Source: Marsupella aquatica (taxonomy: Eukaryota; Plantae; Marchantiophyta). Taken from it: a stretch of 64,000 nucleotides of DNA. The DNA lies in contig OZ316899.1 of NCBI GenBank assembly GCA_973895155.1, positions 9,112,287 to 9,176,286 on the forward strand, written 5' to 3'. Under the pieces are notes generated by a model. That model ran no database searches and was not told the DNA's origin. It was given only the letters and a program-made list of their open reading frames with translations. The number at the start of each line of letters is the position of its first letter. Within the stretch, counting starts at the first letter, position 1. Of the stretch, positions 1-64,000 are shown in pieces. Made by a program: the position numbers and the translations under genes.

Positions 1-62
1 CAAAATTACCAAAAATAAAGAAAGATTTCTCAAAGTAAGTAAAGTGTCGTGGTTGTCTCCGT

Positions 63-1013
63 GTGTATCGACAAAGCAATGGTGGAAAGACTTCAAGGGT
101 GGACCCACTTAAGGAGGCTGCTTTGCAGTTGAAGGTTGAGTCAGCTAAGGTCAGGCCCGACTGCGGTCAAATTCCTGAAATTTTAGAGGAATTCAACAAT
201 GTGCTCTCGCAAAAGCTACCTAAAGGTTTACCCCCACAGAGAGAAGTGGATCACCAAGTTGAGTTGGAGCCAAGTTTGGCTCCTCAGGCTAAAGCTCCTT
301 ATCGTCTGAACCTGAATGAACGAATGATGTTGAAGAACGCCTTGGAAGAGTTGATCAACCAAGGGTTCATTTGTCCTTGTAAGAGTCCTTATGGGGCGCC
401 CACTCTGTTTGTGTCCCAAAAGGATGGTACTTTGAGATTGTGCGCAGAATATCGGGCCCTCAATAAGCAAACAGTAAAAAACAAGTACCTGTTACCTCAT
501 ATGGATGACCTCTTTGATTGCCTCTCCGAGGCTAAGAAGTTTTCAAAGGTGGACTTGCGGTCTGGGTATTACCAGATTCGCATGGCTAAGGGAGACGAGT
601 ATAAGACCACAATGCGCACAAGGTTTTGATCCTATGAATTTTTGGTTATGCCGTTCGGGTTGTGTAATGCAACCGCAATGTTCATGAAGATGATGAATAC
701 CATCTTTCATGACTTGTTGGACCAAGAAGTGGTCGTCTTTATTGACAACATCCTAATCTACTCAAAAATGTTGGAGGAACATGAGCAATTGCTCAGGGAA
801 GTGTTCTCTTGCCTTCGTAAGGCTTGTCTCTTTGCTAAACCTAGCAAGTGCAAGTTTGTGATGAACGAGATTCAGTTCCTGGGCCATACCTTTACCCCGG
901 AGGGGCCCTAAGGGGATTACGCCTAGTCAGGACAAGCATAAGGAGATCAAAGAATGGGAGCGCCCATCCAATGTAAGGCAGGTTAGAGTCGTCAAAGAAT
1001 GGGAGTGCCCGTT
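63..1013 (+). pseudogene. Ty3/Gypsy (chromovirus, Tcn1/Tf2-like) reverse transcriptase, decayed; 5' part
   Basis: Motifs [42 protein letters not shown] and VVVFIDNILIYS (degenerate YIDD), with an internal stop at 627-629. The reading frame resumes at 3343-3381 (NVRQIRVFLGFTG) and at 8095 after two insertions. Confidence 0.9.
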
Positions 1014-3337
1014 AGTCACGGAACTCAATTACCTTAACACTTAGCTCCGACGGCGCTGACTTCGACGCCAAGCTCCCTTATGGTCCAGGCCCTGATAGGC
1101 CATCCGGGAAGGACGTAGCATGGGGAGACTTGTGGGCAATGAGACGTGGCACTAGCAAAGACAAGGAGCCAAGCTCGTGACACACACACTAAGGACTTAG
1201 GCAAGCTAAGAGCTGGTCGGGTCAAGGGGAAAGGGGCCGGATTCAAGGTTGACCATCCAAGCCCCCGAACGGACTTTGAATTATGAGGGCTTATGTGTGA
1301 GCTCCTCTTGGGCCCAAGGCCAATGGAGTTGACGCCATGGGCAACGAACGCTTGGGGCGTGAGTTATGGCCCAATCTGGGTTTGGCCAATCAGGGATCCC
1401 AAACAGCGATGAGACCTGAGGGCCTGGGCATGAGCACTAGGTCAGCCCAATCACAATGGGCTAAGGCACTCCGCTTGCGGACCTAATGAGAAAGTTATGG
1501 GTATTGCCAGTTGGTGGCGCGCCCAGTATGCGCGATAGGATCCGCGTTTGAGGCCAAATGTTTAGGGACCAAAGTTGGTCCGGGGGTGGCAGGTCTCCAG
1601 AAGCAAATATGAGGGGAGTGGTGTCGTCCCTGGGGGCCAAGGGCGAGCCAAAGTCGTGAGCCACGACGGTCGCGACACTAAGGGAAAGCGCCAAACGGAA
1701 ATGGCGATATCTTTCCAACGGGAAGTCCGTTGCAAGACTTCTTGGGTGCATTAAAAACCTCTCAAGGAGGGCTACGTCCTACTGAGATCAGATGGTTCTG
1801 GGAGCACCATGTATTCTTGAGGTTTGCGGGTGTTAGCTCACCCGCTTGCCAAATCCTGTCGAACAACAATCAAACCGCGTTCAGTCTCCCAAGGGAGCTT
1901 GCGTTGGGAAGGCAAGGCCAAGTTGGCATGGAGGTTGAGTTCCAAGGGTGCTTGGCCCCCGTTGAGTTCCAAGGGTGCTTGCTTGCTAGAGTCGGGGCCG
2001 TTCTAGTCTTGACGTGTTTGGGACAAGCTTGGGACAAGCTTTAGGACAAGCTACGCTATTTGGGCCATGAGCATGTCCTGGGGTTAGGGCGATCAGTTGA
2101 TGATGGATAGGTACGAGGGGGAACCCGGGCCGCGCCCAATGAAGGAGCTATTCTAGACGAACAGTGGATGTTGTCGTGAGGACTTAAAGTTAGGGGCTCC
2201 TCATGCAAACTACGCATTTATGGGTGATATTGGGACAGGCGACAAGCACTTTTCAGAGAAAACTCACACTCCTTTATTTTTTTACTTTTCTCACAAAAGT
2301 TACAATGGGTGCCCTCGAGTAAGCTTGCCCACAAGAGTTTGGTAGCTGGCCCTACGACGGGCCGCTACCTCTAACTTGTCAAGCTGAACTCCTCAAGTGA
2401 CTATCTACTCAAAATCTGACGGAAAAACTCTCCTCCTTAGCTCACAAAACCAAAATTTGACTAGCTACTCCACTAGTCTAAAACAGCTCTCACGGAACTC
2501 GGGCCTGGACCAACGAGGCTCCAAACTCGAGAAATCCCGGCCTGGATCAACGAGGCTCCAAACTTGAGAAATCCCCGCCTGGATCGACGAGGCTCCAAAC
2601 TTGAGAAATCCCCGCCTGGATCGAAAACTCCACACCTGGATCCAACACCTGCACAAAACTCCAAAACCGCCGCACAATAGTCGAGTTCCGCAGAATGGAG
2701 CGGAACTCAGAGAACAAAACTCAATAGATCTCAATAGACAACCGCCAACCTCAATGAGCCGAGACTCAAGTCTTAAGTAGCATTGGAAACCCAACCATCT
2801 AGCCTGAGCCAGCTGCCATCAGCGAGGCTCATCCAAACTCCAAGCCTGGTGATCACCCAAACACCAAACCTGGTGACGACGAGTCACCCAATCACCAAAC
2901 CTCAATCCATCCAACCAAGCAACCCCTCCGAGTCAGCATGCACGCAACCCAACCGGGAGGCCTCGCCCATCATCCCCTATAAAAGCCATTCCTGAGCCAA
3001 AATCTTTCGGCATGACAATGTTGGTTCTGGTTTCGGCTTATGGCATCGGGAGGACCTATCGCTGACCTATTTACCAACGTCCGTTGAGTTTGAGTTAGGA
3101 TGCTAGACTTGGCGAGTTCTAGATCCTGAAAGGTTACTTACCGAGGTGCTTGGTTGCTTGTGCAGACAGTGAGGACCGTTGAGTAACTGTCAGGTTGGAG
3201 AGCAAGTGCGGCCGCTGACGGTGCAAGGGGCACTAGGTTGCTTGCTTGAGGTATTTTGTGGAGGAGTTTGGGCACCAGGGGCACTTAGGTGTGAGTGCTG
3301 GGATTGGTGAGGGCACTGGGTGGCAAGGTCCACCACT
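1014..3337. mobile_element. LTR-like repeat with AGT...ACT termini, copy 1 (contains a nested solo LTR at 2172-3017)
   Basis: Interrupts the RT. Flanked by CCGTT (1009-1013) and CCGTC (3338-3342), a near-perfect 5-bp TSD. Homologous end to end with 8378-9674. Confidence 0.7.
2172..3017 (-). mobile_element. Solo LTR (846 bp) of the Gypsy family at 27440-34031
   Basis: TG..CA ends, 4-bp TSD ATGT (2168-2171 and 3018-3021), reverse complement of 33181-34031, and internal ~37-bp tandem repeats at about 2505-2620. Confidence 0.93.
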
Positions 3338-3847
3338 CCGTCCAATGTAAGGCAGATTAGAGTCTTCTTAGGATTTACAGGTGTGACGCCGCCGGTACGG
3401 CGGTTAATGAGTGATTCAGTCTAACTGCGCTCGGCACGCGCGTTAGGTGGGTCTTAGGCCGCTATTATTAGCATAACGACAGTATTTAGGTAATCATTAG
3501 GGGTAGGACATCATTAGGCAATAAGGGGGACTTCAGGTTCGGGCTGGCGGCGGGTCGCTATTCGCACACCCGGGTTACGAGCGTGGAGGGGCCCCTCCCT
3601 CGGGTCCGTATAACGAACTTAAGGAAGCGGCCACTGACGCACGCTGACTCAGACCGGCGGAGTGGCCGGTACACCACAAGCGTGAGCGGTTCAACCTATG
3701 GGCGTCGAGGAGACGTCGGGGATCGACAAGCCCTCAAAGTATAAAAGGGGAGCCAACCCTTTGTAGTGCACCAGTCCATCAGTCCGCGCGCCAGCTTCGA
3801 CCCCAGCTCTCTCGTTCTCTCTAGGTCGCCACTACTATCTCCTCTGA

Positions 3848-6800
3848 ATGTCGCACACGATCCTCTCCAGCTCGGCCATTCGATTCTGGACGCAGTTCCT
3901 ATCTACCGGAAGGCACTTGGCCGATTCATTGAAACACGCCAACCCGCGCCGATACGAGATCGAACGCGAATACGAGAGAGCCATCCGCCTAGCAGGACGA
4001 CACCACTACGTCCTTAACTTTGACTACCCGTCTCAGAGCGAGCTTTACCGACCAGCTGAGGTATCTGGGTACTTCTTCAACGGAGACAAATATATCGGGT
4101 TCTGGGAAGCATTGCTTCGGCTTCCGGACGAGGTCTTCAATATCCCGGGTACAATCGACCTGCAGCGACATCACTTCGACCACATCCCTGCCCAGGTTCG
4201 GGCTGTCATTAACGGCGAGTCCAGTACCAACCGTTCGACAAGGGCGTTCGCACTCGCTTCGGAGAACTTCTACCAGCACCTGCAGAGCTTCATGGGAACT
4301 CGGCCATCAACCAACATGACCAACTCAGCCGGACCTGTACCCGTACCCGTACCCGTGCCCATGCAACCCCAGCCTCAACTTCAGCTTGTCTGCTTCGGCA
4401 GCCTTTGGATCTGGTATCGTTCTTCGTGCCCGGGGTTTAATCTTCCCCTCCTTCTTCACTCGTCTCTTCTTCTTTTTGCTCCGGCTTTCGCTCTCCAAGT
4501 CACTTCCTGATGAACTGGAGGTAGAGGATCCGATGCTTGAAGCTGAATCCGAACTGGATTCCGTCTCGGAGCTGGACGAGGTCGAACGATGTTTCTTCTT
4601 CTTCTTGCGTTTCTTCTTCCTCTCGTCGTCCGATTCGGAGTCACTGTCACTGAAGGTTTCGTACTTACCCTTCCTGCGGCGTGCTCGCTGGCTCCGCCGG
4701 GAGTTATAGGTGGACTCCCGGTAAGTTTCGGCGCACGCTATGGCCGCCTGCATTGAAATTGGATTATTCTGGCGTACCCAAAATTGCATATTCGTGGGCA
4801 AACCATGAAGGAACCATGTAAGCTGGAGCGCGTCTCCTGGCCTGGGCCGGATCTTGGCCGCAAGTTTCTGAAACTTCTGAATGAATTTCCGCAGGGACTC
4901 TTTTTTTCCCATGCGAAGCTGGCCAATCTTTAATAGAGAACGCTGTTCTGATCCAATGGCACGAAACTCCTGCAGCAATGCAGCTTGGAATTGTGCCCAG
5001 GTAGTCCCGGGTGGTAACAAGTTGTACCATGGACGAGCTTCTCCCCGCATCACTCCCGGAAGGACGGTTAGCTTAATGGCGTCTTCCCCATTAGCTTTAG
5101 CAGTGGCTTCAAACTCATCCAACCATTCATCCGGATCATCCCCATGACGCCCTTTGAAAGGTTGATAATGAAATCGCGATCGTTGCGATATTTGTGGAGG
5201 CGCCTGAGCAGCGCGGGCCACCGGTGGAGCGGCTGCCATAGGTGGTGGTGGTGGTGGTGGTGGTGGTGGAACCGCAGTAGGGCCGGTCGAACCGGACCCC
5301 GAAGATCCCGGGGGTATGTTCATACGTCGGGACGATTGCGAGTCCTCCGAGCCCGACGAGTCGGAGCTTGTTGTGGTTGCACTTTCTCGTTGGCTGGTCA
5401 ATCTCCTCAAGTAAGCTGCTTGAGAACGAGTGACGGGCATTTACTCATATAAATGCAATGGTTAGTCCTGATGTATCCTGCCTAGGTGAATACGCACATG
5501 TCTCCCCTCTACGATATGTAGAGTGCCCCCTCCATCTAGCGCCAAAACAAAGGCTATGTCACGTCGTAGGCTTCGGCCTTAACTCAGACTTCAGCTTCAG
5601 CCTCAGCCGCAGCCTAGCCAAACCCCACCACCTATCACCCAGCCAGCACAGGTATGCTCTGTCATCAACGCTGTAGATCTTAGCGATGACGACGAGGCTA
5701 CCCCACCCTTGACCAGGCGGCCCAGAGGAACAAGCGCGCGGGGGGCCAAGTACCAATCTTCAAGTTTTCCCTCAGAGGGATCAGTAGACAACGGGTTCGT
5801 GATGAGGACCTGCCTCATGCCCGAGATAGCTGAGCGGCTGGAGTTCCAGAGGTACGCTCTCCACATGATGGAACCCCGGGGGGAGATCTCCGCCGCCCAG
5901 GTTATCCAGGTCGAGAACTATCGACCTAGGAAATGGGCGTCGTACTTCGCTAAGAAATTCCATGAAGAGATGGAGCGGCGAAGGAAGACGCTGTACATTG
6001 GCGGGAAGGCGTATTTCGCTAGCCATATCGAAATCATTCTTGAGTGGTACGCCCGGTTTGATCGACAAACCCTTCCCCGCATCAACGTTACAAAGCTGGT
6101 CCCAGCTAGGTGGGTTTTTCCGGCATTGGAGAGACGGCCCCAACCCGAGGCCCGAAGTCCAGTGGACACGCCAGCTTCACCCACCCCACCTCCACAAATA
6201 GCTGTAATCGTAACCGAGGAGGCACCGGAGGGGTCGGTCGTTGCAACCGTTGATGCGACCCAACTAGCCGGGCTAAGTACAGAAGTTGGTACGGCAGAGG
6301 TCTTACCCGAACCCGGGTCTCCCAAGGACCCGCCGGTGGCAATTCCGGAGAACCGGACATCGCTGCAGGAGGACACTCCAGCCCCTTCCAACGTTATGTC
6401 CCCAGGGCTGGACGTCACTGCCCAGGCCCCTGCGCGTGTTGATGTCTGCCCGTGCCCAAATCCGGACAGGCACAACTTGGACCACCCGGAACTCTTCGTA
6501 CAGGGTACGTTTCTGAACGGGCTTCTGGGAGATTTCTCTCATCAAATTGCCCGGGATACCAGGGAGTTCATGGCCCGGAAGGTAGCCTGTTTCTTCAATC
6601 AGGAGTTGGTTGTCGCCGTAAAGGCAGGTCGGGCCCAGTCAGAGGCCCTTCAGAGGATAGAGCGGTACCGGGTGGAGTCCGTGTACCTAAAGAACGAAGT
6701 GGCGGCTCAAGAGGCTGAGCTTCTGCAACTACGACCCAAGGTTGCAGCCACCGATGAGTTGTTAGCAAAGGCGTACGCTCTTACCGCCCTAGCCGAACAG

Positions 6801-7190
6801 GCCAAAGCTGGGAACGAGGCCGAGATTACACGACTCCGGAATCAGATTGACAGTTTGAAGAAACAAGCTGTCACCTGGCAGAAAGACCTGGAGGAGGCCG
6901 AGGAGCGAGCCCAGCGGGACGCGACGGAGATAGCCATGCTGCAGGCCGAGATGGCGCGGCTCCAAACCGAGGCCGAGAAGCAGGACCAGCTGGCGAGTAA
7001 ACTGACGAGCGACGCCCAGCAGCTGGAGGAGGCATGTCAGGAGGCAGCAGAGGAGACGAACGCGGCGAGGCGAGAGAACGAATCTCTGCTGGACCAGGTC
7101 CAGCTCCTCAAAGCGGACAATGACAGGCTTCGAAGGCAGCGGGATGGCCGTTCCCATTCGGGCGGCTCTGGCAAGCGTGCCAGGCATTAG
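3848..7190 (+). CDS. LTR-encoded protein of about 710 aa (3848-4387 joined to 5598-7190), C-terminal coiled coil, interrupted by an inverted insert
   Basis: ...PMQPQPQLQL ending at 4387 continues in frame as QPQPQPSQTPPP...LTRRPRG into ORF 5709-7190. The C-terminus is heptad-rich in E/A/Q/L. Confidence 0.7.
4388..5440 (-). pseudogene. gag: Retrotransposon gag, truncated N-terminal capsid part, inverted inside its own LTR
   Basis: MPVTRSQA start, FKGRHGDDPDEWLDEFE, GEARPWY and LRMGKKESLRKFIQKF. Clearly homologous to the gag at 46539-48384. Confidence 0.88.
5527..5544 (-). promoter_or_regulatory. Primer-binding site (plant tRNA-Asn-like)
   Basis: The minus strand reads TGGCGCTAGATGGAGGGG, 12 nt after an inverted copy of the LTR 3' end (5557-5597) and upstream of gag. 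Confidence 0.8.
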
Positions 7191-8094
7191 CGGCGGAGTA
7201 GGAATAGATTAGGATTAGGATTGGCTTAGTCAGGCTCTTGGGACAGGCACCTGCCTTAGGTACAGCAGCGCTGCCCTGCTGTCCAGCCTGCGTAGATTAG
7301 GATCTTCTAATAAGACACAGCCGTTTTCCGGCCTGACTGTCAGCTTAGTTAGGACCTTAGTCAGCGAATCTTCGGTGAGAGGACACCCCGTTCCTCGGCT
7401 CTTAGTATTTAGTGCACCCCTCGGTAGAGGCAAGGGGGGGGTTTTTAGTTTCAGAGTCGGACATCCGCGGGACATGCGGGGAGTCCCGACCTCTGGGAAT
7501 GACAGAGTACCAAGGGGAGGGGGTAGGACTAAGCTCGCCGGGCGAGTGCGGAGCCGGGCTCCGTTGTAGTGTGCACCCTCGGCCTTGAACCTGTGCATTC
7601 CAGGGCTGTCGTGTCAACTAAGTGTACGCATATGTTCCCTTTGTAGTAAAATCCTTTCCCATCATTTTTCCTTCGTGTAAATCGAGATTGTATGCATGTG
7701 TGCGCATATTGTGTGGGTTTCTCGTATATGGGTGGCAGCGCCGGGCCGAACGCACTACCCGAGACGTGCACAGGGTGCAGCCTACGGGTAAGTGGTTGCG
7801 AGCACGGGTTGAGGACCTGTATCATCGAATTCGGATCGAAGGCGGACAGCACAAAGGCTTAGAAGCCCTTAAGCCGGGGTCGATCCTGCTATCGACTAAG
7901 GTACGTTCCGGCGGCGGAACACAAACCATACCTAGGATGTGTCCGTATTTAGCAGTATGCGCACTTAGCGCTAGTTTACGAGAATAAGGTGCATTACGTG
8001 CTTCCCTTCCTGCCCGAACCCTCAGATTTACGAGGGATGTGCCCGTCTAAGCTGAAGTCTGAGTTAAGGCCGAAGCCTACGATGTGACAACAGG

Positions 8095-8360
8095 GTTCTA
8101 TCGGAGATACATAAAAGACTATGCGAGGATTGTGAGGCCCCTAAACGCGCTAATGATGAAAAACAAAGTGTTTGTGTTGACACAGGATTGTGAGTTAGCA
8201 TTCCTAGAACTCAAGCGGCTAATGATAACACCGCCAATTCTAAAGTAACGTGAGATGGGGAAGCCATTCAAGATTTGGACAAACGCAAGTGATTACGCCA
8301 TTGGCACCTGTCTTCACCAAGATGGGTGTCCGATGGCTTTTGAGTCATGTAAGTTGGAAA
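8095..8360 (+). pseudogene. RT connection/RNase H remnant of the 63-1013 element
   Basis: FYRRYIKDYARIVRPL...PFKIWTNASDYAIGTCLHQDGCPMAFESCKL. Confidence 0.85.
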
Positions 8361-8377
8361 ATCATTGGATCACACCA

Positions 8378-9674
8378 AGTCGCAGAACTCGTCTACCTTA
8401 ACACTTAGCTCCGGCGTTGCTGACTCCAATGCCAAGCTCCCTTACGGTCCAGGCCCGGATAGGCCATCCGGGGAGGACTTAGCATGGGGAGACTTGTGGG
8501 CAATGGGAAATGGCACTGGCAAAGGCAAGGCGCCAAGCTAGTGTGACACACTAAGAACTTAGGCTAGCTTAGAGCTGGTTGGGTCAAGGGGAAACGGGTC
8601 GGACTCAAGGTCGACCGTCCGGACCCCCAAACGGACTTTGAGTTCTGAGGGCTTGAGTGAGAGCTCCTCTTGGGCCCAAGGCCAATGGAGTTGACGCCAT
8701 GGGCAACGGACGCTTGGGGCGCAAGTTATGGCCCGATCCGGGTTGGGCCAGTTGGGGGCCCCAAGCGGCAATGAGACCTGAGGGCCTAGGCATGAGCACC
8801 GGGCCGGCCCAATCATAAAGGGCTAAGGCACTCTGCTTGCGAGTCGCGGCGATCGTAGGAAAATGCCAAATGGAAACGACGATAACTTCCCAATGAGAAG
8901 TCCGTTGGGGGACGCCTTGGGTGTGTTAGAAATCTCTCAAGAAGGACTACATCCTCTTGAGCTCAGCTGGGTCTGGTGTTGCCATAGGTTCTTGAGGTTT
9001 GTAGGTGTTATCTCGCCCGCTTGCCAGATCCTGTCGAAACAACGGCCAAGCCGCGTTCAGTCTCTCAAGGGAGCTTGCGTTAGGGAGGCAAGGCCAAGTA
9101 GGCATGGAGGTTGAGTTCCAAGGGAAGTTGGCCCCTAGACCATCACGGGGCAAGAACCGGGAGTTAGTTGTTGAAGTCGGGGTCATTTTGGTCCTGGCAT
9201 GCACGGACAAGCTTGGGACAAGCTTAGGACAAGCTACCCTATTTGGGCCATGAGCATGTCCAGGGGCAAGGAGGTCAGTTGGTGATGGGTAGGTACGATG
9301 GGAACCCGAACTGCACACAAGGAAGGAGCTATTCAGGACAAACAATGGGCGTCGATACTTGTTCTGGCTTATGGTATCGGGAGGACCTATCGCTGACCTA
9401 CTTACCAATGTCTGTTGAGCTTGAGTTAGGATGCAAGACTTGGGAGATCTAAATCCTAAAGGGTTACTTACCAAGACGCTTGGTTGCTTGTGCAGGTGGT
9501 GAGGACCGTTGAGTAACGGTCGTGTTGGAGAGCAAGTGCGGCTTCGTATGGGAGGGGCTGCTGGTGGTGCAAAGGGCACTAAGTTGCCTGCTCAAGGTAT
9601 TATGTGGAGGCATTCGGGCACTTAGGCGTGGGTGCTAGGATTGGTGAGGGCGCTGGGTGGCAAGGTCCACCACT
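8378..9674. mobile_element. LTR-like repeat with AGT...ACT termini, copy 2
   Basis: Colinear with 1014-3337, lacking the nested LTR and about 180 bp. No matching TSD (CACCA vs CAAAT). Confidence 0.7.
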
Positions 9675-12600
9675 CAAATCATACCAGACGACAATTGTGG
9701 AGAGCGATCAGCTTGTCACATTTGAGCATAATTTTTGGGATTTTGGGTAGATGTCCTTATGCTCTTGTCATTCTCTGCCGGTCATGAAACATCATTAATA
9801 GCGCCGCCATAAATATTGGAAAACTGTACCACACGACAATCTGGCAGAGCGAGCACCCTATCATTTTTGGGCAGAATATTGGGATTTCTATCTGGGATTT
9901 GTATATATCGGGTAGTTGTCCTTATTCTCTCGTCATTCTCTAGCAAGACGTGGATGGTTCCGAGGACAAATTCTGGCACGGGTTTGGGTCCAAGGTTTGC
10001 TTCTAGGCGCCCAATCAACGGTCATGATACGACACGGGATTTCATTTGTGTCCTGTCATAACATAGAAGTTTTATGTTGTTTAAGATTTGTGAACTCCGT
10101 CACCTCACAACACAAGGTACTCTCTTAGAATATTTGTTTAGGACAATTATCTGTACGTCATTTCTTTCAGAAATTCTACTAAATAGGGGTACTATAATAG
10201 GATATTTGATTTCAAAGAGGAATTAGACCTCATTTCTTCCAAAAGTGCCTCTAATTGTAGATCTATAATGGGATAATTGGACTTCATTTCTTCTTAATTG
10301 AGGACAATTGGGGGTCCTCTCATGGGTTATGTTTTGGTATTTAGGAATTGGAATTTAATTGTAATAAAAGTTATCAGCTGGGGGTTCCCTTGATGTGATA
10401 TTACATGGATAATGCAAATTGGTGATTTGTACCCTGTTGGGAATGAACAATTGGACTTTGCTTCTCTCTTAGAATGAAGCATTGAACAATAGTGGGTCCT
10501 TTCCTCATTCTCTCCTTACTTCTTGTGGGACTTTTTGTCATAAATGCATATGATTGTGATAATTCCATGACTTTTGGGAGATGTTTAGATATAAGTGGAT
10601 GCTCTACACAAGGCTTGCCTAGCCATCAAACCACGTTATGTTTCTAGCTGATGAACCGTATTCCTTACTCATTCTACAAAAGCCTTGTGTTGAGGGATAT
10701 TGACATGCATGTTTTATTCGATCTGTTGACCGTAGCGGCAAACAAGTTCAGAACTTGTCGTTGTTGCTCTTTTGCTGTCGGTGAATGAATCCCATCTTGT
10801 CTCCACGCGACAATCGTGTCAAAGTTATTGTCAAACTTGAATTGGTCCACAATATGTTTTCCCTTGGGGATCGAGTTCATCCTTCTTGAACGATGAACCG
10901 GTTGCGGATGGGACGGTTTTCAGCATTACTCCCTTGCACTCTTGCCACTACATTATGATTGGGGACCATCAAATCAGTGTTTCTATTCAGGATGCATTCT
11001 TCCACCTTGTTGAGTTGCCTTATCCAAATGCGGGGTATTTACAAAAGACAGGAACCAGGAAACAATAACAAGAAACAGTTACTGTTACCAGGAGAAATGG
11101 AGAAAAAAACCTGAAAGATTGGACCAATGTTTTTAAAAGGTTTACAAAAAACCAAAATTAAACCCCATTTTCAGTCATTTTCATTAACATCGTCCAATTG
11201 TGGGGGAATTTCCCGTCGGGTAGTGGTCAAAAGCAAAAAGGTGTTGCCAAAATTTGCGATGATTAATAGCACCCAGCGCTAGTATGCCTGAAGGAAGGGG
11301 AAGTTTTAGGTAATCCTAAAATTAGGCAAAAGTTGGCAAATCTACGTAACCTCAATCGAGAAGAGAACATACATTTTAAAATCAAGCGTTTCCAACCAAT
11401 AGAGGCCACGATACACGTTGAACATTTCCAACGATGGGCGCTAGCTTAAATCTCAGACTCTAGAAATCAATATGTAACATATGACCTTATTTACATGATC
11501 CATAGATATTTTTAACATATAGTACAACCAAAAAACAAACACGGCATACAATGAACATAAGCAGCGCTCGGCGCTAGCTCAAATCTTGGAATCAAGAAAT
11601 CATCATGTAACCTCAAGCGATAAGAGAACCAGAGATGGGAAATGAAGCCGATCCAAAACTGTAATCTTTATTTCCAAAATGGGCCAAACATATAACCGGA
11701 ATTACATGAACCATAGATCATACAAAAAACAAAGCCCACGGGATACGATGAAAATAAGCAACGCTTGGCGCTAGCTTAAATCTTGCTCTCTAAAAAGAAA
11801 ATCGTATCCAATCCAAAAAAGTTGAAGCTTCTGCCACTCGAAGCACCTCCGGCTCAAACACCTTTAGCTCTGCAATTGGCAGTCATTGTCAACGCCTGCC
11901 CTGGCCTGTTTGTGGTTTTGCTTGAACCCTAGACCCTTGAGCTACACATAAGAGGTCAAGGGATGCCGATGCTCAGCATATTGATTACCGGGGTCCGGAA
12001 CATTTGTATCTAGGAAGTCAACGTGTCCCAATCGCTCTTGCACTCGACGTTCAATAGGATGCTGACCATCAACAAGAATGACTTCATGAAATGAGAACCA
12101 ATCAGCAAATGCGTGCGGAGTGTCCCGGTTGTCAGTCCACAGTATTTTTCTCTCCCTTCGACTAATCGCCTCATTGTAAGGAAGAGCAAAACGATTCCGA
12201 AAAGTTGAGGTCTCGGTGGAAGTGTCGGCACAAACTGACTCAAAGGAGCTAAAGTGACTCTCCTCCGGTCAAACTCTAGAAGGACCGAAAAGGCAAACAT
12301 CTCCTCCAAAGACATGAGTTCCTTCCTCTCCATCTGATGGGAACTGTTAAACAAAACAGAGGCTAATCACAACACCAATGTTGTTGAAATGACCCAACTT
12401 TGAGAGAGCTTCTGCCTGAAAATGACTCGCAAGAGTGACCTAATGTAGAGTACAAGTAATCACCGGCATCGGTAACACAACAAGGTTAAACGGCCAAAGG
12501 ACCGTTGAGAAAACAATTATATCCCGACCCCAACATTTGAGATAGAGACAACTGTTACCGGTAACGACAAAATACGAGTGGCAACGCAACAAAGACAAGA

Positions 12601-13261
12601 TTAAAAATTATGAATTACAAAAGTAGACGTTTGGGGAGTGCCTGGCGCTAGCAATGGAAGAGAAGAATTTAATACATTTTATTATCAATGTAACGTAAAC
12701 CTATCATAAACGGGATAAAAAATACATGTATTGTGATAACAGCGTCAGGCATTGGTAAAAGCTAAGCAGTAAATATGCATAATTATTGGACGATTATGAT
12801 TCGGAGCTCTGTGATTTGTCGGTCAAGATTGCTTTGTCATCTACATACTTGCTCCTACAAACGTCATCTACATTAATAAGGATTTATGACAAACTTTTTG
12901 TCAACTCCTCTCCGTAGCCGGAGACCTTTGTTTTCCCAACAAAGAGTCCTCTGATTATCCTCCTTTCTTGCAGCGTTCTCAGCATAAGAGGGCAAAACAA
13001 ATGGTTTCTTGGGTGTACCAATTTCAAAACAAGCTACTTTTCTTCTGAGTTGGAAGCACTTTCTGGTATTCCATTTGGACCTGGTTGAGAACACAAGTCC
13101 ATCCACCGATTGTATGAATGAATAACACAAACGCATGAAGGAGCTAGAAAGGAGAAAGAAGCTTACAAGTTTTAGAACATTACTCAGAAGAGTCATCGCT
13201 GTCACTCTGGCCAGCGGATTGTTCCTGACCCTTCCCTGAGTTGTCCCACCCTCATCTTTGT

Positions 13262-13921
13262 CTACTGTCCCACCACTTGACTCATTGTCAGAGTCAAAAT
13301 TAAGTATAGACCGGAGCTTTCCCTCCTTTTCTTTTCGGGTGGTTGAATTGGGGGAGGCAAAGTTTTGATTTCCTTTGGAGAGAATAGATCTAAGAACACC
13401 TTGGAACCAGTTTCAACAAAATCTTTCCTATTCTCCACTCCAATTACAAACCTCCCAGAATAGTCTCCGGCTACAAAAGAGCTACCCGACCCCACTGTCC
13501 AATCCATGAAAATATCCCTAGGCCAAGTGATGAGCTCTATCACAGATTGCATGAATCCAACCGACAAACGGGCATTCCCAGCAAATTCCATCTCAGGTGT
13601 TGGATCGATTTTGAGAGAGGAAGTCCAATTAAATTAGTTATGGAGGAACCTTTGGTGATAGAGAGAGGTCTAAACCTCGAGTCTTTTGGTACCTTCCCTT
13701 TCTCAGACACTCGACAAAAGACGTCCAGCCTGAGCATGAAGATCTGCAATATAAACCAAGAATGATATGTCATTGGATGCATTCATACACATTCTTGAAA
13801 CTCAAAACTAGATGTCACGATTTGAAATTTACCTGTTGGTCAATCTTTGGCACGTACATTGGAATTGACATGACAACATTGTGTGTCAAGATGCAATGAA
13901 ACTTCTTTGATTCCTGACAAG
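13262..13921 (-). pseudogene. Beta-class N6-adenine/N4-cytosine DNA methyltransferase-like gene, 3' part
   Basis: FMQSVIELITWPRDIFMDWTVGSGSSFVAGDYSGRFVIGVE resembles the SAM-binding motif X/I-II block (T.pGD.VlDpF.GSGt...a...gR..iGiE). There is a putative GT-AG intron at about 13744-13833, and frameshifts. Confidence 0.65.
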
Positions 13922-16900
13922 TGTGATGCCTAGCCAGGAATCATTAAGCCAGTTTAAATAGTAAAATCAGGAGTGTACCCTAGGAAACACCTTAGTATAG
14001 TAACAAAAATAGGGAAATATAAACAATTAAGGGTGACTATGGAACCCGAGCCGAGGCCGAAAGTAAGGACGCCGGGGGAGGGAACACAATTAGGGTTAGG
14101 GTGCGCTAAGTATCGGCGGCTATGGGTAACCAACGGGAAGGAAGACCAGCCAAGGGGGGGGGGTAAGGACCAAGCGCAAGGAATGGCGGCTCATTTGCAA
14201 ACACGAGCCAAGCGGACGACCACGGGAGGCCAACTACTGTCCGCTGCTCAGGCAAGCACTCGGCGTGGAAGTAGATACCGACAATCAACTCAAGAAGGGT
14301 ATGAGGAACGTCAATCAAGCTGCTCATTTTTGGGGATGCCTGTTAGAACGAGCAACTGAGTACATTGGGACCTACGAGGACGAAGAATCAGAGAGAGTGG
14401 CTCGAGAACGGCAAGAGCTTGCTCGGCTATGGGAGCTACAGAAGTCTGCTTTCTTAGGAGGAGAACTCATTACGGCTGAATTCTTGTGGACGCCTACTGC
14501 CGACAAACTGGACGATCTTCTGTTTTGTGAGAACAGAATAGTCGGCATCCGGGAGGCCATCAACCGCGCAACAACATACACTGGGAGTTGAAGGGTAGCA
14601 CGGAGGGGTGGACGAAGGCAACCGTGCTAGGAGAAACATCCACGGCAGCCGCTATGAAGAGGAAAGGGAACAACAACAAAGAAGCCACCCCTGCGAAAAG
14701 AACGAGGTCGGCGGCACCCAAGAAACCAGTAGAGTAGGGAAGCAGGAGGCAGGCAGAAGCCAAAGAGGAGGAGGTCGACCCCATCAATGCCGTTCCAACA
14801 AGAGATGACACCTGGAAAGGCTGGGCGGCGACCCTCCCCGAGGAGGTGCAATTACACTTTGCAGGGGAGGAGGATGCATGCTTTACGGCTATGCAGACTC
14901 AAAAATACCAAGGTTTCATGGTCGGATCCGGCTTGGAAGCCTTTGTAAAGTTACCATGGCTAAAGCCGGAGGTGTTGGATTCAGACTTACTAGAATTCGT
15001 GGGATCATGGGAGCCCGAGACCAATTCCACAAGGGTGTATGGGAAGGATTTCTATCTCACTCCCCGGGTGATTGCCGAAGTTTTTGGCTTGCCAATGGGC
15101 AATAAGACCAAAGTAGATACCAGGAAGACCTTGCTAGACAGGGAGTTCCGGTTGTTTCCAGGGCCATCAACAAAGAATGGCTTCTTCCGAAACACCTGCA
15201 TCAACCCGCACATAGGAGGAATGATTGATTTCTTGCGGGTAACCATGCATTGTAACTTGCCGAGGGCACAAGTCTATCTGGCGAAGAGGCTAGACCCAAG
15301 CCAAGACTACAATAGGTACCTCCTCACCCAACTAAAGAAGATCTTGAAGGAGGAACAGCTGGTGATCGGCATGGGAAGCGTTCCCGGCTTGGTTATCATA
15401 TGCCGCTGTTGTGCCGGTATGCCCGAAGTCAGATATTTACCCCAGATACTGCCCCTGCAGGCAAGAGCACCAGAGGAGGTTCCGGAACCGAGGCCGGCAA
15501 TAGAGAAACCGACCCAGCCCAATAGTCCTACAATCGAGCAGGTGTTTAGGCCGAGGAAGGAGGACTTGCCGATGTAGCAACCAGGCATGCAGAATCTGCT
15601 GAAATTGCTGGAGAAGGAAAGGAGAACGAAACGGCAATGGGACCGGTACAGAATACTGCTGTCGAAGTCGGCCTTAGCCAACTTACCAGGGAAAACCCCT
15701 TTATCGGGGTCAAGGAGAGAAGGAGGCCGGAACACGAGCCGGGAGTCCGAATGTATGTAGGAGCTTCAAGTCCCGAAGCCGAGGAAAAGCAGCCCAAAGC
15801 TCCTAGTCGCGACAGGGAGAAGATGAGATCAACGTGGAAGCCGGAGGAACAAGGACCCATGATCTGTGAGGCCGTGTTCACGGCAAGACCAGGACAGCAA
15901 CGGGGGGAGCCGGGAGTCCAAGCCGAGGAGGAGGCGATAGAAGGCTACGACAATGATGACTCCGGCTACGGGTTGGACCATCATGTTCCAGGAATAAGGA
16001 CCTGTGGCAGGTTCATCCCCACTCTTTCAAGAGTAGTTCAAGGGGACCCGACCCAGCAGAGCAGCCCCGAGTCTCCCCCACCAGATGTCGCTCCCCCGAG
16101 CTTTGACGACATAAAATAGACGGCACAAGAGTTTCAAGAACGACTCAGGGAGGAAGAAGAGGCAGCCCTGGCTAGGGAGAAGGATTTACCAGGAGGAGAA
16201 TGGCCAAAGGACATCAGGCGGCTTGCAAAAAAACGAAGCAGCCCGCGAGCCACAATAGAAGAAATTTGCAAGGCGGCTTGGGAACAAAGGCTGCGATGGA
16301 TGATGCCGATGACTTCTACTCACTCCACCTATGCTAAAGAATGAGCCATGGAGTACGGGGAGATGTGTGGGGAACTTGCGCTTGACATCTTTGGGGAGGA
16401 GTTGGAGCAAGGACCTTTTTTCCAGAGGGAAATGTTGGAGAAGCGCCAATTAGAAGGAGCGGTGGCTTTGGAGAGAAGCGAGAAGGACGAGGTCATTCGT
16501 TGGCTTAGGGTAAGGGAAGCCAAGGTAGAATACCTAAAGGCGGCCAAGAAAGCCCAAGATGAGTTGCGGATTAAGCGGCATGAGCTCAACATCATGCAGG
16601 GGCAATTGGATACCGGGCAGTCTGATAATCAGATTATCAAGGATAAAGTGACTCGGATCAAAGGTGAGCTGGCCGATTCGATCAAGAAAAAGGAGAAGTG
16701 GAAGCGAGAGCTGAGAGACGCAGAGGAGGCCCACATAGCAGCCAACAATCGGGCCATGGCGGAAACTCAGAGAAGGGAAAGGGCGCTGAAGGGGGAACTC
16801 GAGGATATCCGTGGAGCCCTTGAGCAGAAGGAGGCCGAGTTAGGGAAATCCTATCAGGCGATTATCGTGCTGCGGCAGGAGCTCGCATCCATGACGGCCA

Positions 16901-17183
16901 ACTTCAAGGCCGACCTCCGCGAGAAAGACAACCAGCTCGACCAGACTTATGCCAAGATGAATAAAATGGAGTCTGAGGTCGTTACAGAGCTTGACAAGGA
17001 GCTGAGAGCAACCCAGGAGGAGAGAGCTACCTTAAAGGAGGAATTGGAGGAAGCCCAGAAGGAGCGGGAGGAGGAACGCAAGGACCTGGATGAATTGCAA
17101 GAGGAGTTGGAAGAAAGCACGCGGAAGATGGAGAACTCACAGCGGCGAGCCAACAACCAAACGAAGCGGTTGAAGAAACAGGC

Positions 17184-17778
17184 TATCGTGCGCATACATA
17201 TCGCTACACAACATACATCGCTTGTCACATACATCCAGACATAGTCACACTGCCACATCACAAACACAAGAGAATGGAATACAAGTGGAACTCATGTCCA
17301 CACATGTCCAAAACCCACAATAATCTCCACACAATCGGCACCACGATCCCGGTCAACAATACCGCACCGATCCGATCACACACGTATGTCAAGCCAACGC
17401 ACCTTGCACTACTCAAGGAAATCCACGTTACACAAGCGGAGCTCACAGCCACCATAGCCACTCAAGCTCCTCTCTCTCCAAGGCTCAACATTGAAAGATG
17501 ATCTTTCAATGCCTCACAAGTGAGAAGTACCCTCTCACACAAACCTGACGGAACCTTATTGGCTCATATAACACACATACCAAACATACGGATCTAGATA
17601 GTATGATATACTCTAACACTACCTAGAATGGTGTGACAGCTGTCGTGCGCATACATATCGCTACACAACATACATCGCTTGTCACATACATCCAGACATA
17701 GTCACACTGCCACATCACAAACACAAGAGAATGGAATACAAGTGGAACTCATGTCCACACATGTCCAAAACTCACAAT
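17184..17778 (-). repeat. 3' terminal repeat block a-GC-b-a (sense orientation) with palindromic junction GACAGCTGTC
   Basis: The 138-bp a repeat occurs twice. The 317-bp b repeat matches 26561-26876. The junction is at 17635-17644 and a polypurine tract (minus AGGGGGGCG) is at 17779-17787. Confidence 0.92.
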
Positions 17779-17951
17779 CGCCCCCCTAGCTGGGAGTAAG
17801 GTCCCCTAACTCTAGCTAGCCATGAGTTCTATAAGGTTGATATACACCTTTTTAGGTGTGAAGATCAGGAGGCCGGGTGCAAGTGAGCCCCATCGATCAC
17901 CTACCTGCAATCCATATCTGCCAAGAGAACACAAATGATAACTAGTCGGCT

Positions 17952-19265
17952 TCACCGACACTGAGGACACAACCATGATCCACTAGGAATCACCTGCAAT
18001 GGTGGTGTCAAACATGACATGTGCCATCCTCTAGAACACTTATCACAAATCAACATAGTAGTTGCTCCCTGAGCAGATCCACACAACATACATTTCAAGC
18101 CAGCACGAACATGTGCCAAGCTTGGATCTACTGTACCATCAATGTTGGGAAGGTGACATGGTGCACAGTTGCGCACATGATCCTTCCAAACCATACCATC
18201 GCGTCCCTCCAACATCAGGACACCAGAAGGCAACACTTCACGCACACGTAAGATTGTCCGGCCTGCGGTCACATCAAGTGTCGTGGGTGCTGTCTGTTGC
18301 AAATAAATATAATCACCAGGATGAAATCGCCAAATGCTTGCACGGTAACCTCCTCCATGAATAGTGGCATACCTCAAAGTATCACGATGTTGGGCAATGG
18401 CAAGGTTGTCGAAAGCCATGGGCATCACTCGCTGAAATACCCGTGCTCTCTCTGAACACACCTTGATCCAAACATCAGGATCATCCAAGTTCACAACTGA
18501 TGCAGCATCACAACGAATAGCTGCTGGCAAATCTGGCTCTCTACCATAGAGCAAAAAGTAAGGTGAGAAGGATGCAAGTGATGCTTGCCGACTAAAACGG
18601 TAGCCCATAGCTAACCAAGATAGCTGGAGATCCCAATCTCCCAGATGACCAACCTGCAAGCCATACTTACGTAATCCTCTCTTCACAGTTTGCACAACTC
18701 TCTCAGCTAATCCATCTGCCTCAGGATGATCATGAGAGGTAGTACGATGATCAATCAGAGCTTGTTCACAAAAACTCTCAAACTCTCCACGAAACTCAGT
18801 TCCCTGATCAGTCAACACCTCAGCTGGTGCTCCAAAATGACTGAGTACACGATCCAAAAATGTAGCAGCAACTTCTCCACTGGCTTTATCTGGCAACGCC
18901 ACTAGCTCAATCCACTTGGAGAAGTGCTCCACCATGACCAAAACATACCGATTATGACGTTGGGTAAGAGGTAATGGACCAGCAAAATCCAAACTCCAAC
19001 GATATCTCAAACCCATGATCGGCAACGGGTGCAACTGGGGAGTGGGAGCATTAAATGATGCTCTCACTCTATCACATACCACACACTTAGCTATCAACTG
19101 CTGGACATGAGTGTGCATACCATGCCACCAATACTGTGTCTGCAGCAAGCTGTAAGTGCGCTTTACACCAAAGTGACCCAACTTCTCGTGCGCATGTCGC
19201 ACCAAATGTACTCTCTGTGATGGTTTTGGGACCACCAACACTCTACCATCATGCAATACTCTCAA
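17952..19265 (-). CDS. DDE integrase with C-terminal PHD finger
   Basis: HHCC (HEKLGHFG..CVVC), SLDFAGP, LTDQGTEF and AERVVQ, followed by the C4HC3 finger CMLC..ICDKCSRGWHMSC..WLCPQC. Confidence 0.93.
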   Translation of the reverse strand: MRVLHDGRVLVVPKPSQRVHLVRHAHEKLGHFGVKRTYSLLQTQYWWHGMHTHVQQLIAKCVVCDRVRASFNAPTPQLHPLPIMGLRYRWSLDFAGPLPLTQRHNRYVLVMVEHFSKWIELVALPDKASGEVAATFLDRVLSHFGAPAEVLTDQGTEFRGEFESFCEQALIDHRTTSHDHPEADGLAERVVQTVKRGLRKYGLQVGHLGDWDLQLSWLAMGYRFSRQASLASFSPYFLLYGREPDLPAAIRCDAASVVNLDDPDVWIKVCSERARVFQRVMPMAFDNLAIAQHRDTLRYATIHGGGYRASIWRFHPGDYIYLQQTAPTTLDVTAGRTILRVREVLPSGVLMLEGRDGMVWKDHVRNCAPCHLPNIDGTVDPSLAHVRAGLKCMLCGSAQGATTMLICDKCSRGWHMSCLTPPLQVIPSGSWLCPQCR

Positions 19266-19329
19266 AAGATGGTTTCCCTCCCATCGAAACCTCTTGGCTC
19301 TCTATAGAACCCTGTCACGTTCCTTGGCA

Positions 19330-21030
19330 TCAACACTGGCAACAATAGAACCACTGCGCAGATATTCCAACACTCACATCATTGTGAATATCTTGCTGTC
19401 CAGTAGTTACCTCACTAACATCCACATCTGAAGACTCATCATCCACTCCATCCAATGAGGTAGAGTCCACAGATCCACTGTATGCTGACACCCAACAAAG
19501 AAAGGCAGATGCATGCCATCCTGGCACCATCTCCTTATCTGACTCATCATGCCATCTGGTTCCAGTCTCATCTTGCTGACTGGTACATGGATTGCGGCTT
19601 AATCCATCTGCATCCAAGTTCACTTTTCCAGGCCTATGCACCACCTGGAAATCATACTCCTGTAACAACAATGCCCATCGTGCAAGTTTCCCTGTAAGCT
19701 TGTCAGACTCCATTAACCACTTAAGAGGCTGATGATCAGTGATCAAGGTGAAGGGATTACCAAACAAGTAGCAACAAAAGTGTGCAACAGCCCACACTGC
19801 TGCCAAACACTCTCCCTCATAAGAGCTATACTTAGCCTCTGCTGAATTGTTTGATCTACTGGCATAAGCCACAACAAACTCATTCCCCTCATCATCCTTT
19901 TGAGTCAGCACTGCTCCAAGTCCTACTCCACTCCAATCAGTGTGTAGCTGAAATGGTCTGCCTGAAATGGGTCTTCTCAAAATAGGGGATGATGCCAACC
20001 TTTGCTTCAACTCCTGAAAGGCATGCTCCTGGTCATTACCCCAAATCCATTCCTGATCCAACTTAGTGAGTATGGTCAAAGGTTTAGCAAGCTGGCTAAA
20101 TCGTTTAACATACCTCCTGTAGTAGCTCGCCAATCCCAAGAATGCACGAACTCTACTCACATCAGTAGGACAAGGAATCTGTGTAATGGCCTCCACTTTA
20201 GTCTGTTGTACACCCAATCCCCTTGGGTATATAGTGTGGCCCAAATACTCAATCTGGTCTTGGAAGAACTTACACTTGCCAGGATGGAGCTTCAACCCAT
20301 GTGCTCTCAATCTCTCCAACACAATCTGCAAGTGCTGTTGATGTTCTTCCACAGTAGAAGAATAGACCAAAATATCATCAATACAACATCTGACAAAATC
20401 CAAACCTGCAAGGATTCGATCCATGACTCTCTGGAACTCAGCTGGTGCATTCTTCAACCCAAATGGTAAGAATAACCACTGATACAAACGATCTTTGCCA
20501 TAAGAATCAATCCCCCAGAATGCTGTCTTGGACCTGTCAGCATGCCTAATTGGAAGCTGATGGTACCCTGCCCTCAGATCCAATGAACTGAAAACCTTTG
20601 CATGCCCCACAGCATCAAAGATCTCCTCAGGTGTGGGCATCGCATATCGATCAAATTTTGTCTGGCGATTAATAGGTCTGTAATCACCACACATGCGCCT
20701 ATCTGTGTAATTGCCATGCACATCCTTCTTGGCTGGCATCACTGTGGCAGATGCATACTCCCCATATGAAATCTCCACCAATCCAGCCTCCAACAAATCT
20801 TGAGTTTTGCTTTGAATCAGAGCTCTCTCCATGTCACTATAATGGTATGGTCTACGAAAGATTGGCGCATCACTAGCCAATTCAATCTGAATACCAGGGC
20901 CCTTCAGTGTCCCCAAATCCTTCATGCTGAATGCAAAACAATTCCAATAACTCTTCAGGAATCGATGCATGCGACGTCTCTCCTCCCCTGTTAACTTAGG
21001 GCCAAACTGTGGTTCCCAACTCTCCACCAA
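19330..21030 (-). CDS. Reverse transcriptase and RNase H
   Basis: LDLRAGYHQL, LPFGLKNAPAEFQ and CIDD (YIDD mutated); RNase H motifs LHTDWS, EGECLAAVWAV and TDHQPLKWL. Confidence 0.95.
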   Translation of the reverse strand: MVESWEPQFGPKLTGEERRRMHRFLKSYWNCFAFSMKDLGTLKGPGIQIELASDAPIFRRPYHYSDMERALIQSKTQDLLEAGLVEISYGEYASATVMPAKKDVHGNYTDRRMCGDYRPINRQTKFDRYAMPTPEEIFDAVGHAKVFSSLDLRAGYHQLPIRHADRSKTAFWGIDSYGKDRLYQWLFLPFGLKNAPAEFQRVMDRILAGLDFVRCCIDDILVYSSTVEEHQQHLQIVLERLRAHGLKLHPGKCKFFQDQIEYLGHTIYPRGLGVQQTKVEAITQIPCPTDVSRVRAFLGLASYYRRYVKRFSQLAKPLTILTKLDQEWIWGNDQEHAFQELKQRLASSPILRRPISGRPFQLHTDWSGVGLGAVLTQKDDEGNEFVVAYASRSNNSAEAKYSSYEGECLAAVWAVAHFCCYLFGNPFTLITDHQPLKWLMESDKLTGKLARWALLLQEYDFQVVHRPGKVNLDADGLSRNPCTSQQDETGTRWHDESDKEMVPGWHASAFLCWVSAYSGSVDSTSLDGVDDESSDVDVSEVTTGQQDIHNDVSVGISAQWFYCCQC

Positions 21031-21249
21031 ATCCCTAATATCTCTTTGTAGGGTAGAAGAGATAGCCGATGATTGCTATTTAGCAGTAGATTGAGCAGTC
21101 CCTTCCTGCTCAACAATCTGTCCAGCCTTGGCCAATCCTGCCATAGGTCCATGGACTGTCTGCTCGCCCCCAACTGTGGTCAATATTGCCTCAATGGACC
21201 GCAAGCTCACCAAGGGACAATTAGTAATTCCAGCAGAGCGCATCCGCAA

Positions 21250-22240
21250 CTATTCAGCTACTCCCAAGCTGATAATCCAAGTCAAACAATTCAGGTCCAT
21301 TGCTTGACCAAGAACCTGGCGCCGCAAACCCTCTGACACAGAGGCAACTGCAGTGGTGCCAGTAAAAAATCCCATAGCACGCTCTCTCTCATCAGCAGTA
21401 GGCTCCACTAATTGCTGGAGAGCTGTGTCCCACACAAGTCCAGGGCCACCTGCTCTGAATGCATATGAAGTAGAGTGGCTTACAAGAGTGGGTAATGCAC
21501 AACATGGGTGCCCAACTGCATTGACCATTGCCAATGGAGGTCTATCAGGTTGGGTCACACCCTGTGCCCGACGCCCTGGATCCAAAATATCATCCACCAC
21601 TAAGGCTGGTGAGCGTGGAATGCTGTCAAATGCGCGCTTCAGCACCTCACATGGGATCAAATTAGTCCACCACAAGCGTGGATGATGTGCACAAGAACCC
21701 ACACGTGCAACATCCAATAACATAGCAAGTCCAATCCAAGACCTCACCTGGTGAACACTGGCAACAATCCGACTACGATCATCACCTAACAATGGCACAT
21801 TCTCCAAAATGTATGCTGGAGACTGTGTCTGATGTAGCTGGAGATGACGCAGCACCCGTAACATCTCTCAAAACAATGCAGAGCGTGGATCATGAAGTCC
21901 ATGCCCAATGCCCTAGATTGGCCCTGACATGGCCAACCAGCAATCACCAAATCAATGGGGCCAACACGATGTAGATGATCCGCCCCCAACAATGAAATAT
22001 CAACAAGTAGTGCATGCTGATAACCATGAACAGCATCCACTGGCAGCAACTGTGGATATCTATCCACCAACATAGCCACATGTCGCAATGAGACCCTCCG
22101 TGCTGTCTCATCTGTCTCCACATACAAATAACGACGCACAAGAATTCCTGCCTGAAGAACAGCAGCCAATCCAGTACTAATCCCACCAAAAAGATCCAAC
22201 AAACAAATACCCTCCGGTGGATACTGCCAAGCAATAGGAG
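21250..22240 (-). pseudogene. C5-cytosine DNA methyltransferase domain (DNMT3/DRM-like) within pol, one frameshift
   Basis: Motifs in canonical order: I LLDLFGG, II YLYVETD, IV IDLVIAGWPCQG, VI YILENVP, VIII RLWWTN, IX ERERAMGF, X LGQAMDLN. Confidence 0.92.
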
Positions 22241-22569
22241 TGGTATCCAATGGTGAAAGAGTCACAAGTCCATCTGCAAGAGACTGCTCTGCTCCTGGCT
22301 GTGGTGTAAAAGCATGACGCCATGCATCATGTACTAATCGTGCTGCTGCCTGTGCAGTGCCCCACACTGGTGGCACAACACTGCCAACAGGTAATCCTCG
22401 CATGATGTGCTCCTCATGAGACTCCTCCAATGGTGGAACATCGGCTGCATGCGCATTACCCTCAATCAAATCATCAGGTCCAGCAATTACACCACTGAAT
22501 GCTGCCAAAGACAATGGTGTGGATTTAGGGCCTCCCACAGGTCCACTAAATCTCACTGGCAATTTGCTC

Positions 22570-23000
22570 AATCGAGCATCTCCGGACTGCCAATCAAGTC
22601 TATATGACACTAATTCCTCCCAAAAATCAAGAATAAATCCCATGGGGTAGAGCACTGTACATCCCACCAACACATCATATGACTCTGCCTTAGTCAGAAT
22701 AGCTCACGCCTGTATCTGTGAGCTATCTGTGGTATGACCTTCCTGAATCCTCAAATCAAGTGGTCTCCTGGTGATATGTTGTGTAGGTGTAGGTCCCCCC
22801 AATGAAGTCTGAATGGGAAAGGGACAATCCTCCAAATCCTTTGGACGCAATCCCAACCCACGTATGGCAGACTTCCCCAACATCAAGGGTTGAGCACCAG
22901 TATCCAGTAACACTCTCTCTGGCTGGTATACTGCTCCAGAAGACCCAACTAATCGGAAGATGCCACTCCGATTATCCAATGACACAACACTAGGTTTAAA
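22570..23000 (-). pseudogene. Aspartic protease of the split-repeat element
   Basis: RVLLDTGAQPLMLG and the downstream LVG..VLYPMGF.LDFW. Confidence 0.8.
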
Positions 23001-23351
23001 CCTAGTCCTCTCAAATGTAGGGTGTGCTGGTAAATCCACCAACCTTGCTGCTGCTGCATGCCATGTCTCACTAGTAGCAGTAGGTGGTATGGTCTTCATT
23101 GCTTCAACACTGCAAGCTGCTTCTGCATGGGAAGCAACAACTGGAGTGTCCTCATAGAGTGTAGCTGCCAATCTGAACACTTTTGCAGGACCAACTCCCA
23201 AGTTCAGCATGTCTATCGCTGAAAATAATGGGGTGCGTACTATGGCAGTAGCCACCCCCAGCAGGGTACTTGTCATCCCTACTGTATCACTACCGGATTC
23301 TGCCAACTTACCCACGCCAGGGTTTGTCCGAACCGGGTTCATAGAGGCAGT

Positions 23352-25051
23352 CTAAACTGTCTCTAACAATGTAAAAGACTGAGGAAGCTTTGTCTGCCAA
23401 CGTGCATCCCCCCTCTGTGGATCTAGCTCCACTACTGCTCCTCGGGGCTCAAGAGCTTTGGCTGTCCCACGTGTCAAAGCTGCTGATGCATCAATATGTG
23501 CAGTGCTACACATGAATCCCATGGTGGCAAGATCTCCATCAGCTCCATAAGATGTGGAAGGACCATGGGATGTGGAAGGTCCATAGGATGTAGATGCCCC
23601 ATCACCAGAAGTAGGTCTCACCTGGGAACTAGCCATAGCAGCTAGCTGTTGCTCCAATTGAGCAATCTTAGCATCCTTTGGATCTATGGTTACAGTAGGG
23701 GCAGCGTCACCTCCCTGTCTCCCTGCATGTGGCATGCCACGACCACGTCCACCACCTCTACCTCCTCCTCCTCTTCCCTGATCATGTGTACGGGATCCTC
23801 CCCTTCGTAACTCAGGGTGGAGTGAGAAACACCTATCCTTGGTGTGTCCAGGAGCTCCACAGTGATCACACTGTCGCTAATCAGGTGCTGATGCTCCCCC
23901 TGATCCTCTATGATCTGGGCAATATCTCTGTGCATGATCCCCACCACAGGTCCAACATCCTGACTGCTGTCCAGCATAAGAGGGCACAGGTCTCTGGCTG
24001 GTAGACTCTCGTGCAGTAGGCTTCTCCCTCTGGCTCTTCTGTGCAATAGGTTGTGGTGTAGATGTAGATGCAGCCTTTGGTGCTTCCTTGGCAAATCCAG
24101 AAGTCACCACCTTCTCATTCACCATATTGAGCTCAATGCGCTCAAAAAGGGTGAAACAACTGCTAATGTGGGATTTGCATCCCTAAGCAGAGTGACATCT
24201 CTCACTCTGCGTCGCAATTATCTGTCCAGAATTGCATACCAAAACTGGACTGCTTGAGCCTCTGTTACTCCCTTGGTGACAATGATCAATCTGCGCATAT
24301 GAGTGTATGCCTCACGTAGACTCTCTCCAGTCTTGCGCTGGAACTCCTGGAGACCCTTCAACTTATCAGTTCTCACACCCTGATAGTTCTGCTTCAGTAC
24401 CTCAAAGAATTCCACCACAGGATTAAATGCTGGCGCAACTCCAGTTCCTGTCACAATCACACCGGCAGGAGTAGCGGTGGATGCTGCTGGAGTGCTGCTG
24501 GTGGATGGTGTGCCACTCTGGCTAGTGCTGCTAGAAGAGGCAGCAACTGTGGCAATGGGTTGGGTAGCCGCACTAGTGCCATAGGTGATGGATACGTAAT
24601 TAGGTGACCAATGCTGCCTCCATGCCTCAATCTCAACCAAATGAGCCTTTCAAAACTCATGGTAGTCATCCATGGGTGGCCCTTCCAAATGCTGAAATAA
24701 TCCCTTCCATGCCATGAAAGGGGTAAACAACATGGCGTTACGCAATGTCTGCATATCGCACCACGTATCAAACTCCTGGATGAAGTCATCCAGATCAATT
24801 GTGCCAACTGCACCAGAGTATCGTCGTGGGCCCTTTGTAGCCCCGTACATCTCGTCCATATCCCACAACAAAGGTGCAACCACCTGATGACGAGGAGAAC
24901 TGGTCACTGAGTCCTCGTCGGAATCATTGTCTAAAGCTGCACTGCTGACTGCTACCAATGCCGCTGGCCGAAACTGTGCCCCACTCCGAGTGAAACCGGT
25001 CCGTCGTCCATCGGGTAATCCAACAGCACCAGAAGAATCTGTGGTGACCAA
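23352..25051 (-). pseudogene. gag: gag with two CCHC zinc knuckles, frameshifted
   Basis: YSGAVGTIDLDDFIQEFDTW, FQRKTGESLREAY, CWTCGGDHAQRYC and CDHCGAPGHTKDRC. Confidence 0.8.
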
Positions 25052-26560
25052 CCCTAACCTAATCTATGTGCTAACCCTAAGGGCAATCTATCCCTGTCAG
25101 CACCACAAGCACTCACCATGGTGTGTTGGGCATCACTCCAACATCACCAGGAGAGAAATACATAGCACAACTAGAATGTCCGGTTGCAAACCCGGATCAC
25201 TCCTATAGAATCAAGCGCCCACGCCAAACTAACATGGCGCATAAACAGGAAGCATGTGTGGAGAGGATCCAACAACAAGAAGAGGATTTACCACAACTCT
25301 CCACACCAATCAATCAGAAATACATGTAAATAATGTGCATATAGTTCAATGTAGGGCCTTCATAATAGGCCTCAAGAATCCCGCGTCAAATATTCAAGAA
25401 TCCATCGCAAACTAGCTAAAACAGAGTATCTAGATGAATTCAAAAGTGCATAAAACCCCTAGGGCCTCATTCCTTGGACATCAAATGTGGAAGGAAGCAT
25501 GTACAATGCACCACATAGGAACTTGCTAGTTAAGCGCATGAGGGGAGGAATAGCTTTGGGATGGGTGACCTCTCACTTGTCAGTATGCACCAAATCTGCC
25601 ACTCCAAAATGGCAGCACTTGCAATTCTCCTCACGTACCAGCAAGCTGGCTTGCTGGCCCGCCCGCTCCTGCTTCGCCCTCACGCCCCTCGTCCCGAGTT
25701 GCCTCGAAGCCTCGAAACGCCGAGATGAGCCAAAGAGTGAGACCTTCACGCCCACAACGCTTTGCTATGCCGGAACCAAGTCCAAGTCCAGATTTTGCAC
25801 CATTTGGACTTATGGCCCCTGTTTCCCTTCGCAGAACTGCACGGTAGCGGCGTACACTCCGTCGCAACAGTAATCCGCGGATGCTGCCACCGCATCGACG
25901 TACTATCTCACAAAAATGCAGATCATCAGTTGAGATCTCGCAACATTCGGGTCTCAATCCCTCAGTTTCCTTCAAAGAAACACGTTGCAAAATGCAACTC
26001 AACTTCGCGCCAACCAACACTTAACCGAGTGCAAAATCAGCAATATATGCAGCTGCGGACAGTCGCTTTCTTCACACCAAACTTGGTCCGCGCAGATCAG
26101 CATACGGAAGAACTAGACAACAATACGGCCGTGCCTCGCAGATCTGCATACGGACAAACTAGATAGCAATACGGCCGCGCACTTTGCAGATCTGCAACCG
26201 ATGACACCATCAGAATGCCGTTTCCTTCACAAAAATAGCCACCGCTTCACAAGATAGAACGCTGCCGCACCCGATCTGCTTGTAGCCAACCGATACAACT
26301 CAAACACGTCGATCTGCAACCAAGATCTGCACATTGTCGACAGATTTGTGCATACAGACTACAGATTCGCCAAACCTCCAACTCCAGATCCGCTCAAGAA
26401 TCAAACTCACAGGATCTCAACTTGGATCCACATGCCGGCGATCCAATCAAACGATACGCTGCACGATCCGAGATACCACAAACCGTTGCCGAACAGAATC
26501 AAACTGAAAATCGAAGCTCTGTCCAACAACAACAGAGTCCAATGCTTGATCTTTCAATGT

Positions 26561-26876
26561 AATCTCCACACAATCGGCACCACGATCCCGATCAACAATA
26601 CCGCACCGATCCGATCACACACGTATGTCAAGCCAACGCACCTTGCACTACTCAAGGAATCCACATTACACAAGCGGAGCTCACAGCCACCATAGCCACT
26701 CAAGCTCCTCTCTCTCCAAGGCTCAACATTGAAAGATGACCTTTTAATGCCTCACAAGTGAGAAGTACCCTCTCACACAAACCTGACGAAACCTTATCGG
26801 CTCATATAGCACACATACCAAACATACGGATCTAGATAGTACGATACACTCTAACACTACCTAGAATGGTGTGACA
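26561..26876 (-). repeat. 5' terminal repeat b of the split-repeat element
   Basis: Near-identical to 17322-17638. Begins TGTCAC on the minus strand. Confidence 0.92.
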
Positions 26877-27439
26877 AGGCCGCAGTATTTAAGTGCTTGG
26901 CTTCCTCAGGTCCAACTCCAATTGGGGCAACCAAGTTACCAGGAGTAGTACTGGCCGAAGGACAAGCCGAGACACTTGCACCGGTGCCGGAGGTAAGTGG
27001 CAAGGGGAAGGGGCCAACTGCCAAACCAAAGAAGAACAAGAAGCAAAAACCTTCTGGGTCAGGGAGTAATACGGCTCCTCAAGCCGTCGTGACCAAGGAG
27101 GTAAACCCAACACCAACCTCAGGCAGGGTCACGGCAAAGGATCCAACTGCCCTAGAAGGCGGGGATGGCAAAGCCAAGGCCAAGATACTCGGTGATGAAG
27201 CCAGGGTACCAGATCCACCACTAGTACATGTCGGGGAGGCCGTGGCCAATGCTGAGGCCAAAGCCGAGGGTGGACCCAGTCAGGCCAATGGAGAGTTGAC
27301 TCGGTCCGGAGCAAGTAATCTGTCAAAGGACGGACCTATGGTAGTGGCTGCGGAGGAAGTGTTGGGGGTGTCCATTGAGGACCAGACACCGCTGCCATGA
27401 CGGTGGTGGAGGGCCGCTCCTTTTAAGGAGGGCGGACGT

Positions 27440-30400
27440 TGTCGTGCCAAAAGATTTTGGCTCAGGAATGGCTTTTATAGGGGATGATGGGCGAGGCTTC
27501 CCGGTTGGGTTGCGTGCATGCTGACTCAGAGGGGCTGCTTGGTTGGATGGATTGAGGTTTGGTGATTGGGTGACTCATTGTCACCAGGTTTGGTGTTTGG
27601 GTGAGTCACCAGGCTTGGAGTTTGGATGAGCCTCGCTGCTGGCAACTGGCTCAGGCTGGATGGTTGGGTTTCCGATGCTACTTAAGACGCAGGCTACCTT
27701 CTTGGATTGGGTGAATGACAGGAACAAGAAGTTGAAGGGGCCGCAAGAGCTCCTAAGGGAGTTCAAGAGAAGGGTGTCTCAGTTACCAAAGCGGGATGTG
27801 GGAATCATCGAGTTGCAGCGCTCGACGCTCTTCTTGAGGGCAGCCAATGAGGACCTTCAAGAGGAGCTTGAGAATGCGATGGAGCTGCTGGAACCTTTGA
27901 GAGTTACCTTGTCTAACGACTGGAACCAAGTTGAGAAAGCGGTGTCGAAAGTGAGCAATCGACACCGGCGGCAAGAGCTAGACAAGGAGGCTACCACTCT
28001 CGACCTAAGGCCGCCGGAACCAATATTGAGGAAAGGGAAGCGAGAACCAGCGAAGGATGAGATCAAACCATCGGTGGATGATCTCGCAAAAATGATGCAG
28101 AACCTGAAGATCTTGGCGGCACATGCGGTCGAGAATCCAAAACCAAGGGTTGCGAGTGCTCCCGAGAGGAAGCGAGAGATGCAGAGTTGGCCATGCATGT
28201 GGTGCGACAGCAAAGAGCATGACAAACGGGAGTGCCTAGACCTGAGGGAAGTTGCGGATAAAGGGCTGATCAAGTTCGTCGGTGAAGTTGGTCAGAAAAA
28301 GATATCGTTTGCCAATACTGAGGAGCCGATTCCATTCAACTCCAACAAGGGAGTCATGAAGGCTTTGGCTGAGAAGCGAGCTAAGAAGCGAGCTAGGAAG
28401 CGAGTCGAAGAGGCGTCCTCTTTGCACCTGGAAGCGAATGTTTACAATGTGGAGTTGGATGGCCCCGTGACGGAAACGGGCAAGTTTTACAAGCGGTTGG
28501 CGGATCTGGTGCAAGAGAGATCCGAATGGAGTGACCCGGTGCTGACCAATGCGATAACGGTTGAGGTTGGGGCTAGTTGGGATGCCTCGGTCGAGTCAAA
28601 AAGGAAGAAAACCGACAAGGATGACACTCCGTCTCAATCAAGGGAATGAGAGAGGCGGGATACTCGAGACAAGGAAAGGAGGGTTAGGTTTGAAGAAGAG
28701 GAAATGAGCCAGAAAGAGCCGGAGAAAGGGAAACCGATCAGGAAGAACCCGGGCTGGGTGCTTGGCAGGGACGTGGACCAGGTCATGTACCCGGAGGTTG
28801 TAGTTGAGAAGTTCTGGAGCCAACAGGCTCAAGGGTTTACCAACGCCGAGTTCTTTGGCAGTATGAGGCGGGAGATCCAGGAAGCGATCTTGGAGAGATC
28901 CAAGAGGAAACGGATTTACAAAGAGGGCCCTCACACCTTGATGGGGGAGGCTGGCGAGACGGAAATTGGGAGTTTCCAAACTTACACTGCTGGGGTGTCC
29001 ATGGGTTCAGGTAGTAAGCTTGCTGGCCCCAAAGAGTCAGACTTGGGGGAACCGAAGAGGGTCAAGTCCCTTGAAGAGGAGCTCATGAACTTGGACGATG
29101 AGTTCTTCGATGCGGAAGAGGAGCTCATGGGAACCGGAAGCAAAGCTGAGTCTGTGGAAAACAGGGACCCGACCGAAGGGGGAGAACAAGAAAGCATTAC
29201 CGTGCAGTCGAGGACCATTCATGTCATGGGCTCAATGAAAGGAAACGGTTATGCTTACCGAGATAGATACTGGGCTCGAGCAAGTCTGGAGAGCGAGTGC
29301 CAGTTGGAAGGAATGGAAGGCAAGTTGCGGGCGCTCATTGATACTGGCTCGGAGATCAACTTGATGGATCCAAAGGTGTTTCAAAAGGGGAATTGGCCAG
29401 TGGACAATGAGTTGCTTTGGAGTGTGAACTCGGTGAGTTCAATGAAGGACTATCTTTGGGGCGGATGTCCGAATGTGATGGTGAAGTTCGGGAATGTCAA
29501 GCAGGCTTGTAACATTTTTGTTCATGAGCACTTGTCATTTCCGGTGATACTGGGCATGCCGTTCATCACTGAATGGAGGATGGAGACAAAGGTTCTGGAT
29601 GATACTACCTTCATGGTGAAGGTTTGGAGCAAAGATGGGAAAGAGGTGGTTCAATTTCTGGCTGTTTTACCTGGAAACAAGAGGAATAGGAAAGGGTTGA
29701 GGACTGAGAGTGCCGACTCTAGTCCAGGTCCGGAAAATGACTTGGCACTTTGCTGAAAAGAGTGGATCGGCAGAGTGCTCATTCCTTAGCTCCTTGTGAA
29801 GGGAAAACACAATGGATAATGGACAGGAAGAGCCACTCGAATGTGCGGAGTCTAACTTGGGAAGGGACAAGCTGGAGAAGGAGTTGGAAAGGCAGTACTC
29901 GTCTATGGTCGTGCTTGTATACTCAAGTACCAAATACAAGACGGTCGACAAGAAGGTGAGGCCGGCGGCGATACCTTTGCCGGACGATGCGATGGAGGTT
30001 ATGGATCGAGCGAGATTGGAACCAAGGCTAAGGCCAACTGATCAGATAGGGCATAAGTTTACTCAAGAGAGTTTGGCGAAGATGAAGATTGGTTTGGATG
30101 GGTTACTTATGGAGGTGGAGCAAGTGGCATTTCAAAAAATGATAATGGAGCATGGCAAGGCATTCTCGTTTTTGATTGAGGAGATTGGTTGTGGGGATCC
30201 AAGTAAGGTGACACCGATGGTCACCTTTACTGTCCCTCATGTTCCGTGGGATCTGAAACCGATTTTGGTTCCGCGGGCTTTAGCTCCAAAGCTTGCAAAA
30301 CTGCTTAAGGAGAAGCTGAGTGCTAGGATTCTCGAGAGGTCTGATGCTCCCTACTCGAACAGATGGTTTACAGTGAGAAAGAAGAATGGAAGCTTGAGGT

Positions 30401-33400
30401 TCATTCAGGATATGCAACCTCCGAACAAGGTGACCATCAGGAATGTGGGAGTTGGGCCACTCGTGGATGAGTTTGCGGAGGAGTTCGCTGGGAGGGCGAT
30501 CTACTCCATGGGTGATTTGTTTTTGGGTTACGACCAGTTCCAGTTGGCGCAAGAGAGCTAAGACATTATGACTATGAGGACCCCGTTGGGCCTCTTGAGG
30601 ATGTGCACTTTTCCTCAAGGGGCGATGAACTCAGTTGCGCACATGAAAAATGCGATGAGTAAAATCTTGGAGCCGTTCATTCCGGAAAAAGCGAGACCGT
30701 TCATTGATGATGTCCCAATAAAGGGTTGCTTGGCTGAAGGGAAGGATGAGACCTTGAGGAGTGATGGGATCCGGCAGTTTGTGTGGAATCACATTGCGGA
30801 TGTTAAGGCGGTTCTCGAGAAGCTGATTGATGTGGGAGTCACTCTTTCGAGGGAGAAGTATGAATTTGGGATGCTAGAGGTGAAAGTCGTTGGGCCAATG
30901 TGCGGATCCTATGGAAGGAAGCCGAACATGGATAAGGTGAGAGCTATTAGCGAGATGAAGGATTGCGAATCGGTGCCGGAAGTTTGGAGGTTTCTGGGTG
31001 CTTGTGTCTTTTACAAGATCTGGATCCCTCACTTCTCGCACCTGGCGGACCCGCTCTATGAGCTGTTGAGGAAAAAGGTTAAGTGGAGATGGCTACCCGA
31101 GCATAGTGAAGCAATGGCTAAGCTTAAGAGCGCTCTCATGAGCCGGCCAGTTCTCCGAGCTGCAGACTATGAGAGCGGGCGACCACTGATCATGACTATT
31201 GATGTGAGTCCGTTCGCAGCCGGGTGGGCTGTTGGGCAAGATGACAAGAATGGGGAAAGGTATGCGATCAGATTTGGGGCAAAAAAATTTACAGAAAGGC
31301 AAAGGAGATATGCCCAAGTTAATAGGGAGCTTTGGGGTGCCAAGGTGGCACTCCATCAGGAGAGAAACTATTTGATTGGGGCGCCGGAGGTGGTTGAGAC
31401 TGATTGCCAATCACTGCTGGGGATGATTGCGAATTGTGACACGCCTGACATAGCAATGCTCAGGTGGATTGCTTTCATTCGGATTTTCAACCCTGAGCTA
31501 AGTCACATTGCAGGAAAGGATAATCCGGTTGCCGACATGCTGTCAAGGGCGAGATTCAGAAATGAGGTAGCAACGAGAGTTGGCAAGGTGACCAGAACCA
31601 AAAGTGTTGGAAGTCTAGAGTTCAAGGAAGAACTCTACTCGGGAGAGTTGCTGGATATCAGGCGTTACATTAGCACTTTGGAGAAGCAACCAGAGTGGAG
31701 TTACCAGGAGTTCATCAAGATCCGGAAGAGATCTTACAAGTTCCTATTGAGGGAGGGCTACTTGTGGCGAAGGCATAAGGACCCAAGTCAGTTGTTGCAA
31801 AGGGTTGTGGATACTAAGGATGAGAAAGACCGAATTCTCAAAGAGAGCCATGATGCTAACATGGCTGGGCACAAAGGGGTGCATTCAACTTACGAGAGGG
31901 TCGGAAGCTGTACTGGTGGCCAGGTTTATACTTGGCCGTTCGAGACTATGTCAAGACTTGCGAGATTTGCCAATTTTACTCGAGGATCCGACATAGGGAT
32001 GGATTGGTTCCGACTTACCCCGTGGCTCTACACTTTCAATGGGCTATTGATGTGGTGTACAATGCAGAGAGAGAGCAATGGGGCGAGATACTTGGTTTTG
32101 TCTTCTTATGTGGAAGGGAGAGCGTTGGTTTCGAACACTACTGCTGCCGTTTGCCAGTTCATACTTGAGGATATCATTGCAAGGCATTGGTGCTTTACAA
32201 GGATCAGAGCTGATAGGGGGGAGCTCAGCTCCAAGGAAGCGCAAGAGTTTTTCGACCAATACCGCATCAAACTGAAGCTGACTTTGAGTTACAATCCGGA
32301 AGGCAATGGGAAATCTGAAAGGGGGCACATCCAGATTGTGGGCGCTTTGGCTAAGGCTTGTGATGGGGACTTGGGCAGGTGGTCGAGTCTCCTTCCACTT
32401 GCTCTGTTAGCGGATCAGATGACTTGTAGCTCAGTGACCGGATACGTTCCGGCTGAGCTACTTACTGGGCACTTGCCGATGATGCCACTCAAGGAAGATG
32501 TTTGCAGCTGGCGACTGATTGGATGGAAAGATGAAGTTTTGAGAGAGGAGTTGCCGGCTTGAAGGATCGAACACTTCAACTTGTTACCCGCAAAGATTGA
32601 GGTGGCTCGGAAGCAATTGAAGATGGCGAGGTTAAGGAACAAGGGCAGGTTCGATAGGACTCATCGGTTGAGGCCTGTCTTGGTTAAGGAAGGGGATTGG
32701 GTTTTGGTTTACGAAAGTAAGTTGGACGAGCAACACTTGATCCAAAACAAGTTTGCTCGGAGGTGGCAAGGTCCGTATGTGGTGGTTGCTGTTCATGCGA
32801 ATGCAACCTACACTATTCGGGAGTTGGATGGAACGGTTCACCAAGTACCTTACGCAGGGAAAAGGGTGAACATCTTCAAGAGGAGGACCGAGAAGGGAAT
32901 GGACTCAAGTTCCGACTTGAATGAATTTGAAGACGAGGTACTGGTCCAGGCGCATCCGTTGGACTTGAGTTTCAAAAGTGGCTTGACTGGTTCTAATTTG
33001 GATGAGTTGGACTTCAGGTTTCTAGAAAGTGGAGTGCCTAAGGCCGAGTCTGAAGGCTTTGGGTTTGAGTTTCTTGAGGAGGAAGTGGTCCAAGCGCATG
33101 GCTCGAGTTCGGACTCAGACTTAGAGGAAATCTGATTGATTGGAGCAGACTGGAGGCTGCTCAGGTTTACTGGGGGAGGATGTCGTGCGGAAAGATTTTG
33201 GCTCAGGAATGACTTTTATAGGGGATGATGGGCGAGGCTTCCTGGTTGGGTTGCGTGCATGCTGACTTGGAGGGGCTGCTTGGTTGGATGGATTGAGGTT
33301 TGGTGATTGGGTGACTCGTCGTCACCAGGTTTGGTGTTTGGGTGAGTCACCAGGCTTGGAGTTTGGATGAGCCTCGCTGCTGGCAGCTGGCTCAGGCTGG

Positions 33401-34031
33401 ATGGTTGGGTTTTCGATGCTACTTAAGACTTGAGCCTCGGCTCATTGAGGTTGGCGGTTGTCTATTGAGATCTGTTGAGTTGCGTTCTGTGAGTTCCGCT
33501 CTGTTCTGTGGAACTTGACTGTTGTGCGGCGGTTTTGGAGTTCTGAGTGAGTTTTTGATCCAGGTGGGGAGTTTTTGATCCATGCGGGGAATTTTTCGAG
33601 TCTGGAGTCTCGTTGATCCAGGCGGGGATTTCTCAAGTTTGGAGTCTTGTCAATCCAGGCGAGGATTTCTCAAGTTTGGAGCCTCGTTGGTCCAGGCCCA
33701 AGTTCCATGCGAGCTGTTTTAGACTAGTGGAGTAGCTAGTCGAGTTTTTGGTTTTGTGAGCTAAGGAGGATAGTTTTTCCGTCAAATTTTGAGTAGTTAG
33801 TCACTCGAGGAGTTCTACTCGACCAAGTTAGAGGTAGCGGCCCGCCGTAGGGCCAGCTACCAGACTCTTGCGGGCAAGCTTCCTCGAGGGCACCTATTGT
33901 AACCTTTGTGAGAAAAGTAAAAAATATAAAGGAGTGAGAGTTTGCTCCGAAAAGTGCTTGTCACCTGTCCCAATCGCAACCAGAAATGCGTAGTTTGCCT
34001 GAGGAGCCCCTAACTTTAAGTCCTCGCAACA
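27440..34031 (+). mobile_element. Ty3/Gypsy LTR retrotransposon of fungal/Chara (Ylt1-like) type, with the 5' LTR/gag start deleted
   Basis: TSD ACGT (27436-27439 and 34032-34035), 5' LTR remnant 27440-27688, polypurine tract GGGGGAGGA at 33172-33180 and 3' LTR 33181-34031. Confidence 0.9.
27689..33135 (+). pseudogene. gag-pol (CCHC, protease, RT, RNase H, integrase), disrupted
   Basis: CMWCDSKEHDKREC, ALIDTGSEINLM, YKTVDKKVRP, FPQGAMNSVA, FIDDVPIKG, IDVSPFAAGW, IRADRGEL and RWQGPYVV. Confidence 0.9.
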
Positions 34032-34917
34032 ACGTGGAGGGAGGAGGTGTGAGTGGGCAGGGCGGGCTCAGATCTCCAAGTTTAGAATTAGGATCAGGAC
34101 CAAGAGGCGGCCCTGACACTTAGCTTAGTGGGATTGCGGATCCACTGGTAAGAGCAACACTTGTGCTTCTGCCTCGTTGTACATAGGTAGATTACAGTTA
34201 GGTAGATTACAGTAGGGTAGATTAGGCTTACGCAGCAAGGAATTAGGCGGATCCACTACCAGGATAAGTACCTGGGCAGCGGAGAGTTGAGGGCCTTCTT
34301 CCTTAGCAAGTTTTTAGTGCACCAGCAGGGTTGGGATCAAGTAGTTAAAGAAGCTCTCGGTTAGTTATACTGTGACCCTTGTGTATATTCATGTTTCCTC
34401 ATACTTAAGAGATGAATAGAGTTGGCCTCACGGCTTAGTTCGCAGATCTTGTATATGAGAAGTACTGTCTGTATGGCAAGTGCATGGTATAACTCAGTCA
34501 GAAGGAGTCATTTTTCTATTTGTGTGTCGCATTAACTTGTTTGAAGATTTCCCACATCAACCAAGAAGGGAGTAAGCAAGGTAGTAAGAGTTGGATGTGT
34601 CGAGCTGAGAGAGGTCTTAGCGGCTTACCCAAGCCAGTTGGGGATCATTCCGGCGGCGGAATCCAAACATACCTAAAGGGAAACCGAGAGAGGAGGACAA
34701 GGGAAGGCCTAGAATAGGCCGGCTACGTATCTCATGACCCAATGAAGGATCTGTCCAGTATATGTGAGTAAAATGTTAAATAGTAGTAGAAAGAAGTTAG
34801 CAGCGTCCCATGCCGCTAAGCCGCAAAATCAGCCTCGCCAAGAGCGAAACCTGTGGGAATCAGCTTGTGTAGAGGGGTTTCTTGGGTTTAGGGAGCCATG
34901 GGACGCACCACAACAAG

Positions 34918-35405
34918 CGGATATAACCTTGAGACATAGGATCGTACTCCCCGTTATGCAAAATTGTCAGCATTCCGTCATCAGATAAAAATGGATCCAT
35001 TCCACGAAAGAATGATGTGGCCAGTGTGTGGTCGGAAATATTCCATTTTGGGACTTTTCTGTCTGGCAGAGATGGTTTGAGTCTCGTAGGAAGGTAGATG
35101 AAACCCGCGTGGACTCCAAACGATCTTTCCTTCCCCCCATGGACAACACCCTTGTCTTGATAACTCGACTTCATGAGATCCTTTCCCCATTTATCTACAC
35201 CATTTACCCAGTTAGGCTTCTCCTCTTTGTTGAATGTTGAGTTGTAGAATTCTGAGATGCTAGACTCAACCATGCAATGCCTTGAAAGTGTATTCTTGAA
35301 GTCCCCAACTTCACGTTGAACACCTATAGCAGCAACACTTTCTCGAGAGGAAGATCCACCTTCAATGGTCCTTTTCCGCTTCTTCCTTGTACTGGTTGCA
35401 TCCAC
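34918..35405 (-). pseudogene. N6/N4 methyltransferase-like gene, 5' part (joins 13921 across the 21-kb insertion)
   Basis: GFIYLPTRL..VPKWN at the motif IV position (degenerate) and FFRGMDPFLSDDGMLTILH (motif VI-like). Contiguous with the 3' part once the TSD-bounded insert is removed. Confidence 0.55.
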
Positions 35406-35526
35406 TGGAGCAATTGCCTTCCCTTTCTCAATGGGAGTAATTGGGTCGGATGGAGCTCCTATTTGGCTTCAGAAACCTTTGGGGTGGCATCTATCTTTGT
35501 ATCTCCACTCCCTAAAACACTTTGGA

Positions 35527-37913
35527 CCCGGCTGTTGGCTGTTATGTGGGCCTCCTCTATATTCCTCAGCTCTCGCTTCCACTTCTCCCTCTCTTTGATC
35601 GTATCGGCCAACTCTCCCTGCGTCTGAGTCAGTTTATCCTTGATATTCTGATTATCAGCCTGCGCGGTGTCCAACTGCCCCTGCATGATGTTCAGCTCAT
35701 GCCGTTTAATCCGCAGTTCATCTTGGGCTTTCTTGGCCGCCCTTAGATCTTCAATCTTGGCTTCCATCCTCCTAAGCCGCCGAATGACCTCGTCCTTCTT
35801 GCTTCTCTCTAAAGCCACCGCTTCTTCTAATTGGTGCTTCTCCAACTGCTCCCTATGGAAAAAGGGTCCTACCTCCAACTCCTCTCCAAAGATGCCGAGC
35901 GCAAGTTCCCCACACATCTCACCATACTCCATGGCTCTATTCTTAGCGTAGGTGGAGTAAGTAGAAGTGATCGGCATCGCCCATCGTGGCCTCTGCTCCC
36001 AAGCCGTCTTGCGGATCTCTTCAATTGTGGCTAGAGGTTTGCTTCCTTTTTCGGCTAGCCGCCTGATGTCCTCCGGCCAATCTCCTCCTGGTAAATCCTT
36101 TTCCCTAGCCAGGGCTGCCTCCTCTTCCTGCCTGATTTGCTCCTGAAATTCCTGCGCCGTCTGTTTTATGTCGTCAAAGCTCGGGGGAGCAACATCTGGT
36201 GGGGGAGACTCAGGGCTACTCTGCTGGTTGGGGTCCCCTCGTACTACCCTTGGAAGTGTGGGGACAAACCGGCCACAGGTCCTTACTCCTGGAACGTGAT
36301 GGTCCGACCCATAGCCGGAGTTATCATGGCTGCAGTCCTCCACTGCCTCCTCTATTTCTTGGACGTCCAGCTTCTCCCTCTCCTCTTCGTCGGTAGGAGC
36401 TTCAGGCAATTCTGCCTCAGATTCAGAGCTTGAGACTCCCACATACATTCGAACACCTGGCTTGGATTCCGGCCTGATTCTCTCCTCGTCTCCAGCAAAG
36501 GGGTTTTCTCTTGTGATCCGGTGTAGGCCTACCTCTGGAGTGGTGTTCTGCATTGTTGCCGTTGCCGATGCCGATCTCTTTTCTTTCTCTAGTAGTTTCA
36601 GCAGACTCTGCATGCCTGGTTGCTGCATTGGCAAGTCCTCCTTCCTGGGCCTAAACACCTGCTCGATTGTAGGGCTAACAGGTGGTTGAGGCTTCTCTGC
36701 TACCGGCCTGGGTTCTGGAGCTTCCTCGGGTGCCCTTACCTACAGGGGAAGTACTGGGGCAAAAGTCTGACCTCTGGCATACCGGCACAACAGCGGCATG
36801 TGATAGCCAAGCCGCGACACGCTCCCCATGCCGATTACCTGCTGCTCCTCCTTTAAGATCTTCTTCAATTGGTTGAGGAGGTACTCGTTGTAGTCCCGGC
36901 TTGGGTCTGGCCTCTCTGCCAGATAGACCTGTGCCTTGCCGATCTCCGCCCTCGGCAAGTTACAATGCATGGTCACCCGCAAGAAGTCGATCATCTCTCC
37001 TATGTGCGGGTTGGTGCAGGTGTTCCGGAAGAAGCCATTCTTCGTTGATGGCCCAGGGAACGACCGGAACTCCTTGTCAGGCAAGGTCTTCCTGGTATCA
37101 ACTTTGGTCTTATTGCCTATCGGCAAGCCAAACACTTCGGCAATCACTTTGGGAGTAAGATAGAAATCCTTCCCATATATCCTCGTGCAATTGGTCTTGG
37201 GTTCCCATGACCCCATGAATTCTAATAGGTCTGACTCCGGTACCTCCGGCTTCAGCCATGATAATCTTACAAAGGCCTCTAAGCCAGATCCGGCCATGAA
37301 GCCTTGGTACTTCTTGGTCTGCATGGCCATAAAGCATGCATCCTCCTCCCGTGCAAAATGTAGTTGCACCTCTACCGGTAGGGTTGCCGCCCAGCCCTTC
37401 CAGGTGTCATCCCTGGTTGGAATGGCCTTGATGGGATCGACCTCCTCCTCTTCGGCTTCTCCCTGCCTCCTGCTCTGCTGCTCGGCTGGCTTCTTTGGTA
37501 CCGCCGACCTCGTTCTTTTTGCCGGGGTGGCTTCATCATTGACGGCTCCCTTCCTCTTCATCTCTGCTGTCGTGGAGGTTTCTCCTAGCACTGTTGCCTG
37601 GGTCCACCTTTCCGTGCTACCCTTCAATTCCCAGTGTATGTCGTTGCAGTTCTTGATGGCCTCTCGGATGCCGACGACGCTGTCTTTGCAAAACAGAAGA
37701 TCGTCGAGCTGATTGGAAGTAGGAGTCCACAAGAACTCGTCTTTGATGAGTTCGCCTCCTAAGAAAGCCGTCTTCTGCAGCTCCCACAATCGAGCGAGCT
37801 CCTGCCGTTCTCGAGCTGCCCTTTCTGATTCCTTGTCCTCATAAGTCTTGATGTACTCAGTTGCCCGTTCGAACAGGCATCCCCAGAAATATGCCGCTTG
37901 ATTGACGTTGCTC
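35527..37913 (-). mobile_element. Internal fragment of the family B LTR ORF without termini
   Basis: ORFs 36740-37927 and 35459-36658 encode the family B protein. No TG/CA ends or TSD. Confidence 0.9.
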
Positions 37914-38145
37914 GTTGATCCGATCAATGAGCATTATTTCCCTCTATGTAATCGGTTGGAGAGACGTTACTCAATGTGAATGTTGAGATTGAATATTACT
38001 TATCGGTAACAGAAAGCGACAATTTAGGAATTGTGATAGGTATTAATGTAAATTATGCTAAAATATTGTCATGAAGATTACGCTAAACAATAGTTACCAT
38101 TAAATATTACCGTTGTCCAGACACCTTAAAGACAAACATGCAATG

Positions 38146-38540
38146 CTAGCGCCGGACGCTAATGAAGAAGTGACCACTTTATTTGGAGAGTTATTGGTGT
38201 ACAATTGCTACCGCCCGGCGCTAGCCATTTGACTAGTCTCATTAACGTTCTATTTTAGTTCAAGTTTTTGTTAACAAACTTACAAAGGTAGTTGTTTCAA
38301 ATGTAGTAACTCAACTTTACTTTATATTAAGGCCTTGATTATGTTGGATCAATACTAGCGCCAGGCGCTAGTACAAATTTACCATATTTTATGCTTAAAT
38401 TTGGTTGTTAAGGATTGTTTAGCAAAAATATTTATTCAAAATGATGTCTAGTCCATTACTAGCACCAGGCGCTAGTCTGGCGTCCCAACAAATTCAATCT
38501 TTATTGTTCATTGACTTTTTGGTAGCGCCAGGCGCTAATG
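38146..38540. repeat. Cluster of palindromic TAGCGCCWGGCGCTA motifs
   Basis: Five copies at about 38146, 38209, 38353 (21-bp TACTAGCGCC-A-GGCGCTAGTA), 38458 and 38523. Degenerate copies occur at 11270-12750 and 40830-40950. Confidence 0.85.
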
Positions 38541-38802
38541 AAATGGACCCACTTCTTTCGGCCTATATGTGGTCATTTTGATGTAATAAATATTCCTGAC
38601 ACCCGCACTTCTCGGGGAAAAAAGGACAAACTTTTTATTTATGATTTCAACGGATGCAATTTAGTGCTTGTTCCCTGTCGTATTGAAGTGACTCTTTTAA
38701 CGGCCAGTCGTCTTGAAGCAGTGGTATAAGCATTCCATACGGGCGGGATTGGTTTTGTTGATTCCTTGATTTTCTTGGTTACTTTCACTTCATTTCTCTA
38801 CA

Positions 38803-41800
38803 TTGTCGCGCTCAATTGTTATTACACGTGCTTGTATAGGGGACGTCATCAAGGTTCCCGTGCAAGTTTCTGATACGTACAAGCAAGTAAGTGAAACCTA
38901 CCTTTGCGGAAGATTTGATTTGAGAATGAATGATATTGAGTCGATTGTTCCCGAGGAGTCAACGAGTGGAGGACTTGAATGTACTGCGGCATTTGATGTA
39001 GATGAGGGAATGTGTTTTTGGCATATGAATGTCGGACTTTGTTACACGCTTTATGTCAGACGTACTCCTCTTGAATCAGTAGTTGGGAAGATTCCTGTCC
39101 AGGTTGTTGAAATCTCTGAGAGTGAAGATGAGGATGTTGCGCCCAATCCTCCTGCGAAGTACAAAGTTCCAGATTCTAGTTTCCTTAAGAGTGAACCGGT
39201 GGCCACCTCCGGAGTTGTCCATAAGGTTTATCGGCGGAGTGCAATGGACGCCTTACTCAAGGCCACGGGACATAGTGAACTATCAAGATTTATATTGGCA
39301 AGGGACTTCCAACATGAGCAAGTTCCTTGTTTTCCAAACAAGTACAACGGAAATGTTGTATTTGAATTGCCTCCCATTGAGAGAATGCTCTCCAAGGGAT
39401 TGAGACTTTGTGACATGGACCGTGCCAAAGATTGCAACATTTGGACCCAAATTTTTCTGACAACTGCAAACGTGCAACCAAAGAAACACTGGGAATTTGG
39501 TAAGGTTACGTGTACTCGGTTCATCGAGTGCAGGAACAAGTCCTGTGAGTATTTTCAGCAAAAGAAGAGATGCAATGCAAAAGCCTGGCATGGTACTCCT
39601 AAGCTTAGTGGCCAGCACGTGGTGGGTTTGTTCAATGAAGAGGGTGGTGTGGTATGTCACTACTGTGAGCAGATTCCTTTTTGTGTGGAGTCTTGCCCTG
39701 CTTGCTTGTTCTATATGTATCCGCAGGTCCTACTTGATACAAAAACCTGTAGTCACATGTCTCGGCTCGCGGTTCATATAGGTGAACATAACCATCCAAG
39801 TAGAAATTTTTTCTTGAGGAGCGCTGAAAAGATAGCCAAGGATTTAATAAAAAGAAATCACGAAACCAATCCTTTTGCAAAGTCGACTGGGATCTTAAAT
39901 TTTGCGACCGGTTTGCTTGTGAAAGCTCTTTGCAAAAACGTCAACGACATGGTAGATATTGAAGAAACAAATATTTGGAAGTCTCTCATGGTACTATCTA
40001 CTCCTCGGAAATTTGCATCGCTTTGTCGAAGCGTTCGAATGGACCAGAATGGTCATGGTGAGTTAGATTTCCTAGCTTGAATGCAAAGGACAAATAACAT
40101 TTCTTTCCTCCAAAGGTATCTTCTGTTGGGTCAGGGTTGTCTAGCAGATAGGCCCCATATATTCAAAATGACAGTCAAGGGTCACGGATCTGGTGTAGAT
40201 CTTCTACGGCAGATGCAACCAAGCGGAAGATTGGAAGGAGCTTGGGTTAGTTTTGATGTCATGAAGTGCGTGACAACCGATTGGTTTACTTTCAATGCAC
40301 ACGTTTACGATCACAACTTCCAAGCTCTTTGTACAATCTTTACATGCGAACTTAAAGCTGAAGACACGGAGTCTTTTGAGAAGGCATGGAGAATTATCAT
40401 TGAGGTTTGTAAGGAAAATGGGTTACATGAGGTTGTCATCCAAGGTTTTATGGCTGACAATGCTCAGGCTGGGTGGATCGCCGTTTGCAATGTCTTTTTT
40501 GGAGGGCACCCAGAACGTGAATGCTCCAATGCATTTCACTTTTACCAGTCTTTCCATCGACATTCCGCGGAAGGAGTACTTGAGGGTAGGCAACCTGAAC
40601 ATCAAAGACTCTGGGAGAAATTGCGGAATGCTCCAACGTTTGTTGCGGCATATCGAGTTTCTAGGGAGATTATGTTGTGGTGGCAAGCAGGCAACTGTGT
40701 ACCAGGAAAATTGATGATGTTGCAAAGTTGGATATCATGGTGGGTTGTTTGATGGCGTCACTGGGGGAATTTCATTCATGTGGTAAGTTTTATCTATGCG
40801 TACAATAGTCAATTCTCAATGTGTTTATACTACCGCCCAATGCTACTTTTAACTGTACAAAAAACTTTGCAACATTTATGACTTAGGACCACTTGGACAA
40901 TAACAACATTATATTATTATGTCATACACATTGCTAACGCTTGGCGCTGCTTAAACAAAATGACTAAATTTGGTATGCATGGACTTCATTGTAGAGCAAA
41001 AGTGCAGAAAAAGGTGCCCTCATTCCAAACTATACAGGTTTTGAGTCGAGGCACGCTTCCATGAAAGCATGGGCAACCAAAAAATGGTGGGTCTCTTTGA
41101 AGCATGCAAAGTTGATCAAAATTGAGCTCTATCTCAAGTTTCGGGTTACAGCGCATATCGGAAAGGACTCAATAGAGGGAAGGGGCCAACTATCTAGGAA
41201 TTAGCATTCCAATCCGCAGACCAAGCAAGTTCACCCAAGTTATTCAAAGAAGCAACCAACATGATTCTTTCCAACGCTGTTGATTTTGATCTGGGTAGAA
41301 GTTCTCCTCTAAATGGAGATATTGTCGGTTAAGAGGAAGGGACTTGCAATTGGGATTGTCTTGCCACAAGACTCCCATCGGCATGACACCATTCTCATCA
41401 CTACCCCAAATACTCAAGGATTCAAACGGAAGAATCTCAACAACACTGAGTTCACTTCCATTCCCGCCAATGTAATAGATCTTGTAGTCGACCTCTGCGG
41501 GAGTGACACTTCAACAAATGAAAGTGATTCCCTTGCGAACACCCTTGAAGCCACAAGGGCAACAACATCATTGCAACCACCACTCAATGCCCCTGCTGTG
41601 CTTCAGCGTTTGCCGACACAATCAGCTCCTTTGGAAATGGACGTTCCTAGAGGTAGTTGGCATTTGAGACAGATGGTCAAATATGGGGCAGGGCCGCAGT
41701 GTAATGGGACTTTGTATGGAAATTCTGAGAGGGATGAGTGTCAAAATTGTGTCAAGAAAGTCGGGTTCCATTCGGTTGCTGGTGTTGTCGGCATTGTTGT

Positions 41801-41938
41801 GTGTGGATATTGCATTTTCAGAGGAACACCCATTGCCAAAATGATTGGTTCTGCACAAACAAAACATGCTACAAGAGCCGCCCGCGTCGTGGTGTTGAAC
41901 GCTGTGGAATGGCTCAGTGGAGGCTTGAGTAGGAAATG
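38803..41938 (+). pseudogene. Putative MULE/Mutator-like DDE transposase with Cys-rich N- and C-terminal domains
   Basis: VSFDVMK, GFMADNAQAGW and ECSNAFHFYQS (CxxH-like), plus Cys clusters. In-frame stops and a putative intron at 40783-40994. Truncated by an LTR at 41939. Confidence 0.55.
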
Positions 41939-42900
41939 CGTCAATTTTTTGCTTTCAAGGAGTAGTAATTACATAGTTTTAGTGATTAGCGGGGTTGTTA
42001 GGTTTAGGGTAACTTAATAAGTAAGGAAGTAGAGTAGGGAAATAAATTGAGGGAGAGGACATGTTTCTCTAAGAAGTATCAAGAGTTGAGTAAGTTATTT
42101 GGTAAGGGCGGAAAAAAGTTATGGTAGTCGGCAAGTCGGGCCAAAGGCATGACCAATACTTTTGAGAGATAAATTTTGCTAAGACTCACCCTATAGGTGC
42201 TAGGTAGTCCCTAGATCACACATAAAAGTCACAAAGTCAAGTGGGGTCTTAACTTAGGAGTTGTAAGTATTTTGACAAAACTTAAAGTTACCAAATAGCG
42301 GGTCTCAGGAAAAATAGCTGATGGGAAAAGGTAGGGGTTCCAAGTTGCAAAGTAGGTTAAATATGGTCCACTCTATCCCTGGAAACTTGTGGCAAAACTT
42401 GGTTACCTTTGGTTACTTTTTGGGAACATCTCAAAGTTCAGAAGAATTTTGGAAAACATAAGAATTAGTCCTCTTTACCTAATTTTATAAAATTGGTTAT
42501 AGGGTTTTGTTTAGATCTTAGTAAACCAGGACATAGCCCTATGTCCAGAGAATCTATGGATCTACTCAAAAGTCCTTTTGGCCTTATGGGTGATTTTTGG
42601 CGGTGGGTACAATATGGGCCGGTGAATTATATTTTTTCCAAAACAAAATCCGACTAAGTGTAAAAATGCTTCGACGAGGCTACCACAAGGCAGGAATAAG
42701 TCAAGCACAAGGGCGATTGGGAGATGGTTGAATAGACCAGGAAATCACAAGGTGAAGGAGCTTGAGTGGGAGTGGGAGTTAGTTGACTTTTGTTGTAGTG
42801 TGACTTTGGTAGTTAGTTGGACTTTTGTTGTAGTGGGACTTTGGTGATTGGACCTTGGTCCTTGGTCCTCTACTTTGGTCCTTGGTCCTTGGTGGGCTAC

Positions 42901-45416
42901 TGTCACGCGATTGACATGGGTCTTAACACCAAAAACGTCACTATGGGTGCCAAAACCATCTCCTTGTACCTGAGGATCACGAAGGGATGTTGTGAAGGCC
43001 GGTAAACACCAATTTATGCCCTTAACACCAGACTATCGTAGCAAGACTCTATCACACATCACCCAAGCTCAATCCCAAGGAACCAAGGTTGGGGATCAGA
43101 TCTACGCTCATGATAGTTCTGGTGAGAAGGGGTCTTCATATCGGGCCCGTACACACAGGGCCTAGCGCTATGGTGCGCATAGATCTATACATATGCTTAC
43201 TATCATAGGTATGTTTCTATTCCGCCGCCGGAATGTACCCATAAACCAGTGACTCCTGACTGATTCCCGGCTTAGGGACTTCCAAGCCATTGCCCCACCA
43301 CTCTGCCATTCCACTCTCAGCAATCAGAGCTATGATAGTCCGCACCCAACCCACTTCAATGCACCCTGTACACCTCTCAGTGGCGCTGCTAGTCCCATCA
43401 TACACTCAGATTGCCTCACACACAAACACATCCATGAGAGAAATGAGGCCTGAGAGGAAAACTCAATTAGATTCAAAGATGTGCACAATAGTTCACTGAG
43501 AACACTTGATCCGAACACTAGGCCAGAAGGCTGTCTCCTCCAGATTGCGACGTGCTTGCCCCGCAAGCCCCGTGCTTGCCATGCAAGCTCAATCCTGAAC
43601 CTGAGCCCAACTCACTCCAGATTGTGACGGCAGATTGGACTCGAACCAATCCCGTACTTGCCTTGCAAACTCAATCCTGAACTCAACCTCCTTCACTACA
43701 CTTCATTCTTGGGGGCACATACAGATCTCGCACCTCCAATTCAGAACGTCAAGTTACGCATGCACAGTTGACTCGACTTCAAAGCTGGTACCAGGCCTAA
43801 CGACGATCTATCCCAGACTGCAATGAGGCCCGGCCTCACGCTTGCCCTGCAAGCTCAGCTCTGGCCATAAATCCCTTAGTGCTCTCTACCAGACAAAGGC
43901 CAGGACTCCCCATGGATCACGTAGCCTTGCCAGACTGAACTGTAAATGCTCCTTCTGCTGGCCCTCAATTAGTATCTCAGCCTCCCTAATGTGCTCACCG
44001 AAAATCACATTGAAATCCTCCCCACAATTTACAATCACCAACACATCACCTATCACCAAGGCTCTGTATCGGGGGAAAAGAACCCAGTTGTGGTGCCTAC
44101 TAGAAAGAGCCACAATCCAGCTTGCAAACCTGGCCAACTGTTGTTGTGAAGCGTGGCTGATTACTCCCTGAGTAATAGCACAACCAAGCTCTCCCCAACA
44201 CACAGCTTCCAAGCCCAGCCTTCCTTGCACAGAGCTCCTCCCTGCTGCTCAGTCTACGTGAGATCACACAACTGAAGTTCCCCCCCCCTCTGCCTCTACC
44301 GGGGGGCTGCTCTATATACTCTCATACTGAGCCCAAATGGGTGGATACTACGTTGCTGGAGCCCCATCCCAGCCCTAACAGAGCCGCCACTATCTCTAAC
44401 TACTGAACCCTAACTCGCAACTTTATTTCTATCTCGAATTGGCTATGTACTTCAGATTTGGCCCTCCTCCATGGTTTTTGCGAGCTTGCGCCTCCTCTCC
44501 CGATTTCTCTATTCAACCATTTGCTGCGTGGATAGCAGCATTGGAAGCGGCTTGAGCTCCTCTTTCCAACGAGGTCAATTATAGCCAATTTGGCCAAATA
44601 CACAGAGAGTTATGCCCCCGCAACCGAGAGGGGGTACTCACTGCTGCGCTAACCCGAGTTACATAGCTAACCCGAGTTCGGCTAACCTAGCTATCCTATC
44701 TAACCCGAGTAGAGCTAACCCGTGGTCTCGGGTTAGGCCGCTACCCGCTACCCGCTATCCGCTATCCGCTAACCTAGGCTAAGCTGAGCCCGAACCCGAG
44801 CTTACCTATGCTAACCTGAGCCCGAGTTTAGGCTAACCCGAGTTCAGTGTAACCCGGGATCAATCTAATCCAAACCCGGGTTAAGCCTAAGCTGAAGCTG
44901 TGCTGACCTAAGCTAAGCTGAAGCCGTGCTTACCTGAGCTAAGCTGAAGCCGTGCTGACCTGAGCTAAGTTGAAGCCGTGCTTACCTGAGCTAAGCTGAA
45001 GCCGTGCTGACCTGAGCTAAGCTGAAGCCGTGCTCACATAAGCTAAGCCGTGGTCGAGCTTGGGTTAACCCGAAACTGAAATCGAATCCGCTAATTCCGG
45101 CCACAAGTTAACCCGTCATACTAATCAGGCTGTATCTTCCTTAATACACCTTCATTTCCCGAGTGTTTTATAACGATTTTACTCGCCTTGACCAGATCTT
45201 TCCAATGCTCTTTACAGATCCGGATTTGGTGACATATTGAAAGAGATATGGTCGCCGACCACCCACGACATAGCTTTTATTTCCCTACTCTTAACGCCAT
45301 GATTGCCCATATTCTTGTCATCTTGCTAATTGTTATGCAATATCAATAGCTACTCCTTGCATACAGCAGCCTACTTAATCAGATCATAGAATAAGGACCA
45401 TGTCATCGGCGTCACA
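42901..45416 (-). mobile_element. Solo LTR, family C (2.5 kb)
   Basis: TG..CA ends and TSD GCTAC (42896-42900 and 45417-45421). The minus strand begins TGTGACGCC like family A and shares the hairpin motif at 43206-43288. Confidence 0.9.
44887..45045. repeat. 26-bp tandem repeat, 6 copies, inside LTR C
   Basis: Unit CTAAGCTGAAGCCGTGCT(G/T)ACCTGAG, preceded by dispersed TAACCCGAG repeats at 44650-44850. Confidence 0.9.
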
Positions 45417-46414
45417 GCTACTTTGGTCCTTGGTCCTTGGTGGGCTACCTTAGTCATTGGTCCTTGGTCTTTGGTGGGCTACTTTGATCCTTGGTCCTTG
45501 GTGGGCTACTTTGGTCCTTGGTCTTTGGTGGGCTACCTTGGTGTGGTGTGGAAGGAGAATAGTATATAAGGAGGAAATTTTCCTTTGTTATGGACCAGAA
45601 TTTTCAATTCTCAAAGTAGAGGCTCTACCTTGTTAAGTTGGGGCTAAGTTTGAGAAGGCAATGAGGTCCATACTTAGTGTGAGGATATTGTAGAAGATCT
45701 TTTGTTGTAAAGATTGAGTATGCAATGAAAGGAGTCTTCCCAATCTTCAATGTGACCATTAAGTGTGAAAGAATTTGAAGTGTACGAGGGCAAGAGAAGA
45801 GTCCATGTTAGGGTGCAATCTTGGTCTAAGCTTGAAGGGGATGTGCTGGTACACAACCAAGACCAGGGAGGCAAGGTTAAGGTGGAGCACTAATTTGAGA
45901 CTTGGAGAGGATTGTATCTTGATGGTGGAAAGTACTTTGTCTTTTGTGAGAACAAGAGGAAGAGTCCTTAGAAAAAAGAGTTGTTTCTAAGAGCTCAAAG
46001 GGGATGTGTGGACCCAAACCAAGGTCGGGGGGCAAGGTTGAGGGGTAACACTACTTTGAGGGTCTTCAGGAGACTTGAGCTGGAAGAGGAAAGTACTTTG
46101 GGTTCTTGGATGTTTGTGTGAGAATCTACTCTAAGGTGACAGCTTGGAGTGGAGATCCCCCTTGCTAATCCTTGGAGTAGAGGAGAAAGGAAGGGTGTGA
46201 GCGCAAAAGTAGTCAAGGGGACTACCTCTCTAGAAGTGGAGAGTTTAAACTACTTATGTATGGTGTGATATGACATTGCAAGCACATTTCAAGAAGTTTT
46301 GTCAATCCTTTATGACCCTGGTATGATATGGAATAGGTATTAGGTAGTTTTTTGGGGAGAAAAGTCACTTAAGCTCCTTGACAAGTGTTTGACATAGAGA
46401 CTCATCCTTGTTTT

Positions 46415-46432
46415 TGGCGCCGCTGCCGGGGA
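46415..46432 (+). promoter_or_regulatory. Primer-binding site (tRNA-Asp, Athila type)
   Basis: TGGCGCCGCTGCCGGGGA. Confidence 0.88.
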
Positions 46433-46538
46433 CAACTCTTTGCAATTTTTATTGTGGGAGTGGAGCCACAAGACTTGGAGGTGTGTTTGCAGGTTGGTTG
46501 TTCAAGAGGAGGGAGATAAGAAGGTGATTGTGAGTGGC

Positions 46539-49500
46539 ATGCCCACTACAAGGAGTCAAGCACTAAGAGAAGCCTCTCTTAGTTTCAACTTTGGTGACCA
46601 GTTGGAGCAACCAGATTGGGAGGACCTTCATTTGCAAGCTGAAGCAAAACCCAATGTAGGGTGGAGTGATACATCCTCTTCCACTACCGACACAAGTGAA
46701 GGGTTTAGGGTCATGGTGGTGACTCAAAGAGGCAAGATTTCAATACAAGACATTCCATGGCAAGCCCAAGGAGGATCCTAATGCTTGGTTGGAGGACTTC
46801 ATTGGGACAGCCCAAGCCAATGGAGAGTTTGATATTAAGTTGACCACTTTGGCGGGTGTCTTGAGAGGAGAAGCAAGACCTTGGTTCAACAGCCTATCAA
46901 ATGCCACCAAGAATGATTGGGATGCCTTCAAGCTAGCCTTCTTGCAGGAGTTTAGGAAGGTGGGAGAAGAATCCAAAGCTTTGATCAAGATGGGAGAGAT
47001 CGGAATGGGATCCAAGGAGTCAGTAAGGAGGTTTCTACAAAGGTTTCAAAGGTTAGCTACCAAGCTTGACTCTAGACCAGTAGACTCCATGTTGTTGGCA
47101 TGGTTTGTGGCAAGCCTACCCAAGAAGATGGGTGTCTCAGTAAGACAATCCCACCCTAATACTTTGGAGGAGGCCATTGAGGCAGCACAGTCTTATTGGA
47201 GTGCTGAGATCTCTAGTTCCAAGAGTAGGAGAAAGAAGAAGCAATTTGCCCATAGTGATTCTTCTTCTAGCTCAAGTGACTCAAGTAGTTCAATTGAAGA
47301 TACTTCTGATTCAGAATCTGAGGAGAGTAGTTCTAGTTCAAAATCAGAAACTGATTTTGAAGAGGACTCTGAGAAGAAGAAGAAAAAGAAAAAGGCAAAG
47401 AAAAACAGCGACCAGAAGAGGAGAGCCAGCAAGAAGAAGCCAGGTGGTAAGCACCACAAATCTGCAACCTTCAACGTGGTGGAAGGCTCTACACCAACAA
47501 GCAAGGAGAAGAAGGTGATGGACAACAATTTGAGTGAGATCACCACCCAACTCAAGGCCCTATCAGTTCACTTTGCTGGTATGCAACCTGATAGGAGGAA
47601 GGTGCCGGTGAATAGAGCCCATGTATGGTGTGTCAAGTGCAAAAGTTTTGGCCATACACCTCAGGAGTGCCAAGGTTGGAGGAATCAAGTTCAGTATGTC
47701 AATGAAGAGCCCAATGAAGTTTATCAAGCAAGTGAAGTGGTGGACTACTTCTATGAAGAAGCCCCAAAGATGGTGTACCAGATTTTGGGAGGCCCAAGAA
47801 CTTTGCAAGAAAGACCAGCTCCACCCATGGCACCTCAACTTATGTCTGGTCTTCAACCAAGAATGGTGGATCAAATGGGACCTCAAGGACCTGGGGTAGT
47901 GGCAAGAACTACCGTGGTGATCTGCTGGAATTGTCAAAAACCAGGGCACTATTCCAATAGTTGCCCTGAACCAAGGAGACAAGGACAAGGAACTCCCTAT
48001 CCTCTTTGTGCTGTTTGCAAAAGAGAGGGTCATACCACAGCCAACTGTCCTATTGGATCAGCTGCCAAGATGATGATAGAAAGGGTGGAAGCTCCTCAAC
48101 CAGTGGTTGCCAAAGCTCGTAGTGAAGCCACAGTGAACTTATTGAGTATGGAATGGCAAGAGGAGACCAAAGATGGAGTGACACAAGTTGCTGGTGGGGA
48201 GTACCAGCCAGATCTACCAGGAATGGAGGCACCTGAGGAGGAAGCTGTGTGTTACAAGGTGTCTACCAGGTCCACAAGAAAGAAGGAAAGAGTAGAAGAG
48301 AGGAAGAAGAGGAAGGAAGAAGAGAGGAAGAGAGGAAGAAGAGGAAAGAAAGGAGCACTCAGTAGAGTCACCAACCAAAGTTGAAGTTGGAGCAGAAGTT
48401 CAAGTCCCACCAGCTGAAGATAGTGACTACAAGAGGGATCATCCAAAGCTCTTCTATCCCAAGGTGAATGAGGAAGTCAAGAGGCAACTAGAGGAGATGG
48501 AGGCTAAGGAGCATCAAGAGGCCATCAACAAAGACCTGAAGGTTGCTAAAGCTTTGAAGGAAGAAGCTGAGGTGGAAGAGAAGAAGGAGACCAACAAGGT
48601 ACCCTCTTATGACATCAAGAAGGATGTGAAAGATTGTTTGGTTACTGCTACAATGGGGCAGCTGATCAAAGACAACCCTTTGTATAGGAGGCAACTGAAG
48701 GAGATGTTGGTAGGAAGGAGAAGGAGGAAGCTTCCAAAGGTTGGGACCCCAGCTGATGTGATGATGGTTTGTGAAGACCTTGGAGCACCTGAGATTGATG
48801 TTCAAGTGAATGGGTGTGTACTCTCGTATGTACCAGTTGATGGAGGCTCAGGTTTGAATATCATGATTGAGGCTACTGCCCAACAACTAGGTTTTAAGAA
48901 ACTTCAGCCAACAGCAAGGACAATGAGACTAGAAAATGGAGCAAGAGTGCTACTGGTGGGGACTCTCACTCAAGTACCTACTCTCATTGGGGGGCAGGAG
49001 TTCTTGTTGAATTACTTGGTGATGAGACCAGCAAGGCCCTCTACTTACCCAATCTTGATTGGAAGGCCTTGGTTGTATGGAGCCCAAGTGGTAACTGATT
49101 GGGGCAAGAAGGAGTTTAGATTTGGCAAACCTGCCACTTCAGTTTCATGAGGTCATGACAAGCATCAAGGAGAGACTACTGATGAGTTGGATGAATATGA
49201 TTCTGAACTTTCCGATGAGTCGAGTGCCAAATTTGCATCTGATGAGGATGAGGTATACATGTTGAACACGGTGAGCCAATGGACTGAAGAAGAAGTGTTT
49301 GGAGAGGAGCAAGAGCAGGAGGCTCTTCCCAACCATTCACCTCTGCCCAATATCAGTGAAGTGAACAGTCTAGAGGAGGTGAAGCCGGCTGCCACCTCAT
49401 CCAAGGAGAACAACAAAGAAGGCACTATCATAGTGGCTCAAGAGGCTGATCAGACCAGCAAGGGTGCTACCCAAGTTGAGATCAAGAAGGGGACTCATGA

Positions 49501-50929
49501 CCAGAGGGTGAAGGCTAAACACCTGGCATTGTTGAAGCTCAAGATAAAGGAGCTGGAGGACCAATTGGAGGCTGCAAACTTAGAGGAGGATGAGACTCAG
49601 GAAGACCAACATTCAAGTAAGGAGAAGGAGGAGTTAAGTGCTGAAAATGCACCAGTCTATGGAGGCATGAGATTGGCACAACTTGAAGACACTTTTGACT
49701 CCACAATGAGGAACAAGATGGAGGTGATTTGAGCTGAGCAGTACATAACCATCTCTGTCCAGCAAGACAAGACCTTCAACTTGGGAAATGCCTTGGGATC
49801 AGGTGAAGAGAAAACTATCCAAGATTTGCTAGGTGAATATGTGGATGTGTTTGCTTGGAGTCATTTGGATCTTACTGGTGTAAACCCTGAACTTGGTGAG
49901 CATAGAATTGACTTGATGCTAGGAGCTTCACCTGTGAGACAAAGACAATATAGGATGAATCCCAAGTACTCCTTGATGGTGAAAGAAGAGATAGACAAAT
50001 TGTTGGAAGCAGGTTTCATCTATCCTGTGTTGAATAGTGAGTGGGTTTCCCCAATTGTCATTGTACCAAAGAAACCAGGCTTGGATGATAAGCCTAAGAT
50101 CCGAGTTTGCCAAGACTTTAGGAAACTCAATGAGGCCACTAAGAAGGACCACTATCCCATTCCATTTACTGATATGGTACTTGACTTAGTAGCTGGTTGG
50201 GAAGTGTATAGCTTCCTAGATGGGTACTCAGGTTACAACCAGATTTGGATAAGGAAGGAGGACCAGTTGAAGACAGCCTTTACTACTGAGTGGGGGATTT
50301 ATGCCTTTTGGAGGATGCCTTTTGGTCTTTGTAATGCCCCTGGTATGTTCCAAAGGTTGATGATGAATATCTTTCATGACTACTTGAGAAAGTTCTTGGA
50401 AGTATTCATAGATGACTTTGCTGTTTTTGGAAGGAGGAAGGACCATGTTGAACATTTGAGGATGACCTTCCAAAGATGTAGGGAAGTTGGTTTGAAGCTT
50501 CACCCAGGGAAGTGCTTCTTTGGTGTGGAAGAAGGGATACCACTTGGTCACAAGGTATCCAAGAAAGGCATCGAGGTGGATCAAGAAAAGGTGGCTGTTT
50601 GGATGGCTGTCCAACTTTCAGTAACAGAGTTGAGGGGATTCTTGGGATGTTTAAACTACTATAGAAGGTTCATTAAGGACTTTGCTAAAGTAGCTTTACA
50701 CCTAACCAGCATGCTTAAGAAGGGGGCTGAGGTCGAACCCTCAGTTGAGAGGCTAGCAAGTTTCCAGGAGTTGAAGAACAGGTTGGTTGAAGCTCCTATC
50801 TTGATAGCACCTGATTGGAGTAGAGAATTCCATGTGTATGTGGATGTGTCTGGTTTTTGTATTGGTGTGGTGCTCAGTCAACTTGATGACCAGAATAAGG
50901 ATCACCCTATCTATTTTGCAAGTAGACTT
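46539..50929 (+). pseudogene. gag (three CCHC knuckles), protease, RT and partial RNase H
   Basis: MPTTRSQA, GEARPWF, CWNCQKPGHYSNSC, VDGGSGLNIM, WVSPIVIVPKK, LDGYSGYNQI, FIDDF and HPIYFASR. Confidence 0.92.
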
Positions 50930-51686
50930 CACTACAACACTATGGCCCTCTATTGCGAACCGGAATCCATCGCAAACAATAAAGGGACACAAAAAATAAA
51001 ATTGTCACTTGCGAACCAAACCACATCGCACTTTCCCATGCCAAGTCCTTTGCAAATGGACCTTTGCAACTACATCGCAACTTTTGAAGCTAGTGCTTTC
51101 ACAAAACAAGCGGAACATTGCAATTCCCAAATCTTCCCAAAAAATGCCATTTCGCCACCATCGCCCACGTTGTGACGCAAATACGCTCGGCGTTTTTTCA
51201 AAGCAACATTGCTCGCGAGTTTGCGAGCAACTTTGTCTTGCAAAGTTGCGATATTGTATGGCTTTTAAATTTGCGATTAGTATTGAATCGCTTCACTGTG
51301 AATCTGGGACAATCTCAAGATTTGCAATTGTTAAACTATCGCAATATTTGCAACATGTCTGTGGACGCCTGTTTTGCGATGAAAATATTCTCTGAAGTTG
51401 CGAAGGGATGAGTGTCGCAATTGGTTCGCAAAAATGGGGAATCTTTGAAATTGGTTTGTAATTCCAGTTTAGGGTTCAGGCTTAGGGTATGAATGGAATA
51501 GGCCTTGTATGGAAGGCAGAATGGAAGGCAGAACCCGGAATCCGGAATAGATATGAAATTAATCAAAATGTGCAAAATTTACCTAATGTAAAGGTGCTAA
51601 CCCTTACCAAAGGGGCATGTCAAATGCCTGGAACATATAAACCCTAACTAAGGGTCTAAACCACTAAAACCTGCCACCTAAATCCT

Positions 51687-53930
51687 CTAGAAAGGGGACT
51701 TCCTTCCCCTGCTTGCCTTCTTCCCCTTGGCCTTGTCCTTCTCTTTCTCCTTGCCCTTGCCCTTGCGGGTTTGTGCAGGGTGCGGTGGGACCTCCTCCTC
51801 TTCCTGGTCATCCTCCTGGTCCGCTTCCTCATCCCCCTCCTCATCTCCATCCTCCTCCTCTTGGGCTGCTGCACTACCGGAACCACTACCCCGGGCTGAT
51901 GCAAAAGACTGGTCTCCAGTGCTAGTGGGCCCGGCACGACTACCAGGAGCAGTGCTCACATCCTCCTTGTCGCTACTAGCAGTGTCACCCTCCTTGTTAG
52001 AGGTACTATCCCCCTCTGGTGCCTGCTTCCACACAAACCAAAGGGTACCAATTAGTGGCTTGCCTTTAACCTTAAAAATGTCTTCACAATAATCTGTATC
52101 ATGAATGCCAAGGGTCCAGAAATGTAAAAAGGCTCACCAACAACTCGTCAACTTGCCGAAATAGAGTCTCCTTTCCATGCTTCTGTTGGGGTGATCTTCC
52201 TCCTGTACTTCTTGTACTATGCATCATCAACACCCGCAAAAAACACCCGCAAAAAGAAGAGGAACAGCAAGGCATTAGGCCACATTAAACCTCAAATCAT
52301 GTAGGTAGGAAATGTTGGGGTGGGTTTAGGAGGGTTATGGTGGGGGCCAAGGTGTTGGGGCCTTAAGGGCCTTAAGGGCCAAAACTTAACATTAAAAAAA
52401 AGACCGTTTTTGAATTTGCGAACCCCATACCTTTGCAAAAAGCAGCATGATTAGGTTTGCGAAGCTGGTTGCGATGCGCGTTGCTTCACAAGTGCTTTGC
52501 AAAATCTCCCCGACAAATATTAATAATAGTGTTTCCAAACATGTTGCGAAGCAACACGCATCGCAAAAGCTTTGCAAACTCTGTTATGACCAAAAACTGT
52601 GTCCAACCCGAGTGTGCATGACCTAAAACGACTTGTAAGGTTCAACAATAACTACTTACTAGCACAAGGGAAACAATCGGGTGCCATTGCAAATGTCTTG
52701 AAACAAGAATTGGAGAAGGAAGGAGTGAAGGGAGGAGAGGGAGGCACTCACGAATGCTGCCTTGAGGCCGGGGAGGCCACCTTGACCGAGCCTGTGGGTT
52801 ATGTTGGGCTTCTCCTGGATGCGCTCAACTGCCTTGAGGAATTTCTTGGGCGGATCGCCAACATCTGCCACAACCTGTTGGAGTTGGGCCACCTTTTGCT
52901 CCATAGATTCAGGTCACGGTCAGACTTCCCGGCCTCTCTCGCCTTCTAGGGCTTTGCCAGCTTCTCAATGAATTCCTTGAGGAGCCTGGCTGCTTTGAGC
53001 TTCACCTCAGTCTGGTAGAAGGCGTTCCAGACATCCTCAGAGAATTGCAGCGGCCGCTGCAGATTTTTGTACTCCTCCAAGTCTCTTAGGTGAGCTCTGA
53101 TCTTCTTCCTATCGTGGTATCTTGCTTGGGACATAGAATTGCCAATTTTGTCTGCAAGCCACTGTGAGTCAATCTCTCCTCTGTTTTGAAATGCATCCTT
53201 CACTTGATTCATGACTCGCCTCTGCTCTGCCTTTGAAACACTGCCCCACTCAACCCCTCGAGCAAAATTGGTTGACACAATGTGCCTGATTGTGCTCTTT
53301 GCCCCGAGATAAGCCAGCTCTGTTGGAATTCCTTCTTCTTCTAGAGTAATCAGGGGCAGCTTCTTCCTGGCCTCCTCATTCTTTCTCTGCTCTTCCCTCT
53401 GCTTCCTGATCAGGTCTCGCTCTTCCTTCCTTCTCTTCTTTTCCAGGGCATGAGGGGAGAGGACGTCGGCCTTTGCCCTCTCATCTCTCTTCCTCTTCTT
53501 CTCAATAGACTTATGCTCTGCTGCCTTCTTCTCCTCCTCATCCCTTGCTGCGTGCCCTGCAGTCATGCCAAATTGCAATGCCTGGCCTAAAATTGCACTC
53601 AATGATCCCAGCCCTGCTGGTGTGGTCAAATCCAGTTTGCTCAATTGTGCCACGGAAAAGTGCTTGTCCACCATCTTCTGCAGTCGGTCCTCCCCCCCCT
53701 CTGTTACCCCCATTGCTACCAGAAGCTCCATCACCTCCAGCACTACCTCCTTTGCTCGCCATCGCTCTGCCCGCACCCTAACCTTTGCTCTTCCAATGAA
53801 AAAATGCACTCTCCCGGCCCCTCCGCGCTCGGGATTCATAAGGGTCAATGGAGATAGGGTTTGCGCAACTCTACGCATCTCAACTTGCGATGTAGAACCT
53901 TTCGCAAAAAGCATTGCAAACGCCTCCATC
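51687..53930 (-). pseudogene. CACTA accessory (TnpA-like) gene, multi-exon, divergent from the transposase
   Basis: EWGSVSKAEQRRVMNQVKDAF...RPLQFSEDVWNAF, with an acidic/basic tail at 51687-52034. The start and exon structure are approximate. Confidence 0.5.
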
Positions 53931-55358
53931 TGCGAAGTTATTTTCTTCGCAATGAGGTTTCCGCATGAGATTGCGAAGATGTATTTCTCGCACCCATCAC
54001 GTGTGAATTTGAATTTTGAATTAAGGTGGGGGGTATACTTAAGCGGATGTATAAGTGATAAGACTAATAAGCTAAGGTTGGAGGGATATGAACGATGGTG
54101 TATCCTATTGTTGTTTGAGATTATGGCCAATTTAGGAGAGATAAATGATTTGGGTTTGTTTGAATTAAGGGTCTGATGGTAATTTTGGAGGATGAAACCT
54201 TGGCTTTGGCATTGGGTACTAACATATGGTAAGAGAGGTTTGGCACGTGAAGTTTTGGTCATTTAGGAGGGTAAGAGGGGTTTTGGCATTTGCTCTTTAC
54301 AAGAACATAGGAGGGCTTAAGTGGTGAGGGTTTAGGGTCAGATTATGTTAATTTAGGAGGGTAAGACCCTCGGCTTTGGCATTTAGGGTTTATGGTAACT
54401 TATGAGGGTAAGAGAGGGTTGGTGTTTGGATGTTATGCTAACATAGGAGGGGAACATAATATATATAAGATGCAGGGTGACCATTGCTTTGGTGGATTTT
54501 GACAAATGCATAGGCATTGTGAGAGCTTGGGCATCTGAAAGGTACAAGGTGTATGTATTGGTGTGGTTTTGTTTTTCATTGGACACATATATTTTGGCAA
54601 ATATATATATATATATATATTTTGGCAAATATATATATATATATTTTTAGGGGCCCACAACTTGGGGTAAAAGAAGCATTGCAACTTGAGTTGCATACAG
54701 TTTTTCCCTCCTACTCTTAGATATGGTTTTTTGAACCATAAGACTATTAGGCACTATTGAGCCCAAGCTCCATAGAGGTATTTTCCATACTTCATTTGAG
54801 GTTTACAATTTTTAGGGTTTTCCAAGGGTCTAAAGTGGTTCTCTTCTAGAGTTGTTGAAGGGAGGGAATTGAATGAGTTTTTCTCTGTTTGGGTTTATCC
54901 TAACAAATGAGGAAAAAAATATATGCTTACATGATACATTGCAGGCCATCAATACCTCCTCAACTTTTGAGTAATGTCAATGCATATGCATTGTGGGAGC
55001 CCAGGCATCTGCAAGGTAAAAATATATACTTTGTAGGGTTTTTAACGTGTGACCTCTTTTTTTGCATGTACATGTATATATTTGGGGACCAACAACTTGG
55101 AACAAGTTAGCTAATGATTGTTTTAATGCACGTTATATCTGTAGTTTTTCTTCCTACTTCCAGATTCGGCTTATTTTCCTTGAGCCACATGACCTATAGG
55201 CACTGCTGAGCCCGGGTCCCATACAGGTCTTTTCTATGTACTTGAAACTTATTTTTGGACCTCATTTTTGGAATGGTTGAGTGGCTTCAATTGTTACCTA
55301 GAAGGTTGCTAGTTGGCCTATATTATGCTAATCATGTTGTACCCTAAATTTTGCAGTG

Positions 55359-55592
55359 GATATGTCTTCCTCCTCAGAACTTTCCAGCAGTGACTTCTCC
55401 TCCTCTGATGAGGATATACCACCTCCTCTTGAACCTGAGGTTACCGGTCCTCCTCGTGGTCCACCCCGACAACTCTGTCAATGCACCAGATGTGTGGGCC
55501 AAATTTCTCAAAAATCTTATGTATGTGCTCAACATATTGAGAGATATGGCCGTCATAGAGGTCTTACTCCGGGGGCTTCTTCATCCCATATG
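55359..55592 (+). CDS. First coding exon of the CACTA transposase (transposase-associated Zn motif)
   Basis: LCQCTRC...CAQHIERYG and a phase-0 donor ATG|GTGAGT at 55593. Confidence 0.65.
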
Positions 55593-55690
55593 GTGAGTGT
55601 GTAACAATGCTTTGCCATTTTCTCCTCATATTCTTACAAGTGAACCAATGTTTACACCTATGGTTGTTTGTGGGTTTTTGGATGAAATAG

Positions 55691-56521
55691 GGATCCAACA
55701 TGCGTAGAGTGGTGACACCACCACCCTATGTCCCATCACAAGGGGTTCTAGATGCTATAGGAAATGCACTTTCACAAGTCTTGGGTGTAGGGATGAGCAC
55801 CATTCATGGGGAAGAAGAGGAACAACCTCAGGTGCCTAGTGGGACACGAAGACCGCGGTCCAGGCCCGAGTCCAGGAGGAGGCCACGAGCGCCCACTGAC
55901 CCATCCAGAACACTTGTTGAGGGTAGGTGGGGTATATGTGAGTTCACTGGCAAGTGTGCTTCTATCATCAAGATGTGGGATGCCTCGACTCTTGGCTTGC
56001 CATATTTCATCGGTTTTGATGAGGAGGTTGTGGTTTGGGGTAGACGTTGGGTTGTGAAGGCTTCGACGCTTGGAGAGAGACATGGCTATGGGGTTTTTGC
56101 TTGTGAGGACATCATTGTGGATGATGTGAGTGGGTCAAGTGTTCATGGTAGAGAGGGTCCTACTTTGTTCCCATACGGTGGACCCATCTACAAGAGAAGA
56201 CACTGGAACATGATCCTTGCACAACATCCTGAGTGGAAAACATATGCCTTAGAGATGGATACTTTTGATGGTAGCACTAGAAGGTATAGTGAACAGCGAG
56301 TGATAGACGGTGACCCCATACGTAATGGGAATATTGTTGGCTTCATAAATAGTACCGTGGGGACTCGGCCCAAGCGTAGGGCCAATTGTGAGTGGGTTTT
56401 TACTGATGGTCCAATGTCGGCACCATATGGTGAGAGATATCATAAGGACCATTGCTTAGTTCTTGCTACTAGGACCATTAGAGCTGGCGACAAGTTATTC
56501 ACACACTATGAGTGGGATTAG
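55691..56521 (+). CDS. SET-domain protein exon carried by the CACTA element
   Basis: VVKASTL..HGYGVFACEDI, FPYGG, YALEM, IDGDP..GNIVGFINS..ANCEW and VLATRTIRAGDKLFTHY. Uninterrupted ORF. Confidence 0.85.
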   Translation, partial: GSNMRRVVTPPPYVPSQGVLDAIGNALSQVLGVGMSTIHGEEEEQPQVPSGTRRPRSRPESRRRPRAPTDPSRTLVEGRWGICEFTGKCASIIKMWDASTLGLPYFIGFDEEVVVWGRRWVVKASTLGERHGYGVFACEDIIVDDVSGSSVHGREGPTLFPYGGPIYKRRHWNMILAQHPEWKTYALEMDTFDGSTRRYSEQRVIDGDPIRNGNIVGFINSTVGTRPKRRANCEWVFTDGPMSAPYGERYHKDHCLVLATRTIRAGDKLFTHYEWD

Positions 56522-56952
56522 GCTGCCATGTCATCACCTTTGCCATATTTTGTACTAGAGACTTACCTTTATGTATATGGCCTTGGCCTCATTTTGGAGT
56601 AATACATTTAGGCCTCATTTTGGAGCGATACATAATTTACTTTGTATTATTTATGTTTATGCAAATGTTTTTACCTTAAGTTACATAATTTTTTGTTAGT
56701 ATGTATTACTTTACCTGGTAAATCATACATGAAGAGGATTTTTGGTTGTATTGTCCATAGAATGTGCAACCCTCTCAACAAATGTTACCACGAAGGTTGA
56801 GGGCAGCATATCGGGAGATGGGTATGCCAGCAGAAGGCGAACCAAGATGTTGATTCCTTGTCAAGTAATAATCCAAGTGATGCTGATGAGGAAGAGACAC
56901 CCCGAACTGATGACCAGGTCATGCATGACCAAGACAGAGCCATGGATGACTT

Positions 56953-59900
56953 TGTGATGCCTAACCAGGAATCACTAGGCCGGTTAAGTGGGAAAATGGA
57001 AGTGTACCCTAGAAATACCTTAGTATAGTTACAAGAATGAGGAAAATATAAACAATTAAGGGTGACTATGGAACCCAAGCCAAGGCCGGAAGTAAGGACG
57101 CCGGGGGAGAGAATACGATTAGGGTTAGGGCGCACTAAGTGTCGGCGGCTAGGGGTAACCAATGATAGGGAAGACCAGAGGAGGAGAGGGGTAAGGACAA
57201 CTCGCGAGGAATGGTGGCTCATTTGCAAGCACAAATTGGGCAGACGACTACGGGAGGCCAACTACTGTCAGCTGCTTAGACAAGCACTCTGGGCGGGAGC
57301 AGATACGAACGAACGACTCAAGGAGGGTATGGGCAACATCAATCAAGCGGCACATTTTTGGGGATGCCTGTTCGAACGGGCAACTGAGTACATTGGGACT
57401 TACGAGGACAAAGAATTGGAGAGAGCAGCTCGAGAATAGCAGGAGCTCGCTCGACTATGGGAGCTGCAGAAATCTGCCTTCTTAGGAGGAGAATTCATCA
57501 AGGCCGAGTTCTTGTGGACTCCTACTGCCAATCAGCTTGACGACCTTCTGTTTTGCGAAAACAGGATCATCGGCATTCGGGAAGCCATCAACCGCTGCAA
57601 CGACATACACTGGGAGTTGAAGGGTAGCACGGAGGGGTGGACAAAGGCAACCGTGCTAGGAGAAACATCCACGGCAGCCGAGATGAAGAGGAAAGGAAAC
57701 AACAACAAAGAGGCCACCCCGGCAAAAAGAACAAGGTCGGCGGCACCAAGGAAGCCAGCAGAGCAGGAGGCAGGCGGAAGCCAAAGAGGAGGAGGTCAAT
57801 CCCATCAATGCCATTCCAACAAAGGATGACACCTGGAAAGGCTGGGCAGCGACCCTACTAGAAGAAGTGCAACTGCATTTTGCACGGGAGGAGGATGCAT
57901 GCTTTACGGCCATGCAGACCAAGAAGTACCAGGGCTTCATGGCCGGATCCGGCTTGGAAGCCTTCGTAAAATTACCATGGTTGAAGCCGGAGGTGCCGGA
58001 TTCAGACTTATTAGAATTCATGGGATCATGGGAGCCCGAGACCAATTCCACAAGGGTGTATGGGAAGGATTTCTATCTCACTCCCCGGGTGATTGCCAAA
58101 GTGTTTGGCTTGCCGATGGGCAATAAGACCAAAGTAGATACCAGGAAGACCTTGCCAGACAAGGAGTTCCGGTCGTTTCCAGGGCCATCGACAAAGAATG
58201 GCTTCTTTCAAAACACCTGCACCAACCCACACATAGGAGAAATGATCGATTTCTTGTGGGTGACCATGCATTGTAACTTGCCGAGGGCAGAGATTGGCAA
58301 GGCATAGGTCTATCTGGCGGAGAGGCCAGACCCAAGCCGAGACTACAACGGGTACCTCCTCACCCAACTAAAGAAGATCTTGAAGGAGGAACAGCTGGTG
58401 ATCGGCATGGGAAGCGTGTCCCGGCTTGGCTATCACATGCCGCTGTTGTGCCGGTATGCCAGAAGTCAGATCTTTGCCCCAGTACTTCCCCTACAGGCGA
58501 GGGCACTAGAGGAAGTCCCGGAGCAGAGGCCGGCAACAGAGGAGCCCAACCAGCCCGCCAGTCCTATGATCGAGCAGATGTTTTGGCCAAGAAAATAAGA
58601 CTTGCCGATGCAACAATCAGGCATGTAGAATCTGTTGAAATTGCTGGAAAAGGAGAAGAGAACGGCACCGGCAATGGCACCGGCACCAGTACAGGACACT
58701 GCCCCAGAGGTCGGCCTAAGCCGACTCAGGAGGGAAATACTGGAGCCAAGGTGAGAAGGAGGCCAGAACACGAGCCGGGAGTTTGAATGTATGTGGGAGC
58801 CTCCAGCCCCGAATCGGAGGCAGAACAGCCTAAGGCTCCTGCCCGCGGAAAGCAGAGGGAGAAGACAGCCTGGAAACCAGAGGAGGAACCAGGGCCCGTG
58901 ATCTATGAGGCCGTTTTTACGGCGGGACTAGGAGAATAGAGGGGGAAGCCGGGAGTCTAAGCAGTGGAGGAGGCGGTGGAGGACTACAGTAATGATAACT
59001 CCGGCTATGGGTTGGATCATCATGTACCAGGAGTAAGAACCTGTGGCCGCTTTATCCCCACGCTTCCAAGAGTAGTTTGAGGGGATCCCACCCAACAGAG
59101 CAGCCCCAAGTTCCCCCCACCAGATGTCGCTCCCCCGAGCTTTGACGGCATAAAGCAGACGGCACAAGAGTTTCAAGAGCGACTCAGAGAGGAAGAGAAG
59201 GCAGCCTTGGCTAGGGAGAAAGATTTACCAGGAGGAGATTGGCCGGAGGACATCAGGCGGCTTGCCAAAAAAGAAGCAACCCTCTTGCCACCATAGAAGA
59301 AATCCGCAGGGCGGCTTGGGAACAAAGGCCAAGGTGGTTGATGCCGATGACTTCTACTTACTCCACCTATGCTAAAGATAGAGCCATGGAGTACGGGGAG
59401 ATGTGTGGGGAACTTGCGCTCAGCATCTTTGGGGAGGAGTTGGAGCAGGGACCCTTTTCCAGAGGGAGATATTGGAGAAGCACCAATTAGAAGAAGCGAT
59501 GGCTTTGGAGAGAAGCAAGAACGACGAGGTCATCCGACAGCTTAGGGAGATGGAAGCCAAGGTGGAAGACCTAAAGGCGGCCAAGAAAACCCAAGATGAG
59601 CTACGGATTAAACGGCATGAGCTAAACATCATGCGGGGGCAGTTGGATACCGCGCAGTCTGATAATCAGATTATCAAGGATAAATTGACTCAGACCCAAG
59701 GAGAGTTGGCCGACGCAATCAAAGATAGGGAGAAGTGGAAGCAAGAGCTGAGAGACGCAGAGGAGGCCCACATAGCAGCCAACAACCGGGCCATGACGGA
59801 GACTCAGAGAAGGGAGAGGGCGTTGAGCAGAAGGAGGCCGAGTTAGGGAAATCCTATCAGGCGATTATCGTGCTGTGGTAGGAGCTCGCATCCATGACGG

Positions 59901-61662
59901 CCAGCTTCAAGGCCGACCTCCGTGAGAAAGATGACCAGCTTGACCAAACTTATGCCAAGATGAATAAAATGGAGTCTGAGGTCGTTATGGAACTCGACAA
60001 GGAGCTGAGAGCAACCCAGGAGGAGAGGGCTACCTTAAAGAAAGAGTTGGAGGAAGCCCAGAAAGAGTTGGAGGAAGCCCAGAAGGAGTTGAAGGAGGCA
60101 AGGAAGGACCTAGATGAATTGCAGGAGGAGTTGGAGGAAAGCATGCGGAAGATGGAGAACTTACAGCGGCGGGCCGACAACCAAACGGAGCGGCTGAAGA
60201 AACAGGCCGCAGTATTTAAGTGCTTAGCTTCATCTATTCCAACTCCAATTGTGGGAACCCCATTACCAGGAGTGGTACTGGCAGAAGGACAAGCCGAGAC
60301 ACACGCCCTGGTGCCAGAGGTAAGTGGCAAAGGAAAGGGACCAGCTGCCAAAATAGGGAAGAAGAAGAAGCAGAAACCTTCTGGGTCTGGGAGTTATACG
60401 GCTCCTCCAGTCGTTGTGACCAAGGAGGTAAACCCGGCACCAACCTCCGGCATGGTCACGACAATGGATCCACTTGTCAAGGAAGGTGGGGATGGCAAGG
60501 CCAAGGCCGGGACAACTATTGATGAGGCCGTGGTAGCAAACCCACCACTAGAGCTAGCCGAGGAAACCATAGCCGGGGAGGCCGTGGCCGATACTGATGC
60601 CGAAGCCGATGGTGGACCCAGTTAGGCCGATGAAGAGTTGACTTGGTCCGGGGCAAGTAATCTGTCAGAGGAAGGACCAACGGCAGTGGCTACGGGGGAA
60701 GCGTTGGGGGCGTCCATTGAGGATCCACCACCGGTGTTGTGATGGTGCAAGGGCGCCGTTCCTTTTAGGAAGGGCGGATGTGGAGGTAGGAGGCGTGAGT
60801 GGGTAGGGCGGGCTCGGATCTCCAAGTTTAGGCTGAGGATTAGGACCAGGAGACGGTCTTGACACTTAGATTAGTGGGATTGCGGATCCACTGGTAGGAG
60901 CAACACTTGTGCTCCTGCCTCACTGTACTTAGGTAGATTACAGTTAGGTAGATTACAGGTAGGATAGATTAAGCTTACGCTGCTAAGAATTGGCAGATCC
61001 ACTTCCAGGATAAGTACCTGGGCAACGAGGAGTCCAGGGCCTCTTTCTTAGCAAGTTTTTAGTTGCACCAGCAGGGCTGGGATCAAGTAGTAAGAGAAGC
61101 TCTCGGTTAGTTATACAATGACCCTTGTGTATATTCATGTTTCCTCATGCCTAAGAGTTGAATAGAGTTGGCCTCACGGCTTAGTTCGCAGAACTTATGT
61201 ATGAGATGTGCTGTTTGTATGGCAAGTGCATGGTATAACTCAATCAAAAGGAGTCATTTTGCTATTTGTGTGTTGCATTAACTTGTGTGAAGAGTGCCCA
61301 CATCAACTAATAGATGAAGGGAAGTAAGCAAGGGAGTGAGAGTTGGATGTGTCAAGCTGAGAGAGGTCTTAGCGGCTTAACCAAGCCAATTGGGGATCAT
61401 TCCGGCGGCGGAATCCAAATATACCTAAAGAAAAGGAGGGGAATACAAGGGAAGGCCTAGATTAGGCCGGCTACGTATCTCATGACCCGATGAAGGATCT
61501 GTCCAGTATATGTGTGTAAAATGTTAATAGTAGTAGTAGAAGGAAGTTAGCAGCGTCCCATGCCGCTAAGCCGCGGAAACGGCCTCGCCGAGGGTGAAAC
61601 CTGCGGGAATCGGCCTGCGCAGGTGGGTTTCTTGGGTTTGGGGAGCCATGGGACGCACCACA
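56953..61662 (+). mobile_element. Giant ORF-bearing solo LTR, family B copy 2 (4710 bp)
   Basis: TGTGATGCC...CACCACA ends and TSD GACTT (56948-56952 and 61663-61667). Inserted in the CACTA transposase. ORF chain 57068-60742. Confidence 0.93.
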
Positions 61663-61667
61663 GACTT

Positions 61668-63950
61668 CATGGTTGATTGGTTTGGTGCTGATGTTGGGGA
61701 TGGTGTCCCTGACATTAGTGTTGAAGGAGCTGCCCCCCAAAATGACCCACGACCACAACATACTCTAGAGGGACAACAACAATGGAAGGAGGCTGAGGAA
61801 CATGCCCGGACACCTATCTTTGAGGGTGCTCGGTTGAGTCGTTTGTCAGCCATATTGGGGTTGTTGAACATTCAGGCTAAACATAAGGCAAGCAATTCTA
61901 TGTTATCAGACATATTTGAATATTGTCATGACCTGATGTTACCTAGTGAGAATGTGTTGCCAAGAACCTGGAAGGATGCAAAGAAGATTCTCTCATCCAT
62001 TGGCATGGATTACCATATCATTCATGCGTGTGTGAATGATTGCATGTTATTTCATGGGGACAAAGCCCATGTCACAATATGCACCGTGTGTCATGAGCCA
62101 CGGTATGAGCCAAACATGCTAACCCAGAAGGTGCCAAGGAAAGCTGTTTGTTGGTTCTCCATTATTCCTCCCTTGTTGCACATGTATAGATGTTTTGACT
62201 TGGCCGAGTTGATGGTATGGCACAAGAAGCATTGTTCAGAGCCTGGTGTGATGCGATTACCAGTTGACTCTCCTGCTCATAAACATGTAGAGTCAACATG
62301 GCCAGATTTTGAGCGTGACCCTCGGCATGTGCGATTGGGGTTGGCTTCAGATGGGGTTAGCCCTCATTCACTTGGGGGGAAGGGGAGGCCTACATTGGTT
62401 TGGCCAGTGGTTCTCATGAATTACAACCTTCCACCATGGTTGTCCATGAAAAAGGGCTTTTTGTTGTTATCTTTGATTATCCCAGGGCCAAAGAAGGTGA
62501 AGAACATGGACACCTACATGGCATTACTGGTTCAGGAACTCCAAAATTTATGGGAGGGAGTATAGGCATATGATGGTCGAAAGATTAAAGAGGGTTTATC
62601 ATGGGTTTTCAAACTGAAAGGAATTTGTATGTGGACCATGCATGACTATCCAGGTAAGAACTGTTACACTATAGTACTTACTTATTTAATTTCCATCATA
62701 TGAGGATGCATGGTATTATTTTCTTTTCTTTGTCAATCATAACACAATCATTTGCTGATGTTTTTTTGGCAGGCTTTGGTTTTGTCAGTGGGTTGCAAAC
62801 CCAAGGCTACAAAGCTTGCTCCACTTATGGCCCAGGCCTTGGTGATATAGCCAAGTACTCATCGCACCTTCACAAGATTATTTATCTTGGGCATACAAAA
62901 TTTCTCCCAATGGGACATGCAATGAGGTTTGATCCACTTCTATTTTCCTCCATTGATATGCCTCTTGGTGATGAGCGTGAAGTACCTGAGCCAACAACTT
63001 TTGCACACTGGAAAGACTTGGCTGATAGAGTGGCTGACCCTGAGGATCCCATGCAGTTTGAGGGTAGTGGGTTGACAAGGTGGAGTATTCTAACCACTTT
63101 GCCCTATTGGGGAGAATTGAAGATCCGCCATCTATTAGATCCCATGCACATTGAGGGGAATGTGGGAAAGGCATTGATAAAAGCTTTCTATGGAGAGAAG
63201 GACACTAACTTCAGGGAGGCTTGTGAAGATCTTGAGATGCATCCAGATGTGTGGGTGACAACTGATCCAGTCACAGGGATGGAACATCGACCATCAGCTC
63301 CATGGGTGCTTCCTGTTGGACAACGAAGGGAGTTTCAAAACCGCATAGGAGACATGAGGTTTCCAACCGGTTATAGAGCCAATCTTCGAAAGGCTTTTGG
63401 GATGGAGGACAATCATAAGTGGCCACGATATTTGAAGACACATGACTACCACCGACTATTGCAACATATATTGCCCGTGGCAATAATAGGTTTGGCAAGT
63501 GAAGAAGTGCAAGATGCCCTTTGGTCATTGGGAAAACTGTTGAGATGGATATGCTCAAAGGAGATTTATAGTGAGGAGATCCCAGGGATGAAGGTATTGG
63601 CTGCAGAGGTGGTACTGTGCAAGTTGGAGAAGGCCCTCCCTCCTTCCTTTTTTGATTATCAAGTGCATTTACTTGTTCACCTTGTTCATGAGGTTGCCAT
63701 TGCGGGTCCTGTGCATTGTCGGTGGATGTATTGGTTGAAACGGTACATGGCAGTTTTAAAGGGATATGTACAAAACCGTGCAAGAGTTGAGGGAAGCATG
63801 GCTACAGGATATTTGGCAGCAGAAAGTATGTTTTATTGCAGCAACATATTAGCCACAATAGATTGTACCTCTCCCCGTACTTGGAAGGAGGAGAGGGAGG
63901 ATGAGGTGGATTGTTTGACAGAGGCCACCAAAACCCGCATGTCCAAATAA
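61668..63950 (+). pseudogene. CACTA transposase (Transposase_21/Tnp2 plus DUF4218-like), disrupted
   Basis: VRLGLASDG, WPVVLMNYNLPPW, SLIIPGP, LDPMHIEGNV, LKTHDYH and GPVHCRWMY, with an intron at about 62654-62772. Confidence 0.93.
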
Positions 63951-64000
63951 CAACAGGCAACCGTGTTATTGGAACATTGAAGGGTGATTTGAATATTCCG

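Follow-up and report, generated by a model that had tools for sequence, protein, structure and literature searches.

A motif conserved across three families of giant gypsy-type LTRs in Marsupella aquatica, possibly an RNA element of the 5' leader

What keeps a short block of sequence intact in long terminal repeats (LTRs) that have drifted apart? The question is raised by a stretch of 64,000 nt of Marsupella aquatica DNA (GCA_973895155.1, contig OZ316899.1; hereafter the window), which consists of nested plant transposons, with gypsy gag, RT, RNase H and integrase remnants and CACTA tnp2. A sequence-only reading had proposed that three LTR families in this window (A, B and C) share a motif made of a hairpin, a G-run and a second hairpin, and that this motif acts in cis as RNA. 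Our results show that the motif is a genuine conserved element of giant plant gypsy LTRs.

All four motif sites were confirmed, at 7856-7934 on the + strand (family A), at 34622-34675 and 61374-61427 on the + strand (family B copies 1 and 2, hereafter B1 and B2) and at 43206-43288 on the - strand (family C). The motif spans 54-83 nt, with a conserved core of 35 nt, and a 14-nt core, TTCCGGCGGCGGAA, is identical in 4/4 copies (7906, 34648 and 61400, + strand; 43220-43233, - strand). For the 14-nt core, the chance expectation was 0.11 (two mismatches allowed) and 0/100 shuffles reached 8. Elsewhere in the window, TTCCGGCGGCGGAA was absent at <=2 mismatches, its own reverse strand aside, and a profile built from the four copies detected no fifth copy of the motif.

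The first hairpin, H1 (GGCTT/AAGCC), and the second, H3 (6 bp with a GCGG loop), pair in all copies, and the H1 loop varies from 4 to 10 nt, as the sequence-only reading had described. Its hairpin, G-run, hairpin layout is present at all four sites but is incomplete, in that it omits a further stem, H2, which in A and C follows the G-run and precedes the second hairpin; H2 starts two bases past H1 and is absent from B. Specifically, the family A motif comprises H1 (7856-7875), GG, a variable H2 (7878-7897), a lower helix (7899-7903 with 7929-7933), the H3 core hairpin (7905-7920), an A-rich strand and ATACCTA. The family C motif (- strand) comprises H1 (43288-43269), H2 (43266-43243; 8 bp, two of them G-U), the lower helix, H3 (43234-43219) and ATACCTA (43212-43206). 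B1 has H1 (34622-34635, with a 4-nt loop), the G-run, H3 (34647-34662) and ATACCTA (34669-34675), and B2 has H1 (61374-61387), H3 (61399-61414) and ATACCTA (61421-61427). The motifs of B1 and B2 are identical at 51/54 nt; the two copies represent one family, so that our alignment, which comprises the four window copies only, samples three independent lineages. Differences between B1 and B2 (3/54 in the motif, 0/16 in the core, 25/294 upstream and 25/228 downstream) are too few to weigh.

Every copy lies inside a solo LTR of 2.5-4.7 kb that is of Ty3/gypsy type and bounded by a 5-bp TSD. The family A LTR (3382-8089, + strand; 4708 bp as found; TSD ACAGG) is inserted in an RT/RNase H-like remnant, while that of B1 (13922-34912, + strand; TSD ACAAG) is split by two nested gypsy elements. 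B2 (56953-61662, + strand; 4710 bp; TSD GACTT) carries a decayed LTR ORF homologous to that of A, and the family C LTR (42901-45416, - strand; 2516 bp; TSD GCTAC) has no detectable LTR-ORF remnant. Read in motif orientation, all three types start with TGTGA(C/T)GCC and end with ACA. The motif strand is the sense strand in all copies, and the motif stands ahead of the LTR end and of the primer-binding site (PBS). From its 3' edge to the LTR end there are 156 nt (A), 238 nt (B1), 236 nt (B2) and about 306 nt (C); placement near the 3' end thus holds, but the range of about 170-320 nt given earlier becomes 156-306 nt when measured from the 3' edge and 234-388 nt from the 5' edge. The window holds no RT of families A-C, and clade placement is thus not given. 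Family B has very many copies in the sequencing runs examined, and among the 40 of 298 run substitutions listed, most were private changes of the window copy.

Other features of these LTRs were also observed. Both family B LTRs end in a hairpin of ~100 nt with a 10-bp closing stem (approximately 34806-34907 and 61556-61657, + strand; -46 and -56 kcal/mol), which would shorten the distance from the motif to the PBS. Close to the family C LTR's 5' end there is a tandem array with a 26-nt unit (44861-45068), whose AAGCTGAAG resembles the 3' end of the family A LTR in opposite orientation. A and C have in common a second small block 50-70 nt past the core (approximately 7958-7975, + strand, and 43163-43180, - strand), with the palindromes TGCGCA and TAGCGCTA; B lacks it.

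The three families are related. The LTR-ORF proteins of A and B are 31% identical over 99 aa (E 2e-11), and the motif is therefore a retained ancestral element. Had the flanks been equally conserved, recent common ancestry alone could account for the motif; between B and A/C, the flanks were at background (z -0.4 to 1.6) and the motif reached z 9-17 in a post hoc test. Between A and C the motif reached z 20, with weak alignment of the upstream 300 nt (z 6.5). The description of the families as otherwise divergent therefore applies to B versus A and C but only partly to A versus C. In whole-LTR blastn, the motif was the only match between C and B (E 3.5e-5; 0/150 Markov controls as high) and the best match between A and C (E 1.7e-12). 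Between A and B it was the top match, at a marginal level (E 0.025; 6/150 controls as high). It is very improbable that the motif is a functionless ancestral remnant, picked post hoc: the families are indeed related, the A and C flanks align weakly, the A-B match alone is marginal and there are four copies only, but the C-B match beats 150/150 controls and is the only nucleotide match across 2.5 x 4.7 kb, and rapid decay would be expected of a 14-mer rich in CG.

With regard to RNA structure, support is modest. When folded in isolation, the sense strand is predicted to form H1 and H3 with probabilities of 0.75-1.0. The H2 sequences of A and C are unrelated, yet they form 7 and 8 pairs in the same register (chance about 0.04 each). 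The sole compensatory pair is the one that closes H3, G-C in A versus A-U in the other two families. The named stems contain six G-U pairs (one in A, four in C and one in B) and no A-C pairs, which favours the sense strand. Covariation, which the sequence-only reading had named as a check, was not significant among these four sequences: 1/11 pairs changed on both sides (122/500 shuffles were as high), and 9/11 core pairs were without any stem-keeping change. The lower helix RGGTA/TACCT forms in A and C, whereas in B two of its pairs are broken and it is unfavourable, so that no constant partner accompanies the retained ATACCTA. Adding 30-150 nt of flank often lowers sense H3 pairing (0.01-0.87), the antisense strand of B and C then forms H3 equally well or better, and overall folding z-scores are weak (-0.3 to -1.4). 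Given the weak z-scores, the sensitivity of H3 to its flanks and the non-significant covariation, the structure is plausible and unproven. The core was no more complementary to the LTR 5' end than shuffles were, and duplex predictions with the PBS-gag leader were uninformative.

The motif matches no RNA family catalogued in Rfam. Searches of Rfam 15 returned seven weak matches over the whole window (E up to 5), none of them on the motif, and none on the motif in 401-nt slices of A, C and B1 (E up to 10). Hammerhead ribozymes are defined by a three-way junction whose core consists of CUGAnGA and GAAA. A pattern search for this core within 120 nt, on both strands, found nothing at the motif, its one match, loose and permuted, lying downstream of B2, in agreement with the earlier remark, and with Rfam, that the hammerhead core is lacking. 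Ribozymes of the HDV type require a nested double pseudoknot that includes L3 and P1.1 and has its catalytic C in J4/2. The H1 loops of 4-10 nt are too small for P2, P3 and L3, Rfam gave no match, and the sole match to the HDV-like pattern was an unrelated stretch of A on the antisense strand. Core patterns and Rfam models of the twister, pistol and hairpin ribozymes likewise did not match. A minimal twister-sister-like ribozyme has been described with an internal loop of 5 and 6 nt, a conserved cleaved CA and two stems (PMC11620745), and the motif, with an internal loop of 1 x 7-8 nt in A and C, does not conform. A tRNA-derived element was rejected as well (ARAGORN found 0 genes in the window, inspection found no acceptor stem, and B lacks H2), as was a conserved uORF or peptide, since block spacings vary from family to family (by 1 and 5 nt) and flanking stops occur in several frames; no reading frame is common to all three families.

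Homologues of the motif were not recovered from the viral, metagenome and prokaryote collections searched. Viral contigs gave 0 matches to the motif and no relatives of gag or pol. Metagenome contigs gave 45 matches that look like chance, with H1 in 0/45 and a best profile score of 18 bits versus 55-68 for the true copies; prokaryote genomes gave two matches, both without H1. The exact core and any description of the motif were absent from the literature searched, which lay outside subscription journals and supplements, and the motif is apparently undescribed so far.

The orientation of the motif is fixed by an inverted piece inside the family A LTR (4333-5597, - strand; left border approximate), which contains the last 41 nt of the LTR, a 12-nt spacer and a PBS-like site, with an open gag (5440-4328, - strand) behind it. 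This order of LTR end, PBS-like site and gag places the motif on the sense strand, and a placement antisense to gag was rejected on the strength of this piece and the TSDs. The gag of family A has its sole named relative (1/2 matches) in the liverwort Calypogeia fissa, at 50% identity. The piece is possibly the product of a template switch, and a short sequence, CTCAGCCG, is common to both of its junction regions. In family B, run X2 showed PBS-like letters as in A behind position 61662 (one joint, depth 77; consensus of 15 loose ends, agreement 0.42), and the loose-end consensus of run X1 at the same place showed no PBS. A and B have a PBS type in common. Upstream of the family A motif lies a U/UG-rich tract (7556-7806, + strand), found at a similar place in all four copies, 100-350 nt upstream of the motif (T up to 0.40-0.42, versus about 0.2 beside the motif). 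We infer that this tract is the polyadenylation region and R-U5 border, which would place the motif in U5. Among the first suggestions, that of a conserved element acting in cis is supported, given its sense orientation and its position close to the LTR 3' end, before PBS and gag. A 3' processing signal is less likely because the tract of plant 3'-end type lies upstream of the motif. A dimerisation signal gained no support, as self-dimer gains of -8.7 to -9.7 kcal/mol are within 1 sd of window means of -7.4 to -9.6 (kissing loops fall outside this model).

We tentatively favour the reading that the motif is an RNA element of the 5' leader (U5) whose sequence is recognised, probably by Gag, in packaging or priming; we rate it as quite possible, somewhat less than probable. 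The motif would lie downstream of the poly(A) site and hence be carried by genomic RNA at its 5' end only, where it would fold into two or three hairpins. Gag may then read the folded motif and so select RNA for packaging and priming; by analogy, the partner would probably be the element's own Gag. H1 and H2 would serve as scaffolds whose loop length and sequence are free to drift, and the recognised surface would be the invariant core of H3 stem, GCGG loop, A-rich strand and ATACCTA. A frozen stem and loop core with drifting peripheral stems is what sequence-specific reading of a folded RNA would leave behind. The place ahead of the PBS and the retention in family C, which lacks the ORF, fit a cis signal for Gag, and persistence beyond the divergence of the LTR ORF to 31% and beyond the unalignable flanks of B versus A/C points to selection. 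The compensatory pair in H3, the paired H2 of unrelated sequence and the G-U bias are RNA-like features. There is precedent in Ty1, whose Gag binds a structured 5' end (PMC8396678), and in FIV, where R/U5 is involved in packaging (PMC5035971).

Nonetheless, this reading needs to be taken with caution. Covariation is non-significant, and invariance of the core fits a DNA dyad equally well. H3 is often lost in longer context, the antisense strand folds it at least as well in B and C, the lower helix is broken in B, and the X1 loose ends behind 61662 are without a PBS. A further element, at 46540, whose gag is 48% identical to that of A, has a PBS of another type and no motif, which also counts against reading by Gag in the leader.

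Among the alternatives, it is unlikely, though worth serious weighing, that the core is a DNA dyad, CCG-N4-CGG, bound by a host transcription factor or an LTR-encoded protein and acting on LTR transcription or silencing. Its minus strand reads GCCGCC, which we take to be the ERF GCC-box core. Stem and loop of the core are both invariant and, as DNA, it is a palindrome, as a dyad would be, and the LTRs of Sireviruses offer a precedent with palindromic motifs of CGG-CCG core that are proposed cis-activators (PMC2829016). However, a dyad leaves H2, the G-U bias and the variable H1 loop unexplained, and an LTR-encoded partner is difficult to reconcile with family C, which has no LTR ORF.

Control of expression from the leader, by a switch for splicing or export or by gag translation via an IRES or shunt, appears likewise unlikely; here the LTR-ORF protein could be a Rev/Tat-like partner. 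Three to seven ATGs lie between the motif and the LTR end, and in family A a further three separate the LTR end from the gag ATG. A donor-like AG/GTACGT, paired to ATACCT, is present in A, and AG/GTATG occurs on the minus strand in A, C and B1. The sense donor, however, is weak in C, has no GT in B and is thus not conserved, no frame is shared by the three families, and the LTR-ORF protein has no fold match and, coiled-coil noise aside, none in Pfam.

That protein is encoded in family A at 5583-7190 (+ strand; 535 aa from stop to stop, with a coiled-coil C-terminus), in sense and upstream of the motif. Large sense ORFs inside LTRs, with an unnamed domain and a coiled-coil end, were observed at 5583-7190 (+), 56953-60625 (+) and 35462-37933 (-). 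In a 50% library the protein had 19 relatives, and one of the 10 looked up was from Calypogeia fissa; two other searches gave no homologue, and its structural model (pLDDT 63) gave no fold match. Together with the gag relative, the match to C. fissa makes a host among non-seed plants likely. Close to the family A LTR's 5' end, past a TATAAAA at 3741, there is a 220-aa frame (3848-4510, + strand) with no match to the B ORF or Pfam. Elsewhere, the gypsy element at 17182-26876, whose integrase ends in a PHD finger, hosts a cytosine methyltransferase-like stretch between protease and RT (21789-22703, - strand; weak DNMT3A matches, E 0.0014). An ORF just upstream of the CACTA-like region (55691-56521, + strand) has a weak SET-domain match (E 3.5e-4), and long open frames at 38770-42017 (+) and 52946-54262 (-) match no Pfam family and probably encode transposon proteins. 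In the motif-less element, the stretch at 46396-46543 (+ strand) holds the differing PBS and a single good splice-acceptor-like TTTGCAG ~45 nt before the gag ATG.

Docking of the primer tRNA outside the PBS is, in our estimate, quite improbable. The primer is presumably tRNA-Asn, and an invariant host RNA as partner would freeze even stem positions. A and B have the same PBS type and the motif-less element at 46540 another; moreover, the H3 5' arm is similar to the 3' strand of the acceptor that the PBS implies and could pair with the displaced acceptor 5' strand. The primer activation signal of retroviruses is a precedent (PMC11251516). The putative pairing, however, is short, post hoc and 150-300 nt from the PBS, and docking explains neither H1 nor ATACCTA. 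The 46 loci examined for the primer tRNA contained 0 tRNAs.

We are equally doubtful that the motif is a self-cleaving ribozyme of a class not yet described, one that would set where the element RNA ends. Small ribozymes have invariant joining and loop nucleotides and peripheral stems that can be deleted or vary, and the motif is conserved in a similar pattern. Such a ribozyme would cut the RNA 150-300 nt before the PBS in both LTRs of protein-coding giant-LTR gypsy elements of non-seed plants, and a very long LTR would benefit from a trimmed 5' end. Replication would then proceed via trimmed or circular RNA, in an autonomous counterpart of retrozymes, whose LTRs carry hammerheads (PMC4918200). 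Against this, no Rfam ribozyme model matched at E up to 10 and the cores of known ribozymes are absent at the motif; in addition, cleavage downstream of R would remove the redundancy for strand transfer unless the RNA circularises (PMC4918200).

RNA selection and priming in giant-LTR plant gypsy elements are poorly mapped, and a 35-nt core that is kept while proteins fall to 31% identity offers a well-defined site to probe, to mutate and to test for cleavage. Self-cleavage, if it occurs, would make the motif a ribozyme of a new class and imply a new route of replication. For plant Metaviridae, one account holds that LTR models are not buildable because of length variation (PMC3601003). The motif offers a marker for locating solo LTRs of this lineage.

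Compared with known systems, the motif resembles the Ty1 5'-end elements (pseudoknot, PAL1/PAL2, CYC5, Psi) and retroviral R/U5 in being conserved, near the PBS and, presumably, folded and in the leader (PMC8396678, PMC5035971). It differs in having no sequence or Rfam similarity to them, in lying wholly in the LTR, 156-306 nt upstream of the PBS, and in showing no standout palindrome or dimer signal, and its RNA role is putative. Retrozymes also have a conserved RNA motif in divergent plant LTRs with gypsy-type ends, but their LTRs are about 350 bp, non-coding, flanked by a 4-bp TSD and equipped with a hammerhead core (PMC4918200), whereas the LTRs described here are 2.5-4.7 kb long, carry an ORF in 2/3 families, have a 5-bp TSD and show no such core at the motif. 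The LTR motifs of Sireviruses are likewise short CG-rich palindromes found across families with unalignable LTRs; they belong to Ty1/copia elements, are multi-copy and lie upstream of the TATA (PMC2829016), in contrast to our motif, which is single-copy, gypsy-type, near the LTR 3' end and accompanied by extra variable stems. Families A-C resemble OTA non-chromovirus Ty3/gypsy elements in their giant LTRs (up to about 5 kb in OTA), 5-bp TSD, tRNA-type PBS and extra ORF (PMC6317226, PMC11963269). The extra ORF lies inside the LTR and in sense here, whereas in Retand it is antisense and placed between pol and the 3' LTR (PMC6317226, PMC11963269).

Follow-up and report, generated by a model that had tools for sequence, protein, structure and literature searches.

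The retroelement on the minus strand at 17184–26876 of the window, the 64-kb stretch of DNA analysed here, belongs to a Gypsy lineage whose integrase probably uses ends that are out of register with those generated by reverse transcription. Judging from the repeats and priming signals of integrated copies, the integrase would cut a palindrome within the LTR instead of the LTR ends, and for this reason the inserted copies appear circularly permuted. The copy in the window is decayed, and the lineage, Ty3/Gypsy elements of Viridiplantae whose integrase carries a C-terminal PHD finger, is old.

Structure and insertion site of the window copy

Read on the minus strand, the inserted element (9693 bp) has the order b – gag/PR/DNMT/RT/RH/IN-PHD – G-run – a – GC – b – a, in full agreement with the layout described in the original prediction. 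It is flanked by a 4-bp target site duplication (TSD), GCCT, with the 5′ copy at 26877–26880 and the 3′ copy at 17180–17183. The ends of the element were set exactly by an empty target site: the host repeat around it recurs uninterrupted at 57040–60781, and in this paralogous copy a single GCCT at 60204–60207 (minus strand) joins both flanks, the 4 bp that the repeat families D4 and D18 have in common. Therefore, the GCCT duplication is not a chance match, and the whole block represents one insertion with exact ends.

The 5′ b (26560–26876, 317 nt) begins with TGTCAC and is identical to the 3′ b (17321–17638, 318 nt) at 308 of 318 positions. From the position of the self-primer and from TATA-like motifs in relatives, we infer that the first half of the 5′ b corresponds to the promoter/U3 and the second half to R-U5. 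Internal a (17641–17778, 138 nt) ends in ...CACGACA, while terminal a (17184–17321, 138 nt) ends in ...CACGATA at the TSD, a CA to TA transition. The two copies of a share 136 of 138 positions, and in both the a and the b pair the substitutions are transitions only. No further copy of either repeat is found elsewhere in the window. With b alone at the 5′ end and a-GC-b-a at the 3′ end, this copy does not possess two identical terminal LTRs, and its termini (TGTC...GA(C>T)A) and TSD (GCCT) are of the Ty3/Gypsy type (TG...CA, 4–6 bp TSD). The palindromic att GACA-GC-TGTC, with its 2-nt spacer at 17639–17640, occupies 17635–17644 in the middle of a-GC-b, as had been predicted.

The Ty3/Gypsy pol order PR – RT – RNase H – DDE integrase was recovered by Pfam matches on the minus strand. 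Reverse transcriptase and RNase H (19330–21030) match RVT_1 (1.5e-31) and RT_RNaseH (5.9e-36), and the DDE integrase with its C-terminal PHD finger (17952–19265) matches Integrase_H2C2, rve and PHD. The integrase triad D93/D153/E188 is intact in the window copy and invariant in alignment A1. The aspartic protease piece (22704–23342) gives a weak match to Asp_protease_2 (E 0.002, below the cut-off). The gag-like region (24218–25051, two ORF pieces) gave no Pfam match and is assigned by position only, being collinear with the N-terminal part of a 1339-aa Calypogeia ORF. The best RT matches of the window copy are those from Calypogeia and Marchantia (76%).

Between the protease and RT lies a putative DNMT3-like cytosine methyltransferase region (21250–22673) in two ORF pieces with a frameshift between them. 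Pfam found no match in these pieces; the piece at 21786–22673 weakly matches DNMT3A catalytic domains from the PDB (E about 1e-3), and FGG, PCQ and ENV motifs are seen by eye. The intact Calypogeia homologue matches PF00145 at 30.9 bits, above the cut-off, and Marchantia P0007 also carries PF00145. A DNMT3-like domain is present in many members of the PHD-integrase Gypsy lineage.

Priming signals and the reverse-transcription LTR

The polypurine/G-run AGGGGGGCG (17779–17787, minus strand), the plus-strand primer site, lies directly 5′ of internal a. In every relative a G-run is likewise found directly before a, a position that is observed directly in the integrated copies, while the sequence of a shows no conservation from one lineage to another. 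The 5′ b is followed immediately by the primer binding site (PBS) ACATTGAAAGAT (26549–26560, minus strand), which is of the Tf1-like self-priming type and not of the tRNA type. It is perfectly complementary over 12 nt to a candidate self-primer, ATCTTTCAATGT, at the predicted RNA 5′ end within the 5′ b (26726–26737, minus strand), and a second copy of this self-primer is present in the 3′ b at 17488–17499. A match of this length was reached in 0 of 300 shuffles.

Across the window copy and its relatives, the middle of b pairs with the site just past the 5′ b over 10–18 nt. This pairing covaries in six sequence versions, and each tested match of at least 10 nt was reached in 0 of 300 shuffles. 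The pairing fits a Tf1-like self-primer site, the transcription start and poly(A) sites being predicted. Since the G-run always adjoins a and the self-primer PBS always adjoins b, the integrase ends lie inside the reverse-transcription LTR, a-NN-b, which in the window is the a-GC-b of the original prediction.

Conservation of the layout in relatives

The a-NN-b-a layout is seen directly in 29 distinct insertions, with sources including Calypogeia, Klebsormidium, Volvox, Chlamydomonas and 24 metagenome loci. Independent insertions with different TSDs share it, so that it is typical of the family: GCCT in the window, GTCA in Calypogeia, AAGG in L010, CATA in L033, ATGT in L055, ATAA in L077, AGTC in Volvox and TCCG in Chlamydomonas. 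In all, 4-bp TSDs flank 11 loci, the window included. A shorter second form, b-int-a, with 4-bp TSDs of its own, accounts for 19 of 48 distinct insertions. The single, decayed copy in the window might suggest that an ordinary paired-LTR Gypsy had been rearranged once, hit by a nested insertion or misassembled, the case that had been held to refute the original prediction. This reading is hardly credible and already refuted by relatives: the layout recurs in five further sources (genomes or metagenomes), the empty site shows that the block came in as one piece, and none of the relatives examined has b-a or a-NN-b LTRs as a pair at its two ends.

In the loci with an a-NN-b junction, the att core ACA-NN-TGT is kept, and the spacer is always 2 nt long (GC in 12, AC in 10, AT in 2, GT in 2, AA in 1 and TC in 1), a spectrum that fits decay of CAGCTG by transitions. 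In the Volvox copy the a pair and the b pair are each 100% identical, as is the b pair in Chlamydomonas, which indicates that both repeat pairs were made in one cycle. The C. reinhardtii locus L086 has the order b-int-a-GC-b-a with the TSD TCCG, the att GTGACA-GC-TGTCAC and an 18-nt self-primer. Its b copies are identical, and its terminal and internal a differ by a 25-nt indel and in their 5′ part, a difference that the simple model does not predict. Locus L027 represents a fold-back cDNA: its right end, cut after ...GACA, reads as the reverse complement of the start of b. This structure shows that the end is defined by the att core and not by the physical tip of the cDNA.

The joint between b and terminal a, which had been described as a precise end-to-end junction, lies at 17321/17320 in the window (minus strand) with one shared, ambiguous A. 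The idea behind that description holds, in that the joint looks like joined cDNA termini. In the copies themselves it consists of the U5 end, 1–5 PBS bases and a variable start of a, and within one subfamily the number of PBS-derived bases is 1, 2, 3 or 5. The Volvox joint contains a 6-nt filler, AAACAA, and that of L061 has lost 5 nt and gained 1. In the liverwort-like group the joint is nearly constant, the U5 end being followed by AGTTGTGG, which could reflect inheritance or a templated step.

Proposed mechanism and alternatives

In the cycle that we propose, transcription would start midway through the 5′ b, and the first 10–18 bases of the RNA would fold onto the site just past b and prime the minus strand, as in Tf1. 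The plus strand would be primed by the G-run preceding a. As a consequence of these two priming events, the LTRs of the cDNA would be a-NN-b. The DDE integrase would then skip the cDNA tips and nick both strands after the CA of ...ACA-NN-TGT... in the 5′ LTR, giving a left end TG..., where b starts, and a right end ...CA, where a stops, while the natural cDNA tips (the end of b and the start of a) would become linked to each other. The expected product is b-int-a-NN-b/a with a 4-bp TSD and loss of NN. This cycle, including the putative cDNA intermediate itself, is deduced wholly from integrated copies. We infer both the order of events and the activity that joins the tips, for which the candidates are end-joining by the host, either before integration (a 2-LTR circle) or after it, and an end-to-end template switch by the RT. 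The b-int-a form may result from the use of both att sites or from later a × a recombination.

The original prediction envisaged a 2-LTR circle in which one att is cut. Stated in full, host end-joining would close a complete linear cDNA into a free 2-LTR circle, in which the integrase would open either of the two identical att sites without bias. This scheme reproduces the observed structure exactly, the joint has traits of end-joining (filler, small losses and a varying number of PBS bases), and cutting of palindromic 2-LTR junctions by integrase is documented for PFV and HIV-1. However, the mirror form b-a-NN-b-int-a would be expected in about half of the insertions and was seen in none of the 18 loci that offer 5′ information, compared with 10 for the observed form, and the 19 b-int-a insertions, which the prediction did not foresee either, are not explained by this scheme alone. 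The absence of the mirror form implies either exclusive use of the 5′-LTR att or formation of the joint by a route other than a free symmetric circle. We therefore give unbiased opening of such a circle only a small chance. For the out-of-register model, the strict lack of the mirror form demands an extra assumption, namely a kinetic or structural preference for the 5′-LTR att. The preference may be kinetic: the second strand of the 5′ LTR is completed shortly after the second strand transfer, well ahead of that of the 3′ LTR.

The terminal b/a block may instead be templated, with the RNA reading through the 3′ b into terminal a and DIRS/PAT-like template jumps copying the parental joint, so that no end-joining is required. 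The layout is formally identical to the A1-int-B1-A2-B2 order of PAT/Ngaro elements (PMC8969392), the joint hardly varies within the liverwort-like group, and the strict asymmetry would be explained. Against this, only host DNA and no primer site is found downstream of terminal a, the number of PBS-derived bases varies within one subfamily, and Volvox and L061 show filler or loss. Furthermore, terminal a begins exactly at the G-run boundary, as a genuine plus-strand 5′ end should. Overall, we regard a templated block as improbable.

The split direct repeats are also a hallmark of the PAT/Ngaro elements of the DIRS order, and their internal B1-A2 block, which consists of joined termini, has its counterpart in the window. 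PAT/Ngaro elements use a tyrosine recombinase and make no TSD (PMC8969392), whereas the window element has an intact DDE integrase, TG/CA ends and a 4-bp TSD. In line with the original prediction, no match to a tyrosine recombinase (PF00589-type) was found in any ORF of at least 90 aa on either strand, and TG...CA ends with 4-bp TSDs were found in 11 loci. It is thus very improbable that the element belongs to the DIRS order, or was mobilised by a member of it, with a tyrosine recombinase integrating a circular intermediate.

Comparison with known systems

Retroviral integrases can cut palindromic LTR-LTR junctions internally: at the 2-LTR junction of PFV and HIV-1, a palindrome of two CA/TG ends is cut to give integration-competent ends (PMC1180852, PMC1905944). 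In retroviruses the palindrome arises only upon ligation of the LTR tips, in a side pathway, whereas here every LTR contains it from the outset, and it is the ligated tips (b/a) that stay uncut. In Tf1/Sushi and the plant Tcn1 chromoviruses, the PBS is complementary to part of the R region of the element itself and not to a tRNA (PMC6317226). The window copy (12 nt, perfect) and its relatives (10–18 nt) share this self-complementary PBS, but in those elements the LTRs form ordinary pairs and a chromodomain is present, in place of the split repeats and PHD finger seen here. Troyka, another atypical Gypsy-like group, has CG...CG termini and 3-bp TSDs and is restricted to animals (PMC12440569). 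The suggested kinship with Troyka was wrong, and membership is excluded by the TG...CA termini, 4-bp TSD and green-plant host of the window element.

The layout itself is not new. KnitGypsy-Dnmt3 of Klebsormidium nitens was reported to combine a DIRS-type repeat structure with Gypsy domains (de Mendoza et al. 2018, PMC5890265, Fig. 4c legend), and the same layout was probably noted by Craig et al. (2022); neither these two reports nor other papers found explain it. For KnitGypsy-Dnmt3, PMC5890265 gives no TSD, att, priming or mechanism. The window copy shares with it the order of the Gypsy domains and the A-coding-B-A-B repeats, may also share the DNMT3-like domain that KnitGypsy-Dnmt3 carries within pol, and differs in being decayed and in coming from a liverwort-like genome. 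The Klebsormidium locus L083 has the order G-run, a, GTGACA-GC-TGTCAT, b, a; its 5′ b was looked for in the locus and not found. Klebsormidium RTs are 42–48% identical to that of the window.

Gypsy-7a_cRei, a PHD-finger Gypsy of Chlamydomonas, encodes a polyprotein with RT, RH, PHD and INT (Craig et al. 2022, PMC9940879). The Fig. 6A legend of that paper speaks of 'LTR subparts' and of a left LTR without the last 8 bp of the right LTR; compared by this description, its layout is probably the same architecture with a very short a. Among the chlorophyte copies examined, Volvox lacks the DNMT, and a is short, about 30–80 nt (51 nt in Volvox), compared with 138 nt in the window.

Architecture and Insertion Site of the Split-Repeat Element

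The Gypsy retroelement at 17184-26876 (minus strand) is built around two repeat segments, a and b. Repeat finding and self-BLAST placed the 5′ b at 26876-26560, the internal a at 17778-17641, the 3′ b at 17638-17321 and the terminal a at 17321-17184, all in sense (minus) orientation, with GC separating the internal a from the 3′ b. The copies of b agree at 308 of 318 positions and those of a at 136 of 138, the substitutions being transitions only. The element starts with TGTCAC and ends with ...CACGATA, where the internal a has ...CACGACA instead.

The surrounding host repeat is at least 4 kb long and occurs in three copies in the window (14011-17183 + 26877-27439 + 34034-34912; 57040-61700; and, inverted, 35527-37913). 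The Transposase_21/tnp2 match (2e-31) of an ORF at 61594-62565, adjoining one of these copies, makes a CACTA/EnSpm DNA transposon the probable identity of the host repeat. The copy at 57040-60781 has both flanks of the element contiguous around a single GCCT (60204-60207), while the filled site carries GCCT on both sides. Because this uninterrupted copy has one GCCT, 17184-26876 was inserted as a single piece with a 4-bp TSD; the empty site thereby rules out both an assembly error and stepwise nesting.

The sense-strand ORFs encode, in order, a weak aspartic protease, two DNMT3-like methyltransferase pieces, RT with RNase H, and an integrase that combines H2C2 and rve with a PHD finger at its C-terminus. 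Its DDE triad (D93/D153/E188) is intact in the window and does not vary across the alignment with relatives. Pfam gave no match for either DNMT piece; FGG, PCQ and ENV motifs were recognized by eye, and the DNMT call is based on a weak match of one piece to DNMT3A structures in the PDB (E about 1e-3) together with the intact Calypogeia homologue. None of the 20 ORFs of at least 90 aa, on either strand, resembled a tyrosine recombinase. Membership of the DIRS/PAT elements was rejected, since these ORFs yield no such recombinase and a TSD is present. The reading frame is broken at many places and the terminal CA is mutated, and the window copy is therefore a relic.

Distribution of the Layout among Relatives

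The best matches of the window RT are the liverworts Calypogeia fissa and Marchantia polymorpha (74-76% identity), followed by Klebsormidium, Closterium and Volvox; the matching Marchantia protein carries PF00145. In Calypogeia (locus L002), the 5′ b lies at 3782-4121, the internal a at 13171-13269 directly after a G-run, and the terminal a at 13611-13709 behind the 3′ b. The junction of its internal a with the 3′ b, hereafter att, reads ...CGCACGACA GC TGTCACAC, its TSD is GTCA, unlike that of the window copy, and a long ORF exceeds the Pfam threshold for DNA_methylase.

Scanning metagenome contigs with an integrase alignment yielded 80 loci in two groups of about 70-77% and about 50% identity, which were annotated using a and b segments drawn from the loci themselves. 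With duplicates of the same insertion removed, the order integrase, a, two-nucleotide spacer, b, a was found in 26 insertions, of which 24 are metagenome loci and the others the window copy and Calypogeia, and in 19 insertions of the deduplicated set the a following the integrase directly abuts the flank. Every locus having upstream sequence shows b alone at its 5′ end. The long form, in which b and the internal region are followed by a, the spacer, b and a, also occurs in Volvox reticuliferus (L085; repeats 100% identical, TSD AGTC), Chlamydomonas reinhardtii (L086; b pair 100% identical, TSD TCCG, att GTGACA GC TGTCAC) and Klebsormidium nitens (L083; att GTGACA GC TGTCAT). In the latter, a-GC-b-a is present and no 5′ b was found within 13 kb. 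The degenerate Marchantia copy (L001) retains a-b-a at its 3′ end, and its 5′ b is not recognizable. As the Volvox copy contains a PHD-integrase and no DNMT, the layout tracks the PHD-integrase lineage rather than the methyltransferase.

The split-repeat layout noted originally is real and statistically solid. The check proposed originally, whether independent insertions with different TSDs share it, gave a positive answer (window GCCT, Calypogeia GTCA, Volvox AGTC, Chlamydomonas TCCG).

The Closterium candidate (L084) was set aside as probably another lineage, given tandem repeats after the integrase, no clear att and no PHD; the Haematococcus (L087) and Tetrabaena (L088) loci are broken by assembly gaps. 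The Volvox copy, otherwise very young, contains a 1420-nt internal duplication in pol (8484-9903 / 11203-12622, 99.8%) with two RNase H regions. In one copy (L051/L054; 2475-2549 and 4693-4767), the 3′ b is cut down to 75 nt between two full a segments by a deletion inside b. In Chlamydomonas, the terminal and internal a differ by a 25-nt AT-rich indel and in their first ~15 nt, with b copies 100% identical.

Priming Sites and the Reverse-Transcription LTR

A G-rich purine run (TAGGGGGGCG, TCTGGGGGGGG or GCTGGGGGGGGG) directly precedes a in all cases, even though a itself is unalignable between lineages. The sequence right after the 5′ b, at the position of the primer binding site (PBS), is a perfect complement of 10-18 nt in mid-b, and both sides covary. 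The mid-b stretch and its partner after the 5′ b are ATCTTTCAATGT and ACATTGAAAGAT in the window, AGTTCTCTAAGT and ACTTAGAGAACT in Calypogeia, AGTTCTTTGAGT and ACTCAAAGAACT in metagenome group 1, AGTTTTTCTAGAATT and AATTCTAGAAAAACT in metagenome group 2, and GTCACTTGGCT and AGCCAAGTGAC in Volvox; Chlamydomonas has an 18-mer pairing of the same kind. For each tested match of at least 10 nt, none of 300 shuffles matched the observed pairing length. A tRNA-type PBS was rejected, as the sequence after b lacks an initial TGG and covaries with mid-b instead. Several relatives also carry TATA-like motifs ~30 nt upstream of the mid-b stretch. Judged from sequence, this combination is a Tf1-type self-priming signature, with the TSS predicted at the self-primer (window 26737 in the ancestral active form) and the poly(A) site predicted within the 3′ b. 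Tf1/Sushi elements and plant Tcn1 elements are known to self-prime (PMC6317226).

The positions of the G-run and the self-primer imply that minus-strand synthesis begins where b ends and plus-strand synthesis where a starts, so that the LTR defined by reverse transcription is a-spacer-b. This agrees with the original prediction, the G-run abutting a and the covarying self-primer site abutting b.

An att Palindrome inside the LTR

At the a-spacer-b junctions, the internal a ends in ...ACA, b begins with TGT... and the spacer is exactly two bases long (GC 12, AC 10, AT 2, GT 2, AA 1, TC 1), a spectrum that fits an ancestral CAGCTG decaying by transitions. Integrated copies lack the spacer at their flush TG...CA ends, and 11 loci show flanking 4-bp TSDs. 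If each CA of the palindrome were followed by a nick, the two nicks would lie 2 bp apart and produce two recessed CA-3′OH ends with 2-nt 5′ overhangs, which is the usual product of 3′-processing by integrase.

A natural control is provided by L027 (metagenome contig Ga0209611_10009954, 3242-3878), where the first ~180 nt of b follow a-GC-b-PBS in reverse complement. On the right, this copy ends in ...GGTCATGACA | flank, and its 5′ end lies off the contig. The structure looks like plus-strand strong-stop DNA that, after folding back on the self-primer site and being extended, was cut at att. Its right end indicates that the cut goes with the att core wherever this is placed. Together with the conservation of ACA-NN-TGT (NN, the spacer) across loci, it bears out the earlier placement of the integration ends inside the LTR. 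The Chlamydomonas copy (chr 9; L086 19638-19766 and 20286-20334) has two additional att-like palindromes, CATGACAGCTGTCATATG and CGTGACACCTGTCACACG, upstream of the real att.

The b|a Joint and the Route of Integration

In loci with a known 5′ b and PBS, the direct joint of b and a consists of the exact U5 end, 0-5 bases of the PBS start and then a, which begins at the G-run tail or up to 3 nt inside. Within one subfamily the PBS-derived bases are A, AA, AAT or AATTC. At the L061 joint, 5 nt of a were lost and one G was gained, and the Volvox joint has a 6-nt filler (AAACAA) with 3 nt missing. By analogy with retroviral circle junctions, the joint behaves as joined cDNA tips, as had been proposed. 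In the liverwort-like group it is nearly constant (U5 end + AGTTGTGG), which may reflect a precise or templated step. Solo b|a copies are rare in the flanks.

The long form corresponds to a circular permutation of the cDNA [a-NN-b]-internal-[a-NN-b], cut open at the 5′-LTR att, with its tips joined. The original prediction invoked a free 2-LTR circle opened at one att, which would indeed yield the long form. However, an unbiased circle would open at either att equally and hence give as often a mirror form, b-a-NN-b-internal-a. This form is absent from all 18 loci with 5′ information, 10 of which are long forms (10/10 long gives p of about 0.001 under equal odds). The circle model therefore needs amendment: its account of the long form stands, the symmetric choice of att does not, and the absence of the mirror form favours a biased version.

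Such a bias could arise by three routes. Integrase may commit to the 5′-LTR att, since the 5′ LTR would become duplex within a few hundred nt after the second strand transfer and the 3′ LTR only after about 9 kb of plus-strand synthesis. Alternatively, the finished plus strand may make an end-to-end switch to the minus-strand 3′ end, or both ends from one att cleavage may integrate together, with the host later joining the remaining tips. All three are possible on the sequence data.

The short form, b-internal-a, bears its own TSDs (TACA, CCAA, GTAT). It could result from use of both att sites or from later recombination between the two a segments, and both predict TSDs. The long form is seen in all four of the youngest copies (window, Calypogeia, Volvox, Chlamydomonas), and Craig et al. 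2022 (PMC9940879) describe the full 15.4-kb element for 86 de novo insertions. These observations hint at, but do not prove, recombination between the a segments.

We give an even chance to the reading that a whole ancient green-plant Gypsy lineage, active in Chlamydomonas and probably Volvox, obligatorily integrates circularly permuted cDNA, its integrase recognizing a CAGCTG-centred palindrome in the LTR and opening the 5′ LTR only, with the true cDNA tips joined together.

Comparison with Known Systems

In the textbook view, LTR retrotransposons and retroviruses insert linear cDNA by its tips, and the circle junction as att site is an idea of the 1980s that was later abandoned. The lineage described here has its TG/CA ends within the LTR as a ready-made palindrome and its cDNA tips joined, a layout that has been conserved between chlorophytes and liverworts. 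PFV and HIV-1 integrases have been documented to cut palindromic LTR-LTR junctions internally (PMC1180852, PMC1905944); were the proposed pathway true, such an internal site would be the normal substrate of integrase. Under the lineage-wide reading, this would be the first natural LTR retroelement with a circle-junction-type att as its normal integration site, and a route would be shown by which DIRS-like split repeats arise with a DDE integrase. Under the proposed pathway, the lineage would bridge DDE and tyrosine-recombinase (DIRS/PAT) architectures, and LTR-finding software would mis-annotate its members because paired LTRs are expected.

The novelty claimed originally was overstated. The legend of Fig. 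4c in de Mendoza et al. 2018 (PMC5890265) assigns DIRS-type repeats and Gypsy domains to KnitGypsy-Dnmt3 of Klebsormidium, and Craig et al. 2022 (PMC9940879) draw "LTR subparts" for the PHD-bearing Gypsy-7a_cRei, whose right LTR ends in 8 bp that the left LTR lacks. Neither paper takes up TSDs, an internal att, priming or mechanism, and a literature search for the mechanism (split repeats + Gypsy + integrase; PHD-integrase; KnitGypsy-Dnmt3) returned only these two figure-legend remarks. The suggested link to Troyka was dropped, as the element is unrelated to it in Troyka's defining features. The window copy is a new, inactive member of a lineage that had been noticed before, for which the literature found offers no mechanism. 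Since Chlamydomonas and Volvox harbour young or active relatives, the pathway is directly testable in a laboratory alga, Chlamydomonas.

Other Repeats and ORFs in the Window

A second Gypsy element (27431-33429) lies directly adjacent, inserted in the same host repeat, and provides a within-window contrast to the split-repeat element: its LTRs are ordinarily paired (27431-27688 / 33172-33429; 258 nt, 95%), with an RT-RH-IN ORF at 30568-32562. An inverted extra copy of its LTR lies at about 2606-3021. Direct repeats at 1014-1479 / 8378-8841 (86%, 7.36 kb apart) resemble an LTR pair belonging to a third and older element. An ORF at 55700-56521, upstream of the host-repeat copy with the empty site, weakly matches the SET domain (E 3e-4, slightly short of the Pfam threshold).

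What the first reader, a model, noticed from the sequence alone, without database searches (positions are those of the whole stretch)
17952..22240. The same element encodes a C5 DNA methyltransferase inside pol and a PHD finger on its integrase
Seen: a full set of C5-MTase motifs, with catalytic PCQ and ENV intact, lies between protease and RT, and a C4HC3 PHD finger occupies the position where chromoviruses carry a chromodomain. Known: DNMT capture by retrotransposons has been reported in dinoflagellates and charophyte algae, and PHD fingers read H3 tails. Inference: the polyprotein could package a methyltransferase that marks its own cDNA or circle, or the target locus, while the PHD guides target choice. 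This copy is probably dead (frameshifts, CIDD).
Basis: partly seen in the sequence, partly recalled or inferred. Interest (0 to 1): 0.9.

Follow-up and report, generated by a model that had tools for sequence, protein, structure and literature searches.

The report
Methylase-carrying retrotransposon with leaky stop
This is a broken copy of a plant-lineage jumping gene that carries its own DNA-methylating enzyme and a likely histone-reading finger, and a conserved stop signal after the enzyme likely lets it make much enzyme but little copying machinery, probably to mark its own new DNA.

Summary
Observation confirmed. A 9.7-kb Gypsy element (17184-26876, minus strand; TG..CA-type ends, 4-bp target duplication, split direct repeats) encodes gag-protease-DNMT3-like methylase, then RT-RNaseH-integrase-PHD. 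The methylase is an old part of the family, not a secondary insertion: it is in frame in relatives, dN/dS about 0.13-0.29, DNMT3A/B fold. This copy is dead, its methylase included. The kind is known (KnitGypsy-Dnmt3, PMC5890265), PHD fingers on Gypsy Pol are known (PMC9940879), and this scan met the family twice on other DNA. New here: the stop between methylase and RT (21076-21078) is not decay. No sister contig variant at 5% or more was listed there. 60 of 62 related loci have a stop at the same place, 56 followed by CARYY, and five divergent lineages keep a TMV-type context. So the methylase ends the Gag ORF and RT-IN-PHD likely needs readthrough, putting the enzyme at capsid-level amounts in the particle. 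Relatives occur in Marchantia, Calypogeia and Sphagnum. Volvox, Haematococcus and Tetradesmus place the methylase just before integrase instead. Activity, substrate and readthrough are untested, and CpG depletion gave no support for self-methylation.

The parts
26877..26880 (.). 4-bp target site duplication, 5' side of the element
   Evidence: same four bases at 17180-17183; one copy only at the empty site 60204-60207 of the host repeat
26560..26876 (-). split direct repeat A1 (5' end, begins TG)
   Evidence: 96.9% identical to 17321-17638
23352..24859 (-). gag with two CCHC-like knuckles (23919-23957, 23829-23870); broken by stops and a frameshift near 24155
   Evidence: aligns to the N-terminal part of Marchantia P0006
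22500..23000 (-). aspartic protease region (DTG at 22896-22910); ends approximate
   Evidence: Pfam Asp_protease_2 E 0.002, below cut-off; conserved in relatives
21253..22238 (-). DNMT3-like C5 cytosine methyltransferase, unpermuted; broken in this copy
21070..21078 (-). family-wide in-frame UAG with CARYYA context, end of ORF1 (gag-PR-DNMT); candidate readthrough site
   Evidence: no variant at 5% or more listed at 21066-21085 among 224+119+7+2 contigs laid on 21030-21130; stop at this place in 60 of 62 loci
19560..21075 (-). reverse transcriptase and RNase H; catalytic RT motif altered in this copy
   Evidence: Pfam RVT_1 1.6e-31, RT_RNaseH 6e-36
18300..19301 (-). DDE integrase with HHCC zinc domain; frameshift upstream near 19370-19400
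   Evidence: Pfam Integrase_H2C2 3e-16, rve 4e-15
17952..18092 (-). C4HC3 PHD finger at the integrase C-terminus, then the ORF2 stop
   Evidence: Pfam PHD 8.9e-11; PDB hits CHD4, DPF3, ATXR5, KDM5B, UHRF1; present in 27 of 27 loci long enough to show it
17639..17778 (-). split direct repeat B1, preceded by a G-rich tract
   Evidence: 98.6% identical to 17182-17321
17321..17638 (-). split direct repeat A2
17184..17321 (-). split direct repeat B2 (3' end of the element)
17180..17183 (.). 4-bp target site duplication, 3' side of the element

Best explanation
This is a dead copy of a Gypsy-DNMT3 retrotransposon whose first reading frame (Gag-protease-DNMT3-like methylase) ends at a conserved UAG-CARYYA stop that is likely read through now and then to make RT-RNaseH-integrase-PHD, so the methylase would be packed into the particle in Gag-like amounts and probably methylates the element's own new cDNA, while the PHD likely tethers the integrase to histone H3 tails. 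Shown: domain order, repeats and target duplication, family-wide conservation of methylase, PHD and stop, purifying selection, DNMT3-like fold of a relative's domain. Inferred: readthrough (about 0.75), catalytic activity on cytosine (about 0.8), cDNA as the main substrate (about 0.5), PHD reading an H3 tail without K4 methylation during target choice (about 0.55). A pre-methylated new copy would look like host heterochromatin from the moment it lands.
For: Methylase in the same place and frame in relatives from Marchantia, Calypogeia, Sphagnum and metagenomes. Catalytic Cys kept in 164 of 171 and the ENV Glu in 191 of 207 aligned relatives. dN/dS 0.13-0.17 between L064 and L066 (RT 0.04), and 0.18-0.29 window versus four loci. 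Profile hits DNMT3A at 1e-17, DRM at 4e-7, HaeIII at 3e-6. The model of L019's domain (pLDDT 91) matches DNMT3A/B, TM about 0.7. Stop: no variant listed in sister contigs; 60 of 62 loci have it, 56 with CARYY; background CARYY after any stop triplet is 0.8% and CARYYA 0.2%; the nine-base box is 56-100% identical between lineages whose flanks are 20-60% identical; L066 has this as its only stop in a 7.25-kb frame. In the window, L019, L060 and L066 the first AUG after the stop lies beyond the conserved RT N-terminal motif. Marchantia, Calypogeia and Sphagnum gene models end 95-100 aa after motif X, the same place. UAG-CARYYA is a proven readthrough signal in plants (PMC2754532, passages). A DIRS-borne Dnmt3 methylates CG de novo (PMC5890265 section 10).
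Against: No activity, RNA or ribosome data were obtained. The Klebsormidium domain did not methylate yeast DNA, called inconclusive by the authors. 49 of the 56 CARYY loci lack the final A, and most of these have AUG at +7, which fits reinitiation as well; they are mostly one Sphagnum-type family, so the independent count is about five lineages. Two loci (L033, L035) have a sense codon there, and seven database proteins run from methylase into RT without a stop (P0056, P0059, P0062, P0082, P0129, P0133, P0134). In 25 proteins of the second architecture the methylase sits after RNase H and mostly just before integrase, so Gag-level amounts are not needed throughout the clade. P0116 and P0117 fall in that clade with no methylase hit. 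CpG depletion is not specific: element 0.32, but a methylase-free Gypsy in the same window has 0.04-0.14, and most related loci have 0.4-0.7.
Confidence: 0.58

Rival explanations
1. The methylase travels with the integration complex and methylates the new insertion and its flanks on the chromosome, with the PHD anchoring both: a reader-writer pair like the ADD and catalytic domains of DNMT3A (that comparison is recalled).
For: In the second architecture (Haematococcus, Volvox, Tetradesmus and metagenomes) the methylase is joined directly upstream of integrase-PHD; this group is one side of a 99/98 branch. The PHD's closest solved relatives are CHD4, DPF3, ATXR5, KDM5B-PHD1 and UHRF1 fingers.
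Against: In this element's branch the methylase is on the Gag side of the stop, away from integrase. No flank methylation data were examined.
Confidence: 0.2
2. The stop is a true end. RT-IN-PHD is made by reinitiation or from its own transcript, and the CARYY context is incidental.
For: AUG lies at codon 3 after the stop in the Sphagnum-type family, codon 5 in L065 and codon 14 in L064. Candida Tca2 has a gag-pol stop whose bypass was studied as an open question (PMC2194720, search listing only).
Against: No AUG before the conserved RT motif in the window, L019, L060 or L066. The second codon changes amino acid (Ser, Pro, Leu) yet stays YY, which points to a nucleotide-level constraint. True ORF2 stops in seven elements lack the context.
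Confidence: 0.15
3. The domain is kept for binding or decoy work (nucleic acid, SAM or host silencing factors), or acts on RNA, and does not methylate DNA.
For: No activity of the Klebsormidium domain in yeast; no element-specific CpG loss.
Against: Catalytic Cys, Glu and both motif VIII Arg are kept in 88-96% of relatives; DNMT2 matches are far weaker than DNMT3.
Confidence: 0.06
4. The methylase is a secondary insertion or neutral passenger in this copy.
For: It is broken in this copy.
Against: Same position in relatives 46-71% identical, covered by sister contigs in four runs, dN/dS below 0.3, no repeat flanking it.
Confidence: 0.01

Closest known systems
KnitGypsy-Dnmt3 of Klebsormidium nitens / 'Gypsy-DNMT3' of streptophytes (PMC5890265, sections 9-11 and passages read; bioRxiv 10.64898/2026.05.21.726589, section 8 and passages read)
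   Same: Gypsy domains, intronless unpermuted Dnmt3-like domain, DIRS-like split repeats, purifying selection; a K. nitens protein (P0075) is a homologue with the methylase before RT.
   Different: The paper places the domain in the Pol ORF and the acquisition in the K. nitens lineage, and its main text has no 'PHD'. Here a conserved stop separates it from RT, the integrase ends in a PHD, and relatives occur in liverworts, Sphagnum and chlorophytes. Fig. 4c itself could not be seen.
PHD-bearing Gypsy elements of Chlamydomonas (Gypsy-7a_cRei, PMC9940879, passages read; REM1, not held, seen only as a citation)
   Same: PHD finger in Gag-Pol, proposed to steer insertion.
   Different: No DNA methylase is listed among the Gypsy-7a_cRei domains; PHD at the integrase end was not established from the passages.
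Chromoviruses; EpiLTRs (bioRxiv 10.64898/2026.05.21.726589)
   Same: Chromatin reader on Pol; EpiLTRs pair a reader with methyltransferases.
   Different: Reader here is a PHD, not a chromodomain; the EpiLTR DNMT is sister to DNMT4 and comes with an adenine methylase.
TMV-type (type I) UAG-CARYYA readthrough (PMC2754532, passages read); SIRE1 env readthrough and MLV gag-pol readthrough (recalled)
   Same: In-frame UAG followed by CAR YYA.
   Different: Here it lies after gag-protease-methylase, so protease and methylase would be on the abundant side; no stable downstream hairpin in most lineages.
SymbioDIRS-Dnmt3 (PMC5890265)
   Same: Dnmt3 in a retrotransposon with A-coding-B-A-B repeats and two alternative domain orders; shown to methylate CG.
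   Different: Uses a tyrosine recombinase; this element has a DDE integrase and a 4-bp target duplication.

Membership tests
Gypsy-DNMT3 (KnitGypsy-Dnmt3 kind) | Gypsy domain order PR-RT-RH-IN with DDE integrase | tested here: met
Gypsy-DNMT3 (KnitGypsy-Dnmt3 kind) | Dnmt3-related, unpermuted, intronless C5 methylase | tested here: met
   profile and fold rank DNMT3A/B far above DRM and bacterial enzymes; motifs in order I-X
Gypsy-DNMT3 (KnitGypsy-Dnmt3 kind) | DIRS-like repeats A-coding-B-A-B | tested here: met
   window; both repeat pairs also in L040, L062, L072, L073, L078, 5 of the 27 PHD-bearing loci examined, many of the rest being too short
Gypsy-DNMT3 (KnitGypsy-Dnmt3 kind) | purifying selection on the methylase | tested here: met
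   dN/dS 0.11-0.30 in unsaturated pairs, many pairs saturated
Gypsy-DNMT3 (KnitGypsy-Dnmt3 kind) | methylase inside the Pol ORF | tested here: inconclusive
   same frame as RT but cut off by a conserved stop; one polyprotein only if read through
Gypsy-DNMT3 (KnitGypsy-Dnmt3 kind) | single origin with the K. nitens domain, to the exclusion of host DNMT3 | tested here: inconclusive
   tree of 58 element domains had no host or bacterial outgroup; P0075 lies on a separate branch
Chromovirus | chromodomain at the integrase C-terminus | tested here: not met
   PHD then stop; no Chromo hit
DIRS/Ngaro | tyrosine recombinase, no DDE integrase | tested here: not met
   rve integrase and 4-bp duplication; nine coding pieces scanned, the 5' leader 25064-26559 was not
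Troyka | CG..CG ends, 3-bp duplication, animals only (PMC12440569, parts 1-3 of 5 read) | tested here: not met
   TG start, 4-bp duplication
TMV-type readthrough site | in-frame UAG followed by CARYYA, conserved | tested here: met
   window and 6 loci with UAG-CARYYA, 1 with UAA-CARYYA; 49 more with CARYY only
TMV-type readthrough site | measured readthrough | not testable with these tools
   needs reporter, ribosome profiling or proteomics
H3K4me0-type PHD reader | binds unmodified H3 tail | not testable with these tools
   sequence lacks the aromatic cage positions and keeps the Asp after the third Cys (class rules recalled)

The most novel reading that the evidence does not exclude
An ancient green-plant-wide clade of split-repeat Gypsy elements captured DNMT3 and a PHD once, before chlorophytes and streptophytes parted. 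Its bryophyte branch uses a TMV-type leaky stop to load the particle with a DNA methylase at capsid stoichiometry, so every new copy arrives pre-methylated and is steered by the PHD to H3K4-unmethylated chromatin: a self-silencing, self-hiding retrotransposon that can be studied directly in Marchantia.
Probability: 0.3. Interest if true: 0.82.

Novelty: new variant of a known kind. Interest (0 to 1): 0.55.

Why it matters
Why retrotransposons carry the enzyme that silences them has been open since 2018, with examples only in hard-to-handle algae. Relatives in Marchantia polymorpha, a tractable land plant, make the question testable. The conserved stop gives a sharp prediction about how much methylase is made and where it goes. 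The two domain orders (Gag side versus integrase side) offer a natural contrast between cDNA marking and target marking. These intronless copies are also annotated as host DNA methyltransferase genes or assigned to bacterial bins, which can mislead surveys of plant DNMT3.

Tried and rejected
CpG depletion as a mark of self-methylation: element 0.32 with CHG 1.09, L019 0.28, but most related loci 0.4-0.7 and a methylase-free Gypsy at about 46000-51000 has 0.04-0.14; rejected as evidence. Twelve of the copy-private changes listed fell in CHG 5, CHH 4, CG 3, as host all-context methylation would give; the sample is small and biased. Downstream RNA structure after the stop: z from -0.15 to -1.4 in seven of nine sequences, -2.3 and -2.6 in two Sphagnum-type loci; no general hairpin. 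Troyka as the family: rejected. Viral contigs: 56 pattern matches, none a relative. No whole genome is held, so copy number and insertion sites in the host could not be studied. No RNA holder listed. No search of the 50%-clustered protein library was obtained, and no tree against host DNMT3, DRM or bacterial enzymes was built. The dN/dS script stopped at RNase H on a frame slip; redone. The RT tree (quick method) has long-branch warnings, and its 'N' label mixes true methylase-free proteins with ORF2-only products and one mislabelled row (P0012). Literature: ten searches found no paper describing these elements in bryophytes or chlorophytes or the stop; two searches were too loose to be useful, subscription papers are missing, the three text supplements of PMC5890265 had no hit even for 'KnitGypsy', its figures could not be seen, and the preprint's supplements were not seen. 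REM1 was not held.
Full report
Observation. The minus strand from 24859 to 17952 reads gag, protease, a C5-methyltransferase, RT, RNase H, integrase and a PHD finger. Pfam scores RT at 1.6e-31, RNase H 6e-36, integrase core 4e-15 and PHD 8.9e-11. The methylase pieces alone miss Pfam, but the N-half hits DNMT3A and the C-half finds 85 longer relatives, most with PF00145. A profile of seven unbroken relatives plus the two window pieces ranks DNMT3A/B at 1e-17 to 1e-12, DRM at 4e-7 and bacterial enzymes at 3e-6 or worse. An AlphaFold model of the domain from locus L019 (mean pLDDT 91) matches DNMT3A/B with TM about 0.7.

Boundaries. The element spans 17184-26876. It starts with TG, is flanked by a 4-bp duplication, and an empty copy of the host repeat at 60204 carries those four bases once. 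Its repeats are split: A (317 bp), coding region, B (140 bp), A, B, with pairs 96.9% and 98.6% identical. Both repeat pairs were also found in 5 of 27 PHD-bearing loci, and four of these show 4-bp duplications, one with a mismatch. So it integrates by DDE integrase but has DIRS-like repeats, as the Fig. 4 legend of PMC5890265 describes for KnitGypsy-Dnmt3.

State of this copy. Against unbroken relatives it has stops in gag, protease and methylase, and frameshifts near 24155, 21910 and 19370-19400. The RT catalytic motif and the stop at 21250-21252 differ from 97-100% of the summed contig depth in four public runs. The first motif VIII arginine of the methylase is also substituted. The copy is dead, methylase included.

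Is the methylase part of the family? Yes. Contigs of four runs cover it along with RT and integrase (depth is no copy number). The 80 loci kept of 296 confirmed show the same order wherever they reach far enough. dN/dS between L064 and L066 is 0.17 and 0.13 for the two halves, against 0.04 for RT, RNase H and integrase and 0.06 for the PHD; window against four loci gives 0.18-0.29 (many pairs saturated). The catalytic Cys is kept in 164 of 171 relatives, the ENV Glu in 191 of 207 and the motif VIII arginines in 186 of 211 and 186 of 207. The PHD follows the integrase in 27 of 27 loci long enough to show it.

Between methylase and RT lies an in-frame UAG at 21076-21078 followed by CAA UCA. On 21030-21130, 224, 119, 7 and 2 contigs were laid from four runs, and no variant at 5% or more was listed at 21066-21085. 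Of 80 loci, 62 held a usable RT start (17 lacked one; L027 was dropped for a deleted linker). Of the 62, 56 have a stop plus CARYY 27-34 codons before the RT anchor, one more has it shifted by an indel, three have the stop with a changed context, and two have a sense codon. Seven loci and the window have the full CARYYA; 49 have CAACCY. Most loci belong to one Sphagnum-type family and some are near duplicates, so the independent count is about five lineages. Between them the nine-base box is 56-100% identical while the flanks are 20-60% identical, and background frequency after stop triplets is 0.8% for CARYY and 0.2% for CARYYA. L066 has this as the only stop between 973 and 8227 in one frame. 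Gene models from Marchantia, Calypogeia and Sphagnum end 95-100 residues after motif X, and the closest relative P0001 ends where the window's ORF1 ends; their DNA context was not seen. UAG-CARYYA gives readthrough in plant reporters (PMC2754532). I infer that ORF1 makes Gag-PR-DNMT in bulk and readthrough makes RT-RH-IN-PHD. The rival is reinitiation: the large family has AUG three codons after the stop, but the window, L019, L060 and L066 have none before the conserved RT motif.

Range. Named relatives with the methylase come from Marchantia polymorpha, M. paleacea, Calypogeia fissa, four Sphagnum species and Klebsormidium nitens. A search with the integrase tail and PHD gave 58 proteins, including a Coleochaete transcript product with RT-RH-IN-PHD only, and Volvox, Haematococcus and Tetradesmus proteins in which the methylase sits just before integrase, after RNase H where that is present. 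In a tree of 58 element methylases this second architecture is one side of a 99/98 branch; the tree had no outgroup, so one capture is not shown. Seven proteins run from methylase into RT without a stop, and some relatives have no methylase hit. No vascular-plant name appeared among listed hits, but most hits are unnamed and one search listed only 120 of 502.

Mechanism. By established retroelement biology, ORF1 products assemble the particle in which cDNA is made, so a methylase at the end of ORF1 would be present in many copies at the site of reverse transcription. De Mendoza et al. proposed cDNA methylation and showed CG activity for a DIRS-borne Dnmt3, but none for the Klebsormidium domain. 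I take cDNA self-methylation as most likely, with marking of the insertion site as the main rival because of the second architecture. The PHD resembles CHD4, DPF3, ATXR5, KDM5B and UHRF1 fingers and lacks the aromatic cage positions (class rules recalled), so an H3 tail without K4 methylation is the likely ligand; the bryophyte-type fingers also lack the acidic loop common in the algal ones, so binding may be weak. CpG depletion does not support self-methylation, since a methylase-free Gypsy in the window is more depleted.

Comparison and verdict. It works like, and by the tested features belongs with, Gypsy-DNMT3 (PMC5890265; named for streptophytes in bioRxiv 10.64898/2026.05.21.726589). PHD fingers in retrotransposons are described as widespread (PMC6673714, PMC8557442, PMC9940879; passages), and reader-plus-methylase elements are described as EpiLTRs. 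This scan noted the same family on two other genomes, and in-frame gag-pol stops in other elements. What ten literature searches did not show is the bryophyte and chlorophyte range, the second domain order, and the conserved leaky-type stop after the methylase. Verdict: new variant of a known kind, interest 0.55.

Noticed in passing
window 17635-17644: The junction between the inner repeats is a 10-bp palindrome reading CA-GC-TG at its centre, like the joint of a two-LTR circle; a similar joint is seen in L040, L072, L073 and L078. It may show how the split repeats are regenerated.
   Followed up: partly
window 46723-51175: A second Gypsy element (gag, protease, RT, RNase H; + strand) with no methylase hit and CpG observed/expected of only 0.04-0.14.
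   Followed up: partly
window 14000-17179 and 26881-27430; copies near 35500-38000 (inverted) and 57040-60800: The host repeat into which the element inserted; it encodes a coiled-coil-rich ORF and is unclassified.
   Followed up: no
L033 and L035, junction before RT: A tyrosine codon stands where the family has the stop; tyrosine is the residue inserted at TMV-type UAG in plants.
   Followed up: no
window 55691-56521: The ORF's C-terminal part resembles a SET domain by eye (motif recalled, not scanned).
   Followed up: no
window 38770-40752: Two adjacent ORFs (436 and 223 aa) with Cys/His clusters, possibly a DNA-transposon protein (impression only).
   Followed up: no
P0032 and P0160: Element proteins are filed under cyanobacterial metagenome bins (Obscuribacterales, Synechococcales), likely eukaryotic contigs binned by mistake.
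   Followed up: no
L077:6429-11527: Two methylase-element fragments in opposite orientation, nested or rearranged.
   Followed up: no
window 42838-45537: Tandem arrays with 26- and 27-base units.
   Followed up: no
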